Made by a program: the position numbers and the translations under genes
The notes under the pieces: generated by a model
Seen by the model: the letters and a program-made list of their open reading frames with translations, nothing else
Databases searched by the model: none
What the model was told of the DNA's origin: nothing
Virus record (IMG/VR): IMGVR_UViG_3300025141_012107
DNA: 64,000 bases
DNA from: an uncultured virus (IMG/VR IMGVR_UViG_3300025141_012107)
Lineage: Duplodnaviria; Heunggongvirae; Uroviricota; Caudoviricetes
Direction: 5' to 3' (one strand)
Part shown: positions 1 to 64,000 of the stretch, piece after piece
How positions within the stretch are numbered: the first letter of the stretch is position 1
Layout of the letters: each line of letters starts with the position of its first letter

Positions 1-30
1 AATGAGAACGGAACGATATTCACAGCTTGC

Positions 31-579
31 TTATACCAGTTCATCTTTGTCCTCATTCTGATCTAGAATCATAACAGCATTCGAATCTGGGTACTTGTTG
101 ACGAATCCCATGTCCTCGTACCATTTTCTTAGCTTCTTGGAATTCAATCCAGGTTTCCCTCTGCCAACTTGGCCATGAATGGGAGCCGGTTCGATAACAA
201 CCTTAACTCCAATCTCTTTAGCAACAGACAATAATTGCTGCATAGCTTCATTTCCTCTGCCGGATTTTCGTTCCGAAGGATCGACAATAATACCGGAAAG
301 AGTGATTTGATCATCCCTAGCAGAGTAAGAGTCTCCTACCATGACATAGTTCTTATGGGGATATAGATCATTACGAGACAGACCCAGCTTAACCTTGCCG
401 TCTTGACTGACTAGCGTAGGATAAGTGTAGGATCCAATGTTCATAGCATTGGGGTTCATGCTCAGGTCTTCCATGTTCATGGCTTCTTCATAAGTCCAGC
501 CATATTCTGCCATTTTATCAGCAATCATTTGGACCAGGTTGACATTGGACTCGGTCTGTGATTCTTTATACCAATTCAT
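31..579 (-). CDS. GNAT-family acetyltransferase-like protein with MNWYK N-terminal tag
   Basis: C-terminal half has GNAT motifs ITLSGIIVDPSERKSGRGNEAMQQL and LRKWYEDMGF. Confidence 0.65.
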   Translation of the reverse strand: MNWYKESQTESNVNLVQMIADKMAEYGWTYEEAMNMEDLSMNPNAMNIGSYTYPTLVSQDGKVKLGLSRNDLYPHKNYVMVGDSYSARDDQITLSGIIVDPSERKSGRGNEAMQQLLSVAKEIGVKVVIEPAPIHGQVGRGKPGLNSKKLRKWYEDMGFVNKYPDSNAVMILDQNEDKDELV

Positions 580-592
580 AGCTTATCTAATG

Positions 593-652
593 TTCTATAA
601 ATGGGGGTCATTATCCTTGCTGATAGAAGGTTATGCTATCCTTATTGCCGAA
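593..652. promoter_or_regulatory. Divergent pair of putative phage sigma (late) promoters
   Basis: + strand AGG(628-630)-N16-GCCGAA(647-652); - strand AGG(617-615)-N16-ATAGAA(598-593); same pattern recurs upstream of other genes. Confidence 0.5.
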
Positions 653-660
653 ATTGAGGT

Positions 661-1416
661 ATGAACTGGTTTAAGAAGATCTCGTCCGTCACCTTCTCCC
701 CTTCCGGGACCCATGGTATAGCCCAACCCATGAGCCTGCTGGATCTATCTTCAGACCTATTTAGATTCGCAATTAAGAACAAAATAATATCAGGAAAACA
801 CAATAGCGTAGACGTAGATGGAGACAGCGACTGGATGTCAGGCTTGGGCATTATTAACTTCTACCTGACAGACGATGCTACCCTAGAAGATGTTAAAAGA
901 GTCGTAGATGCCTATAACGAAAGCCAAGCAGGACAGGTCTATATTCAGGTGGGAAGGCAAGAACAATCCGGTATGATGGCTGGAGATGTTGTTCGACTGA
1001 ACGTTATCAAAAATACTACATCAGACAGAGAAGAAGTGCCAGAAATGAACTTGGCTAATGCCAATGCCTATAAAATGATGCAAGTACTCAAAAGGTTTGG
1101 ACTAAATATTGAAGATATCAATAATGGATGTATCGATGTGGACGACTACATGGGGGCAAGACAGTTGATGACCGATCAAACATTAAAAGAACATGAACAA
1201 AAATTCGACATGAATAGAGACTGGGACCAAATGATGGGGACATATCAAGAACCAGAACCATGGGAACAATCAGAGCCAGAAGAACCAACGCCAGAGAATG
1301 TTCATGGTCCTGACTTTGACTTGAATAGAATAAACCAATACCTGTCAAGATTAGACGGTATCGCTCAATGGACCATTGACAACGATCTTCCTGATCGCAG
1401 AATTTGCTGGAGCTAA
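661..1416 (+). CDS. Hypothetical protein with MNWFK N-terminal tag
   Basis: 251-aa ORF, GAGGT RBS, acidic composition typical of the real genes here. Confidence 0.75.
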   Translation: MNWFKKISSVTFSPSGTHGIAQPMSLLDLSSDLFRFAIKNKIISGKHNSVDVDGDSDWMSGLGIINFYLTDDATLEDVKRVVDAYNESQAGQVYIQVGRQEQSGMMAGDVVRLNVIKNTTSDREEVPEMNLANANAYKMMQVLKRFGLNIEDINNGCIDVDDYMGARQLMTDQTLKEHEQKFDMNRDWDQMMGTYQEPEPWEQSEPEEPTPENVHGPDFDLNRINQYLSRLDGIAQWTIDNDLPDRRICWS

Positions 1417-1682
1417 CAGAATATAGACGCCTTTACGATCTTGTCGTTTTCGATATGAACACACATTCGATTGGGAATGGCACAGTAATCCAGATGCTCC
1501 TCAATAAACTTCCCATCAACACTCAAAATGCTAACGAACAACGGCTTGCCCTCTCTGTCCCTCTTGCCCTTAAGAGCAAACTTAGCCTCCCTGTGCGTTA
1601 GACCTATAATGGACTGCTGAAGAGCCTCTCGTTCTTCTGTCGGATTCATATTAACTCCCCAATACCATAGGATATTTACCAA
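1413..1682 (-). CDS. Hypothetical protein (start may be the internal MNPTEE)
   Basis: Tiles with neighbouring minus-strand ORFs; GGGGAG before MNPTEE. Confidence 0.55.
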   Translation of the reverse strand: MVNILWYWGVNMNPTEEREALQQSIIGLTHREAKFALKGKRDREGKPLFVSILSVDGKFIEEHLDYCAIPNRMCVHIENDKIVKASIFC

Positions 1683-2073
1683 AACCTATCTTCTCGCTGT
1701 CGATGGGGTCTTGAGGTTTATCAAACGCTGACGGAACAAGATATCCAAACAAGCAACTTCCTCCCCATCCTTCTTCGTAAGCATTGCCATCATGAACCCA
1801 TATACTGACTCGCATCCAACCACTTTCTGCCCAGACTTCGAACAACTCGTCAAAAACAAGCTTCTCTCTGAAAGCAATGTATTCTTCTTGGTTTTCGTGC
1901 GGGATTGCAATGCAGATGTTAAGTCCGTACAACTTGTCTTTGTCTTCACAGTCTTTGGGAACAAGATTAAAAGGCATGGCAGCTAGACATGACATACTGG
2001 ATATGGGAATACTATCACGCTCTCCAGTCTTCTGATTTACGAAGAACATTTTCTTCATGGCATTCCTACGCAA
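1651..2073 (-). CDS. Hypothetical protein (likely start at MKKMFF, ~2058)
   Basis: ORF tiling; ATGA overlap with upstream gene. Confidence 0.55.
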   Translation of the reverse strand: MRRNAMKKMFFVNQKTGERDSIPISSMSCLAAMPFNLVPKDCEDKDKLYGLNICIAIPHENQEEYIAFREKLVFDELFEVWAESGWMRVSIWVHDGNAYEEGWGGSCLFGYLVPSAFDKPQDPIDSEKIGFGKYPMVLGS

Positions 2074-2420
2074 AAAGGAGGCTCTCTAAAAGCCTTAAAC
2101 ACCAAACCATTGCCGATTACAAGTGGAACTACTTTAGCAATCATGTCAATACACGATTGCTCGTCATCGAACTTGCAGAAAGTGCAATCCCCAGTCATGA
2201 CTTTCTCCATACCGTCAGCACGATATGGAGGAGTTCTCATAGGGTTAAAATATAATCCCCATTGTTCGGTCTGGGAAAAGAGCATGAATTTAGCATCGAT
2301 GCCGTAGATCTCTCCAAGATCCTCATCGACCACGAACCTAGCCATGAAATCTTCAAAACTATTGATCTCTTCTGGATTAAAATAATCTCTGATACTCATG
2401 CAATATAGATCGTCACACAA
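2055..2420 (-). CDS. Hypothetical protein
   Basis: ORF tiling and composition; exact start uncertain. Confidence 0.55.
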   Translation of the reverse strand: MCDDLYCMSIRDYFNPEEINSFEDFMARFVVDEDLGEIYGIDAKFMLFSQTEQWGLYFNPMRTPPYRADGMEKVMTGDCTFCKFDDEQSCIDMIAKVVPLVIGNGLVFKAFREPPFCVGMP

Positions 2421-2437
2421 ATTGCCAGATCTTGAAC

Positions 2438-2818
2438 CTAGAACATGAAGCCGTCTTCGTCGTCTTGTCTTTCTCGCTCAACTATATAGGGCTCCTCTAC
2501 CTCATACGCTTCACTACCATAGGCTGGATCTATAGTATGAAAAGAACTATCACTCTCCGGGGTCCACCCTTTATCAGCCTTAGCTTGATACTCGGATGCT
2601 TTCTGATCGGAAGAATTCTGATCTCTGGTTCCAAGGTCAGCAGCCCAACGAGATCCATCTGTCATTTCGGCAACAATATAAAAGGATTCTCCATAGATGT
2701 GACCACTGGGATTCTCCATATCAGCTAACTCTGGATCTTGTCCAATCACCCCATAATCTGATCGGGCAAAAACTCGAACGACCCTATCTTTGTACCCTGA
2801 AGTTTTAACAATCCTCAT
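2438..2818 (-). CDS. Hypothetical acidic protein with MRIVKTSGY N-terminal tag
   Basis: AAGGA RBS; N-terminus shared with four other ORFs. Confidence 0.75.
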   Translation of the reverse strand: MRIVKTSGYKDRVVRVFARSDYGVIGQDPELADMENPSGHIYGESFYIVAEMTDGSRWAADLGTRDQNSSDQKASEYQAKADKGWTPESDSSFHTIDPAYGSEAYEVEEPYIVERERQDDEDGFMF

Positions 2819-2829
2819 AACGATATCCT

Positions 2830-3459
2830 TTATATGTACTCTACCTTGGCTACTTTCAGTGGACCATTGAACGCAATACTACCACCTCTTCCAACAAATT
2901 GCAACAAATCCTCTTGACTCATGATGGATTTCATCTTACGAGCAACATCCTTGACCATCTCTGAATAAGAGGCGTCAACATTATCAGACCCCTCCATCAT
3001 CTCGTTTGTCGCATGAAATCCATCAAATGCCTCGTCCATCGAAACGTTGCCCCACTCCGGATTACGATCCTCTTGGATCATTCTCCTGTAAGCCTCCCAG
3101 ACCTCTTTGACCCCCGGCTCGCTAGAAGAAGGATTTGTATCAGATAAATAGTCTGCAACCTGATCTTCATCAGGCATAGCTAAGTTGTAGTCAGGAACAG
3201 CATGGATAACAGCTACACCTTGAGCCTTGGTAATGCTGGAGATCTCTTTAGCATACTTAATTGCTGCGTCTTTTGAAAAGAAACAATAAACGCTATCCGG
3301 GTCTGAGGGGTTTCCGCCAAAAAACCCTCCGCTCCAATTGCCTGGTCCCGATCCTCTGGGAGAGATAATTCCATCTTGCTCAATCTTTTGGGCAAGAGAA
3401 GCTATCGTTCCATGATAAACGATGTTGGACAAAGATTGGGAAGTCTTGTACCAGTTCAT
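2830..3459 (-). CDS. Putative ADP-ribosyltransferase-fold protein with MNWYK tag
   Basis: VYHGT...SVY...AIKYA...PDED pattern resembles the H-Y-E/D class of ART folds. Confidence 0.5.
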   Translation of the reverse strand: MNWYKTSQSLSNIVYHGTIASLAQKIEQDGIISPRGSGPGNWSGGFFGGNPSDPDSVYCFFSKDAAIKYAKEISSITKAQGVAVIHAVPDYNLAMPDEDQVADYLSDTNPSSSEPGVKEVWEAYRRMIQEDRNPEWGNVSMDEAFDGFHATNEMMEGSDNVDASYSEMVKDVARKMKSIMSQEDLLQFVGRGGSIAFNGPLKVAKVEYI

Positions 3460-3548
3460 ACAGTTCGATATATCGCTCTAAAGTTCCTGGATCACGACGC
3501 TTTAAGCGACAAACTGTCGGGATTCAGAGTGTCTGATTATCAGATATC

Positions 3549-3764
3549 ATGAATTGCGACATGAAAAACATATCCACCTACGTCTCTTGGGAAGTTTGGC
3601 AAATGATGCGACCAGCATTCAGGGCGGTCTCTGATAAGTACGGAAACCAATTTAGGCAAAGTATTTGTCGAGGATTTGATAAAGGAAGAAACCCTTCATT
3701 CCTAGCACAGAGGATACAACAAAGAATGTTAAAAGACCCGCAAGGAACCCAATATGAGGATTAA
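3549..3764 (+). CDS. Small hypothetical protein
   Basis: 71-aa ORF overlapping the start of the P-loop gene. Confidence 0.35.
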   Translation: MNCDMKNISTYVSWEVWQMMRPAFRAVSDKYGNQFRQSICRGFDKGRNPSFLAQRIQQRMLKDPQGTQYED

Positions 3765-4299
3765 CCTTTTCGGAGCCCCAGGCAGTGGTAAATCAACAAC
3801 TGCCGCATGGCTGTTTTCAGAACTCAAAGTAGCTGGATATAACGTCGAACAAGTCACAGAATATGTCAAGTTCTGGACCTACATCCCCAGAGAAGTAAAG
3901 CCTTGGGATCAAGTCTACATCTTAGGCAAACAAATCCATCAAGAAGCGACGATCTTAGCCGGAGGAGCAGACCATATCGTTTCTGATTCTCCGCTGCTTA
4001 TAGCTGTGTTCTACTCTTTCTATTATAACAACCCAATGCAATACGATCTACTGAACATAGCCCTTAGATTCGAAATGCACTATCCATCCATCAACATCTA
4101 TCTCGAACAAGATGATATTATGGAATTCTCGGATACCGGCAGATATCACGGTAAAGAAGAATCTGCAAAAATCGATGCAGATATGAAAGACTATCTTACG
4201 ATGTGGACTAATGGGAAGTTTACAAGATTAAAAGCAACGGATAGGGAAAATATAATATCCAATGTAGTCGATGCCTTGTCTAGTCATCAAAAAACCTAA
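3754..4299 (+). CDS. P-loop NTPase / nucleotide kinase (AAA_28, NadR/Ttd14-like)
   Basis: INLFGAPGSGKST Walker A; EYVK, IVSDSPL, GRY motifs. Confidence 0.75.
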   Translation: MRINLFGAPGSGKSTTAAWLFSELKVAGYNVEQVTEYVKFWTYIPREVKPWDQVYILGKQIHQEATILAGGADHIVSDSPLLIAVFYSFYYNNPMQYDLLNIALRFEMHYPSINIYLEQDDIMEFSDTGRYHGKEESAKIDADMKDYLTMWTNGKFTRLKATDRENIISNVVDALSSHQKT

Positions 4300-4639
4300 T
4301 CTTGTGACCAGGATACATGTTGATCAAATTCAATGTAGCGTCCTCAACAAGTGGCCTACTCCACCCTTCTGATGACAATAGTTTGGCAGACCCAAAATCT
4401 ATTACTCTCATCGATATAAACCTTCGTCCTATGCGACCGTAGGAAAATATCCTGCCCAACTTCTTCTTCATAGAAATGTTTTGATCTTCAAATGTCCGAT
4501 GATCGGTCTTGACTTCTTCTTTACTCAAGACGATAAGCTCATTGTTCAGAGAAGACCACCACCAATAAGATACACAATCTTCTTCATGACCTATTGAACA
4601 ATAATTAAACGGAACCCACTCATCTAAACTTATCTCCAT
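4280..4639 (-). CDS. Hypothetical protein
   Basis: ORF; start reassigned to MEISLDEW because the longer start lies in a terminator. Confidence 0.5.
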   Translation of the reverse strand: MEISLDEWVPFNYCSIGHEEDCVSYWWWSSLNNELIVLSKEEVKTDHRTFEDQNISMKKKLGRIFSYGRIGRRFISMRVIDFGSAKLLSSEGWSRPLVEDATLNLINMYPGHKIRFFDD

Positions 4640-4664
4640 ATTACTATCGACAAAATTTCGGCAC

Positions 4665-4690
4665 AAAAAAAGCGACCCTAATAGGTCGCT
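4665..4690 (-). terminator. Rho-independent terminator
   Basis: AGCGACC-loop-GGTCGCT hairpin followed by T-run on the minus strand. Confidence 0.75.
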
Positions 4691-4711
4691 CTACCGCACA
4701 TGCCGGGAGGT

Positions 4712-5098
4712 TTATCCAAGATATGACGTTATTTCGTATTTGCCCGAAGGCATAACACACCAAGATAACGTTAGCATAGCATTCTTAACAGGAGATCTCT
4801 GACCGTCTACTTCCCATACCAAATCAAAGTCTGCCCGTTGGTCGGCAGCTTGAGGGTCTCCACATTCCTTACCCCCAAGTAACATGCCATTCCAATTCGA
4901 CCCCTCTTCATCTATGGGGTAAACATCGTGGGCTTTGAGGATATCAAACAAACCCTGAAGCGGGATTTGCTCGAAATACTTGCCTGTCAAAAGATCGTAT
5001 ATCTTCCGGCTTATGCTACGCTTCACCTGAGGAGGCAAAACCTTTGGCATTGGCAAGGCACTTTCATTTTCCCATCCCGCTGTCCTGATTACCCTCAT
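4712..5098 (-). CDS. Hypothetical protein with MRVIRTAGW tag
   Basis: 128-aa ORF, ATGA-coupled to upstream gene. Confidence 0.75.
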   Translation of the reverse strand: MRVIRTAGWENESALPMPKVLPPQVKRSISRKIYDLLTGKYFEQIPLQGLFDILKAHDVYPIDEEGSNWNGMLLGGKECGDPQAADQRADFDLVWEVDGQRSPVKNAMLTLSWCVMPSGKYEITSYLG

Positions 5099-5598
5099 GC
5101 CCCCATTCTCCTCTCAGCCATCATCTCCTGATGAGATTCCCAAGCACTTTGAGACCTCTCTTCTAGATACTTAATGAACTCTTCGTCCAAAGGTTCCGGA
5201 ACAACTCTTTGACCCTTACATTCGTAACATTGAACGTCATATCGCCCGCTTGTGTATTCTTCTGCAAAATCTGGATCTTCAGCAAAATCCTCTCCCGTCA
5301 ATCCACCCGCATCAATGGATGGATTGACATGAGTACCCTTGCCTTGGCAAGTTTCACAAACCACCCATTTGAAAGGAATCATTTTCCGTTCCGTTGTATC
5401 GTAATCCAGAGACCCGTCAGGACCCACAGGGGCTGGCATCTCTACCAAAGCTTGCATGTTCTTGATATCAAGCTTTTCGTACCAACTGCCTTTGTTGCCA
5501 GCCATGACTCGACTGTCGCCCATGTAATTGAGGTCGTCCATGATAGCTCTTGCATCTGAGTTAGACATCTTGTATCCTTTTGTTCTTATGGTTCTCAT
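5095..5598 (-). CDS. Zn-finger (DnaJ-like CxxCxGxG) phage protein with MRTIRTKGY tag
   Basis: CETCQGKG and CYECKGQR motifs. Confidence 0.75.
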   Translation of the reverse strand: MRTIRTKGYKMSNSDARAIMDDLNYMGDSRVMAGNKGSWYEKLDIKNMQALVEMPAPVGPDGSLDYDTTERKMIPFKWVVCETCQGKGTHVNPSIDAGGLTGEDFAEDPDFAEEYTSGRYDVQCYECKGQRVVPEPLDEEFIKYLEERSQSAWESHQEMMAERRMGA

Positions 5599-5601
5599 GG
5601 T

Positions 5602-6564
5602 TTAATATCCATCTGGGTAGTCATTGGGATTATAATCTCTGTCCCAAGCTTCTTGTCTTTCTATTTCATCCATAGGATCATATTCTGGTTCATCATATCC
5701 AACGTCACTCGTATCCAAGTCATCGTCGTCTATGGCGGGACCCCATCTCTCTTCTATCGTTTGGAACAATTCTTTTGGCATTTGGATTTTCGTTTTGCCG
5801 TCTATGATAAGAGTTGCTCCATTAACAAGCCTTTCATCAGATCCCTCTGGGGGATATCCGGGATCTCCATTCGATAGGGTATGAACACCTGGATCATAGT
5901 ATCCTGAGCTTTCGTAATCAATAGATATTTCCATCGTATGATCGGAAGGGTTCGCTCCTAATGAAGAGAAATGTTGCATGATAAATGCAGAGACATCATC
6001 CGGTACGGCTGTATCGTTTCCTTCTTCTCTAATCTCGTTCGTCTCTCCGTATGTCCAGTATAATTCAACTGTGATGCTTCCGTATACTCCGCTCCAAGAT
6101 TTGGAGCGTCCAGCACTCTTAAGCCATCCAGACCTTCTGCCGACTCTTATCCAATCTCGCTGATCCATCTGAAGCTTGTTCTCAACGGGCTGTTCTGGTT
6201 GCGTTGGTTGTTCTGGTTGAGTTGGTTGCGTTGGCAAAGGGCCATATTTAATCTCGTCTTCAGACGTCACGTTGAATCCCTTACCCTTAAGTGAAGCGAT
6301 TGCCTGTTGTAACTGTTCGGCAGGCATAGGAACCCTAAACGATTGTCCTGTAAACATCCTCTCATTAAAATTCTGTGGCTTAACACTCTTAAGGTATTGT
6401 TTGGCTCTATTGCTTACAAATTCCAACACCACAGGACCACTACCAGGACCTCCATCATGCAATAATATATCCGCTTCTCTACGGCGACGAGAGGTCTCCA
6501 TTTGAGCAGGAGTTCTTTCGTCTTCCCATGCCGTCTTCCATCCCGATGTTCTGATTACTTTCAT
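5602..6564 (-). CDS. Hypothetical protein with MKVIRTSGW tag and PTQPEQ repeat linker
   Basis: 320-aa ORF, GGAG RBS. Confidence 0.8.
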   Translation of the reverse strand: MKVIRTSGWKTAWEDERTPAQMETSRRRREADILLHDGGPGSGPVVLEFVSNRAKQYLKSVKPQNFNERMFTGQSFRVPMPAEQLQQAIASLKGKGFNVTSEDEIKYGPLPTQPTQPEQPTQPEQPVENKLQMDQRDWIRVGRRSGWLKSAGRSKSWSGVYGSITVELYWTYGETNEIREEGNDTAVPDDVSAFIMQHFSSLGANPSDHTMEISIDYESSGYYDPGVHTLSNGDPGYPPEGSDERLVNGATLIIDGKTKIQMPKELFQTIEERWGPAIDDDDLDTSDVGYDEPEYDPMDEIERQEAWDRDYNPNDYPDGY

Positions 6565-6612
6565 ACTGAATTCTCCTGCTTAGAACTTATCTATACCCTT
6601 CTGCTCAAATCG

Positions 6613-6882
6613 TCAGTTTCCTTCAATGCTATCGAATAAAGTGGAATCAGGTTTATTCTTGACGGAAGTTTTCTTGGGTTCAGGAACCTCTTGATTCAAG
6701 GATTTCAATATCCTGAATACGTCAGAAAATTTACTGTACTTGATGCCCCACTTTAATCGCTGTAGCAAATGAGAATTAGATCCAGTATAAACATACCGTT
6801 TGCCATCAATATAGACTACAAGCCTGCCCGTAGAGTCGTGAGCCGCAATTTGGACTTCAGTAGCAATCTTAAACCAGTTCAT
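6613..6882 (-). CDS. Small protein with MNWFK tag (possibly KTSC-like)
   Basis: Tag, own promoter motif; GRLVVYIDGKRYVYTG weakly resembles KTSC. Confidence 0.6.
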   Translation of the reverse strand: MNWFKIATEVQIAAHDSTGRLVVYIDGKRYVYTGSNSHLLQRLKWGIKYSKFSDVFRILKSLNQEVPEPKKTSVKNKPDSTLFDSIEGN

Positions 6883-6921
6883 ACATTATATTCGATTATT
6901 TCATATGATGAACCTGGAAAC

Positions 6922-6962
6922 AAAAAAAAGGCCCCTCCGTCCATGCGTAGGGACGAAGAGGC
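6922..6962 (-). terminator. Rho-independent terminator
   Basis: Imperfect GC-rich hairpin followed by T8 on the minus strand. Confidence 0.55.
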
Positions 6963-7008
6963 TAGAAACATGAAGCATTTACTCTATCTATATCGTCATA
7001 TTGACGGA

Positions 7009-7209
7009 TTATACATCATCGTCAAAATCATCTTCTATAGGAGCGAACTCAATAAGATAAGTCCCACCAACAATGATCTCTTGACCCTTTTCGGTCATGA
7101 AACATGCTCTCTCTTTTGAATATGAAATATTAGTGACATTTTCCCAAGCAAGGAAGGGCTCCTTGGGATTAGGGGTATATAACACTACTCTACCTTTTCT
7201 GTCTGACAT
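7009..7209 (-). CDS. Small hypothetical protein
   Basis: 66 aa, AGGAG RBS. Confidence 0.65.
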   Translation of the reverse strand: MSDRKGRVVLYTPNPKEPFLAWENVTNISYSKERACFMTEKGQEIIVGGTYLIEFAPIEDDFDDDV

Positions 7210-7268
7210 GTTTGTTCTCCTATGTATTACCTATCGACAGAACTCAAATTGTAATTGAATTTTTGGCA

Positions 7269-7293
7269 CAAAAAAGCGGCACGAATGCCGCTT
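7269..7293 (-). terminator. Rho-independent terminator
   Basis: GCGGCA-TTCG-TGCCGC hairpin plus T-run. Confidence 0.8.
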
Positions 7294-7313
7294 GGAAAGG
7301 CGTGAAAGTAATT

Positions 7314-7739
7314 TTATGCCATCTGCTGTTGCTGAGGTTGCTGAGGTTACTGTTGTTGCTGCTGCCCTTGTTGCTGTTCCTGCTGTATCTCTTGGATCTG
7401 CTGTTGTATGCCCTGTAGCCTTTGCTGTAATGTCTGCTGTAGTTGTTGCAATTTCTGTAAATCAACCTGCTGATCATGCGAACCCACGCCAGCAGTTTGC
7501 GGACCAGAAACTGGTTGCTGGGAAAAAGTACCAGTGTCCTAATCTACCACTTCTTCCATTTCCTGTTGAGGCTGTTGAGGCTGCTGAGGCTGTTGTTGAG
7601 TCTGAGGCTGAGTCTGCTTGTTCCACCACCCCGCCTGCTTACCTATCCGCCTCCACTCATTCTTGCTCATCTTAAACGTATAACCACCATCGTCTTTCAA
7701 GATGAGTTGGGAACCTGATTTGCTAGATAGTTTTTTCAT
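7314..7739 (-). CDS. Gln-rich protein interrupted by in-frame TAG (7539-7541) and TAA (7347-7349); 66 aa to first stop, 141 aa if read through
   Basis: Q-rich coding pattern continues in the same frame past both stops up to TAA 7314-7316 just before a terminator; GGAG RBS. Confidence 0.6.
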
Positions 7740-8286
7740 TATATTCTCCTACTGGACCTCGATGGGGTGCCTCTTCTTTGCGAAAATCCCAACTACGATC
7801 TACATGTTTATTTTCAGCCAAACCACTTTCATATGGCTGATGTTCTTTGATTATGGAAATAAGGTAATCCGCATACCCCACTTCTTCATCATGAGTAACT
7901 ATGTCTTTCCTGGAATTGAATGGAATACCTCTTAGCTTGAGCCACCCTTCCATCAACTTAACAGCCCCAGGTTTCCCAGCTTGCAAAAACTGAGTATAAA
8001 GTTCTTCAAAATCTGTATCGCCTTCAATGATATCAGCCTCTTCCTCTTCCGTAGGGAATTTGTCATTCCATTGCCAAGATTGGGCTAATTTCCTTTCTGC
8101 TACGTTTCTCACCTCTTCCTCTTTGGCCGGAATTCCCCAACCTCCGCAAGGTATGCAAGACTTAAGATCAGGAAGAGGAGGAACCTCACTCTTTGGATAA
8201 AACATCAGTCTATCACATTCAGGACATCTGATATATTCAATCATGCCTTGATCCCGCTTGTATCCCGCTGTCCTGATTGTTCTCAT
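7723..8286 (-). CDS. Zn-ribbon protein with MRTIRTAGY tag
   Basis: CPEC...CIPC; internal KLAQ motif. Confidence 0.75.
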   Translation of the reverse strand: MRTIRTAGYKRDQGMIEYIRCPECDRLMFYPKSEVPPLPDLKSCIPCGGWGIPAKEEEVRNVAERKLAQSWQWNDKFPTEEEEADIIEGDTDFEELYTQFLQAGKPGAVKLMEGWLKLRGIPFNSRKDIVTHDEEVGYADYLISIIKEHQPYESGLAENKHVDRSWDFRKEEAPHRGPVGEYNEKTI

Positions 8287-8351
8287 CTATCTACTTTCCC
8301 CACAATTGGGTAGATTCCTTTGGGATTCCTATTTGATTTGGAAGAACCAGT

Positions 8352-9053
8352 TCATGCCGCTTGACCCATCTGGTTCAAAACATTACCTATGTAAGTCTCT
8401 ATCCACCTGGCTACTTGTTCTTCATTATATTGACCTGACTCAAGATATTGTAAAGCATACTGCGACATTGTATTCGATACGTTCTGTCCCCAAGAAACCT
8501 TTTCCTTATCGTCAGCCCCCAACGAATGAGTCCTGTTTCCAAAAGAGATACCATTCGCACTTGCCCACTGCTGAACTGCCACCTGAATGTCGTTGACAGC
8601 TTCTTTGTTGCTAAAATGGATAACTACTCTGTCATTGTGACCCAAATAAGCAGTCGCCGTTGAAGGAACCTTGTAATCTAAATTAGATTGATAAGATGAA
8701 GCTATTGGCTGTAGGTATTGAAATAAACCTCCTATGCCTCCAATGACTTTTTCAATGTCTTCATCACTTGGTGTGAAATATAGTTTGTAATTGCCGGATT
8801 CTTGAGGCAAACCTTTTTGGACATCCCATTGAGCCCAAGCAGGATTGCTAACACTAGAACTATTTACCGCAGCTATGTATTGTTGCTTAATTTCCGTAGA
8901 CACATTGGCTGCCGCCTGTTGCCAACCAGGATGAGTCGTTATCGCTTTATACAAAAATCCAGACAACTGGGCCTGATCTTTACTTGACAGTACAGAAACT
9001 AGACCAGAGTGGGATATCTGTATGACTTGATTAGCTTGTTTGAACCAGTTCAT
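8352..9053 (-). CDS. Protein with MNWFK tag; possible HopA1/OspF-like lyase fold
   Basis: NYKLYFT...LDYKVP...HNDRVVIHF pattern; family call tentative. Confidence 0.5.
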   Translation of the reverse strand: MNWFKQANQVIQISHSGLVSVLSSKDQAQLSGFLYKAITTHPGWQQAAANVSTEIKQQYIAAVNSSSVSNPAWAQWDVQKGLPQESGNYKLYFTPSDEDIEKVIGGIGGLFQYLQPIASSYQSNLDYKVPSTATAYLGHNDRVVIHFSNKEAVNDIQVAVQQWASANGISFGNRTHSLGADDKEKVSWGQNVSNTMSQYALQYLESGQYNEEQVARWIETYIGNVLNQMGQAA

Positions 9054-9075
9054 ATGTATATTTCGGCAACAAAAG

Positions 9076-9105
9076 AAAAAGCCCTCCGGCGAACCGGAGG
9101 GCTTT
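9076..9105. terminator. Rho-independent terminator
   Basis: AAAGCCCTCCGG-CGAA-CCGGAGGGCTTT perfect hairpin with A/T flanks. Confidence 0.85.
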
Positions 9106-9122
9106 GAAGGCTGCCTGCCGCT

Positions 9123-10025
9123 TCAGTCGTCTTCAGGGAAAACAAGTTCCGTTTCACCCTTAGTGGACGTAGACGGAGCCCTCTTCATCTCTCTTCCTTC
9201 AATCCATGCATTCCAACTACGAATACAGACAGCAGTCAACTCGCTCATAGAGACCTTAAGCAAACCTTTGCCAGGCGTGTCTCCGACCCTTGATGAATTC
9301 AAAAGATCTCTAAGACGGAACCTTGGATCGTTTGCATGCAACAGTTCGCCTTCTGCAACTGCTGTCCAAAATTCAACCGCTTTAGCTGAAGACTCTACAA
9401 GAGTCTTGTACATCACCGCCAAAACGCTCATGCGTCTCAGATGTTTTTGCGACCACCCTATCTCGTAGCATTTGTTTACGGCATCAGCGTCAGCGGTTGA
9501 GAAGCATTCATCCAGCTTAACGCTTCTGGGTCTGTTGCTGTTCTTTTTGAAATCGTTACCAGCCAGTTCGACGGATGAAGACATGGTAGAGGCAAACTTT
9601 GCCCCCTTGCCTGCAAAAATGCCAATACTTGTATAAGGTTTGGCAATTTCCAAAGCACTTCTAGAAGATGCAGAATTATCAAAAGAGGCAAAGCATTTCG
9701 CAAGCTCTTCTTTACTGCTGACATCAACATACATAATTGGCATAGTCAATGTACATTTGCGATTACGCATTACTGTCAACGTATGCTGAGAATTCATCAG
9801 GACATGAGAGTGACTGCTTTGGTCCTTGGCTATGTAAACAAACCCACCTACGCATCTGGCTATAGCCACTATATTGGTATGAAAATCTTTTGACTCCATA
9901 AGATCGTTTATGAAAACTAAACGTGCGTCCTTGCAAAAACGCTGGTCTTCGTAAATGTTCATTGTCAGGAAATGATCCACTTGTACCGGGTCAACTTCTA
10001 CGACTTCAAGACTTGACATTTTCAT
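9123..10025 (-). CDS. Hypothetical protein, possibly degenerate ParB/Srx-like N-terminal domain
   Basis: DQR...LMNSQHTL resembles NQR...LIDGQHRL. Confidence 0.5.
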   Translation of the reverse strand: MKMSSLEVVEVDPVQVDHFLTMNIYEDQRFCKDARLVFINDLMESKDFHTNIVAIARCVGGFVYIAKDQSSHSHVLMNSQHTLTVMRNRKCTLTMPIMYVDVSSKEELAKCFASFDNSASSRSALEIAKPYTSIGIFAGKGAKFASTMSSSVELAGNDFKKNSNRPRSVKLDECFSTADADAVNKCYEIGWSQKHLRRMSVLAVMYKTLVESSAKAVEFWTAVAEGELLHANDPRFRLRDLLNSSRVGDTPGKGLLKVSMSELTAVCIRSWNAWIEGREMKRAPSTSTKGETELVFPEDD

Positions 10026-10069
10026 CTTCGGTCCCTTTCTAGGAGGCTTGGTTTCGTACTTCAGTCCAA

Positions 10070-10097
10070 ATTATCCCAGATTTTGCCAGAATGTCAA
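10070..10097 (-). promoter_or_regulatory. sigma70-type promoter
   Basis: TTGACA-N16-GATAAT on the minus strand upstream of 10025. Confidence 0.6.
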
Positions 10098-10225
10098 CCC
10101 CTAAACCCGCTATACGGGCTAAGTAAGGACAGATAAACGACGTAACCCCATGTAGTTTATGTAGTTACGCCGTTTATTTTCTTCTAGATGAGTCGGATTC
10201 TAGCGGACTTAGCAACGATGATGAG

Positions 10226-11860
10226 TCATTCGCCTACAAGAATGCGTAAGTTATTCGACAAATCCATCTTGAACTTGATTATTGTTTCTATGGGATCAAC
10301 AGAGCCTTCTAATTCATCACATACCCCATACATATACCCTACCTCAGCACTAGCCATGGCGTGGACCATAAAATCCAAAATACGCATCATCTTTTTGTCC
10401 CTTGATGCGTCCAGATAAACCGGATGCTCCGAGTTCCATATCACAACCAATTTTCTGTCAACCTTATCAGCTTCGTAAAGCTGCCCACCTCTGCCCATCT
10501 TGGCAGATTGATACTCTACTTCACCCAATTTTCCGCTTTGCCTATTAACCCCCAACCCTCTTGACCTTCCGGTGTTTTTGGGAACTACGGTTCCCTTGCC
10601 ATCTCCCGTATCTCTTTTTTCTTTCGATTGCGGTAGCGTGGGCAAAGCTAACCCTTTGGATTTTTCCCTTATCCTTTCTGATGCCGCATCATGAACCTCC
10701 TGAATGCCATCTGCGGTATTCTCAAGCCTTTCAGTAACACAGGCTTTGTATACTTTTGATGCAAATGGACGGAAGATTTCCTCAGACAATTTATCCTTAA
10801 TGCTTTTAGATATCTTGTCTGGATCAATATTGGACTTATTGTTATTTGTACCTATACCAGAATCAAGTTCATGTGCCTTGAAGTAGATAGCCATCCTCAT
10901 GCTATGGTGAGTGGTGTGCTTCTGATAGCAATCAAGCGTGGTCCCATGAGCTATTTCCCTGTTATTGCGATAAACATAGATGCCACAGGTTCTATTGTTG
11001 GTAGGAAGAACCTTGTCTCGCCTCACTTTATTAGGATCAATCTCATCTCGTTCTGGGAAAGACATACACCTGTAATGTATGGTGCCAGTCTTCTTTTCCC
11101 CGTCGTATTCAAACTCTACTTCAATATCTCCCTCTTCTGGTTCAACTCTAGGCGTTGCTATTTTCTTTAGTACCCAATCCTCCCATTCAAGAGGATCATA
11201 CGCCTCCACTTCATCTCCATTGATTTGAATTTTAACTCCATCATAAATCTTTTTCCAGAATATACGTGCCATTCGTTTTTTTGCTATATCGGCTGTTTGA
11301 GTTGTGACAGATATGGGGAACTTATCCAAATCATCAACCACTACAATGGTCCCATGATCGCTTATGCAACTCTCTTCTATAATCTCCACATCCTCCCAGT
11401 CGGTGGGGGGAGTCGATATAACCCATTGATCTAATTCCACGATTTTGTTTATGTCCAAAACAGCCTTATGCCATTCCCCTCCCTTTTCCAGCGTCAGTAT
11501 GGATAGCTTTTTACCAATAGCAAAGGATGCTACTTTCAACCCCATGCCGAAACAACCTAAGTCAGATATCTTGTCTTTTTCCAGATTCGAACCAAGACGA
11601 AGAGCTTCTTGCAAAGTGTCCTCATCCATACCGTACCCATCATCCGCAATGACAATTTGCGATTTTTTGTTTCTCTGCCTTATGAATATTCTTATGTTCT
11701 TACATTCGGCATCAATGCTGTTGTCTACTAGGTCCGCAAGCACTGTATACGGATTGTACCCAGCAGTCTCCCTTAATGCCAAAACAAGACGACCTGCATT
11801 TGGGGTGTTGTCTTTAAGATATGCGACCTGGGATTCAGACACTAGTTCTTGTGCGTTCAT
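10226..11860 (-). CDS. GHKL (MORC/HATPase_c_3-like) ATPase
   Basis: ADLVDNSIDA, IADDGYGM, LGCFGMGLK and HGTIV boxes. Confidence 0.85.
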   Translation of the reverse strand: MNAQELVSESQVAYLKDNTPNAGRLVLALRETAGYNPYTVLADLVDNSIDAECKNIRIFIRQRNKKSQIVIADDGYGMDEDTLQEALRLGSNLEKDKISDLGCFGMGLKVASFAIGKKLSILTLEKGGEWHKAVLDINKIVELDQWVISTPPTDWEDVEIIEESCISDHGTIVVVDDLDKFPISVTTQTADIAKKRMARIFWKKIYDGVKIQINGDEVEAYDPLEWEDWVLKKIATPRVEPEEGDIEVEFEYDGEKKTGTIHYRCMSFPERDEIDPNKVRRDKVLPTNNRTCGIYVYRNNREIAHGTTLDCYQKHTTHHSMRMAIYFKAHELDSGIGTNNNKSNIDPDKISKSIKDKLSEEIFRPFASKVYKACVTERLENTADGIQEVHDAASERIREKSKGLALPTLPQSKEKRDTGDGKGTVVPKNTGRSRGLGVNRQSGKLGEVEYQSAKMGRGGQLYEADKVDRKLVVIWNSEHPVYLDASRDKKMMRILDFMVHAMASAEVGYMYGVCDELEGSVDPIETIIKFKMDLSNNLRILVGE

Positions 11861-12048
11861 AATAGGTTCTCCTATTGTACGCCTTCAATGCTCGCCAGCA
11901 CCAAAGACTGGTAAAGAAACTTTTGGTTCAAACCTCACATTGAGATCCAGACCAAGACGTAACTATAGCAAACTTTTAGACACAAAATCAGCAAAAGATA
12001 GATAGCCTACAAAATTGTTGGGGGAATTATGCTTTGTCGATAAAGATA

Positions 12049-12174
12049 ATAGGCCCGCCATCGGAGTGGCTGGGCCTATGAGCCGCCAAGGAGGGGCTTA
12101 AGTTCTTCGAGAAGAACCAGTCTAGTTTCGGGGCTTCGGAACTTTCGTCTGGGGTTCGAATCCCCACGGCTCCA
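12049..12174 (+). ncRNA. tRNA-like structured RNA (non-canonical; tRNA-Ala/tmRNA-like 3' end)
   Basis: T-arm TGGGG-TTCGAAT-CCCCA (12150-12166) then CGGCTCCA; upstream hairpins; GTCGATAA promoter-like element at 12036-12043; no canonical anticodon arm. Confidence 0.5.
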
Positions 12175-12236
12175 TTTTACTATCGACATTTCCGGACAAC
12201 TTGTCAGGAAAGCAATACCTCAATTTTAGAAACAGC

Positions 12237-13226
12237 TTAATCCATCACAGCCTTAACAGCCTCTATATGCTCAGGCAAAAACCTTGGACGACCCTTTTCG
12301 CTGGCACGATAGCAAGGAACAGCCCCAATCTTGACCAAATGAGCTAAACGCTGATAAGGAATACCTAACTCCTCAGCTACATCCTTCATTCGCTTTGCCT
12401 CAAATCGCCACTCAGGTAACTTGAACTTGTAACCGTAACACTTGATCGGAGACTCCCGACCAATGAAGTCAAAGAATACAGGTATCCCCCTAGCCTTGAT
12501 GTAAACCCGATTATCATTGTTTCTATGACATTGTATTCCGACGCCCTGAAGCCTCTCTGCCAAGAACTCTACTCGATCAGGAGCAAACCCGTCTGTAGAC
12601 AACCGAAGCGACACAGAGTCTCCTGATTGAACTACAGAGCCGTCACCGAGATACCAGAGCATAACAGACTTGGGAGTAATGCGAACATCATCAGGCGGCT
12701 GCTTGATCCTTTTGCCGGAATTGTCGGCGGGATACCAACGTTGTTTCTGGATGTATAAATCAGGATGAAACTTAGTTTGTCCATGCCAAATAATTCCTGA
12801 TTTCATACTAGCATGCTTTCCATCCCAGAAACGAGACTGATAAGCATGAAAATATGACATCATATATTGGCAAAACTCCTCATGTTCAACTCCGCAGGTA
12901 ATCCTAGCACTTTCTATAGACGACTTATTGTCATATTGAATATTGCCATCACCCAGTAGAAAACCATCTACCGCTTCCATCGTAGCCTCGCACATATAGG
13001 ATATGCCATAATGCAGAGGATTGGGATCTCTGTTCCTTTTTGCCTCTGAACAGCTTCTGCCGATTCCCAGACGCTTGGCGTACTTATGCAGGGTTCCTAT
13101 AGATATGCTATGCCCCTGGTCCTTGAGCATTGCCGCTATTTTGGGATAAGACATGCGTTCTGCTACATAGTGTTTGAGGAAAAATGCTTCGGTTAACAGG
13201 TCGGTGTGGTGTGGTTGTTCTCTCAT
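12237..13226 (-). mobile_element. Free-standing LAGLIDADG homing endonuclease with C-terminal HTH
   Basis: GFLLGDG and LWYLGDGS motifs, LSTDGF; own promoter after the capsid terminator. Confidence 0.85.
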
Positions 13227-13314
13227 AATAGTCCTATTCTAGCTAAAAACCAGGCACTTACTACTATAACTGTCGGCATATTCCATAACTTTCCTTTAAC
13301 CTTTTTATGTAGGC

Positions 13315-13348
13315 AAAAAATAAGCCCCGCCGAAGCGGGGCCTATTTT
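13315..13348. terminator. Terminator after major capsid gene
   Basis: GCCCCGC-CGAA-GCGGGGC hairpin with A/T tracts on both sides. Confidence 0.85.
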
Positions 13349-13373
13349 AGTTCTTAGATGTTACCTAAGTCTA

Positions 13374-14246
13374 TTAGGTAGCAGCAGTTACTTCTATCTT
13401 TGAGACTGCGTAATCATTGACGATTACGATGCCTACTTCTTCGTAGATGACCCAGCCGAGACGTAACTTTTTCGGATCGTCAGCAGGGAGTACGGTGATA
13501 TCCTGACGGATCGGGAAAGCACCGACTGTTTCTGGCGAGGCGACGACGAGAACGACTGTCGAGGTCATACGAGACGATACGTGAATGTCAGCGGTCCACA
13601 AGTGACCATAAAGGCCGGTGGTGATGATTTCACGCTGAGTGGCTTCGTCAAAGAAGTCTTTGCCGAAGACACGGATCGTTGCATACTGGTTAGCATGGCA
13701 AACGATCTTAGCACTGACGAGGTCATGCTGTTCGATCAAACGGAAAGCCGTGTTGAGCGAAGCAACAGTCAAAGCGCCAACGTTGGTGACGATCTGGTCG
13801 CCCTTGGTGTCGGCAGCGGCGATCAGTGCGTTGAAGATATTCGTATCTTCTTCCTTCTGAATTGCTTCTTTGGCCTTGATCTGAGCACGGTCAACGATGA
13901 AGAATCTACGTGCCTTGATTTCGGACAAACGAACGGTTGGGTTCGCAGCGATTTCGAAGGTTGGGACCAGAATTTCTTCGCCTTCCTGAATCTGATCAGG
14001 AACGGCACCACGACGAGCTACGACGTGAGCGATAGCTGCAACGTCACGCTCGTAACGAGCGAGAGCACCCTGTGGCAGTTCGTCAACCATGAGAAGCTTA
14101 CGACCGACCGCTTGGTACTCAAGAGCACGACGGATAGGCTCTACCATAGCCTGGGCAAGAGCGGTACGACCTTCGTCGGTCTCTAGTGCCTGGGCGATGA
14201 CCATTTCCTTCTGCTCATCAGACAGATTGTTTTTCAGAAAACTCAT
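13374..14246 (-). CDS. Major capsid protein, HK97 fold (encapsulin/Linocin-like type)
   Basis: 290 aa, strong codon bias, position after protease and decoration genes, followed by terminator; YQAVGRKLLMVDELPQG / VPTFEIAANP / GWVIYEEVG motifs. Confidence 0.85.
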   Translation of the reverse strand: MSFLKNNLSDEQKEMVIAQALETDEGRTALAQAMVEPIRRALEYQAVGRKLLMVDELPQGALARYERDVAAIAHVVARRGAVPDQIQEGEEILVPTFEIAANPTVRLSEIKARRFFIVDRAQIKAKEAIQKEEDTNIFNALIAAADTKGDQIVTNVGALTVASLNTAFRLIEQHDLVSAKIVCHANQYATIRVFGKDFFDEATQREIITTGLYGHLWTADIHVSSRMTSTVVLVVASPETVGAFPIRQDITVLPADDPKKLRLGWVIYEEVGIVIVNDYAVSKIEVTAAT

Positions 14247-14331
14247 TTGTTTTCTCCCTTTCTTTTTAGCAAGTATTCGCCCTATGCAAACCTTGCAAAC
14301 TAGTTTTTGCCTAGTCCTATGTCAGTGTTGC

Positions 14332-14904
14332 TTACTGCAAGCTGAGCATGAACTGGAGGTAGTTACCGAGTGACAAGCTGCCATCGGTCGTATCGGTTCC
14401 GGGAACGCCGGATGGATACGCACGTGGACCAACAGTCACAACGCCGACGATCTGGCTGTTCGCCGAAGCGACGTCAGTCAGGTTACCGTTGCCGGATACG
14501 TAGAGCGGTTCACCGGGTTGATAAACAATCGGTGTTGCGCCATTGAGGGTCTCGTACTGGTCGGTTTCGAAGAGACCGCCTGCGATGTAGATAGTGATCT
14601 TGCCGGAAGCGGCAGTTTCATTAAATGCATCGGAGACACGGTTTTGTGTCGAGCGGGTTCGAGCCGTTGGGCTAGGACCGTGAGCGCCAATGACCAAGTC
14701 GGCGGCATAAGCCGTACCGGCAGCGGTCGTTGAACTGGTATCGCCGACAGGACCGATTGCTCGGGTTCCTGTAGCGCCAGCAGCTACTTGGGCCTGTCCG
14801 AGACTGTCAAGCTGAGCCCAGTCACCCTCAGTAAAGTTGGGGTTCGTGGACGGATCAACGGGTACGCTGATCGGGATCACATGATGCAGTTCGATAAGAG
14901 CCAT
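14332..14904 (-). CDS. Head decoration / capsid cement protein
   Basis: GKITIY..GG.FETDQY..YQPGEPLYVS.NG.LT beta-rich pattern; directly upstream of MCP. Confidence 0.7.
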   Translation of the reverse strand: MALIELHHVIPISVPVDPSTNPNFTEGDWAQLDSLGQAQVAAGATGTRAIGPVGDTSSTTAAGTAYAADLVIGAHGPSPTARTRSTQNRVSDAFNETAASGKITIYIAGGLFETDQYETLNGATPIVYQPGEPLYVSGNGNLTDVASANSQIVGVVTVGPRAYPSGVPGTDTTDGSLSLGNYLQFMLSLQ

Positions 14905-14922
14905 AATTCTCTTTCCTTCGTT

Positions 14923-17900
14923 CTATTGGCGGTTATACGCCTGTTTCCATTGAGCGTCGTCGTCGGCTTGCGCCGCAGCCACACGCTGTCCGAGCGTGAA
15001 CAACTGCTGGAGTTGTGAGCTAAGCTCATTAGGCTTGGAAGCCTTATACAACTCGTCGCCAACTTCGCTACTAATTACAGGGGCCTTACCTTCGATTCCC
15101 CTCGACGCCGTGTCGAATCCCTTTTGGCTTGCGAACAAAGACTTTTCATAGTCTTTGATCTGAGCAGGTTTGTAAGCCTGAAGCTCTGCTACTTTTTGCT
15201 GAAGTTGTTCGGACTGGATAAGTCCAGCCTGAATCATTTTTCCAGCTACTCGATAAGCTTCATTCATACTTGCCTCGGATTCCTGTGCATCGCTACTAGC
15301 GATGACGGTGCCTTTGTCTCTAGTTTGTTTCTCAGGGTCGATGTCATTTTCATCTTCATGCCCCAAGAGTTGGTTATCAGCCGGAATTTCCGGATGATCT
15401 TCAGGAGAGTCAGGTTTATCGCCCATACTTTCCTGTTCATGTCCCATCATCGAAACATTACCTTCGCCCTTCACTCCTTCGAGTGCTTCTTCGTCGCCGT
15501 CGCCTCTTGGCTTACGCTTCGAGCCTTCGGGGATACCGGCCAAGTCCTCATTTTTCTGGACTGGCTGAATATCTTCATCTTCATCAACGGGCTTAGGAGC
15601 TTCGAGTTTCTTATTTTGTGCCTCAAGGATTCTGTTTGCCAAAGCATTCATTCGATCCTTGGGGTTTCCAAATCCGTTCATTGCGGCCAGTTCAGCTTCT
15701 TTCTGTAGATCTTCTTCGGATGCAGCCTGTGAAGTACCGGCTCCATCTTCGCCGCCTGTGTAGCGATCATCGCCGCCTGTGTATCCCTGTTCCTCTTCAT
15801 GTCCCATGGATGGGGAACCGACAGGAATTTCGGGCTGAGGCTTATCCTGAGGATTCAGGTCTGAAGGCTCTTGCCCGATAGTGGCGTTATCTCTTGGGAC
15901 TTCAGGGTCGTTGGCCTTAGGAGGATCTTCATGCCCGATGGTTCCGGCATCTTCTCCGCCCGTATAAGGCTTAACTTCCTCTGAGTCTTGTACGTTTTCG
16001 TGTTGAATCTGAGTAACTTGAGCTTCTTTATTCTCGCCTTCGATTGCGGCGATGACATCTGAAAGATCCATATTAATCTTTCCTGTTTGTCCAAAATCTG
16101 ATCGCATGTTCATGGCTTGAATAAACTCCTGTTCCTGTTCTTGTTCTTCTCCGAACAATCCCGTCTCTGCGGGACGTGCTTCTTCTTCCATCAAATCATC
16201 GTCGCCTTCTTTGAATTCATCGCCTACAGGAACTTCTGGGTTATCTTCTTCAATAACCTCATCTTCGATTCCTTCTTTTTCTCCAACAACGTCATCAATT
16301 ACATCTTCAGCGGCATCTTCTACGACGCCATCTGGGTGATGATCTTCTGCTGCGATATCTTCAGGAGATTCGCCAAGAGCCTCATCGAGACCTCGGTCTA
16401 CTTCTTCAGTTACGCCAGGTTCAGCCTTCTCAAGTTCTGTGATAAGGTCGATGACCTTTTGAGCAACACCTTCGCCTTCCATCATTTCCACACCTTCGCC
16501 GCCGACTTCGTCGCCGCCGAATGGATCAACTTCATCATCCAGATCATCGATTCCGCCAACTTCGACTGGGATATCTTCAACTTCGTCAGTTTCCATCAAT
16601 CCTGCGAGGTCATCGGCAAATTTATGAACTGGAGAAGCAAGAGCTTCCTTGAGGGAACCGCAACGAGAAACTGCTTCTCTGATTGCGTAACCGCTGCGAA
16701 CCTGATGCTCGACGCACTCTTCGTCGCCGTCTCGTTTGTCCTGCCAGATGCTGGCAAGCTTGACGGCCAATCCATCGGTATAAACGTCTGCGTTCTTCAA
16801 CGAACTGCAAACGCAATCGTAAATTGGCTTACCTTCGCAAGGACCACTGAGGGCCAATGCATTTTCGCCAAAACGACGAGCTAGTTTTTCTCGGCAACTT
16901 TCGATTGGAAAAGTACCGGATACTGAGAATGCCTTCTTGTAATCGTCAACAACTGTACCAACCTTACTCGCCAGCTTGTTAAGGCCGGAGTTCTTGTCGG
17001 CTTTAACCTTCATGATGAGATCCGTCTTTTCACGGATGCTCATCTTATCGAAGTCAGCTTCAGCAACATTAAGGGCTTCTAGACCCTTGAGCAGTTCTTT
17101 GCGTGCTCTGCTGCAAGACGGGCATTCATCGCCAGCGATCTTAGGAACCCAACGCCATTCGGCGTAGGCATTCTTAGGATTCTTGGCATCAACGGCATAC
17201 TGAACCATATACTTGGTTCCGGTATCCATGCACATTCTCAAGCCATTTTCAAGCTTAATGGTGTTATTCTTACCTGTGGCAGGGCTAACGCTGCCAAGTT
17301 CGATTTCGCCTTCGGCCAATTTCTGAAGAGCTTCAGGAGTCAGACGAGTTGAGGCAGCGACCGGGATCTGAGGACCTTCGCCCTCTTCCGGAACCTCAAA
17401 GCCTTCGCCTTCGAATCCTTCAGCTTCTTCGGCACCCTTTTCATCAGAGGTAGTACCAGACCATTCCCAAACCTCGACATCGATCTTGATCGTACCCTTC
17501 GAACCGCAGTTATTGCATTCGAACTTGCCGCTGATAACATCAACGTCTTCCGAACCGCAAACCGGGCAGATGGATCCAGGAGGCAGTGGGCTAAGGTCGC
17601 CTTCAAGACCTTCTTCGCCGCCCAATTCATCCGGAGTAGTGCTCAGGCTTTCGACAGGAGCAGCACCGGCATCAGGAGGCTGAGGTAGGGAAGCGCCAGC
17701 ACCAGGTGCTTGTGCGGCTCCGCCTTGTCCACCCATTTCGCCGCCGAACATTTGAGCTTCTTTAGTTCGTTCTGCTCTTGCGGCGGTCTTGGTTTCGGCG
17801 TCGTCAGAAGCTACGGGCATTGCCCCACCGGCTCCGCCTCCGCCAGCGACTCCCGCACCCATCATGGGCTTGGGTTCGCCAAGAACATCATCAACAACAT

Positions 17901-20900
17901 CATCGGCAGCGTCTTCGTCGCCAAGGTCGATGTCAGAGCAAGGGCCTTCGTCTTCGCCCATGAATTCAGGACCATCAACACCATCGATAGCGAGCGAGCC
18001 TGCGGCTCCTTCGGGATCGATTTCGATAGTAATAACCTGAGCTTTCTTGTTACCAAGCTGAGCTTGTGCGAACTTGTTGCATGCTTCGATGAACGGAGCC
18101 TTGTCGGCAGGATCAGCACCTACTTCTTTGATCGATGCGTAGATGCGAAATCGACCGTCAAGACCTGAGATAGCGTCGTCCAACGCAGAAAACTTGTCAG
18201 TGATCGGTTCATCTTCATGAACTTCGCTGAGCTTAGTTTTGACAATTGTGTCAACTTCTTTCATGGCTTCCTTGGAACGAAGAACATGTGATACTGATTC
18301 GTAAACGTCTTCGACCTTAAGGCCATGCTGAGCGTTGTCGGCAACGGCGAAGATCATGGCATCGAGACTATCTGGAGTTTCGACGCTCTTTGTAGCCATC
18401 TTACGGAAGTAAGAAACATTATTGGCTACGGCAATGCGGTCTTCGCCCTTATGAGGAAGTGCGTTAATCAAGGTTAAGTAAGCGGCCTTTTCTCGCATAT
18501 CGTCGTTGTCCTGAATCTTGGAAGCGACTCTGGTCAACTCTGCGGGAGTTCGGTTGTACTTAGCGATTGCATCGGAGATAGCTCCGACAGCGACCTTAAC
18601 AACGGCTTGAGCATATTCTCTTGAAGCCCAACGCTTGATGCCGTAATCCTGATTACGCAATTGATCTTCGGTAATCGTTTCATAGGTTCCGACAAAGCGG
18701 TGGCTACTGAGCAGATCTTTAAGCTGAGCTTCGGTAATCCACTCTTCTTGATCTGTAGAAAGTTTAGAAGCAACGGCACGAGAAAAATCGTTCCATTGCT
18801 TTTCAGTGATGACATCTTGCATATCTTTCCAGCGAACAATGTAGCCTTCAGAGACTACGTCAAGCTGGTCTTCGGTAATCGTTTCATACGTACCTCGACG
18901 AGTTTGTGGACTTTCGCTGGTTGTGTCATTGACGGGTTCGTTATCTAGACCGAGTTGTTGATCACTCTCGGTAATACCTTCATAGGTATCGCCTGTTCTT
19001 GGGTGAAGGTCTAGGTCATTGGCATCTCGTATTTGTTTTTCAGTAATAACTTCGCCTTGCGAAGCGTCGTCATCTGACGGATTGCCAATAGATGCTGTTT
19101 TTTCCTGATCAGACATTGTTTCTGACTCCTTGGAATTCCTATTTTCTAATACTGTTTGGGCTGCCTTTTCGACATCCTGCCCAAACAGGCTTTGGATGTC
19201 CTCTGATAATTCAGAAAGGTGAGAGACCTTAAGGACCTCCTCACCTTTAGCTTCTGTTACATATGATCCGTCGAAGGTAACGGAATACCCGTTATCTCCA
19301 GAAACTGTTGTTGTTGACATATTCTTGTCTCTTAAGTTAGAAACAGTGTTACGGACCTCTTCGATCCTTCTTGTGACTTTCGATGCTGCTTTTATAAATT
19401 CCTTCTTTGAATTCAGTAATTCGTTTGACAATTTCGGTTTAGTGATCGTACCGACCCCACCCAAGTCGCCCGTTTCTGACCCTGGCATAGATGTTGCCAC
19501 AGGCTCAGGAGGTGCTTGCGGAGGTGCTTCAGGACCCGCTGGATCTATTAAAGCAGGACCTTCGGATTCGCTAACTACATCTGGAGAAGGTAGTTGTGAA
19601 TAACCCATTTCGTTTAATTCGTCTACAAGATCTTGAACTTTCTCCATAGCTTCAACCAGGTCAGACACATACGCCATCGAGATATGTTCTTTTTGAGACA
19701 ACATAGAGCGAGTAACTTCTTCCATATTGGTCATTGCATTTTTTAATGCTTCAAGTTCATTAACTCCGGCCTCTTTTTCCATAAGTTCAGAGTTTACTTT
19801 GACAAAACCCTCATCATTAACATTGGATGCCATCTTGACTACTTGAGCACTAAGTTCGGCAACCTTCTGCTGTACCGAAGGTTTATGAAGGATGCAATCA
19901 ACCAAGCAATCATGACAAGCTGGATTAACAACGAACGAATCCTCAATGAACTTGAGTCCGAAGTTATGCTCAAATGCTTGTTGAGCCTGGTGAACCAGAG
20001 TTTTCTTATCGCCCTTTTCTGTTCCGCAAAGAGGGCAACTATCAGTTGGCTTATTGTTACTCTGGTGATATTCGCACTTGTAGTTACCGCTGAGTTTACG
20101 ATTCTTCTTCTCTCGAATATGCGAGCAATAGTCTTCTGCTGTATGAGCATGGTTGTGGCATACTGAGCAGCAGCTATAATCCACTGCGCAGTTGTGTACA
20201 GCAACTCCCTCAACGATAAACGAATTGTCCTCGGCCACTTCTAGGTTAAAAACTGGCTGATCATTGGCTATGGTTTCTATTGCTTTTACAGGCATCACCA
20301 TAAAGTTATCAGCATGCCTAAACCATGACTGCCTATAATTGCCCTCCACCACTTTTTGGTCACATGTATATCCATTGAGCTTTTGAGACTCATTAGAACC
20401 TATGGATATGTGATATGATGTTCTGCGATTACTCGTTTCTTTTACATAAAGCGATGAATATATACCCAGTCTGGCAAGAACGAACCTTAATTGATGAGCC
20501 AGTTTTTCAGAACATGTCGATGCTGACAAATTGTCATATTGTTTCCCGATTCTCCAGTGGGTTATTCTCCTGCGGCACCCATCTCCTGCAAAATATGCTC
20601 CCAACAAATGAGCTTGAACCTCTTTATCCCAATACAGAATAGAACCAGACAGTTCCTTGCCATAAGAATATTCTCCACAATTCATCATAAACCAAGCAGC
20701 AACATCTTTATCATGGAATTTGACTGTTATCGTATTTTTATTTGGTCTTTCGTAAATCTTGGCCGATTTTCCGGTATTAGAGAATTCCTCGTCCAGAAGA
20801 TTCGATACTTCCTGTGCTAATGTTTTTTCTTCCAATCCGAATGTAAGTTCTACACCAGTCTTAGACCCTTTGTATTTAACATAACTACCTTCGGCCAAGA

Positions 20901-21843
20901 AATACCCGATAAGGCGAGACTTGTTTACAGAAGCGTGTCGATGAGGAACAACCCTATTCGATACTGGAAAGCACAGCATATCGTCAGAAGTAAGATCTTC
21001 AGCCTTTTTCCACTCGAACTCAAAATCTGATTCTTTTTCTACTAATGCTGTAGCATATGATTCGGTCTGATACGCCCCACCTTTTTGACGTTTTTGAAAT
21101 CTACCATACCCCTTAGGAACCTGAATGGGATCTTCAGTTACCCAGCATTTATCTTGTGTTTTTAAGGTCAAAAATGGATGTTCTTTTGTAACCTTGATAT
21201 CAACAGGGTTGTTTTCGACACTTACTTTAAGTATGTCTTCATTCTCTTTGTCTAAGTGCCGTTGAACATTGATTACTTCTCGTATCTCTCCAGTATGGGA
21301 AATAACGAAATCACCAGCTTGCATTTCCGATATGGGGCGATAAGTTCCATCATTCATCAATACTCTCATATCGGGAGTAAAGCAGCCCATCGAAGAGCCA
21401 TTGATATAGCCTTCTTCGATACCTCTGGCTAAGCGTGGATAGGCCAATTTGTCTATGCGGGATATAATGAAGATGCCATCTTTTTCAGTGTCATACCAAG
21501 CGTGAACGCATTCTCCCTTGGCTTTTTCGATGTCGTCATTCTGATGATTTGTGAACATCGGAACGCCGATAAATGTTTGATAAGACTTCTTCAATTCGGC
21601 AGTTGAAAAGAAGTCTCCATTATCATTGATTTCATTCGCCTTGATCGCAAAGATCTTGACGAACAGGTGATCTGGATGTTTTGCGATTGCCTCTTTAAGA
21701 GAGAACCCGCCCAGTTCTTGGTCCTTCTGGACGGAGGCAAACTTAACATTACTCATGTTGAAGATTTCCCAGCCTTCGGGTTTATTGAGAGCTTGGATAT
21801 CTACTTTGGTATTTTCAGTTGTCGCCGTTTTATAAAAGGCCAT
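14923..21843 (-). CDS. Giant prohead protease / scaffold polyprotein with intein
   Basis: N-terminal NDNGDFF..FTNH..KG..SSMG|C protease-like domain, post-intein Cys cluster and FIEDSFVVNPA, ITExQ repeats, Zn ribbons, long acidic region, helical C-terminus; located between portal and capsid genes. Confidence 0.8.
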   Translation of the reverse strand: MAFYKTATTENTKVDIQALNKPEGWEIFNMSNVKFASVQKDQELGGFSLKEAIAKHPDHLFVKIFAIKANEINDNGDFFSTAELKKSYQTFIGVPMFTNHQNDDIEKAKGECVHAWYDTEKDGIFIISRIDKLAYPRLARGIEEGYINGSSMGCFTPDMRVLMNDGTYRPISEMQAGDFVISHTGEIREVINVQRHLDKENEDILKVSVENNPVDIKVTKEHPFLTLKTQDKCWVTEDPIQVPKGYGRFQKRQKGGAYQTESYATALVEKESDFEFEWKKAEDLTSDDMLCFPVSNRVVPHRHASVNKSRLIGYFLAEGSYVKYKGSKTGVELTFGLEEKTLAQEVSNLLDEEFSNTGKSAKIYERPNKNTITVKFHDKDVAAWFMMNCGEYSYGKELSGSILYWDKEVQAHLLGAYFAGDGCRRRITHWRIGKQYDNLSASTCSEKLAHQLRFVLARLGIYSSLYVKETSNRRTSYHISIGSNESQKLNGYTCDQKVVEGNYRQSWFRHADNFMVMPVKAIETIANDQPVFNLEVAEDNSFIVEGVAVHNCAVDYSCCSVCHNHAHTAEDYCSHIREKKNRKLSGNYKCEYHQSNNKPTDSCPLCGTEKGDKKTLVHQAQQAFEHNFGLKFIEDSFVVNPACHDCLVDCILHKPSVQQKVAELSAQVVKMASNVNDEGFVKVNSELMEKEAGVNELEALKNAMTNMEEVTRSMLSQKEHISMAYVSDLVEAMEKVQDLVDELNEMGYSQLPSPDVVSESEGPALIDPAGPEAPPQAPPEPVATSMPGSETGDLGGVGTITKPKLSNELLNSKKEFIKAASKVTRRIEEVRNTVSNLRDKNMSTTTVSGDNGYSVTFDGSYVTEAKGEEVLKVSHLSELSEDIQSLFGQDVEKAAQTVLENRNSKESETMSDQEKTASIGNPSDDDASQGEVITEKQIRDANDLDLHPRTGDTYEGITESDQQLGLDNEPVNDTTSESPQTRRGTYETITEDQLDVVSEGYIVRWKDMQDVITEKQWNDFSRAVASKLSTDQEEWITEAQLKDLLSSHRFVGTYETITEDQLRNQDYGIKRWASREYAQAVVKVAVGAISDAIAKYNRTPAELTRVASKIQDNDDMREKAAYLTLINALPHKGEDRIAVANNVSYFRKMATKSVETPDSLDAMIFAVADNAQHGLKVEDVYESVSHVLRSKEAMKEVDTIVKTKLSEVHEDEPITDKFSALDDAISGLDGRFRIYASIKEVGADPADKAPFIEACNKFAQAQLGNKKAQVITIEIDPEGAAGSLAIDGVDGPEFMGEDEGPCSDIDLGDEDAADDVVDDVLGEPKPMMGAGVAGGGGAGGAMPVASDDAETKTAARAERTKEAQMFGGEMGGQGGAAQAPGAGASLPQPPDAGAAPVESLSTTPDELGGEEGLEGDLSPLPPGSICPVCGSEDVDVISGKFECNNCGSKGTIKIDVEVWEWSGTTSDEKGAEEAEGFEGEGFEVPEEGEGPQIPVAASTRLTPEALQKLAEGEIELGSVSPATGKNNTIKLENGLRMCMDTGTKYMVQYAVDAKNPKNAYAEWRWVPKIAGDECPSCSRARKELLKGLEALNVAEADFDKMSIREKTDLIMKVKADKNSGLNKLASKVGTVVDDYKKAFSVSGTFPIESCREKLARRFGENALALSGPCEGKPIYDCVCSSLKNADVYTDGLAVKLASIWQDKRDGDEECVEHQVRSGYAIREAVSRCGSLKEALASPVHKFADDLAGLMETDEVEDIPVEVGGIDDLDDEVDPFGGDEVGGEGVEMMEGEGVAQKVIDLITELEKAEPGVTEEVDRGLDEALGESPEDIAAEDHHPDGVVEDAAEDVIDDVVGEKEGIEDEVIEEDNPEVPVGDEFKEGDDDLMEEEARPAETGLFGEEQEQEQEFIQAMNMRSDFGQTGKINMDLSDVIAAIEGENKEAQVTQIQHENVQDSEEVKPYTGGEDAGTIGHEDPPKANDPEVPRDNATIGQEPSDLNPQDKPQPEIPVGSPSMGHEEEQGYTGGDDRYTGGEDGAGTSQAASEEDLQKEAELAAMNGFGNPKDRMNALANRILEAQNKKLEAPKPVDEDEDIQPVQKNEDLAGIPEGSKRKPRGDGDEEALEGVKGEGNVSMMGHEQESMGDKPDSPEDHPEIPADNQLLGHEDENDIDPEKQTRDKGTVIASSDAQESEASMNEAYRVAGKMIQAGLIQSEQLQQKVAELQAYKPAQIKDYEKSLFASQKGFDTASRGIEGKAPVISSEVGDELYKASKPNELSSQLQQLFTLGQRVAAAQADDDAQWKQAYNRQ
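20191..21384 (-). mobile_element. Intein with LAGLIDADG endonuclease (398 aa) in prohead protease
   Basis: Starts CFTPDMRV, block B VTKEHPF, LIGYFLAEG and LGAYFAGDG, ends VAVHN followed by Cys. Confidence 0.92.
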
Positions 21844-21931
21844 ATGGTTTTCCTATTCCATGCGGTACGGATACATACTCTCCTAGAAGAATGTTCAACA
21901 ATGCTTTTCAATTATCCTGCAAAGAGTTACA

Positions 21932-22348
21932 TCAACCACGAACGTGGCGAGGGATTTCAACGTTTTCTAAATCTGTGACTGAAAAATTGGGCTGCCCCTT
22001 GGGGAACGGGATGGCCCATTTAGTGGAAGCATGAGACAATGCCGCCGTCAACGTGCTGAAATATTCTCCATAGGGAGCGTAAATTTCAACCTTCTTATCT
22101 TTAGGATACCGCTTAATACCAGCGAAAAATCTCTTTTTCAACTCTTTCGTACGAGCAGGGCCAACAACCACAAAATAATCACCATCAGAAGTATAATCAT
22201 GACCTTCCCAACGGCGATAAGCCCCTGGCAACTGCTTGTCAAAACGGTTCTTCAACTTGACTGAACGTTCGTGATAATACTCTTTCCAGTTAATACCACG
22301 GTCTTTAATGCGTCGAGGACCGGCCTGTTTAGACAAGTTGAAAACCAT
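21932..22348 (-). CDS. Conserved head-module hypothetical protein
   Basis: 138-aa basic ORF between portal and protease; begins MVFNLSKQA. Confidence 0.75.
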   Translation of the reverse strand: MVFNLSKQAGPRRIKDRGINWKEYYHERSVKLKNRFDKQLPGAYRRWEGHDYTSDGDYFVVVGPARTKELKKRFFAGIKRYPKDKKVEIYAPYGEYFSTLTAALSHASTKWAIPFPKGQPNFSVTDLENVEIPRHVRG

Positions 22349-22356
22349 ATCAGTTC

Positions 22357-24630
22357 CTATTCAGTATCAAAAAATACAACTTCGCCTAAACCATCTGGCA
22401 TAGGCAGATAAGTAATGTTCAATCTATTCATGTCAATTTCCTCGAAAAAGTCTTCCGTCGATGAAACCTTGATGAACGGATTGTCAGATTCTGCCGCCTT
22501 GCGATATCTTTGCTTATGCTCTTCAGCCGCTTCGACGACATTCTCATAGACAATGTCCTGAATCATGTTTGCCTTATCCGTAATTGCATCTTCTCTGAAC
22601 CTTAAGATACGCCATCCTGCCCCAGCTAACTTGTTGTCCCTCTCATCATCTCTTTGCTTCATCTCTGCATTCTCATGCCACATCTGTCCGTCAGCTTCAA
22701 CACCAACGCCAACTTGAGGATAAGCAAAGTCAATAAGGAATGGCTGCTGTTCTCCCGGAAGAGCTACCTTGTATTGGGCAAACAACCCGTAAGGTATGGG
22801 TGAAGACTGAAGCATCTTCATCATCTTTCGTTCCAATGATGTTAACTTAACAAGCTGAACTTGCGGAGACTGTTGCTCGTCTCCGGGCGCAGTACCTTTG
22901 CCTCTCTTGGAGATAAACGGAGGCTGACCACCAGCGGCTGCTCCCATGCCTCCGCCCATTCCTCCACCTGGGGCTCCGCCCATGCCCATGTCGCCACCGG
23001 GGGCTCCGCCCATGCCCCCCATACCCATGTCTCCGCCCATGGCTCCCATATCTCCCGGAGGAGGGCCTCCGAAGCCGCTCATGCCTCCCATGCCTCCGCC
23101 CATGCCCATATCGCCCATACCACCTTGGCCCATAAGCCCGGCAGCACCTTGAACGACTTGTTCTTCTCTTATTCGCTGAATTTCTGTGTCGTAATCAAGA
23201 TTCATTTCCTCAAGAATAGACTGAGCACTAACCATGCCCTTGTCATATCCCTGCATCATGATCTGAACCTTGTTGCTGTTGTCTCGAAGGTTGAGGTCAT
23301 TCCATTTGATGGTTGGATACAGGAAGACGGGTCTTCCCATCATGTTGGATTCTTCTTCATCAATGAAACCTTGCATCATAGCAATAGGCAAAAACAGATG
23401 TTTATGTACCCATTCCGCCAATTGATCTCGCCATGAATCCAAACGACTGATCAAGATTTCAACACCAACTGCTGCACTATTGTATCCAGGTGCTTCGCCG
23501 TTCAGAATTGCTTGGTTAAGCATCAAACCGTCGAGTATCTCTTTGCCGATTTGTTCCAGTTCAGTCGTGATGTTATGAATCTTGCCCGTTGCTCCGTACC
23601 ATTCATAATCAAATGCATGGTGAGTAACAAGCGTTAAGTTCGGATCATTAGCAATCGTTGCCAATTGGTTCTGGATGTCAGCAATATCATCATCGGTTGC
23701 TGGACGATCTTTTTCACCAACCTTAACGACACGAATAGGCAGGATCATTCTTTCAGCCACGATCCAATTCGCCGTCATTAGTTTTGTTTTATAGGCAAGA
23801 ATCGTAAACAAACGACGAAGAATAGAAGTTCCAAACGTACCATATGGACTTGCGTTAAGTCTTATATGACTAACGCTACGATTAGACAATTGGATCGGAT
23901 GACCCATCTGAATCAAGTCAATGATATGAGGTGGAATCTTTTCGAAAACTTCGGCTGGCCAACGTCTACTAATAACTGACTTCAGTTCTTCGTCGGGAAC
24001 CAAACTGATTGTCGGATCGTTGCCAAGAACTGCGCCTTGAGCATCGATGTAATCAGGGTTGAGAATTACGACTCGATTGAATGTGCCATCTGGATGGTTG
24101 CATTGGTCGTTAGTATCAGTATCGATGCCGCCGCCATGACATTTTGGACATGTGATTTCCAAGAATGGAAATACATCTCCAAGCAAAAAGTATTCATGAG
24201 CGATGTATCTAAGAATCTGCGACAGGTTAATGTCTTTGACGAATTGTTCGTAATATTTGAGGATGCGTCGGTTTTTACATTCAAGAGTGAACCCATTGAG
24301 TGGGAACTGGGCGTAGAAATCTACGCCTGCTGCAACTTTTGGTTCGTTCTCATAATAAAACCTTGCCCATTGATAAATTTCACGACGCTTGGATGCAATT
24401 TGCCAGTTCTGGGGAGTATGCAGCGGCGAGAAAAACATTGGCTGCGTCATGATGACGTTCGACCCTGCTCCTAAAAGCTGAGCCGTCTTACTGAATGTAT
24501 GTGAAATGGCGGTACTTTTGCCGAAAGAGCTACCGCTACCATCTGAGGAAGGAACGATACCTCCAGAGGCTATAGCCTTCAAACGTCGGATCTGTTCCGA
24601 CCCATCTCCACTTGTGAAGCGCAATACCAT
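22357..24630 (-). CDS. Portal protein with Gly/Met-rich linker and C-terminal DUF559/Vsr-like nuclease domain
   Basis: WARFYYENEPKVAAGVDFY..P, EYFLLGDVF, PYGTFGTSI portal-type motifs; C-terminal IDFAYP..GVEADGQMWH..RDDERD..L..AGWRILRF. Confidence 0.8.
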   Translation of the reverse strand: MVLRFTSGDGSEQIRRLKAIASGGIVPSSDGSGSSFGKSTAISHTFSKTAQLLGAGSNVIMTQPMFFSPLHTPQNWQIASKRREIYQWARFYYENEPKVAAGVDFYAQFPLNGFTLECKNRRILKYYEQFVKDINLSQILRYIAHEYFLLGDVFPFLEITCPKCHGGGIDTDTNDQCNHPDGTFNRVVILNPDYIDAQGAVLGNDPTISLVPDEELKSVISRRWPAEVFEKIPPHIIDLIQMGHPIQLSNRSVSHIRLNASPYGTFGTSILRRLFTILAYKTKLMTANWIVAERMILPIRVVKVGEKDRPATDDDIADIQNQLATIANDPNLTLVTHHAFDYEWYGATGKIHNITTELEQIGKEILDGLMLNQAILNGEAPGYNSAAVGVEILISRLDSWRDQLAEWVHKHLFLPIAMMQGFIDEEESNMMGRPVFLYPTIKWNDLNLRDNSNKVQIMMQGYDKGMVSAQSILEEMNLDYDTEIQRIREEQVVQGAAGLMGQGGMGDMGMGGGMGGMSGFGGPPPGDMGAMGGDMGMGGMGGAPGGDMGMGGAPGGGMGGGMGAAAGGQPPFISKRGKGTAPGDEQQSPQVQLVKLTSLERKMMKMLQSSPIPYGLFAQYKVALPGEQQPFLIDFAYPQVGVGVEADGQMWHENAEMKQRDDERDNKLAGAGWRILRFREDAITDKANMIQDIVYENVVEAAEEHKQRYRKAAESDNPFIKVSSTEDFFEEIDMNRLNITYLPMPDGLGEVVFFDTE

Positions 24631-24648
24631 AAGTCAATCAATCTCCTA

Positions 24649-25221
24649 TTAACCATCAATGGCAAGTGCTTCGGCTGCATCTTTGGTTTCATCGTCTTGA
24701 CGCCCACCATGAATGGGATCCCATGTCCTATCTATATCTCGACTTATTTGGGTATCTTCCCTTGATTGGGGGCGTGCGTTTTTCAAATCCTGTTCTTCAC
24801 TTTCAACTTCAGGATTCACTTTAGGAATTGCATCCAACTGATCTTCAGCCAATGGATTCTTCTTTTTCCTCTTTGCTTCAATAAACCGTTTAGTTTTGGC
24901 GTCATACAATTCGCCAGAAGCAGCGACGGGAGCGTTTTTGCGTACAAACAGATCCTTAGGCACATAGCGATTCGTCGCCTGACCTGGAGCATTCGGTTGA
25001 TTGGGATGTATCTTGCCTGGTTCTAGCGTCTCATCTCCCCTGATAGGCATGCCACACTGACATACTGATCCGGGGTTTTTGTCGTCTAGATTAGAACCGC
25101 AATGAGGACATGTGCGAACAGCGGAAGAAATATCTTCGCCTCCGAAGAGGTCTTTTTTAGGACGCCCACCGATAGCGTTGTCTTCTCCGCCTTGATTAAG
25201 GTAAGCTTCTTTTAGCTTACT
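24649..25221 (-). CDS. Zn-finger-containing C-terminal extension of the upstream gene, reached by probable -1 frameshift
   Basis: Frame is open and protein-like (..CPHCG..VCQCG MPIRG..) for 57 codons upstream of the first ATG at 25050, beginning at the A10 run. Confidence 0.7.
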   Translation of the reverse strand, partial: SKLKEAYLNQGGEDNAIGGRPKKDLFGGEDISSAVRTCPHCGSNLDDKNPGSVCQCGMPIRGDETLEPGKIHPNQPNAPGQATNRYVPKDLFVRKNAPVAASGELYDAKTKRFIEAKRKKKNPLAEDQLDAIPKVNPEVESEEQDLKNARPQSREDTQISRDIDRTWDPIHGGRQDDETKDAAEALAIDG

Positions 25222-26552
25222 TTTTTTTTTGACCCTTGAGCCTCTTTCCAGTTGAACGGTTCCCCGCTGGTTTGAGGACCATAGCCTCGCTCATCCTTTT
25301 CTCTCATGTCTTCGAGACGAGCTTCAGTTGAGGCGTATTCGGCCAAATAGGGCCTACGACGTTGCCCAGGCTTGAGTTGAATATTATTAGTTTCAGGTAT
25401 GTTCTTATCAGTTTCGAAACGTTTCTGAATGTATCCGCCAACCCATTCGCCGCTTTTATTACGATATGGGCGGCTATACTTATCCATGATCGTGGAACGC
25501 CAGATGTTTTCCCAGTCAATGTTCCAGACATCATCAACAACAAGACCAAAGCCTTTGTTACGTTCAATGATATGCCAATCGGAAACAGGCTGACGAAGGA
25601 ACGGATCGATCTTAGTCTGACCTGGTCCCCATAGGAAAGCGTTGTCCAAAGTCTTATGTTGAGCGGTCTTGCTCAAGTTGAACGACTTAGGCGAATCCGG
25701 CTTATGCTTGTTCACCATGTCTTGAGCAATTTTCTTAATTGTGTCGTTTGGTGTTTGCATGGTTACTTTCTCTCGCATTTCAAAAGTGTCTCTATCGTTA
25801 GGTTGCTGTACTTTCAATGATTCTGCCAAGGCGTAGTCATACACTGCTTGGGCGATACGCATTCTATCTTCTGAAGATTCTGGATCCGACGCCCAATATT
25901 TATCCAACAACGTACCCAGTACATCGGTCTTATTATGTGTCTCACCTTCCATTTCGACGATTTCTTCTGGTCCGATTGGATCAAGCAAAGCATTTTTCGC
26001 ATCTTCCGGATCTTGGCTTTTCCCTTCAAGCCAATCTCTAAGCTCGCTGGAATCATTAAACGCTACCGGCTCTTCTTGTATAAACTGGTCTTGTGCTAGT
26101 CCCTTTTCTGATTGCAATCCTTGCATTTCTATCTCATCTCCACCACCATAGTAGGGATCTACTTCATGAGCCTGCTTCAGGTTGAATGACTTTCTTGATG
26201 CCGTTGCCGCTGGCTGCATAGGTTGTATTGGAACTATTTGTTCCACATCTCCTTGTTGAATATTTTGAGCATTCACAAACTGCTGTACTGCCTGCACGAT
26301 AAACTGCTCATACTTAACCGGATTCGTCGTCACTCCTGGAGGAGCACTGTCCAAAAGTTCTCTAATATTTTCAACTATGTTTTGTACATCTGATGGTGTT
26401 ATCGTCGCCTGCATTTGGGACCCAAGGGTCCTAACTTTTTCAGCAATATACTTGGGATCGAACGGGCCTGTAGCCGGTGTCTGCCCTGGCATTGTTGCAG
26501 GGTTTACATTCGAAGGAGCTACATATCCAGTTTTCGTCCCATAGGTTTTCAT
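25212..26552 (-). CDS. Head-module protein of unknown function (short product of frameshift pair)
   Basis: 446-aa ORF, GGAGG RBS, ends at TCA AAA AAA AAA GTA AGC TAA. Confidence 0.85.
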   Translation of the reverse strand: MKTYGTKTGYVAPSNVNPATMPGQTPATGPFDPKYIAEKVRTLGSQMQATITPSDVQNIVENIRELLDSAPPGVTTNPVKYEQFIVQAVQQFVNAQNIQQGDVEQIVPIQPMQPAATASRKSFNLKQAHEVDPYYGGGDEIEMQGLQSEKGLAQDQFIQEEPVAFNDSSELRDWLEGKSQDPEDAKNALLDPIGPEEIVEMEGETHNKTDVLGTLLDKYWASDPESSEDRMRIAQAVYDYALAESLKVQQPNDRDTFEMREKVTMQTPNDTIKKIAQDMVNKHKPDSPKSFNLSKTAQHKTLDNAFLWGPGQTKIDPFLRQPVSDWHIIERNKGFGLVVDDVWNIDWENIWRSTIMDKYSRPYRNKSGEWVGGYIQKRFETDKNIPETNNIQLKPGQRRRPYLAEYASTEARLEDMREKDERGYGPQTSGEPFNWKEAQGSKKKVS

Positions 26553-27346
26553 TTATCCTCCTGTCCAACGAGTCCGTCGAACAGTTGACTAGTCATACCT
26601 TTTGTCGTTACAGGACCGCTTGCCATTCTGTCCTTTTTACCACGCTGTTCTCGTCTCGCATCAACCGCAAGTTCTCCTTCAGTCTTTTCTGGAACTTCGT
26701 TAAAGTCCATGTTGCCAGCCAATACATCAAATACGCTGATCTGAGATGGGCCGGTTCTACGACTTTCCTTACCAAGAGCAGGACTGGCGGGAGCGATGCT
26801 GGATGGATTGCGAACATCAGTCGAAGCTTCAATTTCGCTGATTTCGTTTTGCTCTTTCACCTTTGCTTCTGCCCTGCGATCCTCAATCTTCCTCTTGCTG
26901 TCTTCGACCTGTTCTTTACTGGTTGGCTGTTCGGCCAGACGCTGTAGTTGTCCAGAGTCCCAGATCGAGTTGCCAAGACCGACGCCCATCTCTCTTTTGG
27001 TTTCGCCATAGTGAGAGACGTTGCCGTCGTTGATTCTGCCAATGCTAGAAGCTTGAGACATGGCATTTTGATGACCGGAGCTTTGATCGAAACGATGAGG
27101 TCTTTGCGATTCCGCATCGGTTTCAGGACTGGCCTTCTTATCAGGAGCGGGAACTTCATTATCCAGGAATGGAATCATATTCTCCATAGCTGCTTTATGA
27201 GGATTTCCCGTCCTCTGAGGAACAAGGTCAATCTTTTCAGGTGGTCGGGCGTTATATTTCTCGTCGATGGATTTCACCTCTTCGGCGAGTTTTTCGTAAT
27301 CGGCTTCTAGGAATCCGATCTTTTTCTCTCCAGATGTTCTATGCAT
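26549..27346 (-). CDS. Hypothetical protein
   Basis: 265-aa ORF coupled to neighbours. Confidence 0.8.
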   Translation of the reverse strand: MHRTSGEKKIGFLEADYEKLAEEVKSIDEKYNARPPEKIDLVPQRTGNPHKAAMENMIPFLDNEVPAPDKKASPETDAESQRPHRFDQSSGHQNAMSQASSIGRINDGNVSHYGETKREMGVGLGNSIWDSGQLQRLAEQPTSKEQVEDSKRKIEDRRAEAKVKEQNEISEIEASTDVRNPSSIAPASPALGKESRRTGPSQISVFDVLAGNMDFNEVPEKTEGELAVDARREQRGKKDRMASGPVTTKGMTSQLFDGLVGQEDK

Positions 27347-28004
27347 GTTTTTCTCCCAGCGATTTGAGTATTTTGATGATCATTTGGCTCTTATTCTCCT
27401 TGATCATCTCTTTGAAGGAAGCGGCTTCAAGCTTTAGGCTGTTGTCGCTACCCTTTGGGGTGCCATATACCTCATCGAGCACATCTTGCTGAACAAGCTG
27501 TTCCTCATCTTGAGGATTCGATGATGTGAAGTCGAGTTCCACCTCTTTATTAGATCGACGGAATTTGAGAAAGTGCATTCCTGCGGTTGACTCAATGCCT
27601 TTAACTAGCCCTTTGAGTTTACTTTTAGGAATGGATTCTCCCGTATTTCCCATAGAGTCGGGAATCTTAACCTTGATGGTAGATTCCCCGTCTGCCGATC
27701 CTTCTTCAGTTACAAATTGAGACTTGAATTCATGAAGACGTCTTGGTTCAAATCCCATCTGAGTAAGAAAGTCAAACACGACCTTAGTAATATTGACATC
27801 TCCCGGCTCTTCAGCTTCTTCCTCACGTAACTCATGATCAACCTCATTACTGAGTTGATCTAGTTCAACAGCATCGGTATCCTCGGCAACACCAACCCCG
27901 CCTTCGCCATCGTAGGGGACAGCTTCCTGCTGGGGTTGAACCATAGGATCGTTGAATTGCTGAGCGAACACCGAACGCAGTTTACCGCTGGGGACGATAG
28001 CCAT
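27339..28004 (-). CDS. Hypothetical protein
   Basis: 221-aa ORF, GGAG RBS. Confidence 0.8.
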   Translation of the reverse strand: MAIVPSGKLRSVFAQQFNDPMVQPQQEAVPYDGEGGVGVAEDTDAVELDQLSNEVDHELREEEAEEPGDVNITKVVFDFLTQMGFEPRRLHEFKSQFVTEEGSADGESTIKVKIPDSMGNTGESIPKSKLKGLVKGIESTAGMHFLKFRRSNKEVELDFTSSNPQDEEQLVQQDVLDEVYGTPKGSDNSLKLEAASFKEMIKENKSQMIIKILKSLGEKHA

Positions 28005-28031
28005 AGTTTATCTCCGAAAGACGTAGGACAA

Positions 28032-28706
28032 TTATTTGTCTTGCAACATTGCGTCTACGTAAGCATCAGGATACAGTTGACCCCAATACGTTCGAAGTCT
28101 GGTCTCCTCCTCATCGGTAAGGTTGGCGATCTTCTTGAAGCGTCCTGAGGACAGCTTCTTCTGATCATCAGCCTCTTCATCGATGCAATCAGTACCAGGG
28201 CCTTGGACTAGCTTTTCTTCAGCCTTGGACTGACCGTTGTCCGGACCTTCTTCGTCTTCCTTCGAATCGGCTTCCTTGACTTCAGCTTCTGCTTCGGCTT
28301 CACAAGGCTTGCAAGCCTTGCCGCACTCCTTGCAGTTGCCGTTGCCGTCTTCTTTTGCGTCATCGCAGGTGCAGCCAGAAGCTTCTTCGTCTTCGTCATC
28401 GTCTTTCTTCTCTTCGTCATCTTTTTTACCGAAGAGTTCTGCCTGATTGCCGCCGAAGTTTTCGACGCCAGCAGCTTCCTTTTCCTTATGGGGCTTAGGT
28501 GTAGACTCGCCCTCTTGGTGGAGGGGCTCTACATCAAGCTGACCACTGGAATCGGCCTCATCATCTTCAGCGGCTTGCTTAGGATGGTCATTGGCCTGAG
28601 CGGTTTTGACTTCTTGCTTCGGTTGGGTAAGCTTTTCAACGTAATCGTTGAATGAAATACCCTTTCCAACGTGGATCGAGTTCGTAACGAACTTGGGTAG
28701 CGACAT
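28032..28706 (-). CDS. Highly acidic, Cys-cluster hypothetical (possible scaffold/internal) protein
   Basis: 224 aa, AGGAG RBS, strong codon bias, KTAQ/KQAA/KEAA motifs. Confidence 0.8.
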   Translation of the reverse strand: MSLPKFVTNSIHVGKGISFNDYVEKLTQPKQEVKTAQANDHPKQAAEDDEADSSGQLDVEPLHQEGESTPKPHKEKEAAGVENFGGNQAELFGKKDDEEKKDDDEDEEASGCTCDDAKEDGNGNCKECGKACKPCEAEAEAEVKEADSKEDEEGPDNGQSKAEEKLVQGPGTDCIDEEADDQKKLSSGRFKKIANLTDEEETRLRTYWGQLYPDAYVDAMLQDK

Positions 28707-28764
28707 ATCTCTTTCTCCTATTGAAAGAAAAGAACTTTACATAAGTTCTGTTTATTTATGGAGT

Positions 28765-30624
28765 CTATACCGAAACTCCTTTGACTTTTTTAAGGAATTT
28801 TGCAGCAGAAACCTTTTTACGAAGATCCTGAGTGCTTGCTACAACCTCTTGATCGGAAAATTGGGTTCGATATCTTTTGCCGGTTTCCTCTTCGGCTGGA
28901 GCACCCTGCATCATCCCTAATATTTGATCTTTTAACGTAAGCAAAATAGGGCCACACAACCCCTTCTTTGCGGGATCTGAGCAAAAATCTTGTAACACTT
29001 TAACAAAACTTCCTCCAAACTGTTTGGGATTTCTCACCAGTTCCCTAGTCATTAATTTTTCAATACCTTCATTAGGGCTCTTCTTATCTTCCTCGACAAC
29101 TTGCTGTTGCTCAGCATCAGGATTCCCGTCATTATCGTCATCTACGTCAGTGGCGTTAGGAACTCCATCTCCGTCTGGGTCTGCTTGAGGATCGGTAGCC
29201 GGATCTGCCGCCTGCGGACCAGCAGCCTGAATACCAAGTCCCTGCTTAAGAATAAGTGACGCTTCCGGGTCTTGCATCAACATTTTTACTCTCTTGTAAA
29301 CCAGATCTAAGAATTGCTTCTTAGTAGTGTTGTCAAGACCTGGAGTATTAAAAAGACCGTTAAGATCAATAGCCGCTGTCTTGGTGTAATGTGTATTGAA
29401 ACTTGCAGTTGCAGGTACTGATAGTTTTTGCACAAATTGGTTTTTGATAGCTTCGGGTTGAGCATTGATAAAAGCAACCAAAGTTCCGGCATCAGCTTGA
29501 TTAATCTGTGCCATTTCTGACTGACCGAGTCCACCACTTGCAGGACCTTTTTGTTTCTCCTGATCCCCCTCTCCCTGAGGAGCACCTTCTGGAGCAGCCT
29601 GAGGAGCTTGCGACTCTTCCTGTTGTATTTGAGGTAAAGCAGAACTGATTGAAGTTACGAGTTGATTCAAGATTTTCTTTCGAAGATTTCCGCTTCCTAT
29701 TTGATTTGTAACTTGGGTATTAGATGCCTGTTGCATAACGCCGGAAACTTGATTAAAAAGTTTCTTTGCACCTTCACTTGCTCCCAAAAAACCACTACTG
29801 TTTGCAGAAGCATATAAATCAGTAAATTCTGTTTGAAGATCCTGCATCGTTTTGTTAAATGTTGCAGCAAGTGTATGATTCAATGTCTGATCAACTTGAC
29901 CATTAGCACCAACTAACTGGTCGTATTCAGAAAGACGTTGCTGCAAAACAGACACAGTATTCTGGAGACGATTTGCTATGTATCCTTTTTTGCCTCTGAC
30001 CTTATTGGCCATATCTTTGACGCCGCCCCAAAAACCCTTATCTCTTCCAGTCTGAGCTTCATGAACAAGATGATTAGCGATATCAACTGCCTTCGCACTC
30101 ATCTGTTCTTGACCAGCTTCTTTAAGGCTTTCAGCAACATGCATCATGCGATCTGCATTATCGATCAAAGCGACGGAATATCGTTCCATGCCCTCTTGTA
30201 AAGATTCGTGTACCGCATTTTCAAAAGGCATGCCCGCATCAACGTTCTTAGCAACTGCATATCTAAACACCTGCTCTTCATGATCAACCATCTCTTTGTT
30301 TTCAGCAGTCTTGACAAAAGAGTTCTCGTCCGCATACTTGTTCCATGCGGCATCATCGTTGTTGATAGCTTCCGTATATTCTGCTTGGCATTCCCACCAA
30401 ATGTCATGCACAGGTCGCTTGGGTTCACTCGCCCGTTTCTGACGATAACAATTCTGCCAGCATCGGCTGTTGCGAATCCAATATCCTTGAGCACCAACGT
30501 ATTGGGCCTTCTTAACCCAAAGTGTTCTCTCGGCGACCTTGTCTACATTAGCCGCAAGCTTGGAAAGAGAAGCTCCCTCCATCTCGTTGGCTAGTTGCGA
30601 CAATTCTTGAATAACATTTTCCAT
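28765..30624 (-). CDS. Hypothetical virion-associated protein with DxDxDG Ca-binding-like repeat
   Basis: Long ORF; start moved to MENVIQ (AGGGG RBS); DPDGDGVPNATDVDDDNDGNPD. Confidence 0.75.
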   Translation of the reverse strand: MENVIQELSQLANEMEGASLSKLAANVDKVAERTLWVKKAQYVGAQGYWIRNSRCWQNCYRQKRASEPKRPVHDIWWECQAEYTEAINNDDAAWNKYADENSFVKTAENKEMVDHEEQVFRYAVAKNVDAGMPFENAVHESLQEGMERYSVALIDNADRMMHVAESLKEAGQEQMSAKAVDIANHLVHEAQTGRDKGFWGGVKDMANKVRGKKGYIANRLQNTVSVLQQRLSEYDQLVGANGQVDQTLNHTLAATFNKTMQDLQTEFTDLYASANSSGFLGASEGAKKLFNQVSGVMQQASNTQVTNQIGSGNLRKKILNQLVTSISSALPQIQQEESQAPQAAPEGAPQGEGDQEKQKGPASGGLGQSEMAQINQADAGTLVAFINAQPEAIKNQFVQKLSVPATASFNTHYTKTAAIDLNGLFNTPGLDNTTKKQFLDLVYKRVKMLMQDPEASLILKQGLGIQAAGPQAADPATDPQADPDGDGVPNATDVDDDNDGNPDAEQQQVVEEDKKSPNEGIEKLMTRELVRNPKQFGGSFVKVLQDFCSDPAKKGLCGPILLTLKDQILGMMQGAPAEEETGKRYRTQFSDQEVVASTQDLRKKVSAAKFLKKVKGVSV

Positions 30625-30637
30625 TACGGTTCCCCTG

Positions 30638-31207
30638 TCATTTGACGGCAAACTTAGGTTCAAACCTGTCGCCCATAAACATGTGGTACATTATGTTCGG
30701 GACGATGAAGGCTCTAATATCTCCTACCGTTCTATCAAACGTAACCAAAATCTGGTTACCTGTCGTTTTTGCAAAAAACTCTCCATGCGGTTCTACTTCT
30801 CTTTCTACCGTCACTCCACCCTTCGTTTGGTAGTAGATCCTGACGGCTTCCTGATTCTGTTCTGCCCAAGCAATTGCTTCGGCAGAGTTTTCAAAATCTG
30901 GATAGTCTTTATCAGCTTCTGGTACGTCGGCTTCCGGGTCATGTGCCGGAACGGGTTCTTCGATGGGTGGCGTCTCTATCGTTGCTTCTGGAACTTCTTG
31001 TATATCCGGGAGTTCTTCTTCTCCCAAATTGTCTTCTAACACTTCGTCAAATTGGTCTTTACGAAAAATGGGTAGTTTTTCGTTCAACCAGTTGAAAAAA
31101 CGAGACGATTTGTCTTTAAGCCAATCCTTTATCTGGGATTGCTTCTCCAAACGGCTCGCTAATCTAGCGACATCTCCTACATATCCGTGCGTATAAAACG
31201 TCCTCAT
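30638..31207 (-). CDS. WYL-like domain protein
   Basis: AVRIYYQTKGG..EREVEPH...LVTFD...IRAFIV.NI. Confidence 0.7.
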   Translation of the reverse strand: MRTFYTHGYVGDVARLASRLEKQSQIKDWLKDKSSRFFNWLNEKLPIFRKDQFDEVLEDNLGEEELPDIQEVPEATIETPPIEEPVPAHDPEADVPEADKDYPDFENSAEAIAWAEQNQEAVRIYYQTKGGVTVEREVEPHGEFFAKTTGNQILVTFDRTVGDIRAFIVPNIMYHMFMGDRFEPKFAVK

Positions 31208-31245
31208 CTAACTCTATCACCCTTAAGCTTATAGGAAACGTATCG

Positions 31246-31620
31246 CTATTCCTTCTTTTTGAAGTTCAAAGTGCCTTTCTTATTCTCCTTATTTACTTCT
31301 CCCAACTCGACCGCATCGCCTGCTTTTATGCCATGACGTTCAAAGAATCCTTGATTGGCTTCAATCGCAGCATGACAGGGATGGTCGCTGGATACAGTTC
31401 TTTTGTCGAATCGATCTATCTTGGATATCTTCTGGATCTTCCCGCTTTCGCCGATAAAGGCGATATCCAAGGGGATATAAGTGTTCATTCCCCAGAAGTT
31501 AAGGACCTGAGCGCCGCCGAATACGAACAGCATACCCTCATCGTTTGCCAACGATTGACGGTACATTAAACCCCTCTCTTGGCTTGACGGAGTGTTCGCT
31601 ATTTCGACCTTCAATTTCAT
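31246..31620 (-). CDS. DUF192-family protein
   Basis: VEIANTP..ERGLMYR..L..EGMLFVF..FWGMNTYIPLDIAFI. Confidence 0.9.
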   Translation of the reverse strand: MKLKVEIANTPSSQERGLMYRQSLANDEGMLFVFGGAQVLNFWGMNTYIPLDIAFIGESGKIQKISKIDRFDKRTVSSDHPCHAAIEANQGFFERHGIKAGDAVELGEVNKENKKGTLNFKKKE

Positions 31621-32030
31621 CCTGCCACCTCATGTCGAAAACCTTTTCTACTCATGTTGTAAGTAAGATCTTCTAGTTCGTCTTCCGGAACGATGAAATA
31701 CATTGCTGCATCAGAGCTTCTAACATCGTCTAAAACCGCTCTCGTATTGTTGTAGTTCTGATACTCTTCGAACCATTGATTGATTTCATTCATATTGCTT
31801 TTCGGTACGGTTTTTACTTCGTACAGGTCTTCGACTGTTGGCATCATGCGATAGTTGCGAGTATAGGGATCAAACATGTACTTCATTTTTATCTGACCAC
31901 CTCTGAATCGCCACATGCGTTTGATTTCAGAATCGTAATATGACAGGTCTCTCTCTACACGTTCCTTAACTCTATTGTTAGACGAATCCACATGGACTAC
32001 AACATCTATCATTTGAATTGCCCCCACCAA
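31617..32030 (-). CDS. Hypothetical protein (likely start MIDVVV, ~32012)
   Basis: ORF tiling. Confidence 0.7.
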   Translation of the reverse strand: MVGAIQMIDVVVHVDSSNNRVKERVERDLSYYDSEIKRMWRFRGGQIKMKYMFDPYTRNYRMMPTVEDLYEVKTVPKSNMNEINQWFEEYQNYNNTRAVLDDVRSSDAAMYFIVPEDELEDLTYNMSRKGFRHEVAG

Positions 32031-32443
32031 AGATCTTCAGTTTTTTGAGCGATCTTTGCCTTTTTGACGGTCTTGATCTTGGTGTTAGCCAACGCCTGTT
32101 GGAAGTTGACTTCAACCTGGATCTTGTCTAAAGAAGAAGAGTCGTCACCTAAGATCATAACTTTGATGACATCAGTTCCCTTCTTGGTTATTTCAATACG
32201 ATCACCAATAGCCCGAACAAGATCCGCTTTCTCCAATGACTCAACATCGGATGCGGAGACTGTTACAGGACGACGATACGACTTTTCGCTAATGCGATTG
32301 TTTTCATCTCTCCATATGGAAAATAGCTTGCGAGCAGTTGACTGGGGTACGGTTTCTTTCTGATGTATTTGAAACATGACGCCAGGCATTTGCGGCAAAA
32401 GATAATCGATCAATGATTGTGCATGTTTTTTCATAGGACGCAT
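32009..32443 (-). CDS. Hypothetical protein
   Basis: 144-aa ORF; KKHAQ motif near N-terminus. Confidence 0.75.
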   Translation of the reverse strand: MRPMKKHAQSLIDYLLPQMPGVMFQIHQKETVPQSTARKLFSIWRDENNRISEKSYRRPVTVSASDVESLEKADLVRAIGDRIEITKKGTDVIKVMILGDDSSSLDKIQVEVNFQQALANTKIKTVKKAKIAQKTEDLWWGQFK

Positions 32444-32445
32444 AG

Positions 32446-32560
32446 TTAATTCCCCGTAAGCAATTTTCTTTCTGCGTATGGAGATTCGTTTCCTCTGTCA
32501 TACCAACTAAACGACTCGTTCCTTAACTCTCTCCAATAATGGCATTCGCCATTAACCGTC
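32446..32560 (-). repeat. Diverged duplicate of the 3' end of gene 33354-34133
   Basis: Encodes GECHYWRELRNESFSWYDRGNESPYAERKLLTGN* versus GEGHYWRELRNEPFSWYDRASESPYAERKLLTGN* at 33354-33458. Confidence 0.9.
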
Positions 32561-33253
32561 ATCGAACTCCATATCATTGTCTTTACTTCTATCTTCGTGC
32601 AACCAATTCCTGTCCATTTCCCATCCGTCAATATGCTTTTCTAAATAATGCAGATGTTTATGGCAATTACCACACAGCACAACACACTTATTGATTTCTC
32701 TTAGAATAGCCGTCCAACCATAACCTTGATTTACAGAATTTGCTATCCCGAACTTCTTCTGAGATGGATCAATATGATGAAATTCCAAGCAGAACCATCT
32801 TATTTCTCCACACTTTTGACAACAGGCAGACTTCTTATATTCGATGATTTGCATCCTCTTTTGCTTCTTCCTGAACCTGTCCTTCTCGTTAACTTTACTG
32901 CGATTATTCTTTCTGTATCTTTTGCTTGTTTCTGCTTCACGCTTTTTGTTGCGTTTTTTGTGGTTCCTGCTATAGTACCTTTTGTTGGTCAGCCTACTGC
33001 GACGGCGTTTTTCCTTTTCCACGCATTCTTCTTGGCTACAACATTGTGCTTTATATAGTTTGCTAAAAGCATGCTTGGCACCGCAATGTCTACAAGTACA
33101 TCTTTGATCGTATCTATCTTGCTGCTTCTTGTGTTGGTCGGCTTTTCTCCATAACTTAAAACAGTCATCACTACAGTAAATCCTGTGCTTATGACTACTT
33201 ATAAACTCTTTCTTACAATACTTACACTCCCTGTGTCCATCCTTAACAGACAT
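32552..33253 (-). mobile_element. Free-standing HNH homing endonuclease with N-terminal Zn fingers
   Basis: CQKCG..CLEFHHIDP..EINKCVVLCGNCH; GGAGG RBS before MSVKDG; own promoter motif; flanked by duplicated gene end. Confidence 0.85.
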
Positions 33254-33353
33254 AAAACAACCCTCCAAATATAGATTACACACAATCTAATTCGAAGGGC
33301 ATCCGAAAAACACCTCTTTATTTTAAGCATAATTTTTGAACTATTTTGGATAA

Positions 33354-34133
33354 TCAATTTCCCGTAAGTAACTTTCTTTCTGCATACGGGGACTCTGAAG
33401 CCCTGTCATACCAACTAAATGGCTCATTCCTTAACTCTCTCCAATAATGCCCTTCACCTGTCCTTCCGTCATTGTTATAGTTCTCAAGACCTCTTCGATA
33501 CCTACGTTGACGACGAATGTCTCTGTCTCTACCTCTTACTTCTTCATCGATAGACGACCATGGAAATGTTCTTTCCAACAAAGGCAAATCAAGGTTAGCC
33601 CAAGGGCCGGAAATCCCCCTAGCCATTTTTATGTTCATGCGATCAATAAGACGAGGACCAAGACTTGCGAATCTCAAAAGCTTGATAACATATTGAAGGC
33701 GACAGATGGATCTAAAAATCCAGTCGATAGATATCTTGTAATTAGGAACAGAATGAATAGTGTAATTTGGGTAAACCGATATGTCTTGATTCAATGCGTC
33801 TTGTACAAGATTGGTTAGAACCGAATCGTCAAGATCTTCAAACATCCTGCTCATTTTGGCAAGATCTTTCAGAGCGCACACAAACATGGTGGTTGAGCCA
33901 GCGTCTGAGACGTTGTCTCCCCGATCTTGGAGAACCTCAGACATCTCGCCCCATAGTTCTCCGAACAGTTTTTTCCTGATTGTAATTTGCCCTTGGATTT
34001 GCTTAGCAGCGGGAATGACGGGCGCAGTCTCTAACTGACCATCCTTGTTTTTGAATTGACAAGTCTTGGAATCAATCAGGCGAATGCCATAGAAAGCAAG
34101 TTCTTTCTTTAGGGTATCCCAAACTTCAGCCAT
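33354..34133 (-). CDS. Conserved phage hypothetical protein
   Basis: 259-aa ORF, TAATG-coupled. Confidence 0.8.
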   Translation of the reverse strand: MAEVWDTLKKELAFYGIRLIDSKTCQFKNKDGQLETAPVIPAAKQIQGQITIRKKLFGELWGEMSEVLQDRGDNVSDAGSTTMFVCALKDLAKMSRMFEDLDDSVLTNLVQDALNQDISVYPNYTIHSVPNYKISIDWIFRSICRLQYVIKLLRFASLGPRLIDRMNIKMARGISGPWANLDLPLLERTFPWSSIDEEVRGRDRDIRRQRRYRRGLENYNNDGRTGEGHYWRELRNEPFSWYDRASESPYAERKLLTGN

Positions 34134-35161
34134 TATTCAATTTCGCTGTTGTTCTTGGCGAGACGAGAGTGCTGAGATAATCTTTCTGCATCCTGCTCGT
34201 GGTCAACAAACGAAATAGCATCAGGGTCGGCAAGCCCGGTATCGATCATATCGATTGGACCAGACTCGTTCGGTAACTCTACTAAAACTTCACCGCCATC
34301 AGCGGTAGGAGCAGGTCGTCTTCGCCCAACAGGCGATAATCCTTTCGCCTTTGGTTTCGATTTTTCAGAAGCTGCTACCTTTGTTGTTTTCTTAAAGACT
34401 TTTTTTTTGACTGGTCCTGATTTCTTCTTCTTAGCCTTTGGACCGGGCTTTTTCTTGGGTCCAGGCTTCTTGCCCGACTTCTTCCTTCGTGATTTGATTG
34501 TCTTCTTCGGACTCTCTTCTTCGGGTTCTTCGGTAAAATCGATATCACCTACCTTGATACCCTCAACTGAAGATTTGACGAATCCTTCATCTTGACGATT
34601 TGTTTGCTGCCCCGTAGCTTCCATGCTCTCGTCAATATCCAGATTCTTTCTGTGATGGGGATCCCATGACTGCATCGTGGTCTCCAGATCTTTCTCATCA
34701 GATTCAACCGGCTCTACATTCTTGACGTTTGTCTTTTTCTTACCTTCTTTGGGGGCGGGGGCCTCTTCAGCTTCTACTTCCGCCTCTTCAACCTGAGGAA
34801 CGCCTTCGGCGTCATAGACAACGACCAAGTTCCGTTCGATAGCTTGCTGAAGATGGTCGTCATGAAGCAAGTCTGAAGTGATGTATCCTGACGAGCCTGT
34901 AGTGATGTTAAGTCCGACACTACCAATAGAGATGGGACCTCCGCTGGTATTGCTTACTCTGTGAACGATCTTGGATGGGGGCTTAACTTCCGGAGCTTTG
35001 CCTACGAGTTTCAAAAGGCCCTTCTTGATAGCCATTTGGACATCGTCTGTATAAAACTCTTCATCGCTAACATCAACCTCTGTCTTGGCGACAAGATTGC
35101 GAGGAATAGAGGGGAGCATAAGCTCTCCCTTGAAGGATTCCGGTACTCTAAGTTTAGGCAT
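34133..35161 (-). CDS. Hypothetical protein with Lys-rich KKPGP repeats
   Basis: 342-aa ORF. Confidence 0.8.
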   Translation of the reverse strand: MPKLRVPESFKGELMLPSIPRNLVAKTEVDVSDEEFYTDDVQMAIKKGLLKLVGKAPEVKPPSKIVHRVSNTSGGPISIGSVGLNITTGSSGYITSDLLHDDHLQQAIERNLVVVYDAEGVPQVEEAEVEAEEAPAPKEGKKKTNVKNVEPVESDEKDLETTMQSWDPHHRKNLDIDESMEATGQQTNRQDEGFVKSSVEGIKVGDIDFTEEPEEESPKKTIKSRRKKSGKKPGPKKKPGPKAKKKKSGPVKKKVFKKTTKVAASEKSKPKAKGLSPVGRRRPAPTADGGEVLVELPNESGPIDMIDTGLADPDAISFVDHEQDAERLSQHSRLAKNNSEIE

Positions 35162-35174
35162 GGTATTTTACCCT

Positions 35175-35750
35175 CTAAAGTTGACTTTGGACTCTGCCAA
35201 ATATATCGACAGATTTACCCCGATTTCGCCTGTGAACTCTGCTGGCCGCAGATTGCTCACTAAGGTCGCCTCGGGGGCTCACTCCTCGGTCCAAGTCTCT
35301 TTGAGGATTTTGGTCATTAGCATCAGCCAACCAATTGCTGTCAATTCCTTCTTCTGAAACATTTTGATCGCCTTCATATTCTCTGAATATTTCTCTTTTA
35401 TTCTTCTGCTGCTCTTTTCTATTATCCAAATCTGTTTCTGTTCCGTAAAAGTCTCCACCTACAACAGAGTCATCACGATCTTTAGGGCCAAATGCACTCT
35501 CTCCCATACCCCCTTCATCGCCTGGTCTGACTCGATGGAGATTCTTCTCCTTATACGGGTCAGTACGGTTGGGGCTATCGGGATCATCTATCGTAGGAGT
35601 AAGAGTTCCTCGATAGGATATTTTCATGATTGAGCCACCGCATAGAGAGCAGCCTTTGGATGCTAATCTGAAGTTGGTTTCACGACCACAATGATCACAA
35701 ATGAATGCAACCTGATTATCGAATTGATTCAGATTGAATGTTTGCGACAA
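35175..35750 (-). CDS. Zn-ribbon hypothetical protein
   Basis: CDHCG..CSLCGG; TTG start with GGAG RBS. Confidence 0.75.
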   Translation of the reverse strand: MSQTFNLNQFDNQVAFICDHCGRETNFRLASKGCSLCGGSIMKISYRGTLTPTIDDPDSPNRTDPYKEKNLHRVRPGDEGGMGESAFGPKDRDDSVVGGDFYGTETDLDNRKEQQKNKREIFREYEGDQNVSEEGIDSNWLADANDQNPQRDLDRGVSPRGDLSEQSAASRVHRRNRGKSVDIFGRVQSQL

Positions 35751-35753
35751 TTG

Positions 35754-36692
35754 TTATTCTCCAGGCATTGAGAACTCAAGTTCATCGATAGGAATAACTG
35801 CCGATGGAGTCATTGGGCCAGCTATTGCTGACTTAGCCTCTTCGTCTTCGTCTACATCTTCCTCATCAGCCTCTTCTTGCTCTGCTCCATCTCTCATCTC
35901 TGCCATTGCATCTTCGAATGATTCGTTTCTGCCTAATTCTTCCAGATCATCCGGCTCATCGGCTATAAAATCTTCTTCTCCCCAATGGGCGAAGATCTTC
36001 TTTTTTCCATCTTCAATTTCAGCCAAAATCTTGATCTCTTGTTCGTTTAGCTCTCTACCGGCGTTAGCAGCTACGGCATAAACATGGAAGATCATGGCGT
36101 CTGCATCCTTCAAAGATGCCATAACCATCTCAGGGATTTTGTCCTTTTTATTCTGGGCCTTCTCGTTGTCCGCTCTGTCTACAGAAACAGGATAAGTCTT
36201 ATCTAGCCCCTTCATGCGGCTAGGATGGTTATGCAACTGACTACCTTGCTCGGGCACATTTTTGGGCACTCTCGTTCTCTTCTCATCAAGCTGTTGTCCA
36301 ACAGAATTACTCTGAAGAGGAGTCTTGTCCTGATCTCCCTTTTGGGCTTTACGGAAAGCTTTAAGCTTTTCTTGGAAGAAAGCTTCGGCCAAGATATCTA
36401 GCGGCTTAGCGTCCACATCCCAGTATTTACTCAAACGCCTTTCGTTATAGCCCTTTTTAGCACTATTCATAGACGCTTCGGTTGTCTCTTCGTATGTACC
36501 GGTTCGAGCTTCTTCAAGCTGACCTTGGTACAGAACGGTATTGTCTTTGTTCTTCCGATTCTTACTCAACATCCAGTCGATGTTGCCAGGATCGGTTTCT
36601 GTATGCCATCCCCTGTCATCCCGATTGTCTATGAGATTGTTCTCTGGAGACTTAGGGGTATCTTCGGCATGTTTCTTTAGGTTAAAGGTCAT
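35754..36692 (-). CDS. Hypothetical head-module protein
   Basis: 312 aa; begins MTFNLKKHA; TGTYEETTEA resembles the protease ITExQ repeats. Confidence 0.8.
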   Translation of the reverse strand: MTFNLKKHAEDTPKSPENNLIDNRDDRGWHTETDPGNIDWMLSKNRKNKDNTVLYQGQLEEARTGTYEETTEASMNSAKKGYNERRLSKYWDVDAKPLDILAEAFFQEKLKAFRKAQKGDQDKTPLQSNSVGQQLDEKRTRVPKNVPEQGSQLHNHPSRMKGLDKTYPVSVDRADNEKAQNKKDKIPEMVMASLKDADAMIFHVYAVAANAGRELNEQEIKILAEIEDGKKKIFAHWGEEDFIADEPDDLEELGRNESFEDAMAEMRDGAEQEEADEEDVDEDEEAKSAIAGPMTPSAVIPIDELEFSMPGE

Positions 36693-36722
36693 AGTTAAAG
36701 GCTCCCTTATGATTAGCTCTTA

Positions 36723-38663
36723 TTATCTTTGGCTAGGAGGATACAAATTCCTTCTTTCCATCATACGAGTTACTTGTTTTGCTCCGCCCACAGCTACGCC
36801 AGATCCTATCTGCCACATCTGGTTTCCGCTGCTAGGGACGACGCCAGTTTCCACTATCCTGCCATGAGGTAAACTATGAACAGCACTGGCAATAGTATTC
36901 CAAACGGCCCCAGCCAAGGCATCGCACAAGTCATCGGTTGTTACGCCATCTTTGTTCTGAGGCGGATAGACCTTGAATCCTGTTGAGTCATACTTGCGTT
37001 GCAGATGAAGCATTTCGTTTCTCAACTGCTCACAGGCCCTGTCCGTCCGTGGAATATGAAGACGACCGGAGTTAATCATGTGTTCCAGTTCTTTATAGAT
37101 CGTCATCTTGTATTTTCTGGTATACTTCATTTCCTTGGCTCTGAGTCCTGCCTTCCTCATTTTCTGAATACTGGCAGCAGAGTTCATTTGGTCATAGGTT
37201 ACTAAACCAAGATAGAACCTTCTCTTCAAACCTATTACATAGTCATCTATCTCTTCAATAGATATTGGCGTGTCATCATCTGGTTGCCAAAACTTAACAT
37301 GATCAACAATAACAACAGGCTCAGCCTTTTTAGTTTCCGGATTGATTGCGTTCTCTCTATGTGTAATAACCAGTGCATAATTATTGCTTGATGTAGCGGG
37401 GTCAAGGTGAGCAAAATATATCTTACCTGGTTCTCCGATTGTCCTGTTGTTAAGTTCTGGAAACTTGAAGCAAGATTCAACCGAGTCTCTATCAAAACAA
37501 CTTTCACCGGCAGTACCTGAAAACATGGCTCCAAATTCCATCTGGAACTCTTCGTCATTCATTTCTGAATTAGCTTCTAACAGCGAGTATTTTGTTTGTT
37601 GAGTATTAACGTCCCAAGTAGGAAGGCGACACATCAATCTATGCTTGATGTTATGAGCGTTCTCATACATATCCCAGAAAACACCTTCCTTACCTCTGGG
37701 GGATGAGATGGATAGAATCTTACTGTCGAATATTCGGTTTATCTTTTGATTGCCTTCGTCGTCTAAAATCGGATTTCCGTCTTCGTCGAACGCATCAAAG
37801 TTACGTCCATACGTATTCAAAGAAGGGGTCAAGGCTGAAAGGATACGCTCACCCGATGACGAGCTTCCGGTACTCTTGTAAGACGCAACTTCATCAAGAA
37901 TAAGAACAAAAACACCCTTACCCAACAAGCCGTCAGAGTTACTGTTACCGACTTCGATAACAACTGACCCCTTCTTGGGTGGCAGCCTTTGTTCATTCAT
38001 CTGTTTGTTGAATTCTACATCGGAAGGAGTTAGTAGATAAATAGCTCCTTCTTCAACACCTTCGGGGCCTATCTTGTCTTTGAAGTAAGGACTGAGCATT
38101 AGCTTATCACGAATTTCCTGGAAAGCGATACGAGCCTGATGCCTGGCTGAGGCTACCGTTAGGATACTAATTGGCATACCAGAAGCGATGTTATACAAAG
38201 CGTAAGGGTCTCCGCCCTCGCATTCCAACAGACGCATTGCTTCGTATAGAGCGACAATAGAAATCAGGAAGTCTTTCCCGCTACGACGCCCCCAACACAA
38301 GACAAGCTCTCTAAAGATATCTTCGGAGTTGTATTTCCCCAGGATATCTCCGTTCTCTACCCATTCGTTTTCCTTTGCTTGAAATAGACCCAAACGTTCG
38401 CACATTTCTATCTCTTCAGGATTCAGTTTTAGGGTCTCGTTACCCATCGATCCTCTGTAGAAAACCTTGAGGATCATTTTTTGGACAGGATAAAGCAAAA
38501 CAGGACTTGGTCGATGCGGCAAACCTAAATAAAACGGATCTTCCACAAATGCAATGATATCAGGTATATAGCCTCCGCCTTCGCCTGAAGTAATCTCATT
38601 TTTCAGGTCAGAAAGCAATGAGTTAACAGATTCTATTTCAGCAGACTTCTTCTTGCGGGCCAT
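36723..38663 (-). CDS. terL: Terminase large subunit
   Basis: LCWGRRSGKD Walker A, ILDEVA Walker B, ISSPRG coupling motif, AHLDPA / TYDQ / DDLCDALA RNase H-like nuclease. Confidence 0.93.
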   Translation of the reverse strand: MARKKKSAEIESVNSLLSDLKNEITSGEGGGYIPDIIAFVEDPFYLGLPHRPSPVLLYPVQKMILKVFYRGSMGNETLKLNPEEIEMCERLGLFQAKENEWVENGDILGKYNSEDIFRELVLCWGRRSGKDFLISIVALYEAMRLLECEGGDPYALYNIASGMPISILTVASARHQARIAFQEIRDKLMLSPYFKDKIGPEGVEEGAIYLLTPSDVEFNKQMNEQRLPPKKGSVVIEVGNSNSDGLLGKGVFVLILDEVASYKSTGSSSSGERILSALTPSLNTYGRNFDAFDEDGNPILDDEGNQKINRIFDSKILSISSPRGKEGVFWDMYENAHNIKHRLMCRLPTWDVNTQQTKYSLLEANSEMNDEEFQMEFGAMFSGTAGESCFDRDSVESCFKFPELNNRTIGEPGKIYFAHLDPATSSNNYALVITHRENAINPETKKAEPVVIVDHVKFWQPDDDTPISIEEIDDYVIGLKRRFYLGLVTYDQMNSAASIQKMRKAGLRAKEMKYTRKYKMTIYKELEHMINSGRLHIPRTDRACEQLRNEMLHLQRKYDSTGFKVYPPQNKDGVTTDDLCDALAGAVWNTIASAVHSLPHGRIVETGVVPSSGNQMWQIGSGVAVGGAKQVTRMMERRNLYPPSQR

Positions 38664-38721
38664 AAAACAGTCCTTGTCAAAACTTTCGTTACAACATATG
38701 TGTTCAACAAAAGTTAGAGAA

Positions 38722-39087
38722 CTACTCTATATTTCCAGCATTAATTTCGTATCCTGCCGTCGCAGACAAGGTAGCGAACGTTTGTGGGACCAATATATTG
38801 TTGTCTGAAAGAAAGGCATTCACATCACCATAATGATGAACAACATGAACTTGAAGAGCCTCAATTAGGCTTAACACCGTTTGGGCTTGAACGTATTCTC
38901 TTGTTATGGTCTGGCCCAATTTCTCAAGCCCTCGATCAAGATTGGTTCTTTCGATATCGGTCGCAGTCAAACTGGACGTAGCGATAGTATTACGCATGGC
39001 GGTTACTCGACCACCTGCACTGACTGAAGCATCTTCTGCCTCTGCTATCGATGAAACGATCACGCTATATTCGCTGGGACTAATCAT
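38722..39087 (-). CDS. Hypothetical protein
   Basis: 121-aa ORF, ATGA overlap with upstream gene. Confidence 0.7.
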   Translation of the reverse strand: MISPSEYSVIVSSIAEAEDASVSAGGRVTAMRNTIATSSLTATDIERTNLDRGLEKLGQTITREYVQAQTVLSLIEALQVHVVHHYGDVNAFLSDNNILVPQTFATLSATAGYEINAGNIE

Positions 39088-40850
39088 GTATACACAATAT
39101 CGCTTAATGAGGTATAGTCATACCAAATCCCGCTCGCATCTCTTTGACGATAACGAACATAATATTCTTGACCCCTTACTAGATACTCATCATCCTGACT
39201 TATGTATCTTACTCTTTTGCCAACAAAACCAGACTGCACCCCACCTGCTGGCATGTCGATAAACTCGTCGTCGTCTTCCTCTACCATCCACCCTTCTTGC
39301 GACGAAAGGTTATTTACAGTGACAGTAATATCCGAAAAGTCCGATTCGGTGGAAATATCAATCTGGAAATGGTAGTTCGTAAACGCAACTGCTTCGTCCG
39401 TGATCGTAAACTCAAAATCCCAGAACCCTTCGTCCAAGACATTAGCAGATGAGATGTTGGAAAAAGCTTCATTCAGATTTTTCAGCAGAACGCTAACTTT
39501 GAATTCACGATCTGTCAAATATTCATCCAACGTCTTAAATAGACTTGTGATACTTTCTGTCTTGAAGAAATTGACAGGGAATCTGAAAAAAGCCCCAGCA
39601 AATGGGTTGAACAATGCAGTTATTCTTTCCGAATTATTGTGACCAATCAAATCATTGACTCTTGACATCATATCAACTGCCGTGGCAACATCTGTTGAAG
39701 AAACAACCGTATTCCTCACATTTGATATGGCATCAGATCTTACATTCATATATGCTACAGAACGTGCAAAGTCTCCAGATATCAACCTCCACATTTCGTC
39801 TTCGCCTATCTTTGTTTCATCTTCAGCAACTGCATCAGGTTTTGGGAAGTCGAACGTTACCAACGGATCCCCGAAGAACGCTAGTGTCCAATCAACGTGA
39901 GGAACGCTGAATATATACGCCTCGCCAATTGTCGCTCCTCTTCGCAAAGCTTCAAAGAAAGGTTTAGGTCTAAGAAACCCGTCTATCGTTGGATCAGACA
40001 TAGCTCCAGCCAACCCACTGTATCCGGCAGATATAGCCAACGGAACCCATCGTCCTTCTGTTGTGGATCTAACCAAACCGGCAGCGTCATAATCTGCATT
40101 ATAGAAAAACGCACGCTTCGTATTGGTTACCCTAAAGAACGAAGAAGTAGTTCTGTCAGTAAACCACGACCACACAAACGAATCTCCCTCAACCGAAGGA
40201 AGGACGGAATCAAAGTATGGATCTATAAATTGGGTTGTAAAGACATCAAGATTAAGACTGCCAAGAGTTGAGTTTAGGAATCCCACCAGATCATCAGTAT
40301 ATCTATCCGCATCAGGCCCTGCTCGATCAGAGTATGGATCAATGTAGAATTTTCCGTTGACGATAACCTGTTTAGAAAGTTTATCTCCTTGATTCATCAT
40401 GTTGACTACGGCGGCACTATTGGGGCCATCCATTCTTGCTGTAATCAAGCCAAAGTCAGCATCATCTCCGTCGTATCTGGCGAAGATCTGTCGGTTATAC
40501 AAATAGTTTTCTGTTTTCTTGGAGAACGTGTGGTTAATTCTAGAGATTCGAGAGGAAGCAGATATGATGTCTGTCCCCTCCATAAACCCGCCAGGTACGG
40601 TGAAACCCAGAATAATAACCCAAATAGTTCTGTTTGAAAGCGGGGCAGTAGCTAGAGCGGTCTTCAGAGGCGTCAGAACTTGGGTATTAAATTCATCCTC
40701 ATCGTTCAGTATATCTACATCAGAACAAGGGACGCCTACTAGCTGCTCGTCAGCTAAGCCATGAATTGTTTGGTATCTATTGGCAATATCCAGACTAGCA
40801 CCATCGCCAGACCGGTAAACAAAGACTACATTTTCACTTGATAACGCCAT
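39084..40850 (-). CDS. TIGR03790-like protein with C-terminal beta-sandwich
   Basis: NVVFVY..S..IA..Y, ARMDGP, GATIGEAY..S....W.....GDPL. Confidence 0.65.
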   Translation of the reverse strand: MALSSENVVFVYRSGDGASLDIANRYQTIHGLADEQLVGVPCSDVDILNDEDEFNTQVLTPLKTALATAPLSNRTIWVIILGFTVPGGFMEGTDIISASSRISRINHTFSKKTENYLYNRQIFARYDGDDADFGLITARMDGPNSAAVVNMMNQGDKLSKQVIVNGKFYIDPYSDRAGPDADRYTDDLVGFLNSTLGSLNLDVFTTQFIDPYFDSVLPSVEGDSFVWSWFTDRTTSSFFRVTNTKRAFFYNADYDAAGLVRSTTEGRWVPLAISAGYSGLAGAMSDPTIDGFLRPKPFFEALRRGATIGEAYIFSVPHVDWTLAFFGDPLVTFDFPKPDAVAEDETKIGEDEMWRLISGDFARSVAYMNVRSDAISNVRNTVVSSTDVATAVDMMSRVNDLIGHNNSERITALFNPFAGAFFRFPVNFFKTESITSLFKTLDEYLTDREFKVSVLLKNLNEAFSNISSANVLDEGFWDFEFTITDEAVAFTNYHFQIDISTESDFSDITVTVNNLSSQEGWMVEEDDDEFIDMPAGGVQSGFVGKRVRYISQDDEYLVRGQEYYVRYRQRDASGIWYDYTSLSDIVYT

Positions 40851-40893
40851 CCCTTTACATTATCGTCAGATGGCGTTTTTACCTTCCCGAAAG

Positions 40894-41397
40894 TCAGGTT
40901 CCGGTAGATCCCAAACCAGCCTCGCCTCGCTGGGAATCTTCCAGTTCACTAACAACCATGATATTGAAATGCTCGGTTTTCCTCATAAGGATTTGACCGC
41001 ACCTGTCGCCAGATTTGTATAAATCATACTTGAACTTCATCCATGAACAATCGACATCAGTAAGATACTTGTCGGGCATGAATCCCAAAAAGTCTATTAG
41101 CTGGTATCGAAAAAGGATATCGCCCCTATATCCTTCGTCAACCAATCCTATGGAATTGCACAGCAACAAATCCTTCTTGGAATTGCTTGACCTTGGCATG
41201 ATTTCAGTATGGTATCCAGGTGGCGGCTCTATTGCCCACCCAGTGCTATACTCTATGTAAAGAAGTTTTCCATTTACAAATTTGAACTTACCATCATCGA
41301 TAGCATACATATCGTACGCTGCATCTTCTCCGGGATGTCCTTGGGTTGGTGCAATCGCTCTTCCATCAAGCATCTTCATCTTCAAAACAGGCTTCAT
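40894..41397 (-). CDS. dut: Trimeric dUTPase
   Basis: AAYDMYA, PRSS, NSIGLVDEGYRG, GDRCGQ, RGEAGLGSTG motifs. Confidence 0.95.
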   Translation of the reverse strand: MKPVLKMKMLDGRAIAPTQGHPGEDAAYDMYAIDDGKFKFVNGKLLYIEYSTGWAIEPPPGYHTEIMPRSSNSKKDLLLCNSIGLVDEGYRGDILFRYQLIDFLGFMPDKYLTDVDCSWMKFKYDLYKSGDRCGQILMRKTEHFNIMVVSELEDSQRGEAGLGSTGT

Positions 41398-41418
41398 CTT
41401 TCTCTCCTTCGAATTGTA

Positions 41419-44400
41419 TTAGAGACATTTGCTCCAGCCGCAGGATTTACAAGTAGAGCAACCTTGGTTTCTTTCTAAAGCTCCACCGCAAGTTGGACAT
41501 TCCTCTCCCGTCACCGAAGTTCCATCTTCAACGTACTTTTTCAAAACTCTTGCCAAAGCTTTGGCTGGCGACTGAAGGTCACCTCTTGTCTTCTCAAGTT
41601 GATGGACAACAAACGCCACGTCAGCACCGTGCCTAAGGCTTGTCGATATCATCCTTGTCAGCGATTCTTCTTCTTCAGTACAGAATTCGCCTACGTTTTC
41701 TACTTCAACTTCGGTATCATGGTCACGGAATATACCTCGATACTTACCTCTACCTACTCTAGACATCTTTCCTTGAAGAATGGCGTTCCTTTTATGGAAC
41801 CCGTTCTTACCAATAAAGATTTCGTATGGATCGGAACCAAGTAATCCGACAACGATCAAATACAATTGTCCGGTCACTCTGGTAAAATGAAGTTCTGCGT
41901 CAAGATCTTCAGGTCGTTTGGGAGCAACAGTCTTCGTAATGTGGTTTCCATTTCTTTCGTCTTCTTTTTTGTCTTCAACCAACACGCCAGTACGACAATT
42001 CTTACGATACACAGTAATGCCTTTGCATCCTTGTTTCCATGCAGTCTCATAAATCTCGGCTACTTGTTCAACCTCAACGTCTTCGGGAAGATTGATCGTA
42101 CTACTAATGGAATGATCAACATGTCTAGTAGCGGTTGCTTGCAGATGGACCCTTTGTTTCCAATTTATATCTTCGGCGCAATGCCCAAACCATGGGGATT
42201 CTTCTACATTGTCTTTGCCGGTGACTTCCATCCATTTCTGTATTTGCGGATGGTAAACCGTAAACTCTTCCCAACAATCTCCGTTAGGATCAGTGAAGTC
42301 AACTCTCACGTTTTCATCATTGGGGTTGATCTTCTTGCGCCTCTTGTATCCGATCATGAACAGAGGCTCAATGCCAGAAGTTGTTCTTGTAAGAATACTA
42401 ACGCTTCCTGCCGGGGCGGTTGTTAGGATAGCGATATTGCGACGACCGTATCGCTTCATATCTTCGTACAGTTTGGGATCTTCGTCCTTAATTCGGCGAA
42501 GGAAAGGATTGCTCTTTTCAAACTCATGGTCCCAGATTGGGAAAGGTCCCAACTCTTTAGCCATATCAACAGAACTTCTATAGCACCCTAGTTTCAAAGT
42601 GCGATAAATTTCGTCTACGACTTCAATACACTTCTTGCTACCATAGGCATATCCCATAGCCGCAATTGTATCGCCAAGCCCAGTAATGCCTGTTCCCGTT
42701 CTTCGTCCCTGCTCGCACTTCGTACGTATGCCTTCCCATAATTCCAGTTCTCTCTGTCTGACATGAGCAGGTTCAGGATCGTTTTTGATCTTGGATATGA
42801 TGCTGTTAACTTTCTCCAATTCGAGATCAACCATATCGTCCATAAGACGTTGGATAATCTGAGCATGTTTGGAAAATAACTCAAAATCAAAGTAAGCTTT
42901 TCTTGTAAACGGATGAACAACATAGTTCAACAGGTTAAACAACATCAAACGACAAGAGTCATTGGCACACAATGTTAATTCGCTGCACGGATTTGTGCTG
43001 ATTGTCATGAAACCAAAATCAGCGTAACAATCGGCTGGGGACTCTCGCAGGATATTGTCCCAGAACAATAAACCTGGCTCAGCCATAGCGTGAGCGTTTT
43101 CAACAATCTTCATCCAAACTTCTTTTGCATTTACTTTCTGAACGATGGTTGGTTTTTCTGCATCGATTGGCCATCTCTGTTCATATTCTTGGTCATTTTC
43201 AACAGCTTTCAAAAACTCGTCCGACAAACGTACTGAGATATTAGCTCCCGTTACTCTTTGAAGGTCTTTCTTAACATTTGCAAAATCCAGAATTTCAGGA
43301 TGATGCACAGATAGAGTCACCATCAAAGCGCCACGACGACCCGCTTGCCCAACTTCACGTATGGAGTTGGAATACCTTTCCAAGAAGGGGATAATGCCTG
43401 TCGAGGTTCTGGCTGCGTTGCGAGTAGCTGAGCCACTGGGGCGTAAATGAGAGATGTCCATCCCGGTTCCACCACGACGCTTGGATATTTGTACAAGATG
43501 CTCGTCTGCTCTTGCAATATCTCCATAGCTGTCTAAAGGAGAGTCAACAACGTAGCAGTTCAGGCTGACAAGGCCCTCTACAGGGTATGAATGATGGTTC
43601 TCTACCCCAATAGTGTATACATATTTAGGAGAAGATGTATTTAGAGTCTTAGAATCTATGCGAACAAACTTCCGTCCTCCTATGTCTTTTACATGCCATT
43701 CTACCTCTTCTTTCTCGGATAGCGAATGTATCCTGTTGTCGTCGTAATGTTTTAGACTAGAAGATATAAAACTAGAGCATTTTGGGAAATCCAGACGAGC
43801 ATAATAATTCTTCGCCAACTCAACATTAACACTTCTAGTTATGCCAATTGGTATATTGAAACTACGAAGAAGATGGTAGAAAGATTCAACCAATCCATGA
43901 TTAGAAAGAACCACTCTCAAATCGCCATCTTTTGTTATAGTCCCATCAGAGTCTATCAAGCCTTGTGTAAGTGCGAGTACGAGTTCCTTGCTCCAGGTGA
44001 ACATAGTATCATATATTTTTTTACCTTCCGATTTTCTTCCGAACAATTTTTCAAAAGCCATACCGATTAACGTGGAATGATAGACTATTTGCACGGTCCC
44101 ATCTATGTGCTCGTTGTTATTGACATCCGGTTTAATGCCGAATATCTTTTCACCATACGTTGTTACATAGTCGATGATTTCTTTTTCATCTGATCCAAAT
44201 GTAAAAGTTATACCTCTCACTTTGGGTTCTGTAGTATGTTTTCTATTTCGCAGACCCTTAGCACCGTAATTATCAAAAACGCAACCGTCGCCATACCAGA
44301 GGCCGACAAAATAAGCAAAATGTTCATCTACTGTCCAAACAGACTTTACCGCTTGATGGGATCTTGTTAACAATTTCGTAGTTTGTTTAGTTCGATATTG

Positions 44401-45231
44401 AGTGGCAAGTTGAATAGACGAATCGTCTCTACTAACTGTATAAATATGCTCTCCCCTTTGGTGCATATCTTCTGGAAAAAGTTCATTCAGATCAATACTG
44501 GGGGTTTCGTTATCCCAGTCAGAGTCATGATCGGGTATGGCGATATAATCACCTTCTCGGAGATATTCAACAGAATTCCACTGAGGTTCTTCTTCCCATT
44601 TTTCTTGTTCACTGGATAGGGATAGGAATTTATGATTATCCGTAACTGTTACGTTAGGAGTACGAAAGCATTTCAAATCAAACATACGCCTGTTTCCGAG
44701 CAAGTTCTTATGCACTTGGGAAACCAACTCAAATGTACCATTGTGAGTAACAACCCTATCCCCCACACATACACCTTCTATGTTCTTAACACCATTGTCA
44801 GTCAAAACTCTCGTTCCTGGAGAAAAGCAATTGGATAGGGTAATAAATTGATGATTATTCCCAATCCCATACATCGGACTGCCTTGGGGAACGACGTATT
44901 TGAAATGATCTAGATAGTTGAATATATCTTGAGCGGAAAGGGGTTCTTTGAACTTACCGGCCTCGATACGGGCGAATTCGTTGGCCAGACGCCAATGCAT
45001 CTGATCGGGAGTTTCTTCTAGAAGATTCTTTTCATTGTCTCTGAGAGCGTACTTGTCAAGGAATACTTTTGCGGCTAAATCGTCGCCGTCAAAGTAGTCC
45101 GTGCATTTCTCTAATGATTGATCGTAGTCGTAAAATACGGATTCGGAAACTGGTTTCTCGCCATTATCTTCCTGTTCTTTGGTTTTCTCTATCGTTACTG
45201 ATTCAGGGGGCATCCCTTTCTCCTCTCCCAA
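41419..45231 (-). CDS. nrdJ: Class II (B12-dependent) ribonucleotide reductase with intein
   Basis: LSN|C..., GRRGALM, TNPCSE, TTAPAGS, SGIEP, KGITVYR, C-terminal TSCPD-like and CxxC Zn finger; no NrdB nearby. Confidence 0.9.
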   Translation of the reverse strand: MGEEKGMPPESVTIEKTKEQEDNGEKPVSESVFYDYDQSLEKCTDYFDGDDLAAKVFLDKYALRDNEKNLLEETPDQMHWRLANEFARIEAGKFKEPLSAQDIFNYLDHFKYVVPQGSPMYGIGNNHQFITLSNCFSPGTRVLTDNGVKNIEGVCVGDRVVTHNGTFELVSQVHKNLLGNRRMFDLKCFRTPNVTVTDNHKFLSLSSEQEKWEEEPQWNSVEYLREGDYIAIPDHDSDWDNETPSIDLNELFPEDMHQRGEHIYTVSRDDSSIQLATQYRTKQTTKLLTRSHQAVKSVWTVDEHFAYFVGLWYGDGCVFDNYGAKGLRNRKHTTEPKVRGITFTFGSDEKEIIDYVTTYGEKIFGIKPDVNNNEHIDGTVQIVYHSTLIGMAFEKLFGRKSEGKKIYDTMFTWSKELVLALTQGLIDSDGTITKDGDLRVVLSNHGLVESFYHLLRSFNIPIGITRSVNVELAKNYYARLDFPKCSSFISSSLKHYDDNRIHSLSEKEEVEWHVKDIGGRKFVRIDSKTLNTSSPKYVYTIGVENHHSYPVEGLVSLNCYVVDSPLDSYGDIARADEHLVQISKRRGGTGMDISHLRPSGSATRNAARTSTGIIPFLERYSNSIREVGQAGRRGALMVTLSVHHPEILDFANVKKDLQRVTGANISVRLSDEFLKAVENDQEYEQRWPIDAEKPTIVQKVNAKEVWMKIVENAHAMAEPGLLFWDNILRESPADCYADFGFMTISTNPCSELTLCANDSCRLMLFNLLNYVVHPFTRKAYFDFELFSKHAQIIQRLMDDMVDLELEKVNSIISKIKNDPEPAHVRQRELELWEGIRTKCEQGRRTGTGITGLGDTIAAMGYAYGSKKCIEVVDEIYRTLKLGCYRSSVDMAKELGPFPIWDHEFEKSNPFLRRIKDEDPKLYEDMKRYGRRNIAILTTAPAGSVSILTRTTSGIEPLFMIGYKRRKKINPNDENVRVDFTDPNGDCWEEFTVYHPQIQKWMEVTGKDNVEESPWFGHCAEDINWKQRVHLQATATRHVDHSISSTINLPEDVEVEQVAEIYETAWKQGCKGITVYRKNCRTGVLVEDKKEDERNGNHITKTVAPKRPEDLDAELHFTRVTGQLYLIVVGLLGSDPYEIFIGKNGFHKRNAILQGKMSRVGRGKYRGIFRDHDTEVEVENVGEFCTEEEESLTRMISTSLRHGADVAFVVHQLEKTRGDLQSPAKALARVLKKYVEDGTSVTGEECPTCGGALERNQGCSTCKSCGWSKCL
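43558..44829 (-). mobile_element. Intein with LAGLIDADG endonuclease (424 aa) in RNR
   Basis: Starts CFSPGTRV, VTDNHKF, VGLWYGDG and QGLIDSDG, ends LVSLN followed by Cys. Confidence 0.92.
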
Positions 45232-45393
45232 TGAATTGCCTAAAGACTATCGGTTAAGCTTACTCACATTACTTAGGCAATCACATCTTCCTCCTGCCTT
45301 AAATCGGGAAAACATTTCTTGTCTTGTAAGATGTTGGTCAGCATCAATTTCGCATCAATTCCGCATAAGAATATTCTTGCCAATCCGAAGCGA

Positions 45394-46113
45394 TTACTTG
45401 CTTCTGTTGACAATTTTCTTATGCAACATCGCACGAGGATAGGCTTTCTCGCCTCCTATTTCGTCCAATGCTTCTTCTAAAGTATAACAATCATCGAACA
45501 CTTTGCTGGGAGAGCAATTGATGATTTTCTTTTCTTCTGAGAACGTCTTGATCCATTTTAGTCCCTTGCCGCAATTTCTTAAGGTGTGTGGGTAGTGGAA
45601 ATGATTTACGCCATAGAAGTCGGTTTTACCTTCTCTGTAACAACAATCCATGCCTACCAAAACGATGGGATTGCAACCCATTTTGTAAGCTAGTTGAAAG
45701 GCCAGAGGCCCGGTTGACCCCCGGCCATGCAAAACGGCTGGATGAGTAGGAATCTTATAGTCGCCAACTGTTAATCTATAATGATAGAAACGACCTTGGG
45801 TCTCTGCGTTTTCACGACAAAACTTAATAGCTTTGGTTCGTACGATATGTTTTTTCTCAGTAATCCAAGTCTGTATATCCTGCCACATGAGTATGGTAGG
45901 ATCTATTCGCATAAAAGCCCGGTTCATCCCTATAGTAAAATGGTCCCCCAAAAGACTGACATCAACGTCGTCTAATGAGGGACCATTCCCGATCAAAAAG
46001 CATGGCACGTCGGTGAAAACGCCATTCCAACGTTTTGCACCCCAGTGATTCCCATACTTGTATGCTCTAACCCTTTTCTTGATCATCAGCGAGTTATCCA
46101 GCCGCCAACGCAA
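45394..46113 (-). CDS. MptE/DUF115-like (glycosyltransferase-like) protein
   Basis: CFLIGNGPSL, TIGMN, ST..AFQLAYKMGCNPIVLVGMD; start uncertain. Confidence 0.75.
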   Translation of the reverse strand: MRWRLDNSLMIKKRVRAYKYGNHWGAKRWNGVFTDVPCFLIGNGPSLDDVDVSLLGDHFTIGMNRAFMRIDPTILMWQDIQTWITEKKHIVRTKAIKFCRENAETQGRFYHYRLTVGDYKIPTHPAVLHGRGSTGPLAFQLAYKMGCNPIVLVGMDCCYREGKTDFYGVNHFHYPHTLRNCGKGLKWIKTFSEEKKIINCSPSKVFDDCYTLEEALDEIGGEKAYPRAMLHKKIVNRSK

Positions 46114-46705
46114 GCTGCATACCTCGCATCAACTTAACGTCGCTGTCTCTCAAGAATTTCATCCACTCGTCAGGCATACTTCTCAACCTTCGAGCAAACA
46201 AAGGACTCCAAGAAGGCTTGAAAGGCTTACGAATAAGCTTCAATCCCATCTCTTCGGGAGTTTTATCTCCCTTTGCGTGGTTTAGACGTTTACTGGTCCA
46301 AACAACGTTCTGCCAGTCGTTTCCTCCGCCCCTGGACGTTGGGACGACATGGTCAACAGAACCATCTCTAATAGGAAAGATGTCTCCCGTATACTGGCAT
46401 ACACGGTCTCGCAAGTAGACGTTCCTCTTCGAGTACTGAATCTCGTAGATAGGAATGTCTCGGTAATTGATAGCCATGGCCACCTTAGGAGCCCTGGCCT
46501 TCCTGTCTCTGGTCAGACGAATGAAGGTTTTATCTCCGACCGGAAGAGTTTCCCATGTCTCCCAATCGTAGGTAGTGTAATTATCCTCATCAACGAATTG
46601 CATAGTGCCGATGAAAACTTTGGTAATTACGTCTTCAACGTTCATGACAGTTACAGGTGTGAAGTTTCTGTTCAGAATCAATACCGGATCTTGCAATACA
46701 GACAT
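46094..46705 (-). CDS. HNH endonuclease (McrA-like)
   Basis: VLILN, RNVYLRD..CQYTG, SVDHVVPTSRGG..W.NVV, N..KGDKTP. Confidence 0.9.
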   Translation of the reverse strand: MSVLQDPVLILNRNFTPVTVMNVEDVITKVFIGTMQFVDEDNYTTYDWETWETLPVGDKTFIRLTRDRKARAPKVAMAINYRDIPIYEIQYSKRNVYLRDRVCQYTGDIFPIRDGSVDHVVPTSRGGGNDWQNVVWTSKRLNHAKGDKTPEEMGLKLIRKPFKPSWSPLFARRLRSMPDEWMKFLRDSDVKLMRGMQLALAAG

Positions 46706-46733
46706 TTTACTACTCCATTTCTCAAGGTTCCCC

Positions 46734-47249
46734 TTACAAATATTTGTTCCATTCGCTAATCATCCTTGGATTGATGTCAACGAACCTGATGTCAATTAGA
46801 TGGGTGTAGTTTTTAGCTATCCCCATCATTATCCTTGCTACCGAACTTGCCTCTAATCCTCCGATGCCAGTCCCCAACCCAGGAAAAGCAATACTTTCCA
46901 TCTCATCTTTAATCGCTTGGTTCAACACTTTTCGCATTGCCTTGTCTACAATATCAAGACTGGTAAAGCCTCCGGGGTATTTCATCGTTACCGCATGGTA
47001 CACCCTTTTTACCCCTCGTCTTTTTAGCCGATGAGGTTCAGTCGAGTAACAGTCTCCTGGTTCGAACGGCTTACCATGAACATCTACCTTGCCTTTTGCT
47101 TCTCTGCGAAAATTCTGCCCTCCTGCTTCGGCTATCGCTCCTGCCGCACCGGCTCCCATTATACCAACCCCATTCGCTGGACTGACTAAAGCGTCGGTCT
47201 TGGGTTTGGTAATATTTGCTTTATCGCCTTCAACGATTTTAATCGCCAT
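46734..47249 (-). CDS. Macro domain protein (ADP-ribose binding/hydrolase)
   Basis: IVEGD, DALVSPAN..MGAGAAGAI, YHAVT, SIAFPGLGTGIGG; start at MAIKIV with GGGAG RBS. Confidence 0.9.
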   Translation of the reverse strand: MAIKIVEGDKANITKPKTDALVSPANGVGIMGAGAAGAIAEAGGQNFRREAKGKVDVHGKPFEPGDCYSTEPHRLKRRGVKRVYHAVTMKYPGGFTSLDIVDKAMRKVLNQAIKDEMESIAFPGLGTGIGGLEASSVARIMMGIAKNYTHLIDIRFVDINPRMISEWNKYL

Positions 47250-47292
47250 GCCGGTCTCCCAATTGTTTATAGGATATCGAGAGAAAAGGCAC

Positions 47293-48138
47293 TTAATACG
47301 GCTGTTCTGCGCCTGTCTGGTCTTCAAAGATGCGCATAACATCCGTCCCGAAATAATCGGGGTTGCGCTCTATCTTATTTCGCAACCTTGAAAGGATATC
47401 TTTGTGCATCTGACTAACCCTCGACTCTGAGAGATTTACCTTATCAGCTACCTGACCCATTGTCAGGGATTCATAATAGTAATAGTAAACGATTTTTTGT
47501 TCAACCCTAGAAAAGCTTTTTCCCATTAATTTTGAGAAAAATTCTCGCCTCATCAGACCATTTCCGGGCATTTCCGTATGAGTGTCCTTGAGCATATCGT
47601 TGTAATCCGAATGTCCCTCCCCCATACCCTCGCTCCCAGCTTCCTGAGAATGATTGTTGGAATGATCAAGACTAGCGACATAAACAGAAGAAAACTTCTT
47701 CAAACTATGATTGAGATTCTTATCCTCGATCCCCATCTTTCTAAGAACTTCGATGTCGGATACAAACTCTCCACTTTCCGTTTGCATATGCTGCTTGGTT
47801 CTTTCGAACACGGATATATTCATTCTAACCGTACGAGGAACGATATCCTCCCGCCTCAATCCATCGATCATGGCACCTTTGATTCTAGGACGGGCATAGA
47901 TTTCGAACTTGACGTTGCGATCAGGGTCGTAGCCATCGATGGCATTGTATAGACCGTCTACTCCGAATGAAGCCAGTTCAGTAGGATGGACTTTCCATCT
48001 CATTTTGGCCGCAAGTTTACCAGCTATCTTCTGGACATAGTTAAAGTAAAAGTCAACCAATTGCTGTTTGACTTTATCGTTCCTGGTCTCAAAATGCTGA
48101 TCCCATAGCTGTTCAATTGAAACTTCAGTTTTCACCAT
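47293..48138 (-). CDS. RNA polymerase sigma factor, FliA/WhiG (sigma28) family
   Basis: GLYNAID.YDPDRNVKFE.YA..RIKGAMIDGLRREDIVPR region 2; YYYE.LTM.QVA...NLSESRVSQMH region 4; start at MVKTEV with GGAG RBS. Confidence 0.92.
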   Translation of the reverse strand: MVKTEVSIEQLWDQHFETRNDKVKQQLVDFYFNYVQKIAGKLAAKMRWKVHPTELASFGVDGLYNAIDGYDPDRNVKFEIYARPRIKGAMIDGLRREDIVPRTVRMNISVFERTKQHMQTESGEFVSDIEVLRKMGIEDKNLNHSLKKFSSVYVASLDHSNNHSQEAGSEGMGEGHSDYNDMLKDTHTEMPGNGLMRREFFSKLMGKSFSRVEQKIVYYYYYESLTMGQVADKVNLSESRVSQMHKDILSRLRNKIERNPDYFGTDVMRIFEDQTGAEQPY

Positions 48139-48234
48139 TGTCTCTCCCTTCCATCCACACACACTAGCACCGATATAAACACTATCGGTTTTATGGGCGA
48201 AATATGTCAAGGTTTTTAGTTGAAAAAAAATAGC

Positions 48235-48263
48235 TTGGCATCCTCTCCCATTTCTGGTATACT
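48235..48263 (+). promoter_or_regulatory. sigma70-type promoter for pncB-nadE
   Basis: TTGGCA-N17-TATACT. Confidence 0.65.
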
Positions 48264-48355
48264 CCCGTTGGATACATGGAGTTCGCCAGCCATTAATTTA
48301 GTCCCAAATGGCAGGATTCCTTTGATAAACTTAGGTTTTTTCAGGAGTTGCGACT

Positions 48356-49558
48356 ATGGCGATCATCCAGAGCATCATTGATGACGACCTGTATAAACTG
48401 TCGATGCAGGCGGCTATCATGGCCCTTTACCCCAGAAACAAGGTTCGGTACAGGCTGTTCCTTAGAGACGACGTAGAATTCCCGGATGGGTTCGCAGCAG
48501 CACTCAGAGAAGAAGTCAACGCCATTGCGAAACTCGCATTGACTGATGATGAGAAACATTTCCTTTCTTTGTCATGTCCGTATTTTCCGCCGCCGTACCT
48601 TGACTTCCTTCATGGGTACAGGCACGATCCCAACGAAGTCAAGATTTCCCAGAGCGATGGAAAACTCTCGGTAGAAATCGAAGGCTACTGGTATCGAACG
48701 GTTCTTTGGGAAGTTAAGCTCATGGCTTTGATCAGCGAGTTGTATTTTGATCTCATTGGCGGCGACATCAAAATGACAAGGAATTGCATTGACGGACCCG
48801 GCTTCTGGAAAGAACGTGCCGAAGACAAAGGTACGATCATTTACGACAACCAACTTCGTACCGCCGAGTTCGGTTCCCGCCGACGACGCTCATTCCGATG
48901 CCAAGACATTGTTGTCGAGAATCTCAAAAAGATGTCTGGAGAATACTTGATCGGGACATCCAATGTTTATCTCGCAATGAAGCATGGGTTGAAAGCCATT
49001 GGAACGCAGGCTCATGAATGGTACATGTTCCATGCCGCTAAGTACGGCGTCCTCATGGCTAACTCAATGGGCATGGGGAAATGGGTAGACTTCTACCACG
49101 GAAGCTTGGGCATCGCTCTGCCCGATACATTCACGACTCAAGAATTCTTGCGAGTCTTTGATGGGTTCTACGCCAAGCTGTTCGATGGGACTCGACAGGA
49201 TTCCGGAGATCCATATGGATACGGCGAGACTATGGTGAAACACTACGAAGGTTTGGGTATCGATCCCATTACCAAATCTGTCGTTTTCAGCGATGGCCTG
49301 ACCCTTACTGAAGCGATTCAGATCAAAAACGTTTTCCACGATCAGGTCAAAGATTCCTACGGTATCGGAACCCATTTTTCCAATGACGTTGGCGTCGTTC
49401 CTTTGAACATGGTGATCAAAATGGTTGGCATACATACCAATGGAGTCTGGGTTCCGACTTGCAAACTCAGCGATACCCCAGGCAAGCATACTGGTGACGA
49501 AGACACGATCAAACTCTACAAAGAAGAGATCCGGAGGATGAATGGTGTCGCCACATGA
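48356..49558 (+). CDS. pncB: Nicotinate phosphoribosyltransferase
   Basis: DDDLYKLSM, EFGSRRR, GTSNV, GTQAHEW, RQDSGDP, VFSDGL, YGIGT, LNMVIK, KLSD.PGK. Confidence 0.95.
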   Translation: MAIIQSIIDDDLYKLSMQAAIMALYPRNKVRYRLFLRDDVEFPDGFAAALREEVNAIAKLALTDDEKHFLSLSCPYFPPPYLDFLHGYRHDPNEVKISQSDGKLSVEIEGYWYRTVLWEVKLMALISELYFDLIGGDIKMTRNCIDGPGFWKERAEDKGTIIYDNQLRTAEFGSRRRRSFRCQDIVVENLKKMSGEYLIGTSNVYLAMKHGLKAIGTQAHEWYMFHAAKYGVLMANSMGMGKWVDFYHGSLGIALPDTFTTQEFLRVFDGFYAKLFDGTRQDSGDPYGYGETMVKHYEGLGIDPITKSVVFSDGLTLTEAIQIKNVFHDQVKDSYGIGTHFSNDVGVVPLNMVIKMVGIHTNGVWVPTCKLSDTPGKHTGDEDTIKLYKEEIRRMNGVAT

Positions 49559-51603
49559 AAATTGCCCTCATTCAGCTTGATGTCAAAGCTGGAGATCCTG
49601 CTCGCAACGTAAAGCGGATGATCAAGTATATCGATAAAGCCAAAGCAGGCGGCGTCGATATAGTTGCCTTCCCTGAACTTTGCATAGGCGGATATCTCGT
49701 AGGCGATATGTTCAAACACCCATCGTTCTGCCAAGACTTAATGAGCTACAACGAAGATATCCTCAAGGCATCCGAAGGTATCGGAGTCATTTGGGGAAAC
49801 GTCTACATGGACGAAACCAAACGGGGAGAAGACGGCCAACCCATGCTTTTCAATGCCGCCTTCTTCGCCATGGATGGCAAGTACGTTCCGATGGTTGGCG
49901 GATGCGACTTCCTTCCCGGCATCATGTACATCAAGACGCTTCTTCCTAATTATCGGTTCTTCGATGACAAGCGGTACTTCACCAGTTCACTGACATACGC
50001 AAGACATGTAGGATGTAAACTTCCTTCGCTGATTAAACCTTTCTTGTTTGAAGCTCCATCTCAAAAGGGATTGGGACTCAAGCCATATCGAATCGGCTTA
50101 CAGTTGTGCGAAGACCTTTGGTGCGCCGACTATCAAGAAAGAAGAGAGTCCATCAACCCTGCTGGCATATTAACCAAACAAGGCGTTGACCTTATCATCA
50201 ATCTATCTGCCTCTCCTTGGACCATGGGCAAGAATGAAGCCAGGGATCGGCGGATCGCATTCATTGCTAAGGAATGCGGCGATGAATTTGTACCCTACTA
50301 CTATGTTAACGCAACTGGCGCACAGAACAACGGCAAGAACATCGTGACATTTGACGGAGGATCAACCGTCTATGGAAAAGATGGAAAGCCACGATGCCTC
50401 GCATCTGCTAACTTTGAAGAGAGTGACCACACCTATGTTCATGGATGTTTGATCGAGAACTCAAAAAGACTCGACATCATCAATACGCTTCCCGCTGTTC
50501 CAAGGGACAGCGACGAAACTTCGATTGAACAAAAGAAAAACGCTATCGTTCGAGGACTTCGTCACGTTCGCCATATGATGAGGTCCCCAAGCAATCCCAA
50601 TGCGGTCCTCGGTATCAGCGGAGGTATCGACTCTGCCCTTGTTGCCTGCTTGCTTGTTGAAGCTTTTGGCAAAGATAAAGTCATCGGCGTTAATATGCCG
50701 ACTGTCAATAATTCTGAAGAAACCAAAAACGTATTCAATACGTTGGTTGATAATCTGGGCATAGAACATGCGATCATTCCTATTAACGAAGTTGTCAAAC
50801 ATGTAAATCTCGCCCTGCGCATTACAGTGAATTCCAGGATTACTCGTCATCAAAAAGATGGAGAGATCATTCCTCCCATTGTTCAAGAAAACATCCAAGC
50901 CAAGATCCGTTCGACAGACATCCTTTCTAATCTCACCCAATCGATTGGAGAGGACAGAAAACAACCCACGATCTTCACCTGTAACGGCAACAAGGTTGAG
51001 ATCGCTTTGGGTTACGCTACTCTGTACGGAGACTGGGGTGGAGCGGTGGCCCCTATCGGAGATCTGACCAAAGCTGAAGTCTACCAAATGGCTCGTCTGT
51101 ATCAAGCTATACCTCATCAACTTCTTCCGGATGATATTTACAAATTCGGCAAGGGAAAGATTCAACCCAGCGCAGAATTACAACCCCTGGCAAACAAACA
51201 AGTTGATCCCATTAAAGTAGGCTATCATTGTGCTATCATCAGAGAATTGACCAACTATACGATCTCAACGCCTGAGAATCTGGTTGAATGGTGGCTGGAC
51301 GGAACGTTGCATGAAAAGCTGGATATCCCCATCGAGTTGATGAGGCTCCACATGGTTGATGATCCAGTCGTCTTTATTGAAGATCTACAATGGTTAATGA
51401 AAAGAATCAATGGAGCGGTATACAAGAGAGTTCAAAGCCCTCCGATTATCATTACAAGCAAGACGGCTTATGGATATGATCGCCGGGAATCTATTCCTCT
51501 GGGAGTCCCGGTGACTCGCCGTTTTAAACAAGATCTGGTCCCAACTCTGATGGACTGGCCTCGCCGTTATCAGGAAGGTAAAGCTGAGGATCAGAATCAA
51601 TAG
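49555..51603 (+). CDS. nadE: Glutamine-dependent NAD+ synthetase
   Basis: Nitrilase triad FPEL/K/LCEDLW plus LGISGGIDSA, ENIQAKIR, GYATLYGD, PIGDLTK, PSAEL. Confidence 0.95.
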   Translation: MKIALIQLDVKAGDPARNVKRMIKYIDKAKAGGVDIVAFPELCIGGYLVGDMFKHPSFCQDLMSYNEDILKASEGIGVIWGNVYMDETKRGEDGQPMLFNAAFFAMDGKYVPMVGGCDFLPGIMYIKTLLPNYRFFDDKRYFTSSLTYARHVGCKLPSLIKPFLFEAPSQKGLGLKPYRIGLQLCEDLWCADYQERRESINPAGILTKQGVDLIINLSASPWTMGKNEARDRRIAFIAKECGDEFVPYYYVNATGAQNNGKNIVTFDGGSTVYGKDGKPRCLASANFEESDHTYVHGCLIENSKRLDIINTLPAVPRDSDETSIEQKKNAIVRGLRHVRHMMRSPSNPNAVLGISGGIDSALVACLLVEAFGKDKVIGVNMPTVNNSEETKNVFNTLVDNLGIEHAIIPINEVVKHVNLALRITVNSRITRHQKDGEIIPPIVQENIQAKIRSTDILSNLTQSIGEDRKQPTIFTCNGNKVEIALGYATLYGDWGGAVAPIGDLTKAEVYQMARLYQAIPHQLLPDDIYKFGKGKIQPSAELQPLANKQVDPIKVGYHCAIIRELTNYTISTPENLVEWWLDGTLHEKLDIPIELMRLHMVDDPVVFIEDLQWLMKRINGAVYKRVQSPPIIITSKTAYGYDRRESIPLGVPVTRRFKQDLVPTLMDWPRRYQEGKAEDQNQ

Positions 51604-51907
51604 CGTTGAGAAACTCAACTATTGTCCAAGTGACTCCTAAAACAGCAAATCCGGATATGGGCCACAAGAAATAGAAGCCCGAACAGGCATATAGGATAGA
51701 ATCGACTATCAGAGCCGCCCAGAATGAGGAACAGACCGTACAATCCAGCATTCTGGGCAATTTCCAATGAAGCTTATGAAGGGCTATTTTAAGCCTTAGT
51801 TTTATAGGTCGAATAGGCCATTCAGAGCCCTTCTCAGCGATTGCTATAGCTAACCCATAAGATGCCATCATGGATATGATGAAATAGATTAGGAGCGATC
51901 CTAGCAT
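51524..51907 (-). CDS. Membrane protein, DUF1360-like
   Basis: Hydrophobic segments and LDCTVCSSFW motif; 3' end overlaps nadE convergently. Confidence 0.6.
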   Translation of the reverse strand: MLGSLLIYFIISMMASYGLAIAIAEKGSEWPIRPIKLRLKIALHKLHWKLPRMLDCTVCSSFWAALIVDSILYACSGFYFLWPISGFAVLGVTWTIVEFLNAIDSDPQLYLPDNGEASPSELGPDLV

Positions 51908-51909
51908 GG

Positions 51910-52221
51910 TTACAGCCCCTTCTCCTTAAGCCTCTTCTGTACAACCTCCCATTTAGAGGGCTTTTTCTTATCTTCTTTCCTCTGAGACGACAATTTCTGG
52001 TATCGATGCATGGCGAGCATCAATCTAGTAGCGTCTTCTCCTGTCCCGCCATTTTCAAAAGGAAATAACTCAAACCACCCCCAAGATTCCAAAAACTTGT
52101 ACAACTCAAGTTCGTCTTTATCCAACCTATGAGCGGGAGAAGAAGCCGCCAGGCACATGCGATGGTACACGCCTTCTGCCCAGTCTTTGACGATGTTTTT
52201 TAGTTTATCTTTCTTTGCCAT
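51910..52221 (-). CDS. Hypothetical protein
   Basis: 103-aa ORF with AGGTG RBS. Confidence 0.7.
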   Translation of the reverse strand: MAKKDKLKNIVKDWAEGVYHRMCLAASSPAHRLDKDELELYKFLESWGWFELFPFENGGTGEDATRLMLAMHRYQKLSSQRKEDKKKPSKWEVVQKRLKEKGL

Positions 52222-52296
52222 GTCTACACCTAACTTTATCGGAGTTCAAGCGTCAAAAACTAAAGGATAAAAACGTTCACAATCGAAAGTACAGGT

Positions 52297-53001
52297 ATGA
52301 ATTGGTATAAACAGGCTAGTTTCGACGAATTCGTGCAAGCTCTTAAATTCTTAGGGATTGCGGTTCCTGCAACGCTTTTAATGGTTGTTCTTACCCAAAG
52401 TTTTGGAGGCAAAGAAGAAGCTATACAAGCTATCCAAAAAGATCCACAAGCCGCTGCCCAAGTAGTCCAACAAGAAATGCAACAAAATCCCCCCACCCAA
52501 ATCGAACAAAAACTGATTCAGCCTGAACCTAAGCCACAGCCAGAACCTAAAAAAAAGATCTCTGAAGATGAGAACTTTGTAGCCAGAGTAATCTTTTCTG
52601 AAGCTGCCGGAACTAGCAAAAAAGAAAGAGAACTAGTTGCCGCCAGTATGATCAACAGAATGAACCACCCAGGATTCGGTAGAGGAAAACTCTCTTCCAT
52701 GAGAGATGTAGCTGAACAACCCAAAGCTTACTCAGCCATTAATGGCAACAAGCTGTGGTATAGATCTGAACATCCAGAACAATTCGAGTATCAACCAGAA
52801 ATTGATGCTTGGGAACACTCTTTACAACTCGCTACCGGAGGAGCTAGACCTTTGAATGGTCCTTCTGGTAATCCCATTGTATATTACCATGACGAAAGAG
52901 TCGATAAGCCTAGTAGTTGGGACAACAGTTGGTGGAATGCGAACTTGGAAATAGAAACGGATCAGTTCAAATTCTACAGTGTAACTCCTAATAGGAATTG
53001 A
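52297..53001 (+). CDS. SleB/Hydrolase_2-family cell wall hydrolase with MNWYK tag
   Basis: VARVIFSEAAG, VA..MINR, VAEQPKAYS, YYH, FKFY; N-terminal hydrophobic segment and Q/P linker. Confidence 0.85.
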   Translation: MNWYKQASFDEFVQALKFLGIAVPATLLMVVLTQSFGGKEEAIQAIQKDPQAAAQVVQQEMQQNPPTQIEQKLIQPEPKPQPEPKKKISEDENFVARVIFSEAAGTSKKERELVAASMINRMNHPGFGRGKLSSMRDVAEQPKAYSAINGNKLWYRSEHPEQFEYQPEIDAWEHSLQLATGGARPLNGPSGNPIVYYHDERVDKPSSWDNSWWNANLEIETDQFKFYSVTPNRN

Positions 53002-53008
53002 ATTCAAC

Positions 53009-53260
53009 ATGCCATGTGGATGTCGTCGCAAAAGCATAAAACAAAAAAACAAAACCATCAAAGCCAAAAAGCAAGAGGTGGAGTTTGAGACCCTGAAGCA
53101 ACGCTTCAACGCCTGCAATGCTTGCAAATATGCGACAGACAAACATTACAAAGTAAAGACACTAACCAGGCGAAGCAAATGTAGAAAAACAGGTGAATTG
53201 ATTTCCGTCAAAGCCAAAAAGAGGAAGCAGTCCTGTCCAATAAACAAGTGGCCTAAGTAA
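53009..53260 (+). CDS. Small basic Cys-rich protein
   Basis: MPCGC..R..ACNAC..KC..SCPINKW. Confidence 0.7.
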   Translation: MPCGCRRKSIKQKNKTIKAKKQEVEFETLKQRFNACNACKYATDKHYKVKTLTRRSKCRKTGELISVKAKKRKQSCPINKWPK

Positions 53261-53320
53261 CTCGTTGCCAAATAGATTTCTTTTCAGACGTCGAGGTATG
53301 GCTCTGGGGACGGCGTGAAC

Positions 53321-53956
53321 TTAACTGTTTCTTTTTTGACCATTCTCCCCACTTTGTTCATTTCTACTCTCCAAATCGAGATGAGGCTCTCTTGCGATTA
53401 TGTTTCCGACATCCACAATAGCCCCCAAAGATGTTGTTATTGTTCCGTTCTTATCACATTTTTCGTATTTTGCGTTCAGAACCTTTCCAGAACAATCGAT
53501 AATAGGGGACCAATCCCCATCAACCTTTAGCATGTAGTCCGCAAGTCTTTTTACTTCTACATCAACAGAGTATTTTATTCTTTTGGCCTTATCGAAGACT
53601 CTAATAGCCACTCCGGTCTTTATCTTGACATTAGCTTCTCTGATCTTTGCTAATACGTCGTATAGATTCTTGACCCCAAACGCCTCTATGCCATCTTTTG
53701 CCAAAAATGCAAAACCTATATCATCTCCAGGCACCAAGTACTCCATAGACGACAAGGCACTTTCAGGTTTTCCAAAGCTGTCGTTGTCCCAGTATTTTAC
53801 ATTTTCTACTACATGTTTTATAAAAGATATGCTGGTGAGATCAAGGCAGATACTTTCCTTGTATCCTATGCGGATCATGTGGCTTTCCATTTTCGCCACA
53901 CCATGATGATGAGAAGTTTTTGGAGGATTAGATGGATCAAAAACGTATAATGCCAT
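53321..53956 (-). CDS. Hypothetical protein
   Basis: 211-aa ORF in operon. Confidence 0.7.
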   Translation of the reverse strand: MALYVFDPSNPPKTSHHHGVAKMESHMIRIGYKESICLDLTSISFIKHVVENVKYWDNDSFGKPESALSSMEYLVPGDDIGFAFLAKDGIEAFGVKNLYDVLAKIREANVKIKTGVAIRVFDKAKRIKYSVDVEVKRLADYMLKVDGDWSPIIDCSGKVLNAKYEKCDKNGTITTSLGAIVDVGNIIAREPHLDLESRNEQSGENGQKRNS

Positions 53957-53958
53957 AT

Positions 53959-54378
53959 TTACAGATCCAAGAAATTGAATCGGCTCATTTCTTCTGGTTC
54001 CTCTTCCTTTTCAGGAAGAGATTTGTTAGAGCCTTTTTTGCGAGGTGATTTTTTACGAGGCGTTTTAGCTCCAGCCTTTCCGGCTGCCTTCTTTTTCTTT
54101 TTCGTTATCTTTTTCACGCTCTGATCTTTAGCTTCCGAATAGATAAGTCCAACGAGAGACCCAACCGTCGTCGAGTTCGCCCCGCAAAACATAAGTATGT
54201 CGTTATCGCTCTCTTCCAGAGTAACGCCTATCTGATCTTCTAGTTTCATAATTAATTCAAGCACGTTTACGTCGTCAATCAACTCTGCAACCTTCATATC
54301 AACGTCTGGCATGATACCAGAATAGTCTCGTATACAAAGCTTGATGATTTGCTCGATTTGCCTATAGAGTGGATTCAT
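53959..54378 (-). CDS. Acyl-carrier-protein-like fold with basic tail, lacking the attachment Ser
   Basis: ELIDDVNVLELIMKLEDQIGVTL...TTVGSLV matches the ACP helix II-IV pattern; DSL replaced by DDV. Confidence 0.6.
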   Translation of the reverse strand: MNPLYRQIEQIIKLCIRDYSGIMPDVDMKVAELIDDVNVLELIMKLEDQIGVTLEESDNDILMFCGANSTTVGSLVGLIYSEAKDQSVKKITKKKKKAAGKAGAKTPRKKSPRKKGSNKSLPEKEEEPEEMSRFNFLDL

Positions 54379-54728
54379 TATTCCTCACCTATCTCGTTCC
54401 CGTCTTCCAGCACAACGATTGTAGGATCTGTATTTCCTGCTTCTTTCCATGGAACCAAAGCGAATGCCATGATGATAACATGCTGACCGATCTCAACCTT
54501 TTGAGCGGCAGCACCATTGATGAAGATTGCGGTTTGGTCGCCCTCCGGTATGACGTAAGTTTCAAACCTTTCACCGGTTTCTATGACTGCTACAAGAACT
54601 TTTTGATATGGTAGAATGTGGGAAGCATCCAGTATGGCTTGTCCTATACCTATGCTTCCTTCATAGTACGGAAATATTCCGGAGACCTCTGCTCCATGAA
54701 TTTTGCTCTTGAGCATCTCTACTTGCAT
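54378..54728 (-). CDS. panD: Aspartate 1-decarboxylase
   Basis: MLKSKIH.A.V, YEGSI self-cleavage site, GERFETYVI, INGAAA. Confidence 0.93.
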   Translation of the reverse strand: MQVEMLKSKIHGAEVSGIFPYYEGSIGIGQAILDASHILPYQKVLVAVIETGERFETYVIPEGDQTAIFINGAAAQKVEIGQHVIIMAFALVPWKEAGNTDPTIVVLEDGNEIGEE

Positions 54729-54761
54729 GGCTATATCCTTACGGCTTGCCAGCTTCTTCGT

Positions 54762-54926
54762 CTATATTTGACACTTTTCTGCTACGACATCCTGTTCTTC
54801 TTCAGACATGTCGCCCCAACAATCGTCCATGCGATCTCTTATTTCATCGCCAGAGGGATCGTCGTCCGATTTGTTGTCCAACAACTTGAAAAGTCGTATG
54901 TATTCTTTTTGATTATCATTCATCAT
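54762..54926 (-). CDS. Small acidic hypothetical protein (54 aa, below ORF-track cutoff)
   Basis: MMNDNQKEYIRLFKLLD...EIRDRMDDCWGDMSEEEQD; AAGGGA RBS. Confidence 0.55.
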   Translation of the reverse strand: MMNDNQKEYIRLFKLLDNKSDDDPSGDEIRDRMDDCWGDMSEEEQDVVAEKCQI

Positions 54927-54946
54927 AAATTCCCTTAGTTTTAAAG

Positions 54947-55037
54947 CGGAGACGCTGGGATTCGAACCCAGGAAGGAGCAATTCAGCCCCTTAATTGATT
55001 AGCAGTCAATCGCCTTCAACCACTCGGCCACATCTCC
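54947..55037 (-). tRNA. tRNA-Ser(GCT)
   Basis: Cloverleaf; ATTGA-CTGCTAA-TCAAT; long variable arm; GGTTCGAATCC; no encoded CCA. Confidence 0.93.
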
Positions 55038-55086
55038 TAATTTACCTATCGTCATGAAATGAATTTTACCAGACATGTAAACACAA

Positions 55087-55177
55087 AGGAAGGTAAGGGA
55101 ATCGAACCCTCGGACCCCATTTCTAGGACCACTGGTTTTCCAAACCAGCACGACTAACCAACATCCGTCTACCTTCC
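55087..55177 (-). tRNA. tRNA-Ser(GGA)
   Basis: CTGGT-TTGGAAA-ACCAG; long variable arm; discriminator T. Confidence 0.88.
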
Positions 55178-55185
55178 AAGTAGAA

Positions 55186-55279
55186 AGGAAGGTAAGGGGA
55201 TCGAACCCTTGTAACCCCTTGTTCAGGGGTTAACTGGTTTTCGAAACCAGCGCAACAAACCAACATTTGCCTACCTTCC
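55186..55279 (-). tRNA. tRNA-Ser(CGA)
   Basis: CTGGT-TTCGAAA-ACCAG; paralogue of the GGA tRNA; discriminator T. Confidence 0.88.
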
Positions 55280-55296
55280 AAGTTTTTCCAAACAAG

Positions 55297-55354
55297 AGGA
55301 GAGTATGGGATTCGTTACGGTTGCTTCGTTTTCCGAAGCTGTTCATAACTCTCC
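55297..55354 (-). pseudogene. Internally deleted tRNA remnant / mini tRNA-like hairpin
   Basis: Acceptor strands GGAGAGT/ACTCTCC and half T-arm CGAATCCCAT retained; interior is a single GCTTCG/CGAAGC hairpin. Confidence 0.55.
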
Positions 55355-55358
55355 TAAG

Positions 55359-55445
55359 CGGAAGGGACAGGAATCGAACCTGCATCACGCTTCTAACGTG
55401 AAACCGTTTTCAAGACGGCTTAGCCCGCCAATAGCAAGCCCTTCC
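55359..55445 (-). tRNA. tRNA-Ser(TGA)
   Basis: GCCGT-CTTGAAA-ACGGT; long variable arm; atypical D-arm. Confidence 0.85.
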
Positions 55446-55530
55446 TAAATATCTGTCGGGAATCCACGCTACTTGAGACCATCTGCCCTTTTTTCAAAAA
55501 GCATTGTTTGTAGTAAATTTCCTTGGCCAC

Positions 55531-55857
55531 CTACTGCCCCCATCTCATTGCCAACATTCCTGCTACTACCAAACCCAAACCTGTCCATTGCCATCCGCTG
55601 AACTTGTCTCCCGCTCCCAAATAAAGCATAGTCAACGGAAAGACAAGAAAGATTATACTATCAAAAAGAAGCCCGTCAAACAACTGCCTCTTTGAAATAA
55701 TAGATATCAACACCCACCATTGACCTAAGGCTCCCCAAAGGAAAGCCGTCCATGCCCAGAGATGTCCGCCGTCCTGATTCAGCCTAAAGGTGAAGTAGTA
55801 GTAGACGGAATACCAAACAGCTATGCATGGGACCCACCATAAATAATGATACCACAT
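55531..55857 (-). CDS. Small four-helix membrane protein (DMT/EamA-like)
   Basis: Four hydrophobic segments; GDKFSGWQWTGLGLVVAG; GGAG RBS. Confidence 0.7.
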   Translation of the reverse strand: MWYHYLWWVPCIAVWYSVYYYFTFRLNQDGGHLWAWTAFLWGALGQWWVLISIISKRQLFDGLLFDSIIFLVFPLTMLYLGAGDKFSGWQWTGLGLVVAGMLAMRWGQ

Positions 55858-55894
55858 TTTGTTTCATCTCCGCCTCCTGTCGCTGCTTCAAAAA

Positions 55895-55938
55895 GGAAGG
55901 TAAGGGAATCAAACCCTTGGACCCCATTTCTAGGACCA
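55895..55938 (-). repeat. Truncated 3'-half copy of tRNA-Ser(GGA)
   Basis: 44 nt matching 55088-55131 with two substitutions. Confidence 0.85.
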
Positions 55939-55958
55939 TTCGCTTCCTGTTATTTAAG

Positions 55959-56050
55959 CGGATAGGGAGGGATTCGAACCCTCAGATCATCAAAGACGAC
56001 CCCCTGATTAGCAATCAGGTGTCCCGCACCAGTGGGAATCCAGCCTATCC
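55959..56050 (-). tRNA. Second tRNA-Ser(GCT), atypical D region
   Basis: CCTGA-TTGCTAA-TCAGG; long variable arm; GGTTCGAATCC. Confidence 0.8.
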
Positions 56051-56142
56051 AAATTTACTTTAGTAAAAACTCCATCTTTTATCATTTTACCTTCATCACT
56101 ACCTTCCGTTATGGCCCGAAGGGCCACTTTTTGTTTATTCAA

Positions 56143-56940
56143 TTACTTGTCGTCATCTTCCTTTTTATTATCAACTACCGCCTTAAGTTTGTCAAGTGTT
56201 GCTTGAGCAACATCTTGGTCATCGTCCTGATCGTCGTCAAGCAGATGGTCGATCTTCGATGCCGCAATATCTGCTCCGGCATCATACAGGGCAGCTTTCG
56301 TACCGACATATGACCCTCTGGACATGGATATATCGGCGAATGCCCGCCGAGTACCGACCTGATCCCCCTTATAGGCCATGGTATTGCCTTGCGGGATATT
56401 CAGTCGATCAGCCGTAACAACAACATCGTGATTCGCCCCGATATAAGTAAACGTCCAGGTTCCATCCTGTTGCAGGTGCTTGAGAAGATCCGCAACCTGA
56501 TTGCCATTGTACTCTCTCGAAGCATTTTCTTCGCCATCTGTCAGGATAGTAACCATCACTTCAACGTTGATTTTCTCGTCCTGAAGTTCTTCGTCGATCT
56601 CTGCTTTCAGACGATTACAGCTTTGCCCAATGGCATCGTAAAGAGCCGTCGTACTTTCGGGAGCATACTGTTCAGCGGTCAATGGTTCGATGACATCGAC
56701 GCCTTCTTTCCAGTGGATTGATTCGACCGAACTGTTGAAAGTTATCAGGCAATAACGATGCTCTTGATTCGGGTTCTCTCTTTGCAGTTTCTGGATGGTT
56801 GTGACATTTTCGTTAAAGCCATTGACTGTTGGCTTTATTACTGAACTCATCGAAGCACTACGATCTAATATGATCAGATGATAGAACTTGATGGGGATGT
56901 TCTTGTCTCGCCCACCGACATCTAGGTTAGGGTTGGGCAT
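56143..56940 (-). CDS. von Willebrand factor A domain protein
   Basis: ILDRSASM MIDAS, TALYDAIG, ILTDGEENAS, FTYIGAN. Confidence 0.92.
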   Translation of the reverse strand: MPNPNLDVGGRDKNIPIKFYHLIILDRSASMSSVIKPTVNGFNENVTTIQKLQRENPNQEHRYCLITFNSSVESIHWKEGVDVIEPLTAEQYAPESTTALYDAIGQSCNRLKAEIDEELQDEKINVEVMVTILTDGEENASREYNGNQVADLLKHLQQDGTWTFTYIGANHDVVVTADRLNIPQGNTMAYKGDQVGTRRAFADISMSRGSYVGTKAALYDAGADIAASKIDHLLDDDQDDDQDVAQATLDKLKAVVDNKKEDDDK

Positions 56941-56998
56941 AATTTGGTTCCTTTCTTATGGTAATTGTAAACTAAACACAAACACTGAACCAAAAGAC

Positions 56999-57529
56999 CT
57001 ACTCACTCTCATTTGTCTTTGGTTCTTGGTTATCTAATCTCATCGCTTCTGGAGAAAACTGATCATAAACGTTGATTCCTGCTGATTCCAATTCTTTCAC
57101 AATGATATATGCAGCAAGTTCGTATTTATCTTTCAAGCTCCCCTTGTTGAGGTCTCGAAGATTATGGTTGATATCGGCTATCTTAACCAATGAGGCAGGA
57201 ACGTTCGTCCTCAACCTCATGATGAAATCAAAGTAGCTTTCATCCTCATCTTTCCTTCTAGTCAGACAATCAACTGCTTCAACGATTGCCATTGGGAATC
57301 CCTCTTGCCGCAAATCTACAAGAGTATATTCGCTATCCTCAACAACGTCATGCAACCATGCCACAACCTTATATAGAGGAGGAAGGACAGAATCTGCTAC
57401 TGCCTTGGGGTGAGTAATGTATGGCTGACCTCCCCACCTTGTTTGGCCATAATGAGCCTCTGTAGCGATTTTCTCGGCCTTTTCAATCAGTCCATCAATC
57501 GATTCCATCGGATCCATGATCATTCCCAA
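56999..57529 (-). CDS. HD-domain hydrolase, RelA/SpoT small alarmone hydrolase (Mesh1)-like
   Basis: AH.GQTR..G.PYITHP, AWLHDVVED, VKIADINHN. Confidence 0.88.
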   Translation of the reverse strand: MGMIMDPMESIDGLIEKAEKIATEAHYGQTRWGGQPYITHPKAVADSVLPPLYKVVAWLHDVVEDSEYTLVDLRQEGFPMAIVEAVDCLTRRKDEDESYFDFIMRLRTNVPASLVKIADINHNLRDLNKGSLKDKYELAAYIIVKELESAGINVYDQFSPEAMRLDNQEPKTNESE

Positions 57530-57737
57530 CTAGATTCTTCTTTCCCAAAAGATAGCCACCATTCTTATGTTCGACATAAAGCATGATGATTGTAGCAAAA
57601 ATCCATACACTCCATGACCAAATCGACAATTCGTAAATGACGATGATCAGTAACGAAATGACCCATAACATAGAAATCAAGTTATGGATACCCCTGTATA
57701 TCGAACTGTAATCAGGAGTCACTTTCTTCGTCGTCAT
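57495..57737 (-). CDS. Small membrane protein
   Basis: Two hydrophobic segments; overlaps neighbours. Confidence 0.55.
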   Translation of the reverse strand: MTTKKVTPDYSSIYRGIHNLISMLWVISLLIIVIYELSIWSWSVWIFATIIMLYVEHKNGGYLLGKKNLVGNDHGSDGID

Positions 57738-58494
57738 CTTCTTGTCTTTTCTTCAATTCATCTCGGAGTTCTTCCCAAGGTCTGACTTGGCGATTATACT
57801 CTTCGGGATCGTTCTCCTTCATTTCCTTCAACTCTTCCACTTGTCCCGTCAGGTCTTCGAGTTTTTCGTCTCGATTTTCCGGGTATCCGTAGAAGGTAAT
57901 GTCGTCCAAAATGGCACCGAAAACATCATATACAGTATAGCATGTTTCCGTTTTTATCGCAACCAAGTCCTCGGCTTTGAGAGATCTTTTTCCGTCGCTG
58001 TCCTTGGAGTAGTCCCTGATCTCCAGTTCCTTGTCCAATCTAACAGGATAATCCCTAAGCTCGCAGAGAGGCGAGAAGCTAAGCGAGACCCCACAGGTTT
58101 CTCCGGGCTTGTAGCCGTCCACGCTGCCGTCTGTATTGACGCCATGGAAGTCGGTCCAGTATTCGAACGCCTTCCCATACTTGCCGTAATCCCAATGCTC
58201 GGCAACCCGGTATATCTCGATGTATTCAATGGTCGGGTTCGTCTTGGTTCTCAACGGAACCTGATCCATATCATCGAGAAAAGGTTGGATAGAAAAACCC
58301 CCCAACTGAACATGGAAAACCTTCTCGTAGAATTCTATGTCCTGGCGAAGATGGCTCATCAGTTCTCCGAAGGTGATTTCTTCGGCAAACTCGATGACTT
58401 CGCCAAGGTAGTGGGTGAGAGAATCTACGACATCGTAGTCTCTGCTCTTGTCTGCATGTTCGAGAACGATGCAGTCCTTGTACAGTTTAATCAT
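57712..58494 (-). CDS. Hypothetical acidic protein
   Basis: 260 aa, AGGAG RBS, sigma70 promoter upstream. Confidence 0.8.
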   Translation of the reverse strand: MIKLYKDCIVLEHADKSRDYDVVDSLTHYLGEVIEFAEEITFGELMSHLRQDIEFYEKVFHVQLGGFSIQPFLDDMDQVPLRTKTNPTIEYIEIYRVAEHWDYGKYGKAFEYWTDFHGVNTDGSVDGYKPGETCGVSLSFSPLCELRDYPVRLDKELEIRDYSKDSDGKRSLKAEDLVAIKTETCYTVYDVFGAILDDITFYGYPENRDEKLEDLTGQVEELKEMKENDPEEYNRQVRPWEELRDELKKRQEDDDEESDS

Positions 58495-58584
58495 GGTCGG
58501 ACTCCTGTTGTAAGTTACCTACATAAACATCGGTAACCTCCAACAGGAATCCTCAAAATGGAGATTTGCCTTTTCATGATTAAT

Positions 58585-58613
58585 ATGTTACCAGAAACCA
58601 AAATCCTTGTCAA
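58585..58613 (-). promoter_or_regulatory. sigma70-type promoter
   Basis: TTGACA-N17-TAACAT. Confidence 0.6.
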
Positions 58614-58616
58614 GTC

Positions 58617-59264
58617 CTACTTGTAACTCCGAACCGCAAAGTCCTTTAGAGTTACGGACCAACTCTTCCAACGAGGGTTGTCCGAAAGAACGTAGTCCAA
58701 AACTTCCTCAGCCACAACCGTAACGACTAGCATTACGATATTTCGGGCCAAAGGATAGTCACAGACATCTCCATCTTCCGAATTTGCCGGAACTTGGTAA
58801 ACGCTGTCCCAAACGACTTCTCCATAGTCCTCGAACAAACCGGAATGCAAGCAATCGATCTTGTTCTTAGAACAATAGTCGTGGAGAACCTGCCGGGCCT
58901 CGCTGTTGTCGAACGCATCGATAACAAGCTTAGCACCCTTGAGTAACTTCTTGACGTTTTTTTCTTCAAGCTTCTTGTTTACAACGTCGATTTCCACGCC
59001 AACATCCCTCCAGATACGATTTTGCAAAGCCGTAACCTTCAAAGCTCCAACGTCGTTGTCGCCATAGACTTGAGTGTTGACGTTATGTTCGTCAACTCGG
59101 TCCATGTCGATGACGCAGATATCGCTTACGCCCTGACGGATCAGGGTCTCTACCAAGTTGCTACCCAAAGCACCCGCACCGCAAACAACGATACGAACGC
59201 CCTTGAGACGATCAATCAGACCTTCTCCACGGTAGGCGATTTCATGTGTGAATTTCTTGGCCAT
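58617..59264 (-). CDS. E1/ThiF-family ubiquitin-like-activating adenylyltransferase
   Basis: VCGAGALGS, IDMDRVDEHNVNTQ, K, LVIDAFDN..AR; candidate catalytic Cys in DVCDYPL. Confidence 0.92.
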   Translation of the reverse strand: MAKKFTHEIAYRGEGLIDRLKGVRIVVCGAGALGSNLVETLIRQGVSDICVIDMDRVDEHNVNTQVYGDNDVGALKVTALQNRIWRDVGVEIDVVNKKLEEKNVKKLLKGAKLVIDAFDNSEARQVLHDYCSKNKIDCLHSGLFEDYGEVVWDSVYQVPANSEDGDVCDYPLARNIVMLVVTVVAEEVLDYVLSDNPRWKSWSVTLKDFAVRSYK

Positions 59265-59671
59265 TTTTTCGCTTTCTTCATAATGGGTCTAACAACTGTC
59301 GGCATAACCCCCACAATTCTTTTCTTGATCATTCGAATATGTCCCTCAACGAAAGGTTGTTCGTCGTCAAAGAACCAGAAGCATCTTAGCCCATCTGCTC
59401 CCTTAATGCAACATACAAACGGTCTTCCTTCGGCAACTATCCAAGCATTCATAGTTAAGATGTCGGTTGTGCTGGGACTTGCAATCATTGAAGGATGGGT
59501 ATGAATCCAACCAATCACTCGATCAGGATCTCTCCTGACAAGTTCATGGTTGAATCCAACCCTAGCTGGGATGCCCAATTCATAAGAGATAGCGCTCGTA
59601 ACCCAAACGGGTCCGTACAGATCTCCTACCAAGATGTAGGACTCTTCGTCGCCAGTATTCATATTGAACAT
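59216..59671 (-). CDS. JAB/MPN+ metallopeptidase
   Basis: EE..., GWIHTHPS..SPSTTD JAMM motif; TGATG-coupled start. Confidence 0.85.
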   Translation of the reverse strand: MFNMNTGDEESYILVGDLYGPVWVTSAISYELGIPARVGFNHELVRRDPDRVIGWIHTHPSMIASPSTTDILTMNAWIVAEGRPFVCCIKGADGLRCFWFFDDEQPFVEGHIRMIKKRIVGVMPTVVRPIMKKAKKWPRNSHMKSPTVEKV

Positions 59672-60606
59672 CAATCGCTCCAATCTCCAGTGTAATCGTC
59701 GGTTCCTCTATCGTCTACGTCAAGATAGTTCCCGCCAACTCGGTAAATCTGGTTGCCCGTAATACCCTCTCGGATAACGCCAACCAAACTCTGCAAGTCG
59801 AAGTTCCTATCTCCACCAGACAAACAGATGCCCGCCGATTGAACAGCAAGCGTTTTCTTATCAACAGTCGAACGATGAGTTTCACCATCGACAACATACT
59901 CGACAGTATACGACTCGCCTCGCTCAACGAAACTCCTGAATCCGCCACCAGCACGATTGATTGCCGACTTTACTCGACCTTCTGCCGTAAGAGCTTCCGC
60001 CTCGACAGCAAGCCTCTTGGCTTCCTTTTCGGCCTCAACAACATCGACCAAAGCAAGGTCGTAAGCACGTCTCTGTTCCTTTGACATACTTGAAAAATCA
60101 ACGTCCTTCGGGGCAACGTTTTCTGACAAGGCATTTCTCAATACAGTTGCATGCTTGATGCTATGAGCGTCGTCGATCCTTTCGAACCAACAGTTGATGC
60201 CATCGAATCTAACACGCACTGCATCGAACAACTGCAATTCTTCCGGCAAAAGAATAGGAACAAATCCTTGAATCTTGAACCGGGAATCACCTTCGTTTGC
60301 AGGGATACCCCAGAAACGGTTGTCCTGTCGCCTGGTTGCGATCAACCTTAGAACAGGGAACAGGTTGAAGTACGTTCGCCTCTCGATCATCGTAGGCTCA
60401 CGTACAAACTCTGCGAGCTTGTAGGAAGCGGGACGGAATACGCCCCAACCCTCAAAACCTCTCGGCTTTGAAACCCGCAATGACATAACGATGTCAGCAA
60501 TCTTAACCCTGATCGCCTTATTGCGCAGAACAGGGCTGAAGAATTCCGACTTGAGGAAAACATCTTCTTCCGCTGCCAACTTTTTCAAAAGCTCATTGAC
60601 CTTCAT
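59671..60606 (-). CDS. Conserved hypothetical protein of the TROVE-Ubl operon
   Basis: 311 aa, GGAG RBS; C-terminal SAGICLSGGDRNFDLQSLVGV motif. Confidence 0.8.
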   Translation of the reverse strand: MKVNELLKKLAAEEDVFLKSEFFSPVLRNKAIRVKIADIVMSLRVSKPRGFEGWGVFRPASYKLAEFVREPTMIERRTYFNLFPVLRLIATRRQDNRFWGIPANEGDSRFKIQGFVPILLPEELQLFDAVRVRFDGINCWFERIDDAHSIKHATVLRNALSENVAPKDVDFSSMSKEQRRAYDLALVDVVEAEKEAKRLAVEAEALTAEGRVKSAINRAGGGFRSFVERGESYTVEYVVDGETHRSTVDKKTLAVQSAGICLSGGDRNFDLQSLVGVIREGITGNQIYRVGGNYLDVDDRGTDDYTGDWSD

Positions 60607-60621
60607 GGCCTTACTCCAATT

Positions 60622-60652
60622 AAAACAGGGTAGCAGAAGCTACCCTGTTTTT
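60622..60652. terminator. Intra-operon terminator/attenuator hairpin
   Basis: AAAACAGGGTAGC-AGAA-GCTACCCTGTTTT 13-bp perfect stem. Confidence 0.8.
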
Positions 60653-60678
60653 CAAGTCAAAATGTAGCTCCTTCCGGA

Positions 60679-62223
60679 TTACGCAACTTTCCTTTGAGGG
60701 AGAGTATACGACATAATTTCCATCAACAGATCGATCTTCGACGGCTTCGTCAAAAGCGGGATCAACCCCGGCAACGAGTAATAGTCGCCGTTGAAGATAT
60801 ACGCATCGTAGTCGATGTCGTTATTGCGACATCGCTGTTCCAGCGTATCCCGATGCGTCCCGCACTTAACGAACAGAACGTTCGGACGAGTGTCCATATC
60901 CTTCATGTAGTTCAATATGCTGGACAAGAACGACGGAGATCGGTTCTCACCTTCGTCCGTAATCATGATGATGTTCTCGACGTACTGCTTGTTACGTCGA
61001 AGCATCTCAATTCCGACGCCGCAGGAAGTACATCCGGTAGCAAAGATGCCATTCAGAGCCTTTTCCCACGATGCCAAATCCGTTCCGCTCGAAACAATCG
61101 GATACGCCATTTCGTCACAAGCATAGACGAACAAATCAGCGTCCATGATTGCCGAAGTCATAGCAGCAATCTGCTTACCAACTTCAATGGCGATGTTCAT
61201 CGAACCGGACTTATCGATGATGATTGCCGTAGGACGCTTGATACGTCCCTTCGACTTCAACTGAGCATCACCGATGTCCTCAAGCTGCTTGGCAACGTCT
61301 TCGTCAATATCAGTAGTCTTCTTGACCTGGGACGCTTTCATAGCCGCAACACGCTTGCCCGTCTTTGCCTTGTCAAGACGTTCCTGAATGAACGCCTTGA
61401 GGTCCGGGTTGTCGAATGCACCACGACGCTTCAACGAACCGATGTTGTTGATCAACTCTTGGTCACTCATGACCTGAACCAAAGCCAAAAGAACGGTCGG
61501 ACTCATTGCCGAGATTACCGTCGATGCGATTCGGTACGGAACCTTGTTGGCGATGATGATCTCAGCCTGCTTTGCAGCCGACTCAGTCTTACGCAGTTCC
61601 TTAACCGCCTTCAACTTGCTGTCATCAGGCGGATCTTCATCGAAGAGAATCTTTTGCGCTCGATCCGAAGGCTCAATGTGGAGAAGAGAGTAAACCCTCT
61701 TCAACGACTTTCGAGCCTGCAAAACGCAAGCGTCGAACCAAACCGGATCGTCTTCACGATCAGTCAGGTATCGCTTAACTTCCGTTGCAACAGATCGAGG
61801 AATATTCTTGCCCAGACCAGAATCCGTCAAAGCCGTTCGATGAGTCGTCTTCTGGTTGCGGCCAGTTCCAGTCGTAACCGGAGTACTGACCTTTTTCTTG
61901 CGACCGTGAATGAAGTCGATAACTCTCTCCACCTGATAAGGCGGCAGTTCACGGAGCATGGCCAGTCCAACGTCTCGGTGTCCTTCGAAGTTGCTCAGAC
62001 ACAGGTTGACGATGAACAGTTCCTTATGGTCACGGATCTCGCCATTGTCAGCATACCATGCGCCCAAACGAACGTAGAACAACGGATCTTGAGCAATCAT
62101 CTGTTCATGAACAGGATGACTTGCGCTCAGATTTCTGTGGGGAGTCATCAACAGCGTATTCAGCATCCCCAAACGAAGATCCTGTTCACTGGACGTATCA
62201 ACTTGTGCAGTTCGTACAGCCAT
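60679..62223 (-). CDS. Ro60/TROVE-like helical protein with C-terminal vWA domain
   Basis: ~330-aa helical N-terminus (DPLFYVRLGAWY..IRD, ..MSDQELINNIGSL..G) then IIIDKSGSM MIDAS, GCTS, MITDEGEN; size and Y-like RNAs upstream support the call. Confidence 0.72.
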   Translation of the reverse strand: MAVRTAQVDTSSEQDLRLGMLNTLLMTPHRNLSASHPVHEQMIAQDPLFYVRLGAWYADNGEIRDHKELFIVNLCLSNFEGHRDVGLAMLRELPPYQVERVIDFIHGRKKKVSTPVTTGTGRNQKTTHRTALTDSGLGKNIPRSVATEVKRYLTDREDDPVWFDACVLQARKSLKRVYSLLHIEPSDRAQKILFDEDPPDDSKLKAVKELRKTESAAKQAEIIIANKVPYRIASTVISAMSPTVLLALVQVMSDQELINNIGSLKRRGAFDNPDLKAFIQERLDKAKTGKRVAAMKASQVKKTTDIDEDVAKQLEDIGDAQLKSKGRIKRPTAIIIDKSGSMNIAIEVGKQIAAMTSAIMDADLFVYACDEMAYPIVSSGTDLASWEKALNGIFATGCTSCGVGIEMLRRNKQYVENIIMITDEGENRSPSFLSSILNYMKDMDTRPNVLFVKCGTHRDTLEQRCRNNDIDYDAYIFNGDYYSLPGLIPLLTKPSKIDLLMEIMSYTLPQRKVA

Positions 62224-62273
62224 GGTCTTTCTCCTTAGAAAGAGTTTTACAAATTATCGATTCGGATTCGGAA

Positions 62274-62483
62274 TTAACCGAATACAGCCTGCGGACGAAG
62301 AGTCATGTCACCGGTTTCTGCGTTGCGGTCAACAACGAAACCATTCATCTTGGTGAGAGGAGCACTGAAGTGATTAGCTACAGCCTGCTTGACGTCTTGG
62401 TCGGTAGAGAGATCGCCCACATCGATATCCTCGAAGAGAAGATCGAACGATTCTCCATTGTATCTGACGTGAAGTACTGACAT
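62274..62483 (-). CDS. Ubiquitin-like (beta-grasp) small protein ending in Gly
   Basis: 69 aa, strand-strand-helix-strand pattern, C-terminus LRPQAVFG, strong AAGGAG RBS, operon with E1 and JAB. Confidence 0.72.
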   Translation of the reverse strand: MSVLHVRYNGESFDLLFEDIDVGDLSTDQDVKQAVANHFSAPLTKMNGFVVDRNAETGDMTLRPQAVFG

Positions 62484-62528
62484 TTTTCATCTCCTTTCGT
62501 CTGCAAGCCTCAAGAGAGGCATAAAAAA

Positions 62529-62660
62529 AGCCTTGTCTAAGTTTCAGGACGGTTTCTTGGGTAACGTGCAAGATTTGAACTTGCGACCTTCACTTCCTAA
62601 TAGTGACGCTCAACCTACTGAGCTAACGTTTGTAACGTCCAAATTGTTGGAGACAAGGCT
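62529..62660 (-). ncRNA. Y-RNA-like RNA A: module replaces/extends the acceptor stem of a D-AC-T tRNA domain
   Basis: AGCCTTGTCTCCAA...AACTTAGACAAGGCT terminal stem, GGACG/CGTCC helix, TACAAAC, then D arm, TCACT/AGTGA arm, GCAAG-TTCAAAT-CTTGC; ends in T7. Confidence 0.8.
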
Positions 62661-62663
62661 AAG

Positions 62664-62798
62664 TGGGAGAGGTAGGAGTCGAACCTACGAGTCTTGCGTT
62701 TTCAGGGCAATGCTTTACCAAAAGTTTGTAAGCTACATCCCATTGGAGACGGACAAGCCGTCTAAGTCAGAATAGCTATAGCACTAAGCTACTCTCCC
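62664..62798 (-). ncRNA. RNA B: tRNA-Phe(GAA)-like with permuted Y module inserted in D-loop
   Basis: GGGAGAG/CTCTCCC-A acceptor, CTGAAAA loop, GTAGG-TTCGACT-CCTAC; ~62-nt D-loop insert with ACTTAGACGG-CTTGT-CCGTCTCCAA...TACAAAC. Confidence 0.82.
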
Positions 62799-62824
62799 AT
62801 AATTATTCAGTTTTCAAAAAGCGA

Positions 62825-62893
62825 ACGTCCAAGTTCAGGCAGCGGTCAAAGCATTCCGAAGATTGGTTTGTATGCTGTCCTTGTTGGGGACGT
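62825..62893 (-). ncRNA. RNA C: minimal Y-like module without tRNA domain
   Basis: ACGTCCCCAA...CAGC-A-TACAAAC...GCTG...AACTTGGACGT. Confidence 0.72.
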
Positions 62894-62908
62894 CAACTTA
62901 ATTTCAAG

Positions 62909-63050
62909 TGGGGGAGACAGGACTCGAACCTGTAGTCTTTCGCTTATGAGGCAAACGCTTTTCCATTTGTTTGTAAGCTACGACCTATTGGAGACGAACA
63001 AGCCGTCTAAGTTGGAATAGCTGTTTAACGTAGTTTTTAGCTACTCCCCC
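62909..63050 (-). ncRNA. RNA D: tRNA(CAT)-like with permuted Y module inserted in D-loop
   Basis: GGGGGAG/CTCCCCC-A acceptor, TTTGC-CTCATAA-GCGAA, ACAGG-TTCGAGT-CCTGT; ~69-nt insert with AACTTAGACGG-CTTGT-TCGTCTCCAA...TACAAAC. Confidence 0.82.
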
Positions 63051-63055
63051 ATGGA

Positions 63056-63100
63056 GGTCCCGGTCGCCAAGTTTCCGAAGAAGCTTGACGAGTCAGGACC
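63056..63100 (-). other. Long TTCG-capped hairpin between RNAs D and E
   Basis: GGTCC..TCGTCAAG.TTC-TTCG-GAA.CTTGGCGA..GGACC; AACTTGG echoes the Y-module 3' strand. Confidence 0.45.
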
Positions 63101-63131
63101 ATATAGTTTTCAAAGAACTCTTTGAAAAGTC

Positions 63132-63298
63132 AAGAAGAAACAGGCGTCCAAGTTCGAGCAGCGGTATGACATTAGTCACAGATCTTAAATCTGTTGCCTT
63201 ATCCACTTGGCTATACGTTCATGTTGGTGAACATAGTGGGATTCGAACCCACGTTGTTGTTTGTACGCTACGCCAGTAGGGGACGCCGGTTTCTTCTT
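63132..63298 (-). ncRNA. RNA E: Y-like RNA containing circularly permuted tRNA-Leu(TAA)
   Basis: GGCGTCCCCTA...AACTTGGACGCC stem extended by AAGAAGAAAC/GTTTCTTCTT; interior order T arm, acceptor 3' strand + ACCA, acceptor 5' strand, D arm, ACAGA-TTTAAGA-TCTGT. Confidence 0.82.
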
Positions 63299-63374
63299 CA
63301 CTTGTCAAAGTCGAGCCTTACGACTCTGCCCTATCTTATCAGCTTCCCAGCCACTTTCAAGGGCAATATTCAAC

Positions 63375-63402
63375 TTATCGGCTTTTTCTTGAAATTCCTT
63401 TA
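63375..63402 (-). promoter_or_regulatory. sigma28/FliA-type promoter for the Y-RNA/TROVE/Ubl locus
   Basis: TAAA-N16-GCCGATAA; known sigma28 consensus is TAAA-N15-GCCGATAA. Confidence 0.7.
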
Positions 63403-63418
63403 ATGAATTCCGCAAAGC

Positions 63419-63727
63419 TCAGTTTTTCTTACCTCTCGCAGCTTCAGAGGGCATCTTACCATATCTTTTATGGCTGTCAACCCCTAAATCATCGTCGTCA
63501 AAATCATCTCCGTCATCCCAAACTTCTCCGTTCTCATCTTTGTAACGCTCGTCTTTCATCCAAGTTATCACAACAGGATCTTCGCCTCGATAAAACTTTT
63601 CCTGATGCTGCCCGTCATGATCCTGGGGGAGAGGACATCGGACGGTAGCAACCCCATCGCCAAAGTCGTCTCCGATATAAAGGTGAGCATTACATTCGCC
63701 TTCAACATCTTCTGGTTTTCCAAACAT
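63419..63727 (-). CDS. Hypothetical acidic protein
   Basis: 102 aa, AGGAG RBS. Confidence 0.75.
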   Translation of the reverse strand: MFGKPEDVEGECNAHLYIGDDFGDGVATVRCPLPQDHDGQHQEKFYRGEDPVVITWMKDERYKDENGEVWDDGDDFDDDDLGVDSHKRYGKMPSEAARGKKN

Positions 63728-63746
63728 TCGTTTCTCCTAAGTTAAG

Positions 63747-63828
63747 TGCGGAAGGAGGGACTTGAACCCTCAAGCCTTACGGCACTGGATTTTAAATCCA
63801 GCGTGTTTGCCAATTTCACCACTCCCGC
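63747..63828 (-). tRNA. tRNA-Leu(TAA)
   Basis: Cloverleaf; CTGGA-TTTAAAA-TCCAG; variable arm; A73; no encoded CCA. Confidence 0.93.
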
Positions 63829-64000
63829 TCTATTCATTCCAATCGCTGTCGATCATATCGTAAGGATCGAAACCCATTCTTTTCAACTTGTTCCAAAAGC
63901 GAATGTTATCTCGTTCTCTTTGTTCCTGTTTCTCCTCTTCCTTTCTAGCCCATTCTTCTCGATGCAATTTAATCTCTTCCAGCCTTGCCCTGCGACATTG

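Follow-up and report, generated by a model that had tools for sequence, protein, structure and literature searches.

Ro60-Y RNA particles and bacterial ubiquitin-like (Ubl) conjugation have each been studied, and no report linking them was found in the literature searched. In a 64,000-nucleotide stretch of DNA from an uncultured virus (IMG/VR record IMGVR_UViG_3300025141_012107; hereafter, the window), a Ro60-type gene and Y-like RNAs lie side by side with a candidate Ubl conjugation set. A sequence-only reading of the window had described TROVE-Ubl linkage as noticed before in bacterial comparative genomics; that precedent could not be located in the literature searched, where no description of the cassette was found. 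Neither TROVE, ThiF, nor ubiquitin is mentioned in the paper on the TrcR regulon of Anabaena, and Iyer 2006 contains no TROVE or vWA term.

Layout of the locus

The operon comprises five RNAs followed by five co-oriented ORFs, all on the minus strand (Table 1). This is the arrangement that the sequence-only reading had described, with genes for Ubl, TROVE-vWA, a 311-aa protein, JAB, and ThiF directly downstream of Y-like RNAs; the module and R1 evidence given below agrees with the placement of the RNAs. The true start of the JAB gene is likely the ATG at 59671, which overlaps the stop codon of X. The strong hairpin said to separate the Ubl and TROVE genes from the enzymes is present, but its proposed role in setting abundant structural against scarce catalytic components does not hold as a general argument. 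Its position is not conserved, and because homologous loci place other genes or a Y-like RNA there, it is a local feature. Sigma-70-like sites are as frequent as in shuffled sequence (6 observed vs 5.8 expected), and the one upstream of the RNA array is not significant on its own. A similar site directly past the E1 stop suggests that the operon may end there; the downstream 260-aa gene was rejected as a cassette member, with a homolog in 0/96 Ro60-anchored loci at E 0.05.

Table 1. Features of the cassette in the window, in order along the minus strand.
Feature	Position	Strand	Evidence
Sigma-70-like promoter match upstream of RNA array	63453..63480	-	TTGACA-16-TAAGAT, 10/12; consensus match only
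RNA D	63143..63287	-	Y-like stem around permuted tRNA body; model R1 E 3.9e-6; fold z -4.66
RNA A	62909..63050	-	Circular permutation, perfect acceptor pairing; fold z -3.43; partial Rfam tRNA match, 35.4 bits
RNA E	62825..62893	-	Short Y-like RNA without tRNA body; model R1 E 1.9e-4; fold z -3.92
RNA B	62664..62798	-	Permuted, acceptor-ended like RNA A; perfect acceptor pairing; partial R1 E 1.9e-3
RNA C	62528..62660	-	tRNA D/anticodon/T body on Y-like stem; model R1 64.1 bits, E 1.3e-14
Candidate ubiquitin-like protein, 69 aa, end RPQAVFG	62274..62483	-	No family or structure match
Divergent Ro60/TROVE-vWA protein, 514 aa, DKSGS...T399...D423 metal site	60679..62223	-	Ro60/Rsr fold match
Terminator-like hairpin between Ro60 and X genes	60622..60651	-	13-bp stem; z -6.65, 0/200 shuffles
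Protein X, 311 aa, candidate E2-equivalent	59671..60606	-	N-terminal OB fold(s), long helix, C-terminal alpha/beta domain, G259-I-C261-L
JAB/JAMM metallopeptidase, HTHPSMIASPSTTD	ORF 59216-59683; likely 59216..59671	-	PF14464 E 4e-5
Minimal ThiF/E1	58617..59264	-	PF00899 E 8e-31, 107 bits vs 28.1
Promoter-like site directly past E1 stop	58585..58613	-	TTGACA-17-TAACAT; consensus match only

The Ro60 protein and the Y-like RNAs

A Pfam search with the 514-aa protein itself returned no match. Its model (pLDDT 84.7) aligned over the full length with Ro60, Rsr, and phiRo60 in Foldseek (E 7e-12 to 1e-8); these proteins filled all of the best 12 rows, with TM scores by query of 0.56-0.67, and identity to Ro60/Rsr in the fold alignments was 12-15%. 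By homology, the protein has the Ro60 fold, in which a vWA domain closes a ring of HEAT repeats. The metal site (MIDAS) of vWA domains follows the pattern DxSxS...T...D; D337, S339, S341, T399, and D423 are invariant here (31/31), and DxSxS is found in 96/96 long Ro60 ORFs. Among 8000 candidates scored, 1920 were Ro60 homologs; locus scans with a single Ro60 sequence found nothing, an alignment query being required.

Homology or covariation shows that the RNAs upstream have a common two-helix Y-like module, to which interchangeable tRNA-like heads are attached; they make up a covarying family that Rfam does not contain and in which the tRNA body appears in several permutations. They have the broad features of Y RNAs, namely a position beside Ro60 on the same strand, a terminal stem with a conserved internal loop, and a tRNA-like domain. 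In RNA D, the T arm is followed by an acceptor closed as a hairpin (CCA in the loop), the D arm, and an anticodon arm with UAA, an order resembling that of YrlA; against the Rfam YrlA model (RF02553) this RNA scores 19.8 bits, short of the gathering score of 69, and RF02553 gave no match in 11 homologous loci. The ends of RNA A form an intact 7-bp acceptor stem, its D arm is replaced by the Y-like module, and its anticodon is CAU. RNA B has a weak fold signal by itself (z -1.39). RNA C carries the anticodon UAG and a shortened acceptor grafted onto the Y-like stem, with a U run after it; ARAGORN miscalls it as tRNA-Leu. RNAs A, B, and C were rejected as ordinary tRNAs. The strict Ro60-binding motif GNCGAAN0-1G has 0 matches in the RNA region (62521-63300); a GUCYCCNA strand stands where it is expected near the 5' end, and the motif of the cassette reads GUC(Y)CC(N)A...UACA(A/U)AC...ACUU instead.

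Across 96 Ro60-anchored loci (80 cellular, 16 viral), a search pattern tuned on 9 of them found 176 copies of the module on the Ro60 strand in 69/80 cellular loci and 45 in 9/16 viral loci. The covariation of P1 is partly circular, since alignment rows were chosen for P1 pairing; independent checks come from the opposite strand (1 copy), from shuffles (1 copy in 288), and from model R1, which was built from bacteria only and then applied to the RNAs of the window. Of 31 aligned RNAs, the 27 that have a 7-nt anticodon loop display 17 different anticodons, on an unchargeable acceptor, and such varied anticodons would fit a role as bait. The cassette brings a new RNA family, copies of which are now annotated as tRNAs.

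Proteins of the putative conjugation set

The sequence-only reading had called the 69-aa protein a Ubl, a label that family searches do not confirm. H5, G10, S12, R63, P64, A66, and the terminal G69 are invariant (50/50); the protein found no match among Pfam families or PDB sequences, nor in a profile search against beta-grasp families, and ESM Atlas returned only unnamed clusters. It is best regarded as a candidate ubiquitin-like modifier. The chain ends in a single Gly after an aromatic residue, not in GG. Residues past this Gly occur in 4/15 loci with JAB and in 0/50 without it, which would agree with a maturation of a precursor by JAB.

The E1 reaches the family score for the PF00899 Rossmann fold and contains GxGxxG; its best NCBIfam matches are ThiF/MoeB, and it has no rhodanese fusion. 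C168, taken as the crossover-loop cysteine from sequence order rather than a model, and R174 are found in 40/40 sequences, and a CxxC zinc site in 0/40. In ThiF/E1 enzymes, the Arg of the NxxRQ motif serves in ATP binding. This Arg is present in 9egc and in the active Uba1 domain; the corresponding position 64 holds Thr in 38 of 40 sequences, Pro in 1, Asn in 1, and Arg in 0. There the E1 reads STQ, like the first adenylation domain of Uba1, which is inactive. The Gly-rich loop, R12, D53, N61, Q65, K76, D119, R124, and C168 are conserved in 39-40/40, and R174, itself invariant, might take over from the missing Arg. With 23.8 bits against a threshold of 25, the JAB falls short of a Pfam match to PF14464, and its matches to Cap3 and desampylase are weak. 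JAB/JAMM enzymes follow the pattern E...HxH-x7-S-x2-D, and E13, H61, H63, S71, and D74 are invariant in 19/19 aligned sequences.

Protein X is modeled with an N-terminal beta region containing OB fold(s), a long helix, and a C-terminal alpha/beta domain, in which a helix, four strands, the cysteine, and another helix follow one another. C261 lies in a G-x-C-L context ahead of that helix in 254/269 sequences. This predicted order would fit a shortened E2, and non-canonical bacterial E2s without the last helices appear in the covered part of one report (10.1101/2024.11.21.623953). Fold searches with the whole model, in which the OB domain dominates the lists, returned only OB folds and weak alpha/beta matches and no E2, and ESM Atlas contributed no usable entry. 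X of the window and of 45 loci lacks the YP..P and HPN motifs that occur in the E2 sets compared, the UBC set among them. Profiles of the C-terminal domain against UBC (6 sequences), Prok-E2_B (2), E (6), and D (7) gave probabilities of 0.04-0.5%, but one positive control also failed (UBC vs Prok-E2_B, 0.46%) and the other reached only 14%, so that this comparison has too little power. An HMM search with this domain produced 1017 matches, the best 150 of which share the family length and motif. X is a candidate E2-equivalent, not a recognizable UBC member.

Linkage, function, and known systems

Within 6 kb of Ro60 in the 96 loci, the small protein was counted 65 times, X 48, E1 41, and JAB 19, which exceeds chance. 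Planctomycetota, cyanobacteria, and other bacteria show this gene order as well, and a genome scan found at least 582 relatives; with 80/96 loci cellular, a phage-specific system was rejected. The order Ubl-Ro60-X-(JAB)-E1 is common to cells and phages, and Ro60, X, JAB, and E1 keep it in LR756511 and in 11/11 viral loci found with X, 9 of these being contigs that the Ro60 search had already yielded. X and E1 are either both present (28) or both missing (12) in 40/40 genomes, a pattern that the small protein follows in 38/40; the three travel as a set. The earlier proposal that Ubl, E1, and JAB are tied to the Ro60 particle thus holds for a conserved set accompanying Ro60 and Y-like tRNA mimics, but less so for JAB, which is nearly confined to phages (13/16 viral vs 6/80 cellular loci). 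Recurrent neighbors include ribosomal L7/L12, EF-Ts, RNA ligase, Tpt1, an HNH nuclease, and tRNA arrays. PADLOC, Pfam, and NCBIfam recognize only ThiF and JAB in the cassette, and no CD-NTase, UBC-type E2, DUF6527, or Prok_Ub partner was found among 30 neighbors scanned, which were taken from 1193 ORFs to represent recurring clusters, together with a handful of single ORFs.

We tentatively favor a Ubl-E1-X thioester relay whose substrates would be proteins captured by Ro60-bound tRNA mimics when translation comes under attack. It would belong to a mobile module that bacteria carry and large phages have borrowed, and that responds to attacks on tRNA and translation. By established E1 chemistry, E1 would adenylate Gly69 of the small protein and load it as a thioester onto Cys168, from where it may pass to Cys261 of X, acting as E2; the invariant terminal Gly and two invariant cysteines, one per enzyme, speak for such a relay. 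The weakest steps concern the particle: Ro60 may hold the RNAs through the conserved module, the tRNA-like heads may attract anticodon nucleases or other tRNA-binding proteins, and X may dock through its OB folds and attach the small protein to whichever protein is captured, or else to Ro60. The tag would disable or mark its target, and JAB would trim C-terminal extensions and reverse the tag, an activity that phages may need more than cells. A more specific version, which we consider doubtful, is RNA-guided conjugation, with Ro60 showing the tRNA mimics as programmable bait and X, as a new OB-fold E2-equivalent, tagging whichever nuclease or tRNA-binding protein engages it; bacteria would direct this against ribotoxins and translation stress, and large phages, with JAB and acceptor-ended RNAs of their own, against host tRNA-cleaving defenses. 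If the RNA does set the target, the cassette would represent an RNA-programmable modification system and would give phages a new means of countering anticodon nucleases.

Conjugation could also be real with its target set by X alone, the Ro60-RNA pair being a separate, co-regulated module of a translation-stress island engaged in known RNA repair or decay. Ro60 and RNAs do occur without the module in 10/40 genomes or records (MAGs, completeness not given), X-E1 is often distant from Ro60 in cyanobacteria (only 1/12 such loci has an RNA module within 1.5 kb), and the presence of other translation-rescue genes in this island varies. Nevertheless, the small protein remains next to Ro60 and among the RNAs in loci where X-E1 has moved away; phages that insert other genes preserve the cassette order; and 12 Nostoc-like and acidobacterial loci, plus 6 planctomycete ones, have a module RNA ahead of X. 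We regard this division as unlikely. A sulfur relay of the Urm1/TtuB kind, in which a thiocarboxylated small protein and Cys261 of X pass sulfur to tRNA or the Y-like RNAs, for example to shield them from nucleases, would account for the resemblance of the OB folds to RNA-binding proteins, the adjoining tRNA arrays, the ThiF/MoeB matches, and the lack of JAB in 24/30 cellular loci showing E1. We judge it distinctly unlikely: as the sequence-only reading had noted, sulfur-relay genes are not adjacent (no desulfurase, rhodanese, or TtuA-type family among the 30 neighbors, although the host could provide sulfur in trans), and both the E1, without rhodanese or zinc site, and the single terminal Gly depart from this chemistry.

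Joining of the small protein to RNA, either at a damaged end or at the free acceptor end of the phage A/B-type RNAs, would make X an RNA-directed transferase. Its combination of OB folds with a catalytic-looking Cys, the RNA ligase and Tpt1 neighbors, and the perfect acceptor stem kept in 18/19 permuted phage RNAs all suit this idea, which is nonetheless improbable: acceptor-ended RNAs occur in 0/80 cellular loci, which retain the enzymes, and the covered accounts of the bacterial systems compared offer no precedent. More improbable still is a non-covalent scaffold or sensor of X, the small protein, and an E1 that has lost adenylation. The missing NxxRQ Arg and the failure to find an E2 or beta-grasp match point that way, against which stand the otherwise conserved nucleotide site and C168, the conserved terminal Gly and JAB active site, and the possible substitution by R174.

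Like the favored relay, Bil (BilABCD) and Bub combine a Ubl with terminal Gly, an E1, a protein in the E2 position, and a JAB that trims after Gly (10.1101/2024.11.21.623953). In the passages covered, no Ro60 or RNA is reported there and Bub uses a Tyr/Ser oxyester, whereas the cassette is a candidate Cys-based system that also occurs in phages, with optional JAB and an X that contains OB folds but for which no UBC match could be detected; X would bring a new cysteine transferase family. CBASS Cap2/Cap3 shares the E1-like adenylation domain (PADLOC E1-E2 models, E 6e-18) and JAB (Cap3, E 0.07), but the cassette has a stand-alone small modifier, no E2-E1 fusion, and no CD-NTase or effector among its conserved neighbors. 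PRTRC (Prok_Ub, Prok-E2_D, JAB, ThiF) also pairs ThiF and JAB with a Gly-ended protein of ~70 aa, whose predicted strand/helix spacing is similar by eye, and the E1 of the cassette matches its ThiF model TIGR03736 with 49 bits (cut-off 144.75); however, the cassette is RNP-linked and has no ParB-like partner and no Pfam match to PF14454 or PF14460. ThiS/ThiF, MoaD/MoeB, Urm1/Uba4, and the tRNA dehydratase TcdA share the ThiF-family adenylation fold, but the cassette misses all their curated cut-offs and lacks the zinc CxxC, rhodanese, synthase partner, and GG end. Nidhogg viruses of Helarchaeota, which are large too, are reported to encode Ro60 (TROVE and vWA), ThiF-family proteins, and an RNA ligase; the covered part of that study treats these genes separately, in the context of hijacking ubiquitin of the host, and does not mention an operon, a small modifier, X, or an RNA family (10.1101/2021.07.29.454249).

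On the Ro60 side, the covered parts of two reports describe Ro60 in phages such as Thermus phage phiLo (PMC12135203) and, for bacterial and phage Ro60 (Rsr) with YrlA/YrlB, a vWA metal site and RNAs beside the gene on the same strand, with paired ends around a conserved internal loop and a tRNA-like domain (PMC4201824, Chen et al. 2014). All these features recur here, and one RNA has the YrlA order; the cassette differs from YrlA/YrlB in its at least four tRNA topologies and complete, variable anticodon loops. Where the known Ro60 tethers PNPase (PMC4201824), that of the cassette is linked to Ubl-like, E1, X, and JAB proteins, which would offer a testable answer to what else Y RNAs tether. Few YrlA RNAs are recorded from cyanobacteria in the same source (Chen et al. 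2014; PMC4201824, as covered); the cassette occurs in 34/301 sampled cyanobacterial genomes, about one in nine.

Cassette genes and their Ro60 relatives

The sequence-only reading had placed five co-oriented genes here, and all five (a 69-aa small protein, Ro60, protein X, a JAB protein and a ThiF/E1) lie where it put them, on the minus strand. The window is phage DNA; genes upstream include those for the major head protein, portal and terminase. Among the records searched, the nearest is a virus record of 122,591 bases rated 26% complete, and the longest contig carrying cassette proteins reaches 338 kb. The ThiF/E1 has a clear Pfam match, and the JAB protein falls slightly below its Pfam cut-off, yet has a complete metal motif. 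The small protein, Ro60 and X gave no meaningful match in Pfam, NCBIfam or PHROG. A Ro60 model built from a 31-sequence alignment (pLDDT 84.7) aligns over the whole chain to vertebrate Ro60, Deinococcus Rsr and the Ro60 of phage phiLo (TM by query 0.56-0.67), with identities of 12-15% in these fold alignments. The window protein belongs to a large, divergent clade, and 1920 Ro60 matches were found among 8000 candidates scored.

A genome scan with Ro60 yielded at least 582 relatives, the best 80 of which were retained as cellular loci; these come from Planctomycetota, cyanobacteria, Acidobacteria, Chloroflexi and Armatimonadota. Relatives were also found on 16 viral contigs. Across these 96 loci, with flanks of at most 6 kb per side and many shorter, the small protein was found in 65, X in 48, E1 in 41 and JAB in 19, invariably with the small protein first, then Ro60, X, JAB and E1. 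JAB occurs in 13 of 16 viral loci versus 6 of the best 80 cellular ones, 30 of which show E1; all six JAB loci are among these 30. Of 301 cyanobacterial genomes sampled, 34 carry X. Among 40 genomes or records in which X was not found next to Ro60, X and E1 were both present in 28 and both not found in 12; the small protein accompanies all 28 and occurs in two more, and nearly all of these genes are single copy. (The unpublished G047 is excluded from this tally; its locus, L080, is included in the 96-locus counts and in alignment A3.) The ten that have Ro60 but none of the three are eight MAGs from planctomycetes, one from a cyanobacterium and a single virus record, of unstated completeness. 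In a few genomes, cassette genes are split or frameshifted, reflecting either decay or assembly error. The cassette is real and widespread.

Y-like RNAs

The five RNA units of the window, read from the sequence, have one module in common. It opens with P1, a terminal helix of 6 bp, and runs through CC(N)A, the short helix P2 and UACA(A/U)AC to a variable head; after the head come the strand that pairs with P2, ACUU and the strand that pairs with P1. A search pattern tuned on nine of the loci on which it was run found 176 copies on the Ro60 strand in 69 of the 80 cellular loci (best 80 of at least 582) and 45 in 9 of the 16 viral loci; as controls, the opposite strand gave a single copy, and 288 shuffled loci together gave one. 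Across 31 copies from bacteria, selected for P1 and with little variation in P2, the structure is 96.5% paired, compared with 81.9% after shuffling, and each of the six helices shows double changes. A model from bacterial copies alone detects RNA C (E 1e-14), RNA D (4e-6), RNA E (2e-4) and part of RNA B, and does not match the ordinary tRNAs of the window. Rfam recognises just the tRNA part of these RNAs.

The heads differ. In RNA C the D/anticodon/T body is not permuted and sits on an acceptor stump of 4 bp, which cannot be charged. A 7-nt anticodon loop is kept in 27 of 31 C-type copies, with 17 different anticodons. ARAGORN labels cyanobacterial C-type RNAs as tRNA-Pyl(CTA), tRNA-Asn(ATT) and the like, and such annotations are probably false tRNAs. 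RNA D matches YrlA in head order, with an acceptor hairpin bearing a CCA loop, and RNA E is without a tRNA body. RNAs A and B are circularly permuted, their ends pairing as a full acceptor stem; a perfect 7-bp acceptor occurs in 18 of 19 RNAs of this type, all from phages (the window and seven viral loci), and none of the type was found in the best 80 of at least 582 cellular loci.

Chen et al. (2014; PMC4201824) describe the Ro-binding motif as GNCGAAN0-1G, akin to GGUCCGA. The strict motif is not present in the window RNAs, where GUCYCCNA occupies its place. From this position and likeness, Ro60 would be expected to bind the module.

Possible functions of the cassette

The cassette genes are homologous across loci and inherited together, and they unite two already known kinds of system. 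There is a fair chance that the cassette is an RNA-guided tagging system. Our best reading, held tentatively, is a thioester relay aimed by the Ro60 RNP and responding to tRNA damage or stalled translation. Gly69, the last residue of the small protein, would form a thioester on Cys168 of E1, pass to Cys261 of X and from there to a lysine of a target, at which the RNP would aim the relay; we infer both the chemistry and the target.

Two modules, co-regulated yet separate, would be a rather unlikely arrangement. Sulfur transfer to RNA is less likely again, and no sulfur-relay enzyme appeared among 30 scanned neighbours, which comprised representatives of recurring clusters and a few single ORFs. 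Attachment of the small protein to RNA seems improbable, and a non-covalent scaffold slightly more so.

The cassette is apparently undescribed. No description was found in the literature searched, mostly other than subscription papers, nor in passages of PMC7159879 (which treats other Ubl systems), PMC10272220, the phiLo Ro60 paper, the Bub preprint, a 2026 tRNA-mimic preprint and PMC1779556 (by terms). A jumbo-phage review places ROT/TROVE with a tRNA-like partner in a few phages (PMC7824862), and the Nidhogg preprint (10.1101/2021.07.29.454249) names Ro60 and ThiF genes, each separately.

Recurring neighbours

Among the best 80 of at least 582 cellular loci, a protein cluster of ribosomal L7/L12 recurs in 13, an HNH nuclease in 8, EF-Ts and RNA ligase in 6 each and Tpt1 in 4, each cluster being identified from one scanned representative; tRNA arrays also recur. 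The recurrence of L7/L12, EF-Ts, RNA ligase and Tpt1 beside Ro60 suggests a translation spare-parts island in cyanobacteria. A lone vWA gene adjoins the cassette in five other loci of this set, as it does downstream of the window operon.

Features of the window and of Ro60 loci (L-numbers) or genomes (G-numbers)
Source	Feature	Coordinates	Strand	Remark
Window	2306-aa protein of unknown function	14923-21843	-	between portal and capsid genes
Window	Sigma factor	47293-48210	-	
Window	NAD synthetase	49555-51603	+	
Window	Aspartate decarboxylase (PanD-like)	54378-54728	-	just downstream of operon
Window	Five clustered tRNA-Ser genes	54946-56050	-	GCT twice, GGA, CGA, TGA; one scores slightly above tRNA-Sec cut-off
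Window	Lone vWA protein	56143-56940	-	just downstream of operon
Window	Stand-alone SpoT-like HD hydrolase	56999-57529	-	just downstream of operon
Window	Five Y-like RNA units	62528-63287	-	
Window	Region holding an extra hairpin that does not fit the module	63290-63450	-	~160 nt between promoter-like site and RNA D
L045	C-type RNA labelled tRNA	3760-3833		ARAGORN
L050	C-type RNA labelled tRNA	962-1035		ARAGORN
L051	C-type RNA labelled tRNA	4771-4843		ARAGORN
L054	C-type RNA labelled tRNA	3597-3671		ARAGORN
L041, L055, L059, L073	C-type RNA labelled tRNA			ARAGORN
L047	Split or frameshifted gene	7785-8629		X, Ro60 or small protein
L025	Split or frameshifted gene	5806-7555		X, Ro60 or small protein
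L006	Split or frameshifted gene	5570-5767		X, Ro60 or small protein
G018, G024	Split or frameshifted gene			X, Ro60 or small protein
L026, L027, L030, L034, L037, L039, L040, L041, L046, others	L7/L12, EF-Ts, RNA ligase, Tpt1			adjoin cyanobacterial Ro60
L058	Second Ro60-like gene	8774-10207		downstream of first
L092	One Y-like RNA	5404-5535	-	on strand opposite its Ro60 gene

Follow-up and report, generated by a model that had tools for sequence, protein, structure and literature searches.

Two RNA genes, B and D, in the genome of an uncultured caudoviricete, a large marine phage, have a conserved structure in which a complete tRNA cloverleaf holds a Ro-type module in its D loop; they share this module with each other and with neighbouring RNAs, and they are linked to the gene for a Ro60-like protein. 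We propose, with a probability of roughly 0.6, that B and D represent a new architecture of Ro60-associated Y RNA, namely a whole tRNA mimic with free acceptor ends and a tRNA-like maturation, in which the insert is a retained handle for Ro and not an intron. We refer to this conserved class of non-coding RNA genes as ‘tRNA-framed Y RNAs’. Positions are those of the window, the whole 64,000-nt stretch of DNA that was analyzed.

Architecture of RNAs B and D and their surroundings

The features discussed below are all on the minus strand:

63333-63360, minus: promoter-like site upstream of RNA A, TTGAAA-16-TAAGAT with TG (evidence: consensus scan only)
63143-63287, minus: RNA A, a YrlA-like Y RNA whose ends pair in the module, GGCGTCC/GGACGCC and GTAGCG/CGCTGC
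62909-63050, minus: RNA B, 142 nt, tRNA-framed and Y-like; the anticodon loop is CUCAUAA and CAT lies at 62948-62946 (evidence: sequence)
62976-63022, minus: module of B, stem 2 AGCTAT/GTAGCT, stem 1 AGACGG/TCGTCT, cap CTTGT (evidence: structure, and covariation in 31 relatives)
62969-62975, minus: single-stranded TACAAAC immediately 3’ of the module of B
62824-62894, minus: RNA C, short and Y-like, which has no tRNA domain and whose terminal stem is GACGTCC/GGACGTT (MFE z = -4.09)
62664-62798, minus: RNA D, 135 nt, a tRNA-framed Y-like RNA with anticodon loop CUGAAAA, GAA at 62703-62701 (evidence: sequence)
62731-62777, minus: module of D, AGCTAT...AGACGG-CTTGT-CCGTCT...GTAGCT (evidence: structure and covariation)
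62724-62730, minus: TACAAAC of D (evidence: sequence)
62530-62659, minus: RNA E, terminal module stem GCCTTGTCT/AGACAAGGC around an unpermuted 74-nt tRNA-like domain
60679-62223, minus: Ro60-like protein of 514 aa, a ring of helical repeats and a vWA domain carrying a DxSxS motif (evidence: predicted structure)

B and D both have the features of a tRNA cloverleaf, with a 7-bp acceptor stem, a D stem, a 5-bp anticodon stem with a 7-nt loop, a T stem and a discriminator. In RNA B, the acceptor strands GGGGGAG/CTCCCCC form 7/7 pairs followed by discriminator A (A73), the D stem is GCT(A)/AAGC, a 5-bp anticodon stem carries the 7-nt loop CTCATAA, and the T arm reads ACAGG-TTCGAGT-CCTGT. The corresponding parts of RNA D are GGGAGAG/CTCTCCC (7/7 pairs, then A73), GCTT/AAGC, the 7-nt loop CTGAAAA on a 5-bp stem containing one C.C mismatch, and GTAGG-TTCGACT-CCTAC. 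An earlier note on this DNA had described 7-bp acceptors, an A discriminator, 7-nt anticodon loops and T arms in both RNAs, and the sequence bears this out. The tertiary positions T8, A14, GG and TTCGA are present in both, and B has A15 with T48 where D has G15 with C48.

The D loop of an ordinary tRNA is about 7-11 nt long. Those of B and D measure 77 and 70 nt, respectively, and contain a two-helix module and then TACAAAC. The insert is about 60-68 nt in length and ends right before TGG(A/T)A, confirming the report that it sits directly in front of the D-loop GG. In the module of B, an asymmetric internal loop with a 2-bp helix separates stem 2 from stem 1. The paired ends of B and D are the acceptor strands and not the module, which is closed by a 5-nt loop. 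Overall identity between B and D is 85%, with a near-identical module and TACAAAC and with divergent anticodon and T arms, in agreement with the earlier statement that the inserts are alike while the bodies differ. GTAGCT occurs twice in each RNA, after the acceptor strand and on the 3’ side of the module, so an alternative local hairpin is possible; the single-sequence MFE folds of B and D partly use it.

All five RNAs (A-E) are upstream of the Ro60-like gene, with B and D 441-827 nt from it. C sits between B and D, and E begins 4 nt past D. A run of seven T (62523-62529) lies just past E, such that the array is bracketed by a single promoter-like site and a single T run. The promoter consensus scan returned 4 sites compared to 1.6 expected, and the site at 63333-63360 could, from its sequence, start an A-to-E transcript. 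The 5’ and 3’ ends of A, C and E pair as a module stem, which is a Y RNA feature. In RNA A (MFE fold z = -4.86), a T arm comes after TACAAAC, and then a closed 7-8-bp acceptor hairpin with ACCA in its loop, a D arm and an anticodon-like hairpin; the match of RNA A to the Rfam YrlA model was weak (19.8 bits, cut-off 69). RNA E was labelled ‘Leu-tag’ by ARAGORN, yet its variable loop is short. The Rfam Y_RNA model gave no match, and a blastn search of the 821-nt array against GenBank phages gave no match. For a neighbouring 311-aa protein, neither a family nor an Atlas lead was obtained, and its PDB fold search had no match at E <= 0.001, only weak OB/S1-like rows.

The 514-aa protein had no Pfam or PHROG match up to E 10. 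Its AF2 model (pLDDT 84.9) was compared by Foldseek, and ranks 1-12 were all Ro60, Rsr or TROVE proteins with TM 0.56-0.68. Homologues of the protein match Pfam vWA_Ro60, and we identify it as a Ro60-like protein because of its predicted fold together with these homologues. The best sequence-level PDB matches of the protein family were 9L5Y and 9KOP (E 0.019). The family is large (1920 relatives at E <= 0.001; 8000 candidates scored). A search of viral contigs with the single 514-aa protein returned no relative; viral-contig relatives were recovered only when the protein alignment A1 was used for searching.

Conservation of the tRNA-framed RNAs and of the Ro-type module

A covariance model built from B and D found relatives in other loci, with E down to 1e-16, and their helices covary, which places the structure beyond chance. 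The covariance model R2 reported 39 RNAs at >= 62 bits, the next match being at 55.6 bits, and 8/39 are outside the seed. RNA B scored 169.9 bits with model R1 and 127.1 bits with R2, and RNA D 158.7 and 122.3 bits, both RNAs being seeds of both models. The 39 RNAs are found in the window and in 22/175 loci encoding Ro-like relatives (9/15 viral, 10/80 metagenome and 3/80 genome loci), so that the class is limited to the closest relatives of the window. Every one of them is upstream of the Ro-like gene and on the same strand. We also scanned IMG/VR for the pattern TACAAAC-N28-48-GGTTCGA and obtained at least 119 stretches; of the 80 loci kept, one scored as the tRNA-framed class, and it shares a contig with locus L004, making the scan uninformative on prevalence.

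In an alignment of 31 members (A5), 95.2% of cells were paired compared to 40-50% with slid partners, and 31/35 pairs showed changes on both sides, values reached by 0/500 shuffles; these pair counts are biased towards the proposed structure because A5 was fitted to it. RNAalifold alone predicted the acceptor stem, both module helices, the anticodon stem and the T stem, with 30 pairs, 26 of which have compensatory changes. Of all helices the D stem is the weakest, with 76.6% of cells paired, and it was absent from the RNAalifold prediction. The T stem was paired in 100% of cells, and the T loop is TTCGA in 25/31. A MAFFT alignment of 27 RNAs had misaligned 5’ ends and entered no model. The insertion site is constant across loci whose Ro-like proteins are 50-62% identical to that of the window. 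Random decay of the acceptor and anticodon arms in homologues, which the earlier note had named among the observations that would refute its reading, is contradicted by the conservation data; both helices covary in the relatives. The anticodon arm has been lost in at least one family member (L002:2130-2243). Two other tRNA-shaped Y-like RNAs (L130:2436-2594 and L063:2523-2713) have the module in place of the anticodon arm, and combine acceptor-stem ends, a capped module followed by TACAAAC, a T arm and an ordinary D arm.

TACAAAC is unchanged across the alignment of 27 RNAs, and of its copies in the 175 loci, 451 share the strand of the Ro-like gene and 34 are on the opposite one. We built an HMM (H3) of the module 3’ half plus TACAAAC from the tRNA-framed RNAs; its 177 matches in the loci are all on the strand of the Ro-like gene. 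H3 matches the module 3’ half and adjoining TACAAAC of B at 62996-62969 and of D at 62751-62724, as well as the 5’ strands of A (63285-63259, E 0.0035) and C (62892-62866, E 0.2). The run on the window missed the module of RNA E, whose homology was recognized only by eye. In A and C, and by eye in E, this module is open at its other end and makes up the terminal stems. The ACUUGGAC and GUCC strands may resemble the metazoan Y RNA helix.

The nearest module came from the same locus in 11/24 tRNA-framed RNAs having a locus sibling, and the nearest body in 0/24, which upholds the proposal that one module was placed at the same site in two tRNA bodies. The nearest body was of the same anticodon class in 15/25 tRNA-framed RNAs. 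Their anticodon loops are tRNA-like, being 7 nt long in 37/39 RNAs, with T33 in 30/37 and a purine at 37 in 35/37 of these; among the 39, the loop CTCATAA is found 8 times and GAA at positions 34-36 is found 9 times. The earlier suggestion that the insert is a docking handle for Ro is supported by the match of the module to the terminal stems of A and C and by the predicted Ro60 fold of the adjacent protein. Judging from its position and architecture, the module of B and D probably binds Ro.

Maturation, decoding and alternative explanations

ARAGORN made no call on intact B or D. The Rfam tRNA model (RF00005, cut-off 29) gave 35.4 bits for B and 33.2 bits for D through partial alignments that use the second internal GTAGCT, and the expectation that standard tRNA finders may miss these genes was therefore correct for ARAGORN, with Rfam matching only in part. 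Phage tRNA counts consequently omit tRNA-framed genes. When the D loop was shortened in silico, ARAGORN reported a full-length tRNA-Met(cat) in 77/575 deletions tried on B and a full-length tRNA-Phe(gaa) in 77/547 tried on D. Neither Rfam YrlA (RF02553) nor Y_RNA (RF00019) matched B or D up to E = 10, and no Rfam intron family matched them at any threshold. The 3’ half of RNA B shares 84% identity across 43-44 nt with phage genes annotated as tRNA-Met/Ile; by blastn, the matches of the 3’ half of D were at the T-arm level only.

The base after the discriminator is C in 39/39 RNAs (CTT in 30), and CCA is encoded in 0/39. The ordinary tRNA genes of the phage are also without an encoded CCA and have CTT or TT trailers, and the viral record includes a gene of the PolyA_pol/CCA-adding family. 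In 17/39 RNAs, the 5’ strand of another module lies within 20 nt downstream, which fits a release of neighbouring RNAs through tRNA processing. Both cutting by RNase P and the addition of CCA have been reported in vivo for YrlA of M. smegmatis, in the portion of PMC4201824 available to us. In the model that we favor, A to E would be transcribed as one unit, from the promoter-like site at about 63333-63360 to the T run past E. RNase P and a 3’ tRNA-processing enzyme would cut B and D at their acceptor ends, freeing C and E as well, and CCA might be added afterwards to B and D since the phage record encodes a CCA-adding-type enzyme. The insert would be kept in the mature RNA, and the module with TACAAAC would bind the phage Ro60-like ring. 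The effector end would be the tRNA body, which has a free acceptor end and an anticodon loop; it may engage a synthetase, a modification enzyme, a tRNA-targeting nuclease or another factor recognizing one particular tRNA, and so bring that factor together with Ro. In this model, we infer the binding of Ro, where processing occurs and what the tRNA end engages.

The possibility that B and D are true tRNAs (Met or Ile2; Phe), aminoacylated and used in translation, with the Ro handle protecting them, repairing them or taking Ro to ribosomes, is unlikely in our judgment. In its favor, the cloverleaf is complete with A73 in both, ARAGORN names Met and Phe once the D loop is shortened, and the 3’ half of B is most similar to annotated phage tRNA-Met/Ile genes. 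The loops CTCATAA and GAA recur across loci (8 and 9 times), and the bodies group by anticodon class. Pairs of positions 15 and 48 like those of B and D were present in 18/31 members compared to 13.6 expected, a value reached by 8/2000 shuffles. The trailers resemble those of the phage’s own tRNA genes, a CCA-adding-type gene is present, and the part of the phage that was searched, about 26%, showed no ordinary tRNA for Phe or Met. Against this, position 8 is A and not U in 14/31 members, and the D-loop GG is missing in 8/31, comprising 6/6 members with G at T-loop position 55 versus 2/25 others. The anticodons ATT, ATT, TCT, TCT and CCT are found in a single acceptor-stem group, GCGGGAG with its variant GCAGGAG, and ATT is not known as a normal decoding anticodon. 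Within the GAA class, 4 members have A as discriminator and 5 have G, and the anticodon arm is gone in L002:2130-2243. These family-wide departures from tRNA rules argue against decoding, and a 60-kDa ring at the elbow should impede passage through the ribosome. A speculative variant, which we also regard as unlikely, is that tRNAs of defined identity (Met/Ile2-, Phe- and Arg-like) are CCA-tailed, charged and permanently tethered to Ro60, as a private Ro-guarded pool or as bait. As bait, the charged bodies would draw host enzymes that attack tRNAs, or synthetases or ribosomes, towards Ro and the ubiquitin-like machinery linked to it; if true, charged tethered tRNAs would be the first direct physical link from Ro60 RNA surveillance to specific tRNA species.

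Intron-like removal of the insert, leaving an ordinary tRNA-Phe and tRNA-Met, had been offered earlier as an alternative. In-silico removal does yield tRNAs accepted by ARAGORN, but we find this reading very improbable, since compensatory changes maintain both helices of the insert and its TACAAAC does not vary, which is what a part working in the mature RNA should show; helices that covary as in a working RNA suggest that the insert stays there. The same module occurs in C, which has no tRNA to restore, a cut at the base of stem 2 would leave a D loop of 23-30 nt, and RtcB was not found in 122.6 kb of the viral record, itself a fragment. To our knowledge, no bacterial enzyme performs such splicing. 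The accessible text of bioRxiv 10.1101/312249 likewise knows of none, and it describes permuted and split tRNA genes that mature to normal tRNAs in algae and archaea, a precedent in favor of removal. B and D might instead act as tRNA-like cutting marks that release flanking Y RNAs, or as domains of one long A-to-E RNA. The module strands that follow 17/39 RNAs, the positions of C and E beside D, and the one promoter-like site and one T run flanking the array all suit this idea; a plain mark, however, needs no Ro module, conserved anticodon loop or class-specific bodies, and nearby ordinary tRNA genes could serve, which makes it rather improbable. The suggestion that B and D are decaying tRNA genes struck by a mobile Y-RNA-like element draws on their near-identical modules in different bodies and on the GTAGCT repeat flanking the insert, which could resemble a target duplication. 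It is contradicted by the conservation data, with 39 members whose helices are maintained by covariation and the same insertion site across loci whose Ro-like proteins are 50-62% identical to that of the window, and we give it hardly any credence.

Comparison with known Y RNAs and tRNA mimics

As far as we found, the joining of a tRNA look-alike to Ro60 through the D loop has no description in the literature; other Y RNA layouts may be described. Across genomes, the bodies of tRNA-framed Y RNAs are kept by anticodon class (CAU, GAA and NCU), and the Ro module is matched within each genome, which points to partners that read tRNA identity. The interactors of the tRNA-like end of bacterial Y RNAs were not yet identified according to the part of PMC4201824 that we could consult, and the corresponding part of bioRxiv 10.1101/312249 refers to an unknown factor. 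The B/D class offers concrete molecules for fishing out such tRNA-end partners.

The phage Ro60 of Thermus phage phiLo is accompanied by phage Y-like RNAs, Yrl1 and Yrl2, upstream of its gene (PMC12135203; PDB 9KOP, 9L5Y), similar to the arrangement in the window. In the accessible sections of PMC12135203 these Y RNAs have a stem-bulge-stem form, their ends are paired and they contain a CGAA motif, and those sections describe no cloverleaf, in contrast to B and D. tmRNA and the viral tRNA-like structures are also tRNA mimics with a free acceptor end usable by tRNA enzymes (bioRxiv 10.1101/312249, available portion); that portion gives them no tie to Ro60 and no D-loop graft, and tmRNA is without an anticodon arm. 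A Ro-associated tRNA mimic that shows an open 7-bp acceptor stem to tRNA enzymes resembles B and D, but there, in the part of the description available, the opening arises from a cut in a closed loop that leaves two RNA pieces, whereas the open end of B and D belongs to a single chain that also has an anticodon arm.

Another close counterpart is YrlA with Ro60/Rsr, which is found beside a Ro60-type gene, often as several in a row (PMC4201824; bioRxiv 10.1101/312249; RF02553; sources seen in extract). YrlA joins a helical Ro module to a tRNA-like domain with T and D arms, a layout shared by RNA A. As depicted in those extracts, YrlA ends in the Ro stem and its acceptor loop is closed; a free CCA end and an anticodon loop are both missing. 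B and D end in the acceptor stem, with the capped module in the D loop and a full anticodon stem-loop, so that the class has a free acceptor end and an anticodon loop, both absent from published YrlA RNAs. B and D differ as well from the L130 and L063 RNAs, in which the module replaces the anticodon arm, by keeping that arm and holding the module in the D loop. These layouts show that a tRNA frame can accept the Ro module at different sites and with either end open, which helps explain how Y RNAs originated from tRNAs.

Two tRNA-framed RNAs in the array beside the Ro-like gene

All features at issue lie on the minus strand of the window, where five structured RNAs (A to E) stand in tandem from 63287 to 62530, upstream of a 69-aa and then a 514-aa open reading frame.

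Structured RNAs and the 514-aa open reading frame
63143-63287, minus: RNA A; ends paired GGCGTCC/GGACGCC, then GTAGCG/CGCTGC; MFE z-score -4.86
62909-63050, minus: RNA B; tRNA-framed, subject of the finding
62824-62894, minus: RNA C; short, terminal stem of the same kind as in A; MFE z-score -4.09
62664-62798, minus: RNA D; tRNA-framed, subject of the finding
62530-62659, minus: RNA E; paired ends around an unpermuted 74-nt tRNA-like domain, followed by seven T
60679-62223, minus: 514-aa open reading frame (Ro-like gene)

The terminal stems of RNA A surround TACAAAC, a T arm, a closed acceptor-like hairpin, a D arm and an anticodon-like hairpin. The loop of the closed hairpin (63200-63225, minus strand) reads ACCAACAT, a discriminator-like A followed by CCA; if RNase P cuts RNA A as it does the YrlA of M. 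smegmatis, a ready-made CCA end could be bared. ARAGORN labeled RNA E as Leu-tag, yet E has no long variable arm such as tRNA-Leu of the bacterial type carries.

In both B and D the acceptor stem pairs perfectly over 7 bp, with A as the next base. T8 and A9 are present, and the D stem pairs GCTA or GCTT to AAGC. An anticodon stem of 5 bp closes a loop of 7 nt (CTCATAA in B, CTGAAAA in D); the variable region spans 5 nt, and the T arm is canonical. The D loops are 77 nt (B) and 70 nt (D) long. A few loop bases from A14 lead into the stem 2 helix AGCTAT/GTAGCT, then an asymmetric internal loop with a 2-bp helix and stem 1, AGACGG/(T/C)CGTCT, with the cap CTTGT; the loop ends with TACAAAC, four bases, GG and (A/T)A. 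ARAGORN called neither RNA when intact. Both exceeded the cut-off of 29 bits for the Rfam tRNA model (35.4 bits for B, 33.2 for D), in alignments that are partial because they begin only at the second GTAGCT copy. We shortened the D loops in silico with a script that made a grid of deletions, and passed each of 575 variants of B and 547 of D through ARAGORN. Full-length tRNA-Met(cat) was called in 77 of the B variants and full-length tRNA-Phe(gaa) in 77 of the D variants. Given the intact arms and loops and these calls, the earlier note was accurate in describing two tRNA-like genes, with GAA and CAT anticodons, that carry a D-loop insert just before the conserved GG.

The shared module and its conserved class

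Judged by the order of its motifs, the insert of B and D is the Y RNA module, open at the opposite end relative to A and C. It runs from the 5' half of stem 2 through RACTT, the 5' half of stem 1, a cap, the 3' half of stem 1 and CCAAT..GG.. to the 3' half of stem 2 and TACAAAC. The 5' ends of A and C consist of a stem 1 strand, CC(T/A)AC.., a stem 2 strand and (T)ACAAAC, and their 3' ends of a stem 2 strand, ..GAACTT and a stem 1 strand. An HMM built solely from the module 3' half of the tRNA-framed RNAs matched, in the window, not only B and D but also the 5' strand of A (E 0.0035) and that of C (E 0.2), and did not match RNA E. In 175 loci with relatives of the 514-aa protein (15 viral, 80 metagenomic and 80 genomic, the last mostly Planctomycetota), the HMM gave 177 matches, every one on the strand of the Ro-like gene. 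TACAAAC by itself occurred 451 times on that strand versus 34 on the opposite one.

We built a first covariance model (R1) from B and D on our own structure, and it found relatives; a second model (R2), built from 31 of these, recovered 39 RNAs at 62-127 bits, 8 of them outside the seed, with all else at or below 55.6 bits. The 39 RNAs came from the window and 22 loci (9 of the 15 viral, 10 of the 80 metagenomic and 3 of the 80 genomic), and every one shares the strand of the Ro-like gene and lies upstream of it. The 31-sequence alignment was fitted to our structure and its pair counts favor that structure; 95.2% of its cells were paired, a share that fell to 40-50% when partners were shifted by 1-3 columns, both sides had changed in 31 of 35 pairs, and none of 500 shuffles attained the observed values. 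Pairing reached 100% of cells in the acceptor stem and in stem 1, 93.5% in the anticodon stem and 76.6% in the D stem. When RNAalifold made its own prediction, the D stem was the only helix that it did not recover; 26 of its 30 pairs had compensatory changes.

In the window, 14 nt separate B from C and 4 nt separate D from E, and the 5' strand of another module lies within 20 nt downstream of 17 of the 39 tRNA-framed RNAs. This spacing fits the possibility that tRNA-end processing of the tRNA-framed RNAs would free the neighboring RNAs.

The commonest RNA beside these Ro-like genes was YrlA-like, its acceptor hairpin closed and 7 bp long (120 instances under a strict rule). ACAAAC stood upstream of the T arm, at most 30 nt away, in 75 of the 120, and the hairpin loop opened with NCCA in only 13. 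A third layout, from planctomycete (Limnoglobus) and metagenome loci, has a tRNA frame with open acceptor ends, an ordinary D arm (TAGCTCAGTGGTAGAGC), and the capped module with TACAAAC where the anticodon arm would be.

Third layout, from MFE folds
L130:2436-2594
L130:2601-2762
L063:2523-2713

ARAGORN 'tRNA-Leu', 'tRNA-Ser' and 'tRNA-Asn(att)' calls of 72-75 nt adjoin the Ro-like genes in many loci. Their length rules out true bacterial-type Leu or Ser tRNAs; they look like the tRNA-like domains of E-type Y RNAs, so automatic tRNA counts would be inflated in these genomes.

Short ARAGORN calls, examples
L003:1233-1304
L016:2602-2676
L062:2386-2460

The Ro60-like protein and its gene cassette

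The 514-aa protein itself had no Pfam or PHROG match; all three homologues scanned matched the Pfam Ro60 vWA domain, two of them above cut-off. With a profile of 32 homologues, the best PDB sequence match, at E 0.019, was the TROVE protein of phage phiLo; Rsr of D. radiodurans came in at E 0.76. An AlphaFold model from the 32-homologue alignment (pLDDT 84.9) was submitted to Foldseek, where ranks 1-12 were all Ro60, Rsr or phiLo Ro60, matched at full length (E 3.6e-13 to 1.6e-09, TM 0.56-0.68). On the evidence of the modeled fold, the neighbor protein is a Ro60 relative. Its family is large, with 1920 of 8000 scored proteins reaching E <= 0.001. The gene belongs to a conserved cassette (58617-62483, minus strand).

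Proteins encoded around the Ro-like gene (tblastn counts among 175 loci, many with short flanks)
62274-62483, minus: 69-aa protein; 109 loci
59671-60606, minus: 311-aa protein with an invariant cysteine; 96 loci
59216-59683, minus: JAB-type peptidase; 47 loci
58617-59264, minus: ThiF/E1-like enzyme; 66 loci
56143-57529, minus: HD-type phosphohydrolase (PHROG 990, E 5e-39) and a second small vWA protein; downstream of the cassette, no relatives in the 175 loci

A C-terminal Gly was present in 98 of the 109 homologues of the 69-aa protein, and 88 ended in VFG, as would be expected of a ubiquitin-like protein ready for activation. The model of the 311-aa protein (pLDDT 83.7) combines beta-barrel domains with a long helical hairpin; it had no PDB match at E <= 0.001 and no ESM Atlas lead, and its weak top PDB rows were S1/OB-type RNA-binding domains of exosome caps, RNase II/R and Mpa.

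tRNA rules and known Y RNAs

We consider it unlikely that B and D are charged. Several features speak for a tRNA nature of the tRNA part. The anticodon loop is 7 nt long in 37 of the 39 RNAs (T33 in 30 of these, purine 37 in 35), with CTCATAA recurring 8 times and GAA at positions 34-36 9 times. Bodies group by anticodon class across genomes, the nearest body sharing the class in 15 of 25; modules group within genomes, since of 24 RNAs that share their locus with a sibling, 11 have their nearest module there and none has its nearest body there. Positions 15 and 48 hold A15 and T48 in B, G15 and C48 in D, and 15/48 pairs of these kinds occur in 18 of 31 members versus 13.6 expected, a value reached by 8 of 2000 shuffles. 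Over 43-44 nt, the 3' half of B shares 84% identity with phage genes annotated as tRNA-Met and tRNA-Ile. The base after the discriminator is C in all 39 RNAs (CTT in 30, CCA in none), resembling the ordinary Ser and Leu tRNA genes of the phage, which are likewise without an encoded CCA and have CTT or TT trailers. The viral record matching the window (G001; 122,591 bases, ~26% complete) also encodes a PolyA_pol/CCA-adding enzyme domain in a 562-aa open reading frame (G001:C1:17353-17787, outside the window; 80.6 bits). Against a tRNA nature stand A at position 8 in 14 of 31 members, absence of the D-loop GG in all six members with G at T-loop position 55 (versus 2 of 25 others), an acceptor-stem group GCGGGAG (variant GCAGGAG) with anticodons ATT, ATT, TCT, TCT and CCT, a discriminator divided within the GAA class (A in 4, G in 5; in the CAT class A in 7, G in 1), and loss of the anticodon arm in one member. 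B and D rank with the most tRNA-like RNAs of their class, which overall is not strict on tRNA rules. Excision of the insert from B and D is very improbable in our judgment; RtcB was not found in the 122.6 kb of the viral record (~26% complete).

In the 31-member alignment, the six members with TGCGA or TGCAA for TTCGA in the T loop are all without the D-loop GG. The pattern looks like a linked change of two elbow partners, which suggests that TACAAAC may replace the elbow contact in this subclass.

The ordinary tRNA genes in the parts covered (window 54946-56050, and locus L176, G001:107400-113400) are nearly all of long-variable-arm types, with five tRNA-Ser within the window and, just past its end, four tRNA-Leu (taa, tag, cag, caa) and an 84-nt 'Cys-gca' call; CCA is encoded in none of them. 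One Ser(tga) gene scored 48.2 against the Rfam tRNA-Sec cut-off of 47; that name is probably false, since the anticodon is not that of tRNA-Sec.

We favor, with a probability of roughly 0.6, the reading that B and D are Ro60-associated Y RNAs of a new architecture, each mimicking an entire tRNA whose acceptor ends are free and retaining a predicted Ro handle in its D loop; we infer the processing sites, Ro binding and a partner of the tRNA end. A full-text literature search of incomplete coverage found no tRNA cloverleaf with a Ro module in the D loop, and a prior report may be in print. TROVE proteins with a tRNA-like partner appear in one sentence of a jumbo-phage survey (PMC7824862), and the Ro60 of phage phiLo is described as binding two stem-bulge-stem Y-like RNAs (PMC12135203). 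YrlA RNAs carry a tRNA-like domain and are substrates of tRNA-modifying enzymes, and are described as being without a free CCA end or an anticodon loop (bioRxiv 10.1101/312249). The M. smegmatis YrlA has a 7-bp acceptor stem, is cleaved by RNase P and gains CCA in vivo, and could in principle be charged according to the authors of that study (PMC4201824).
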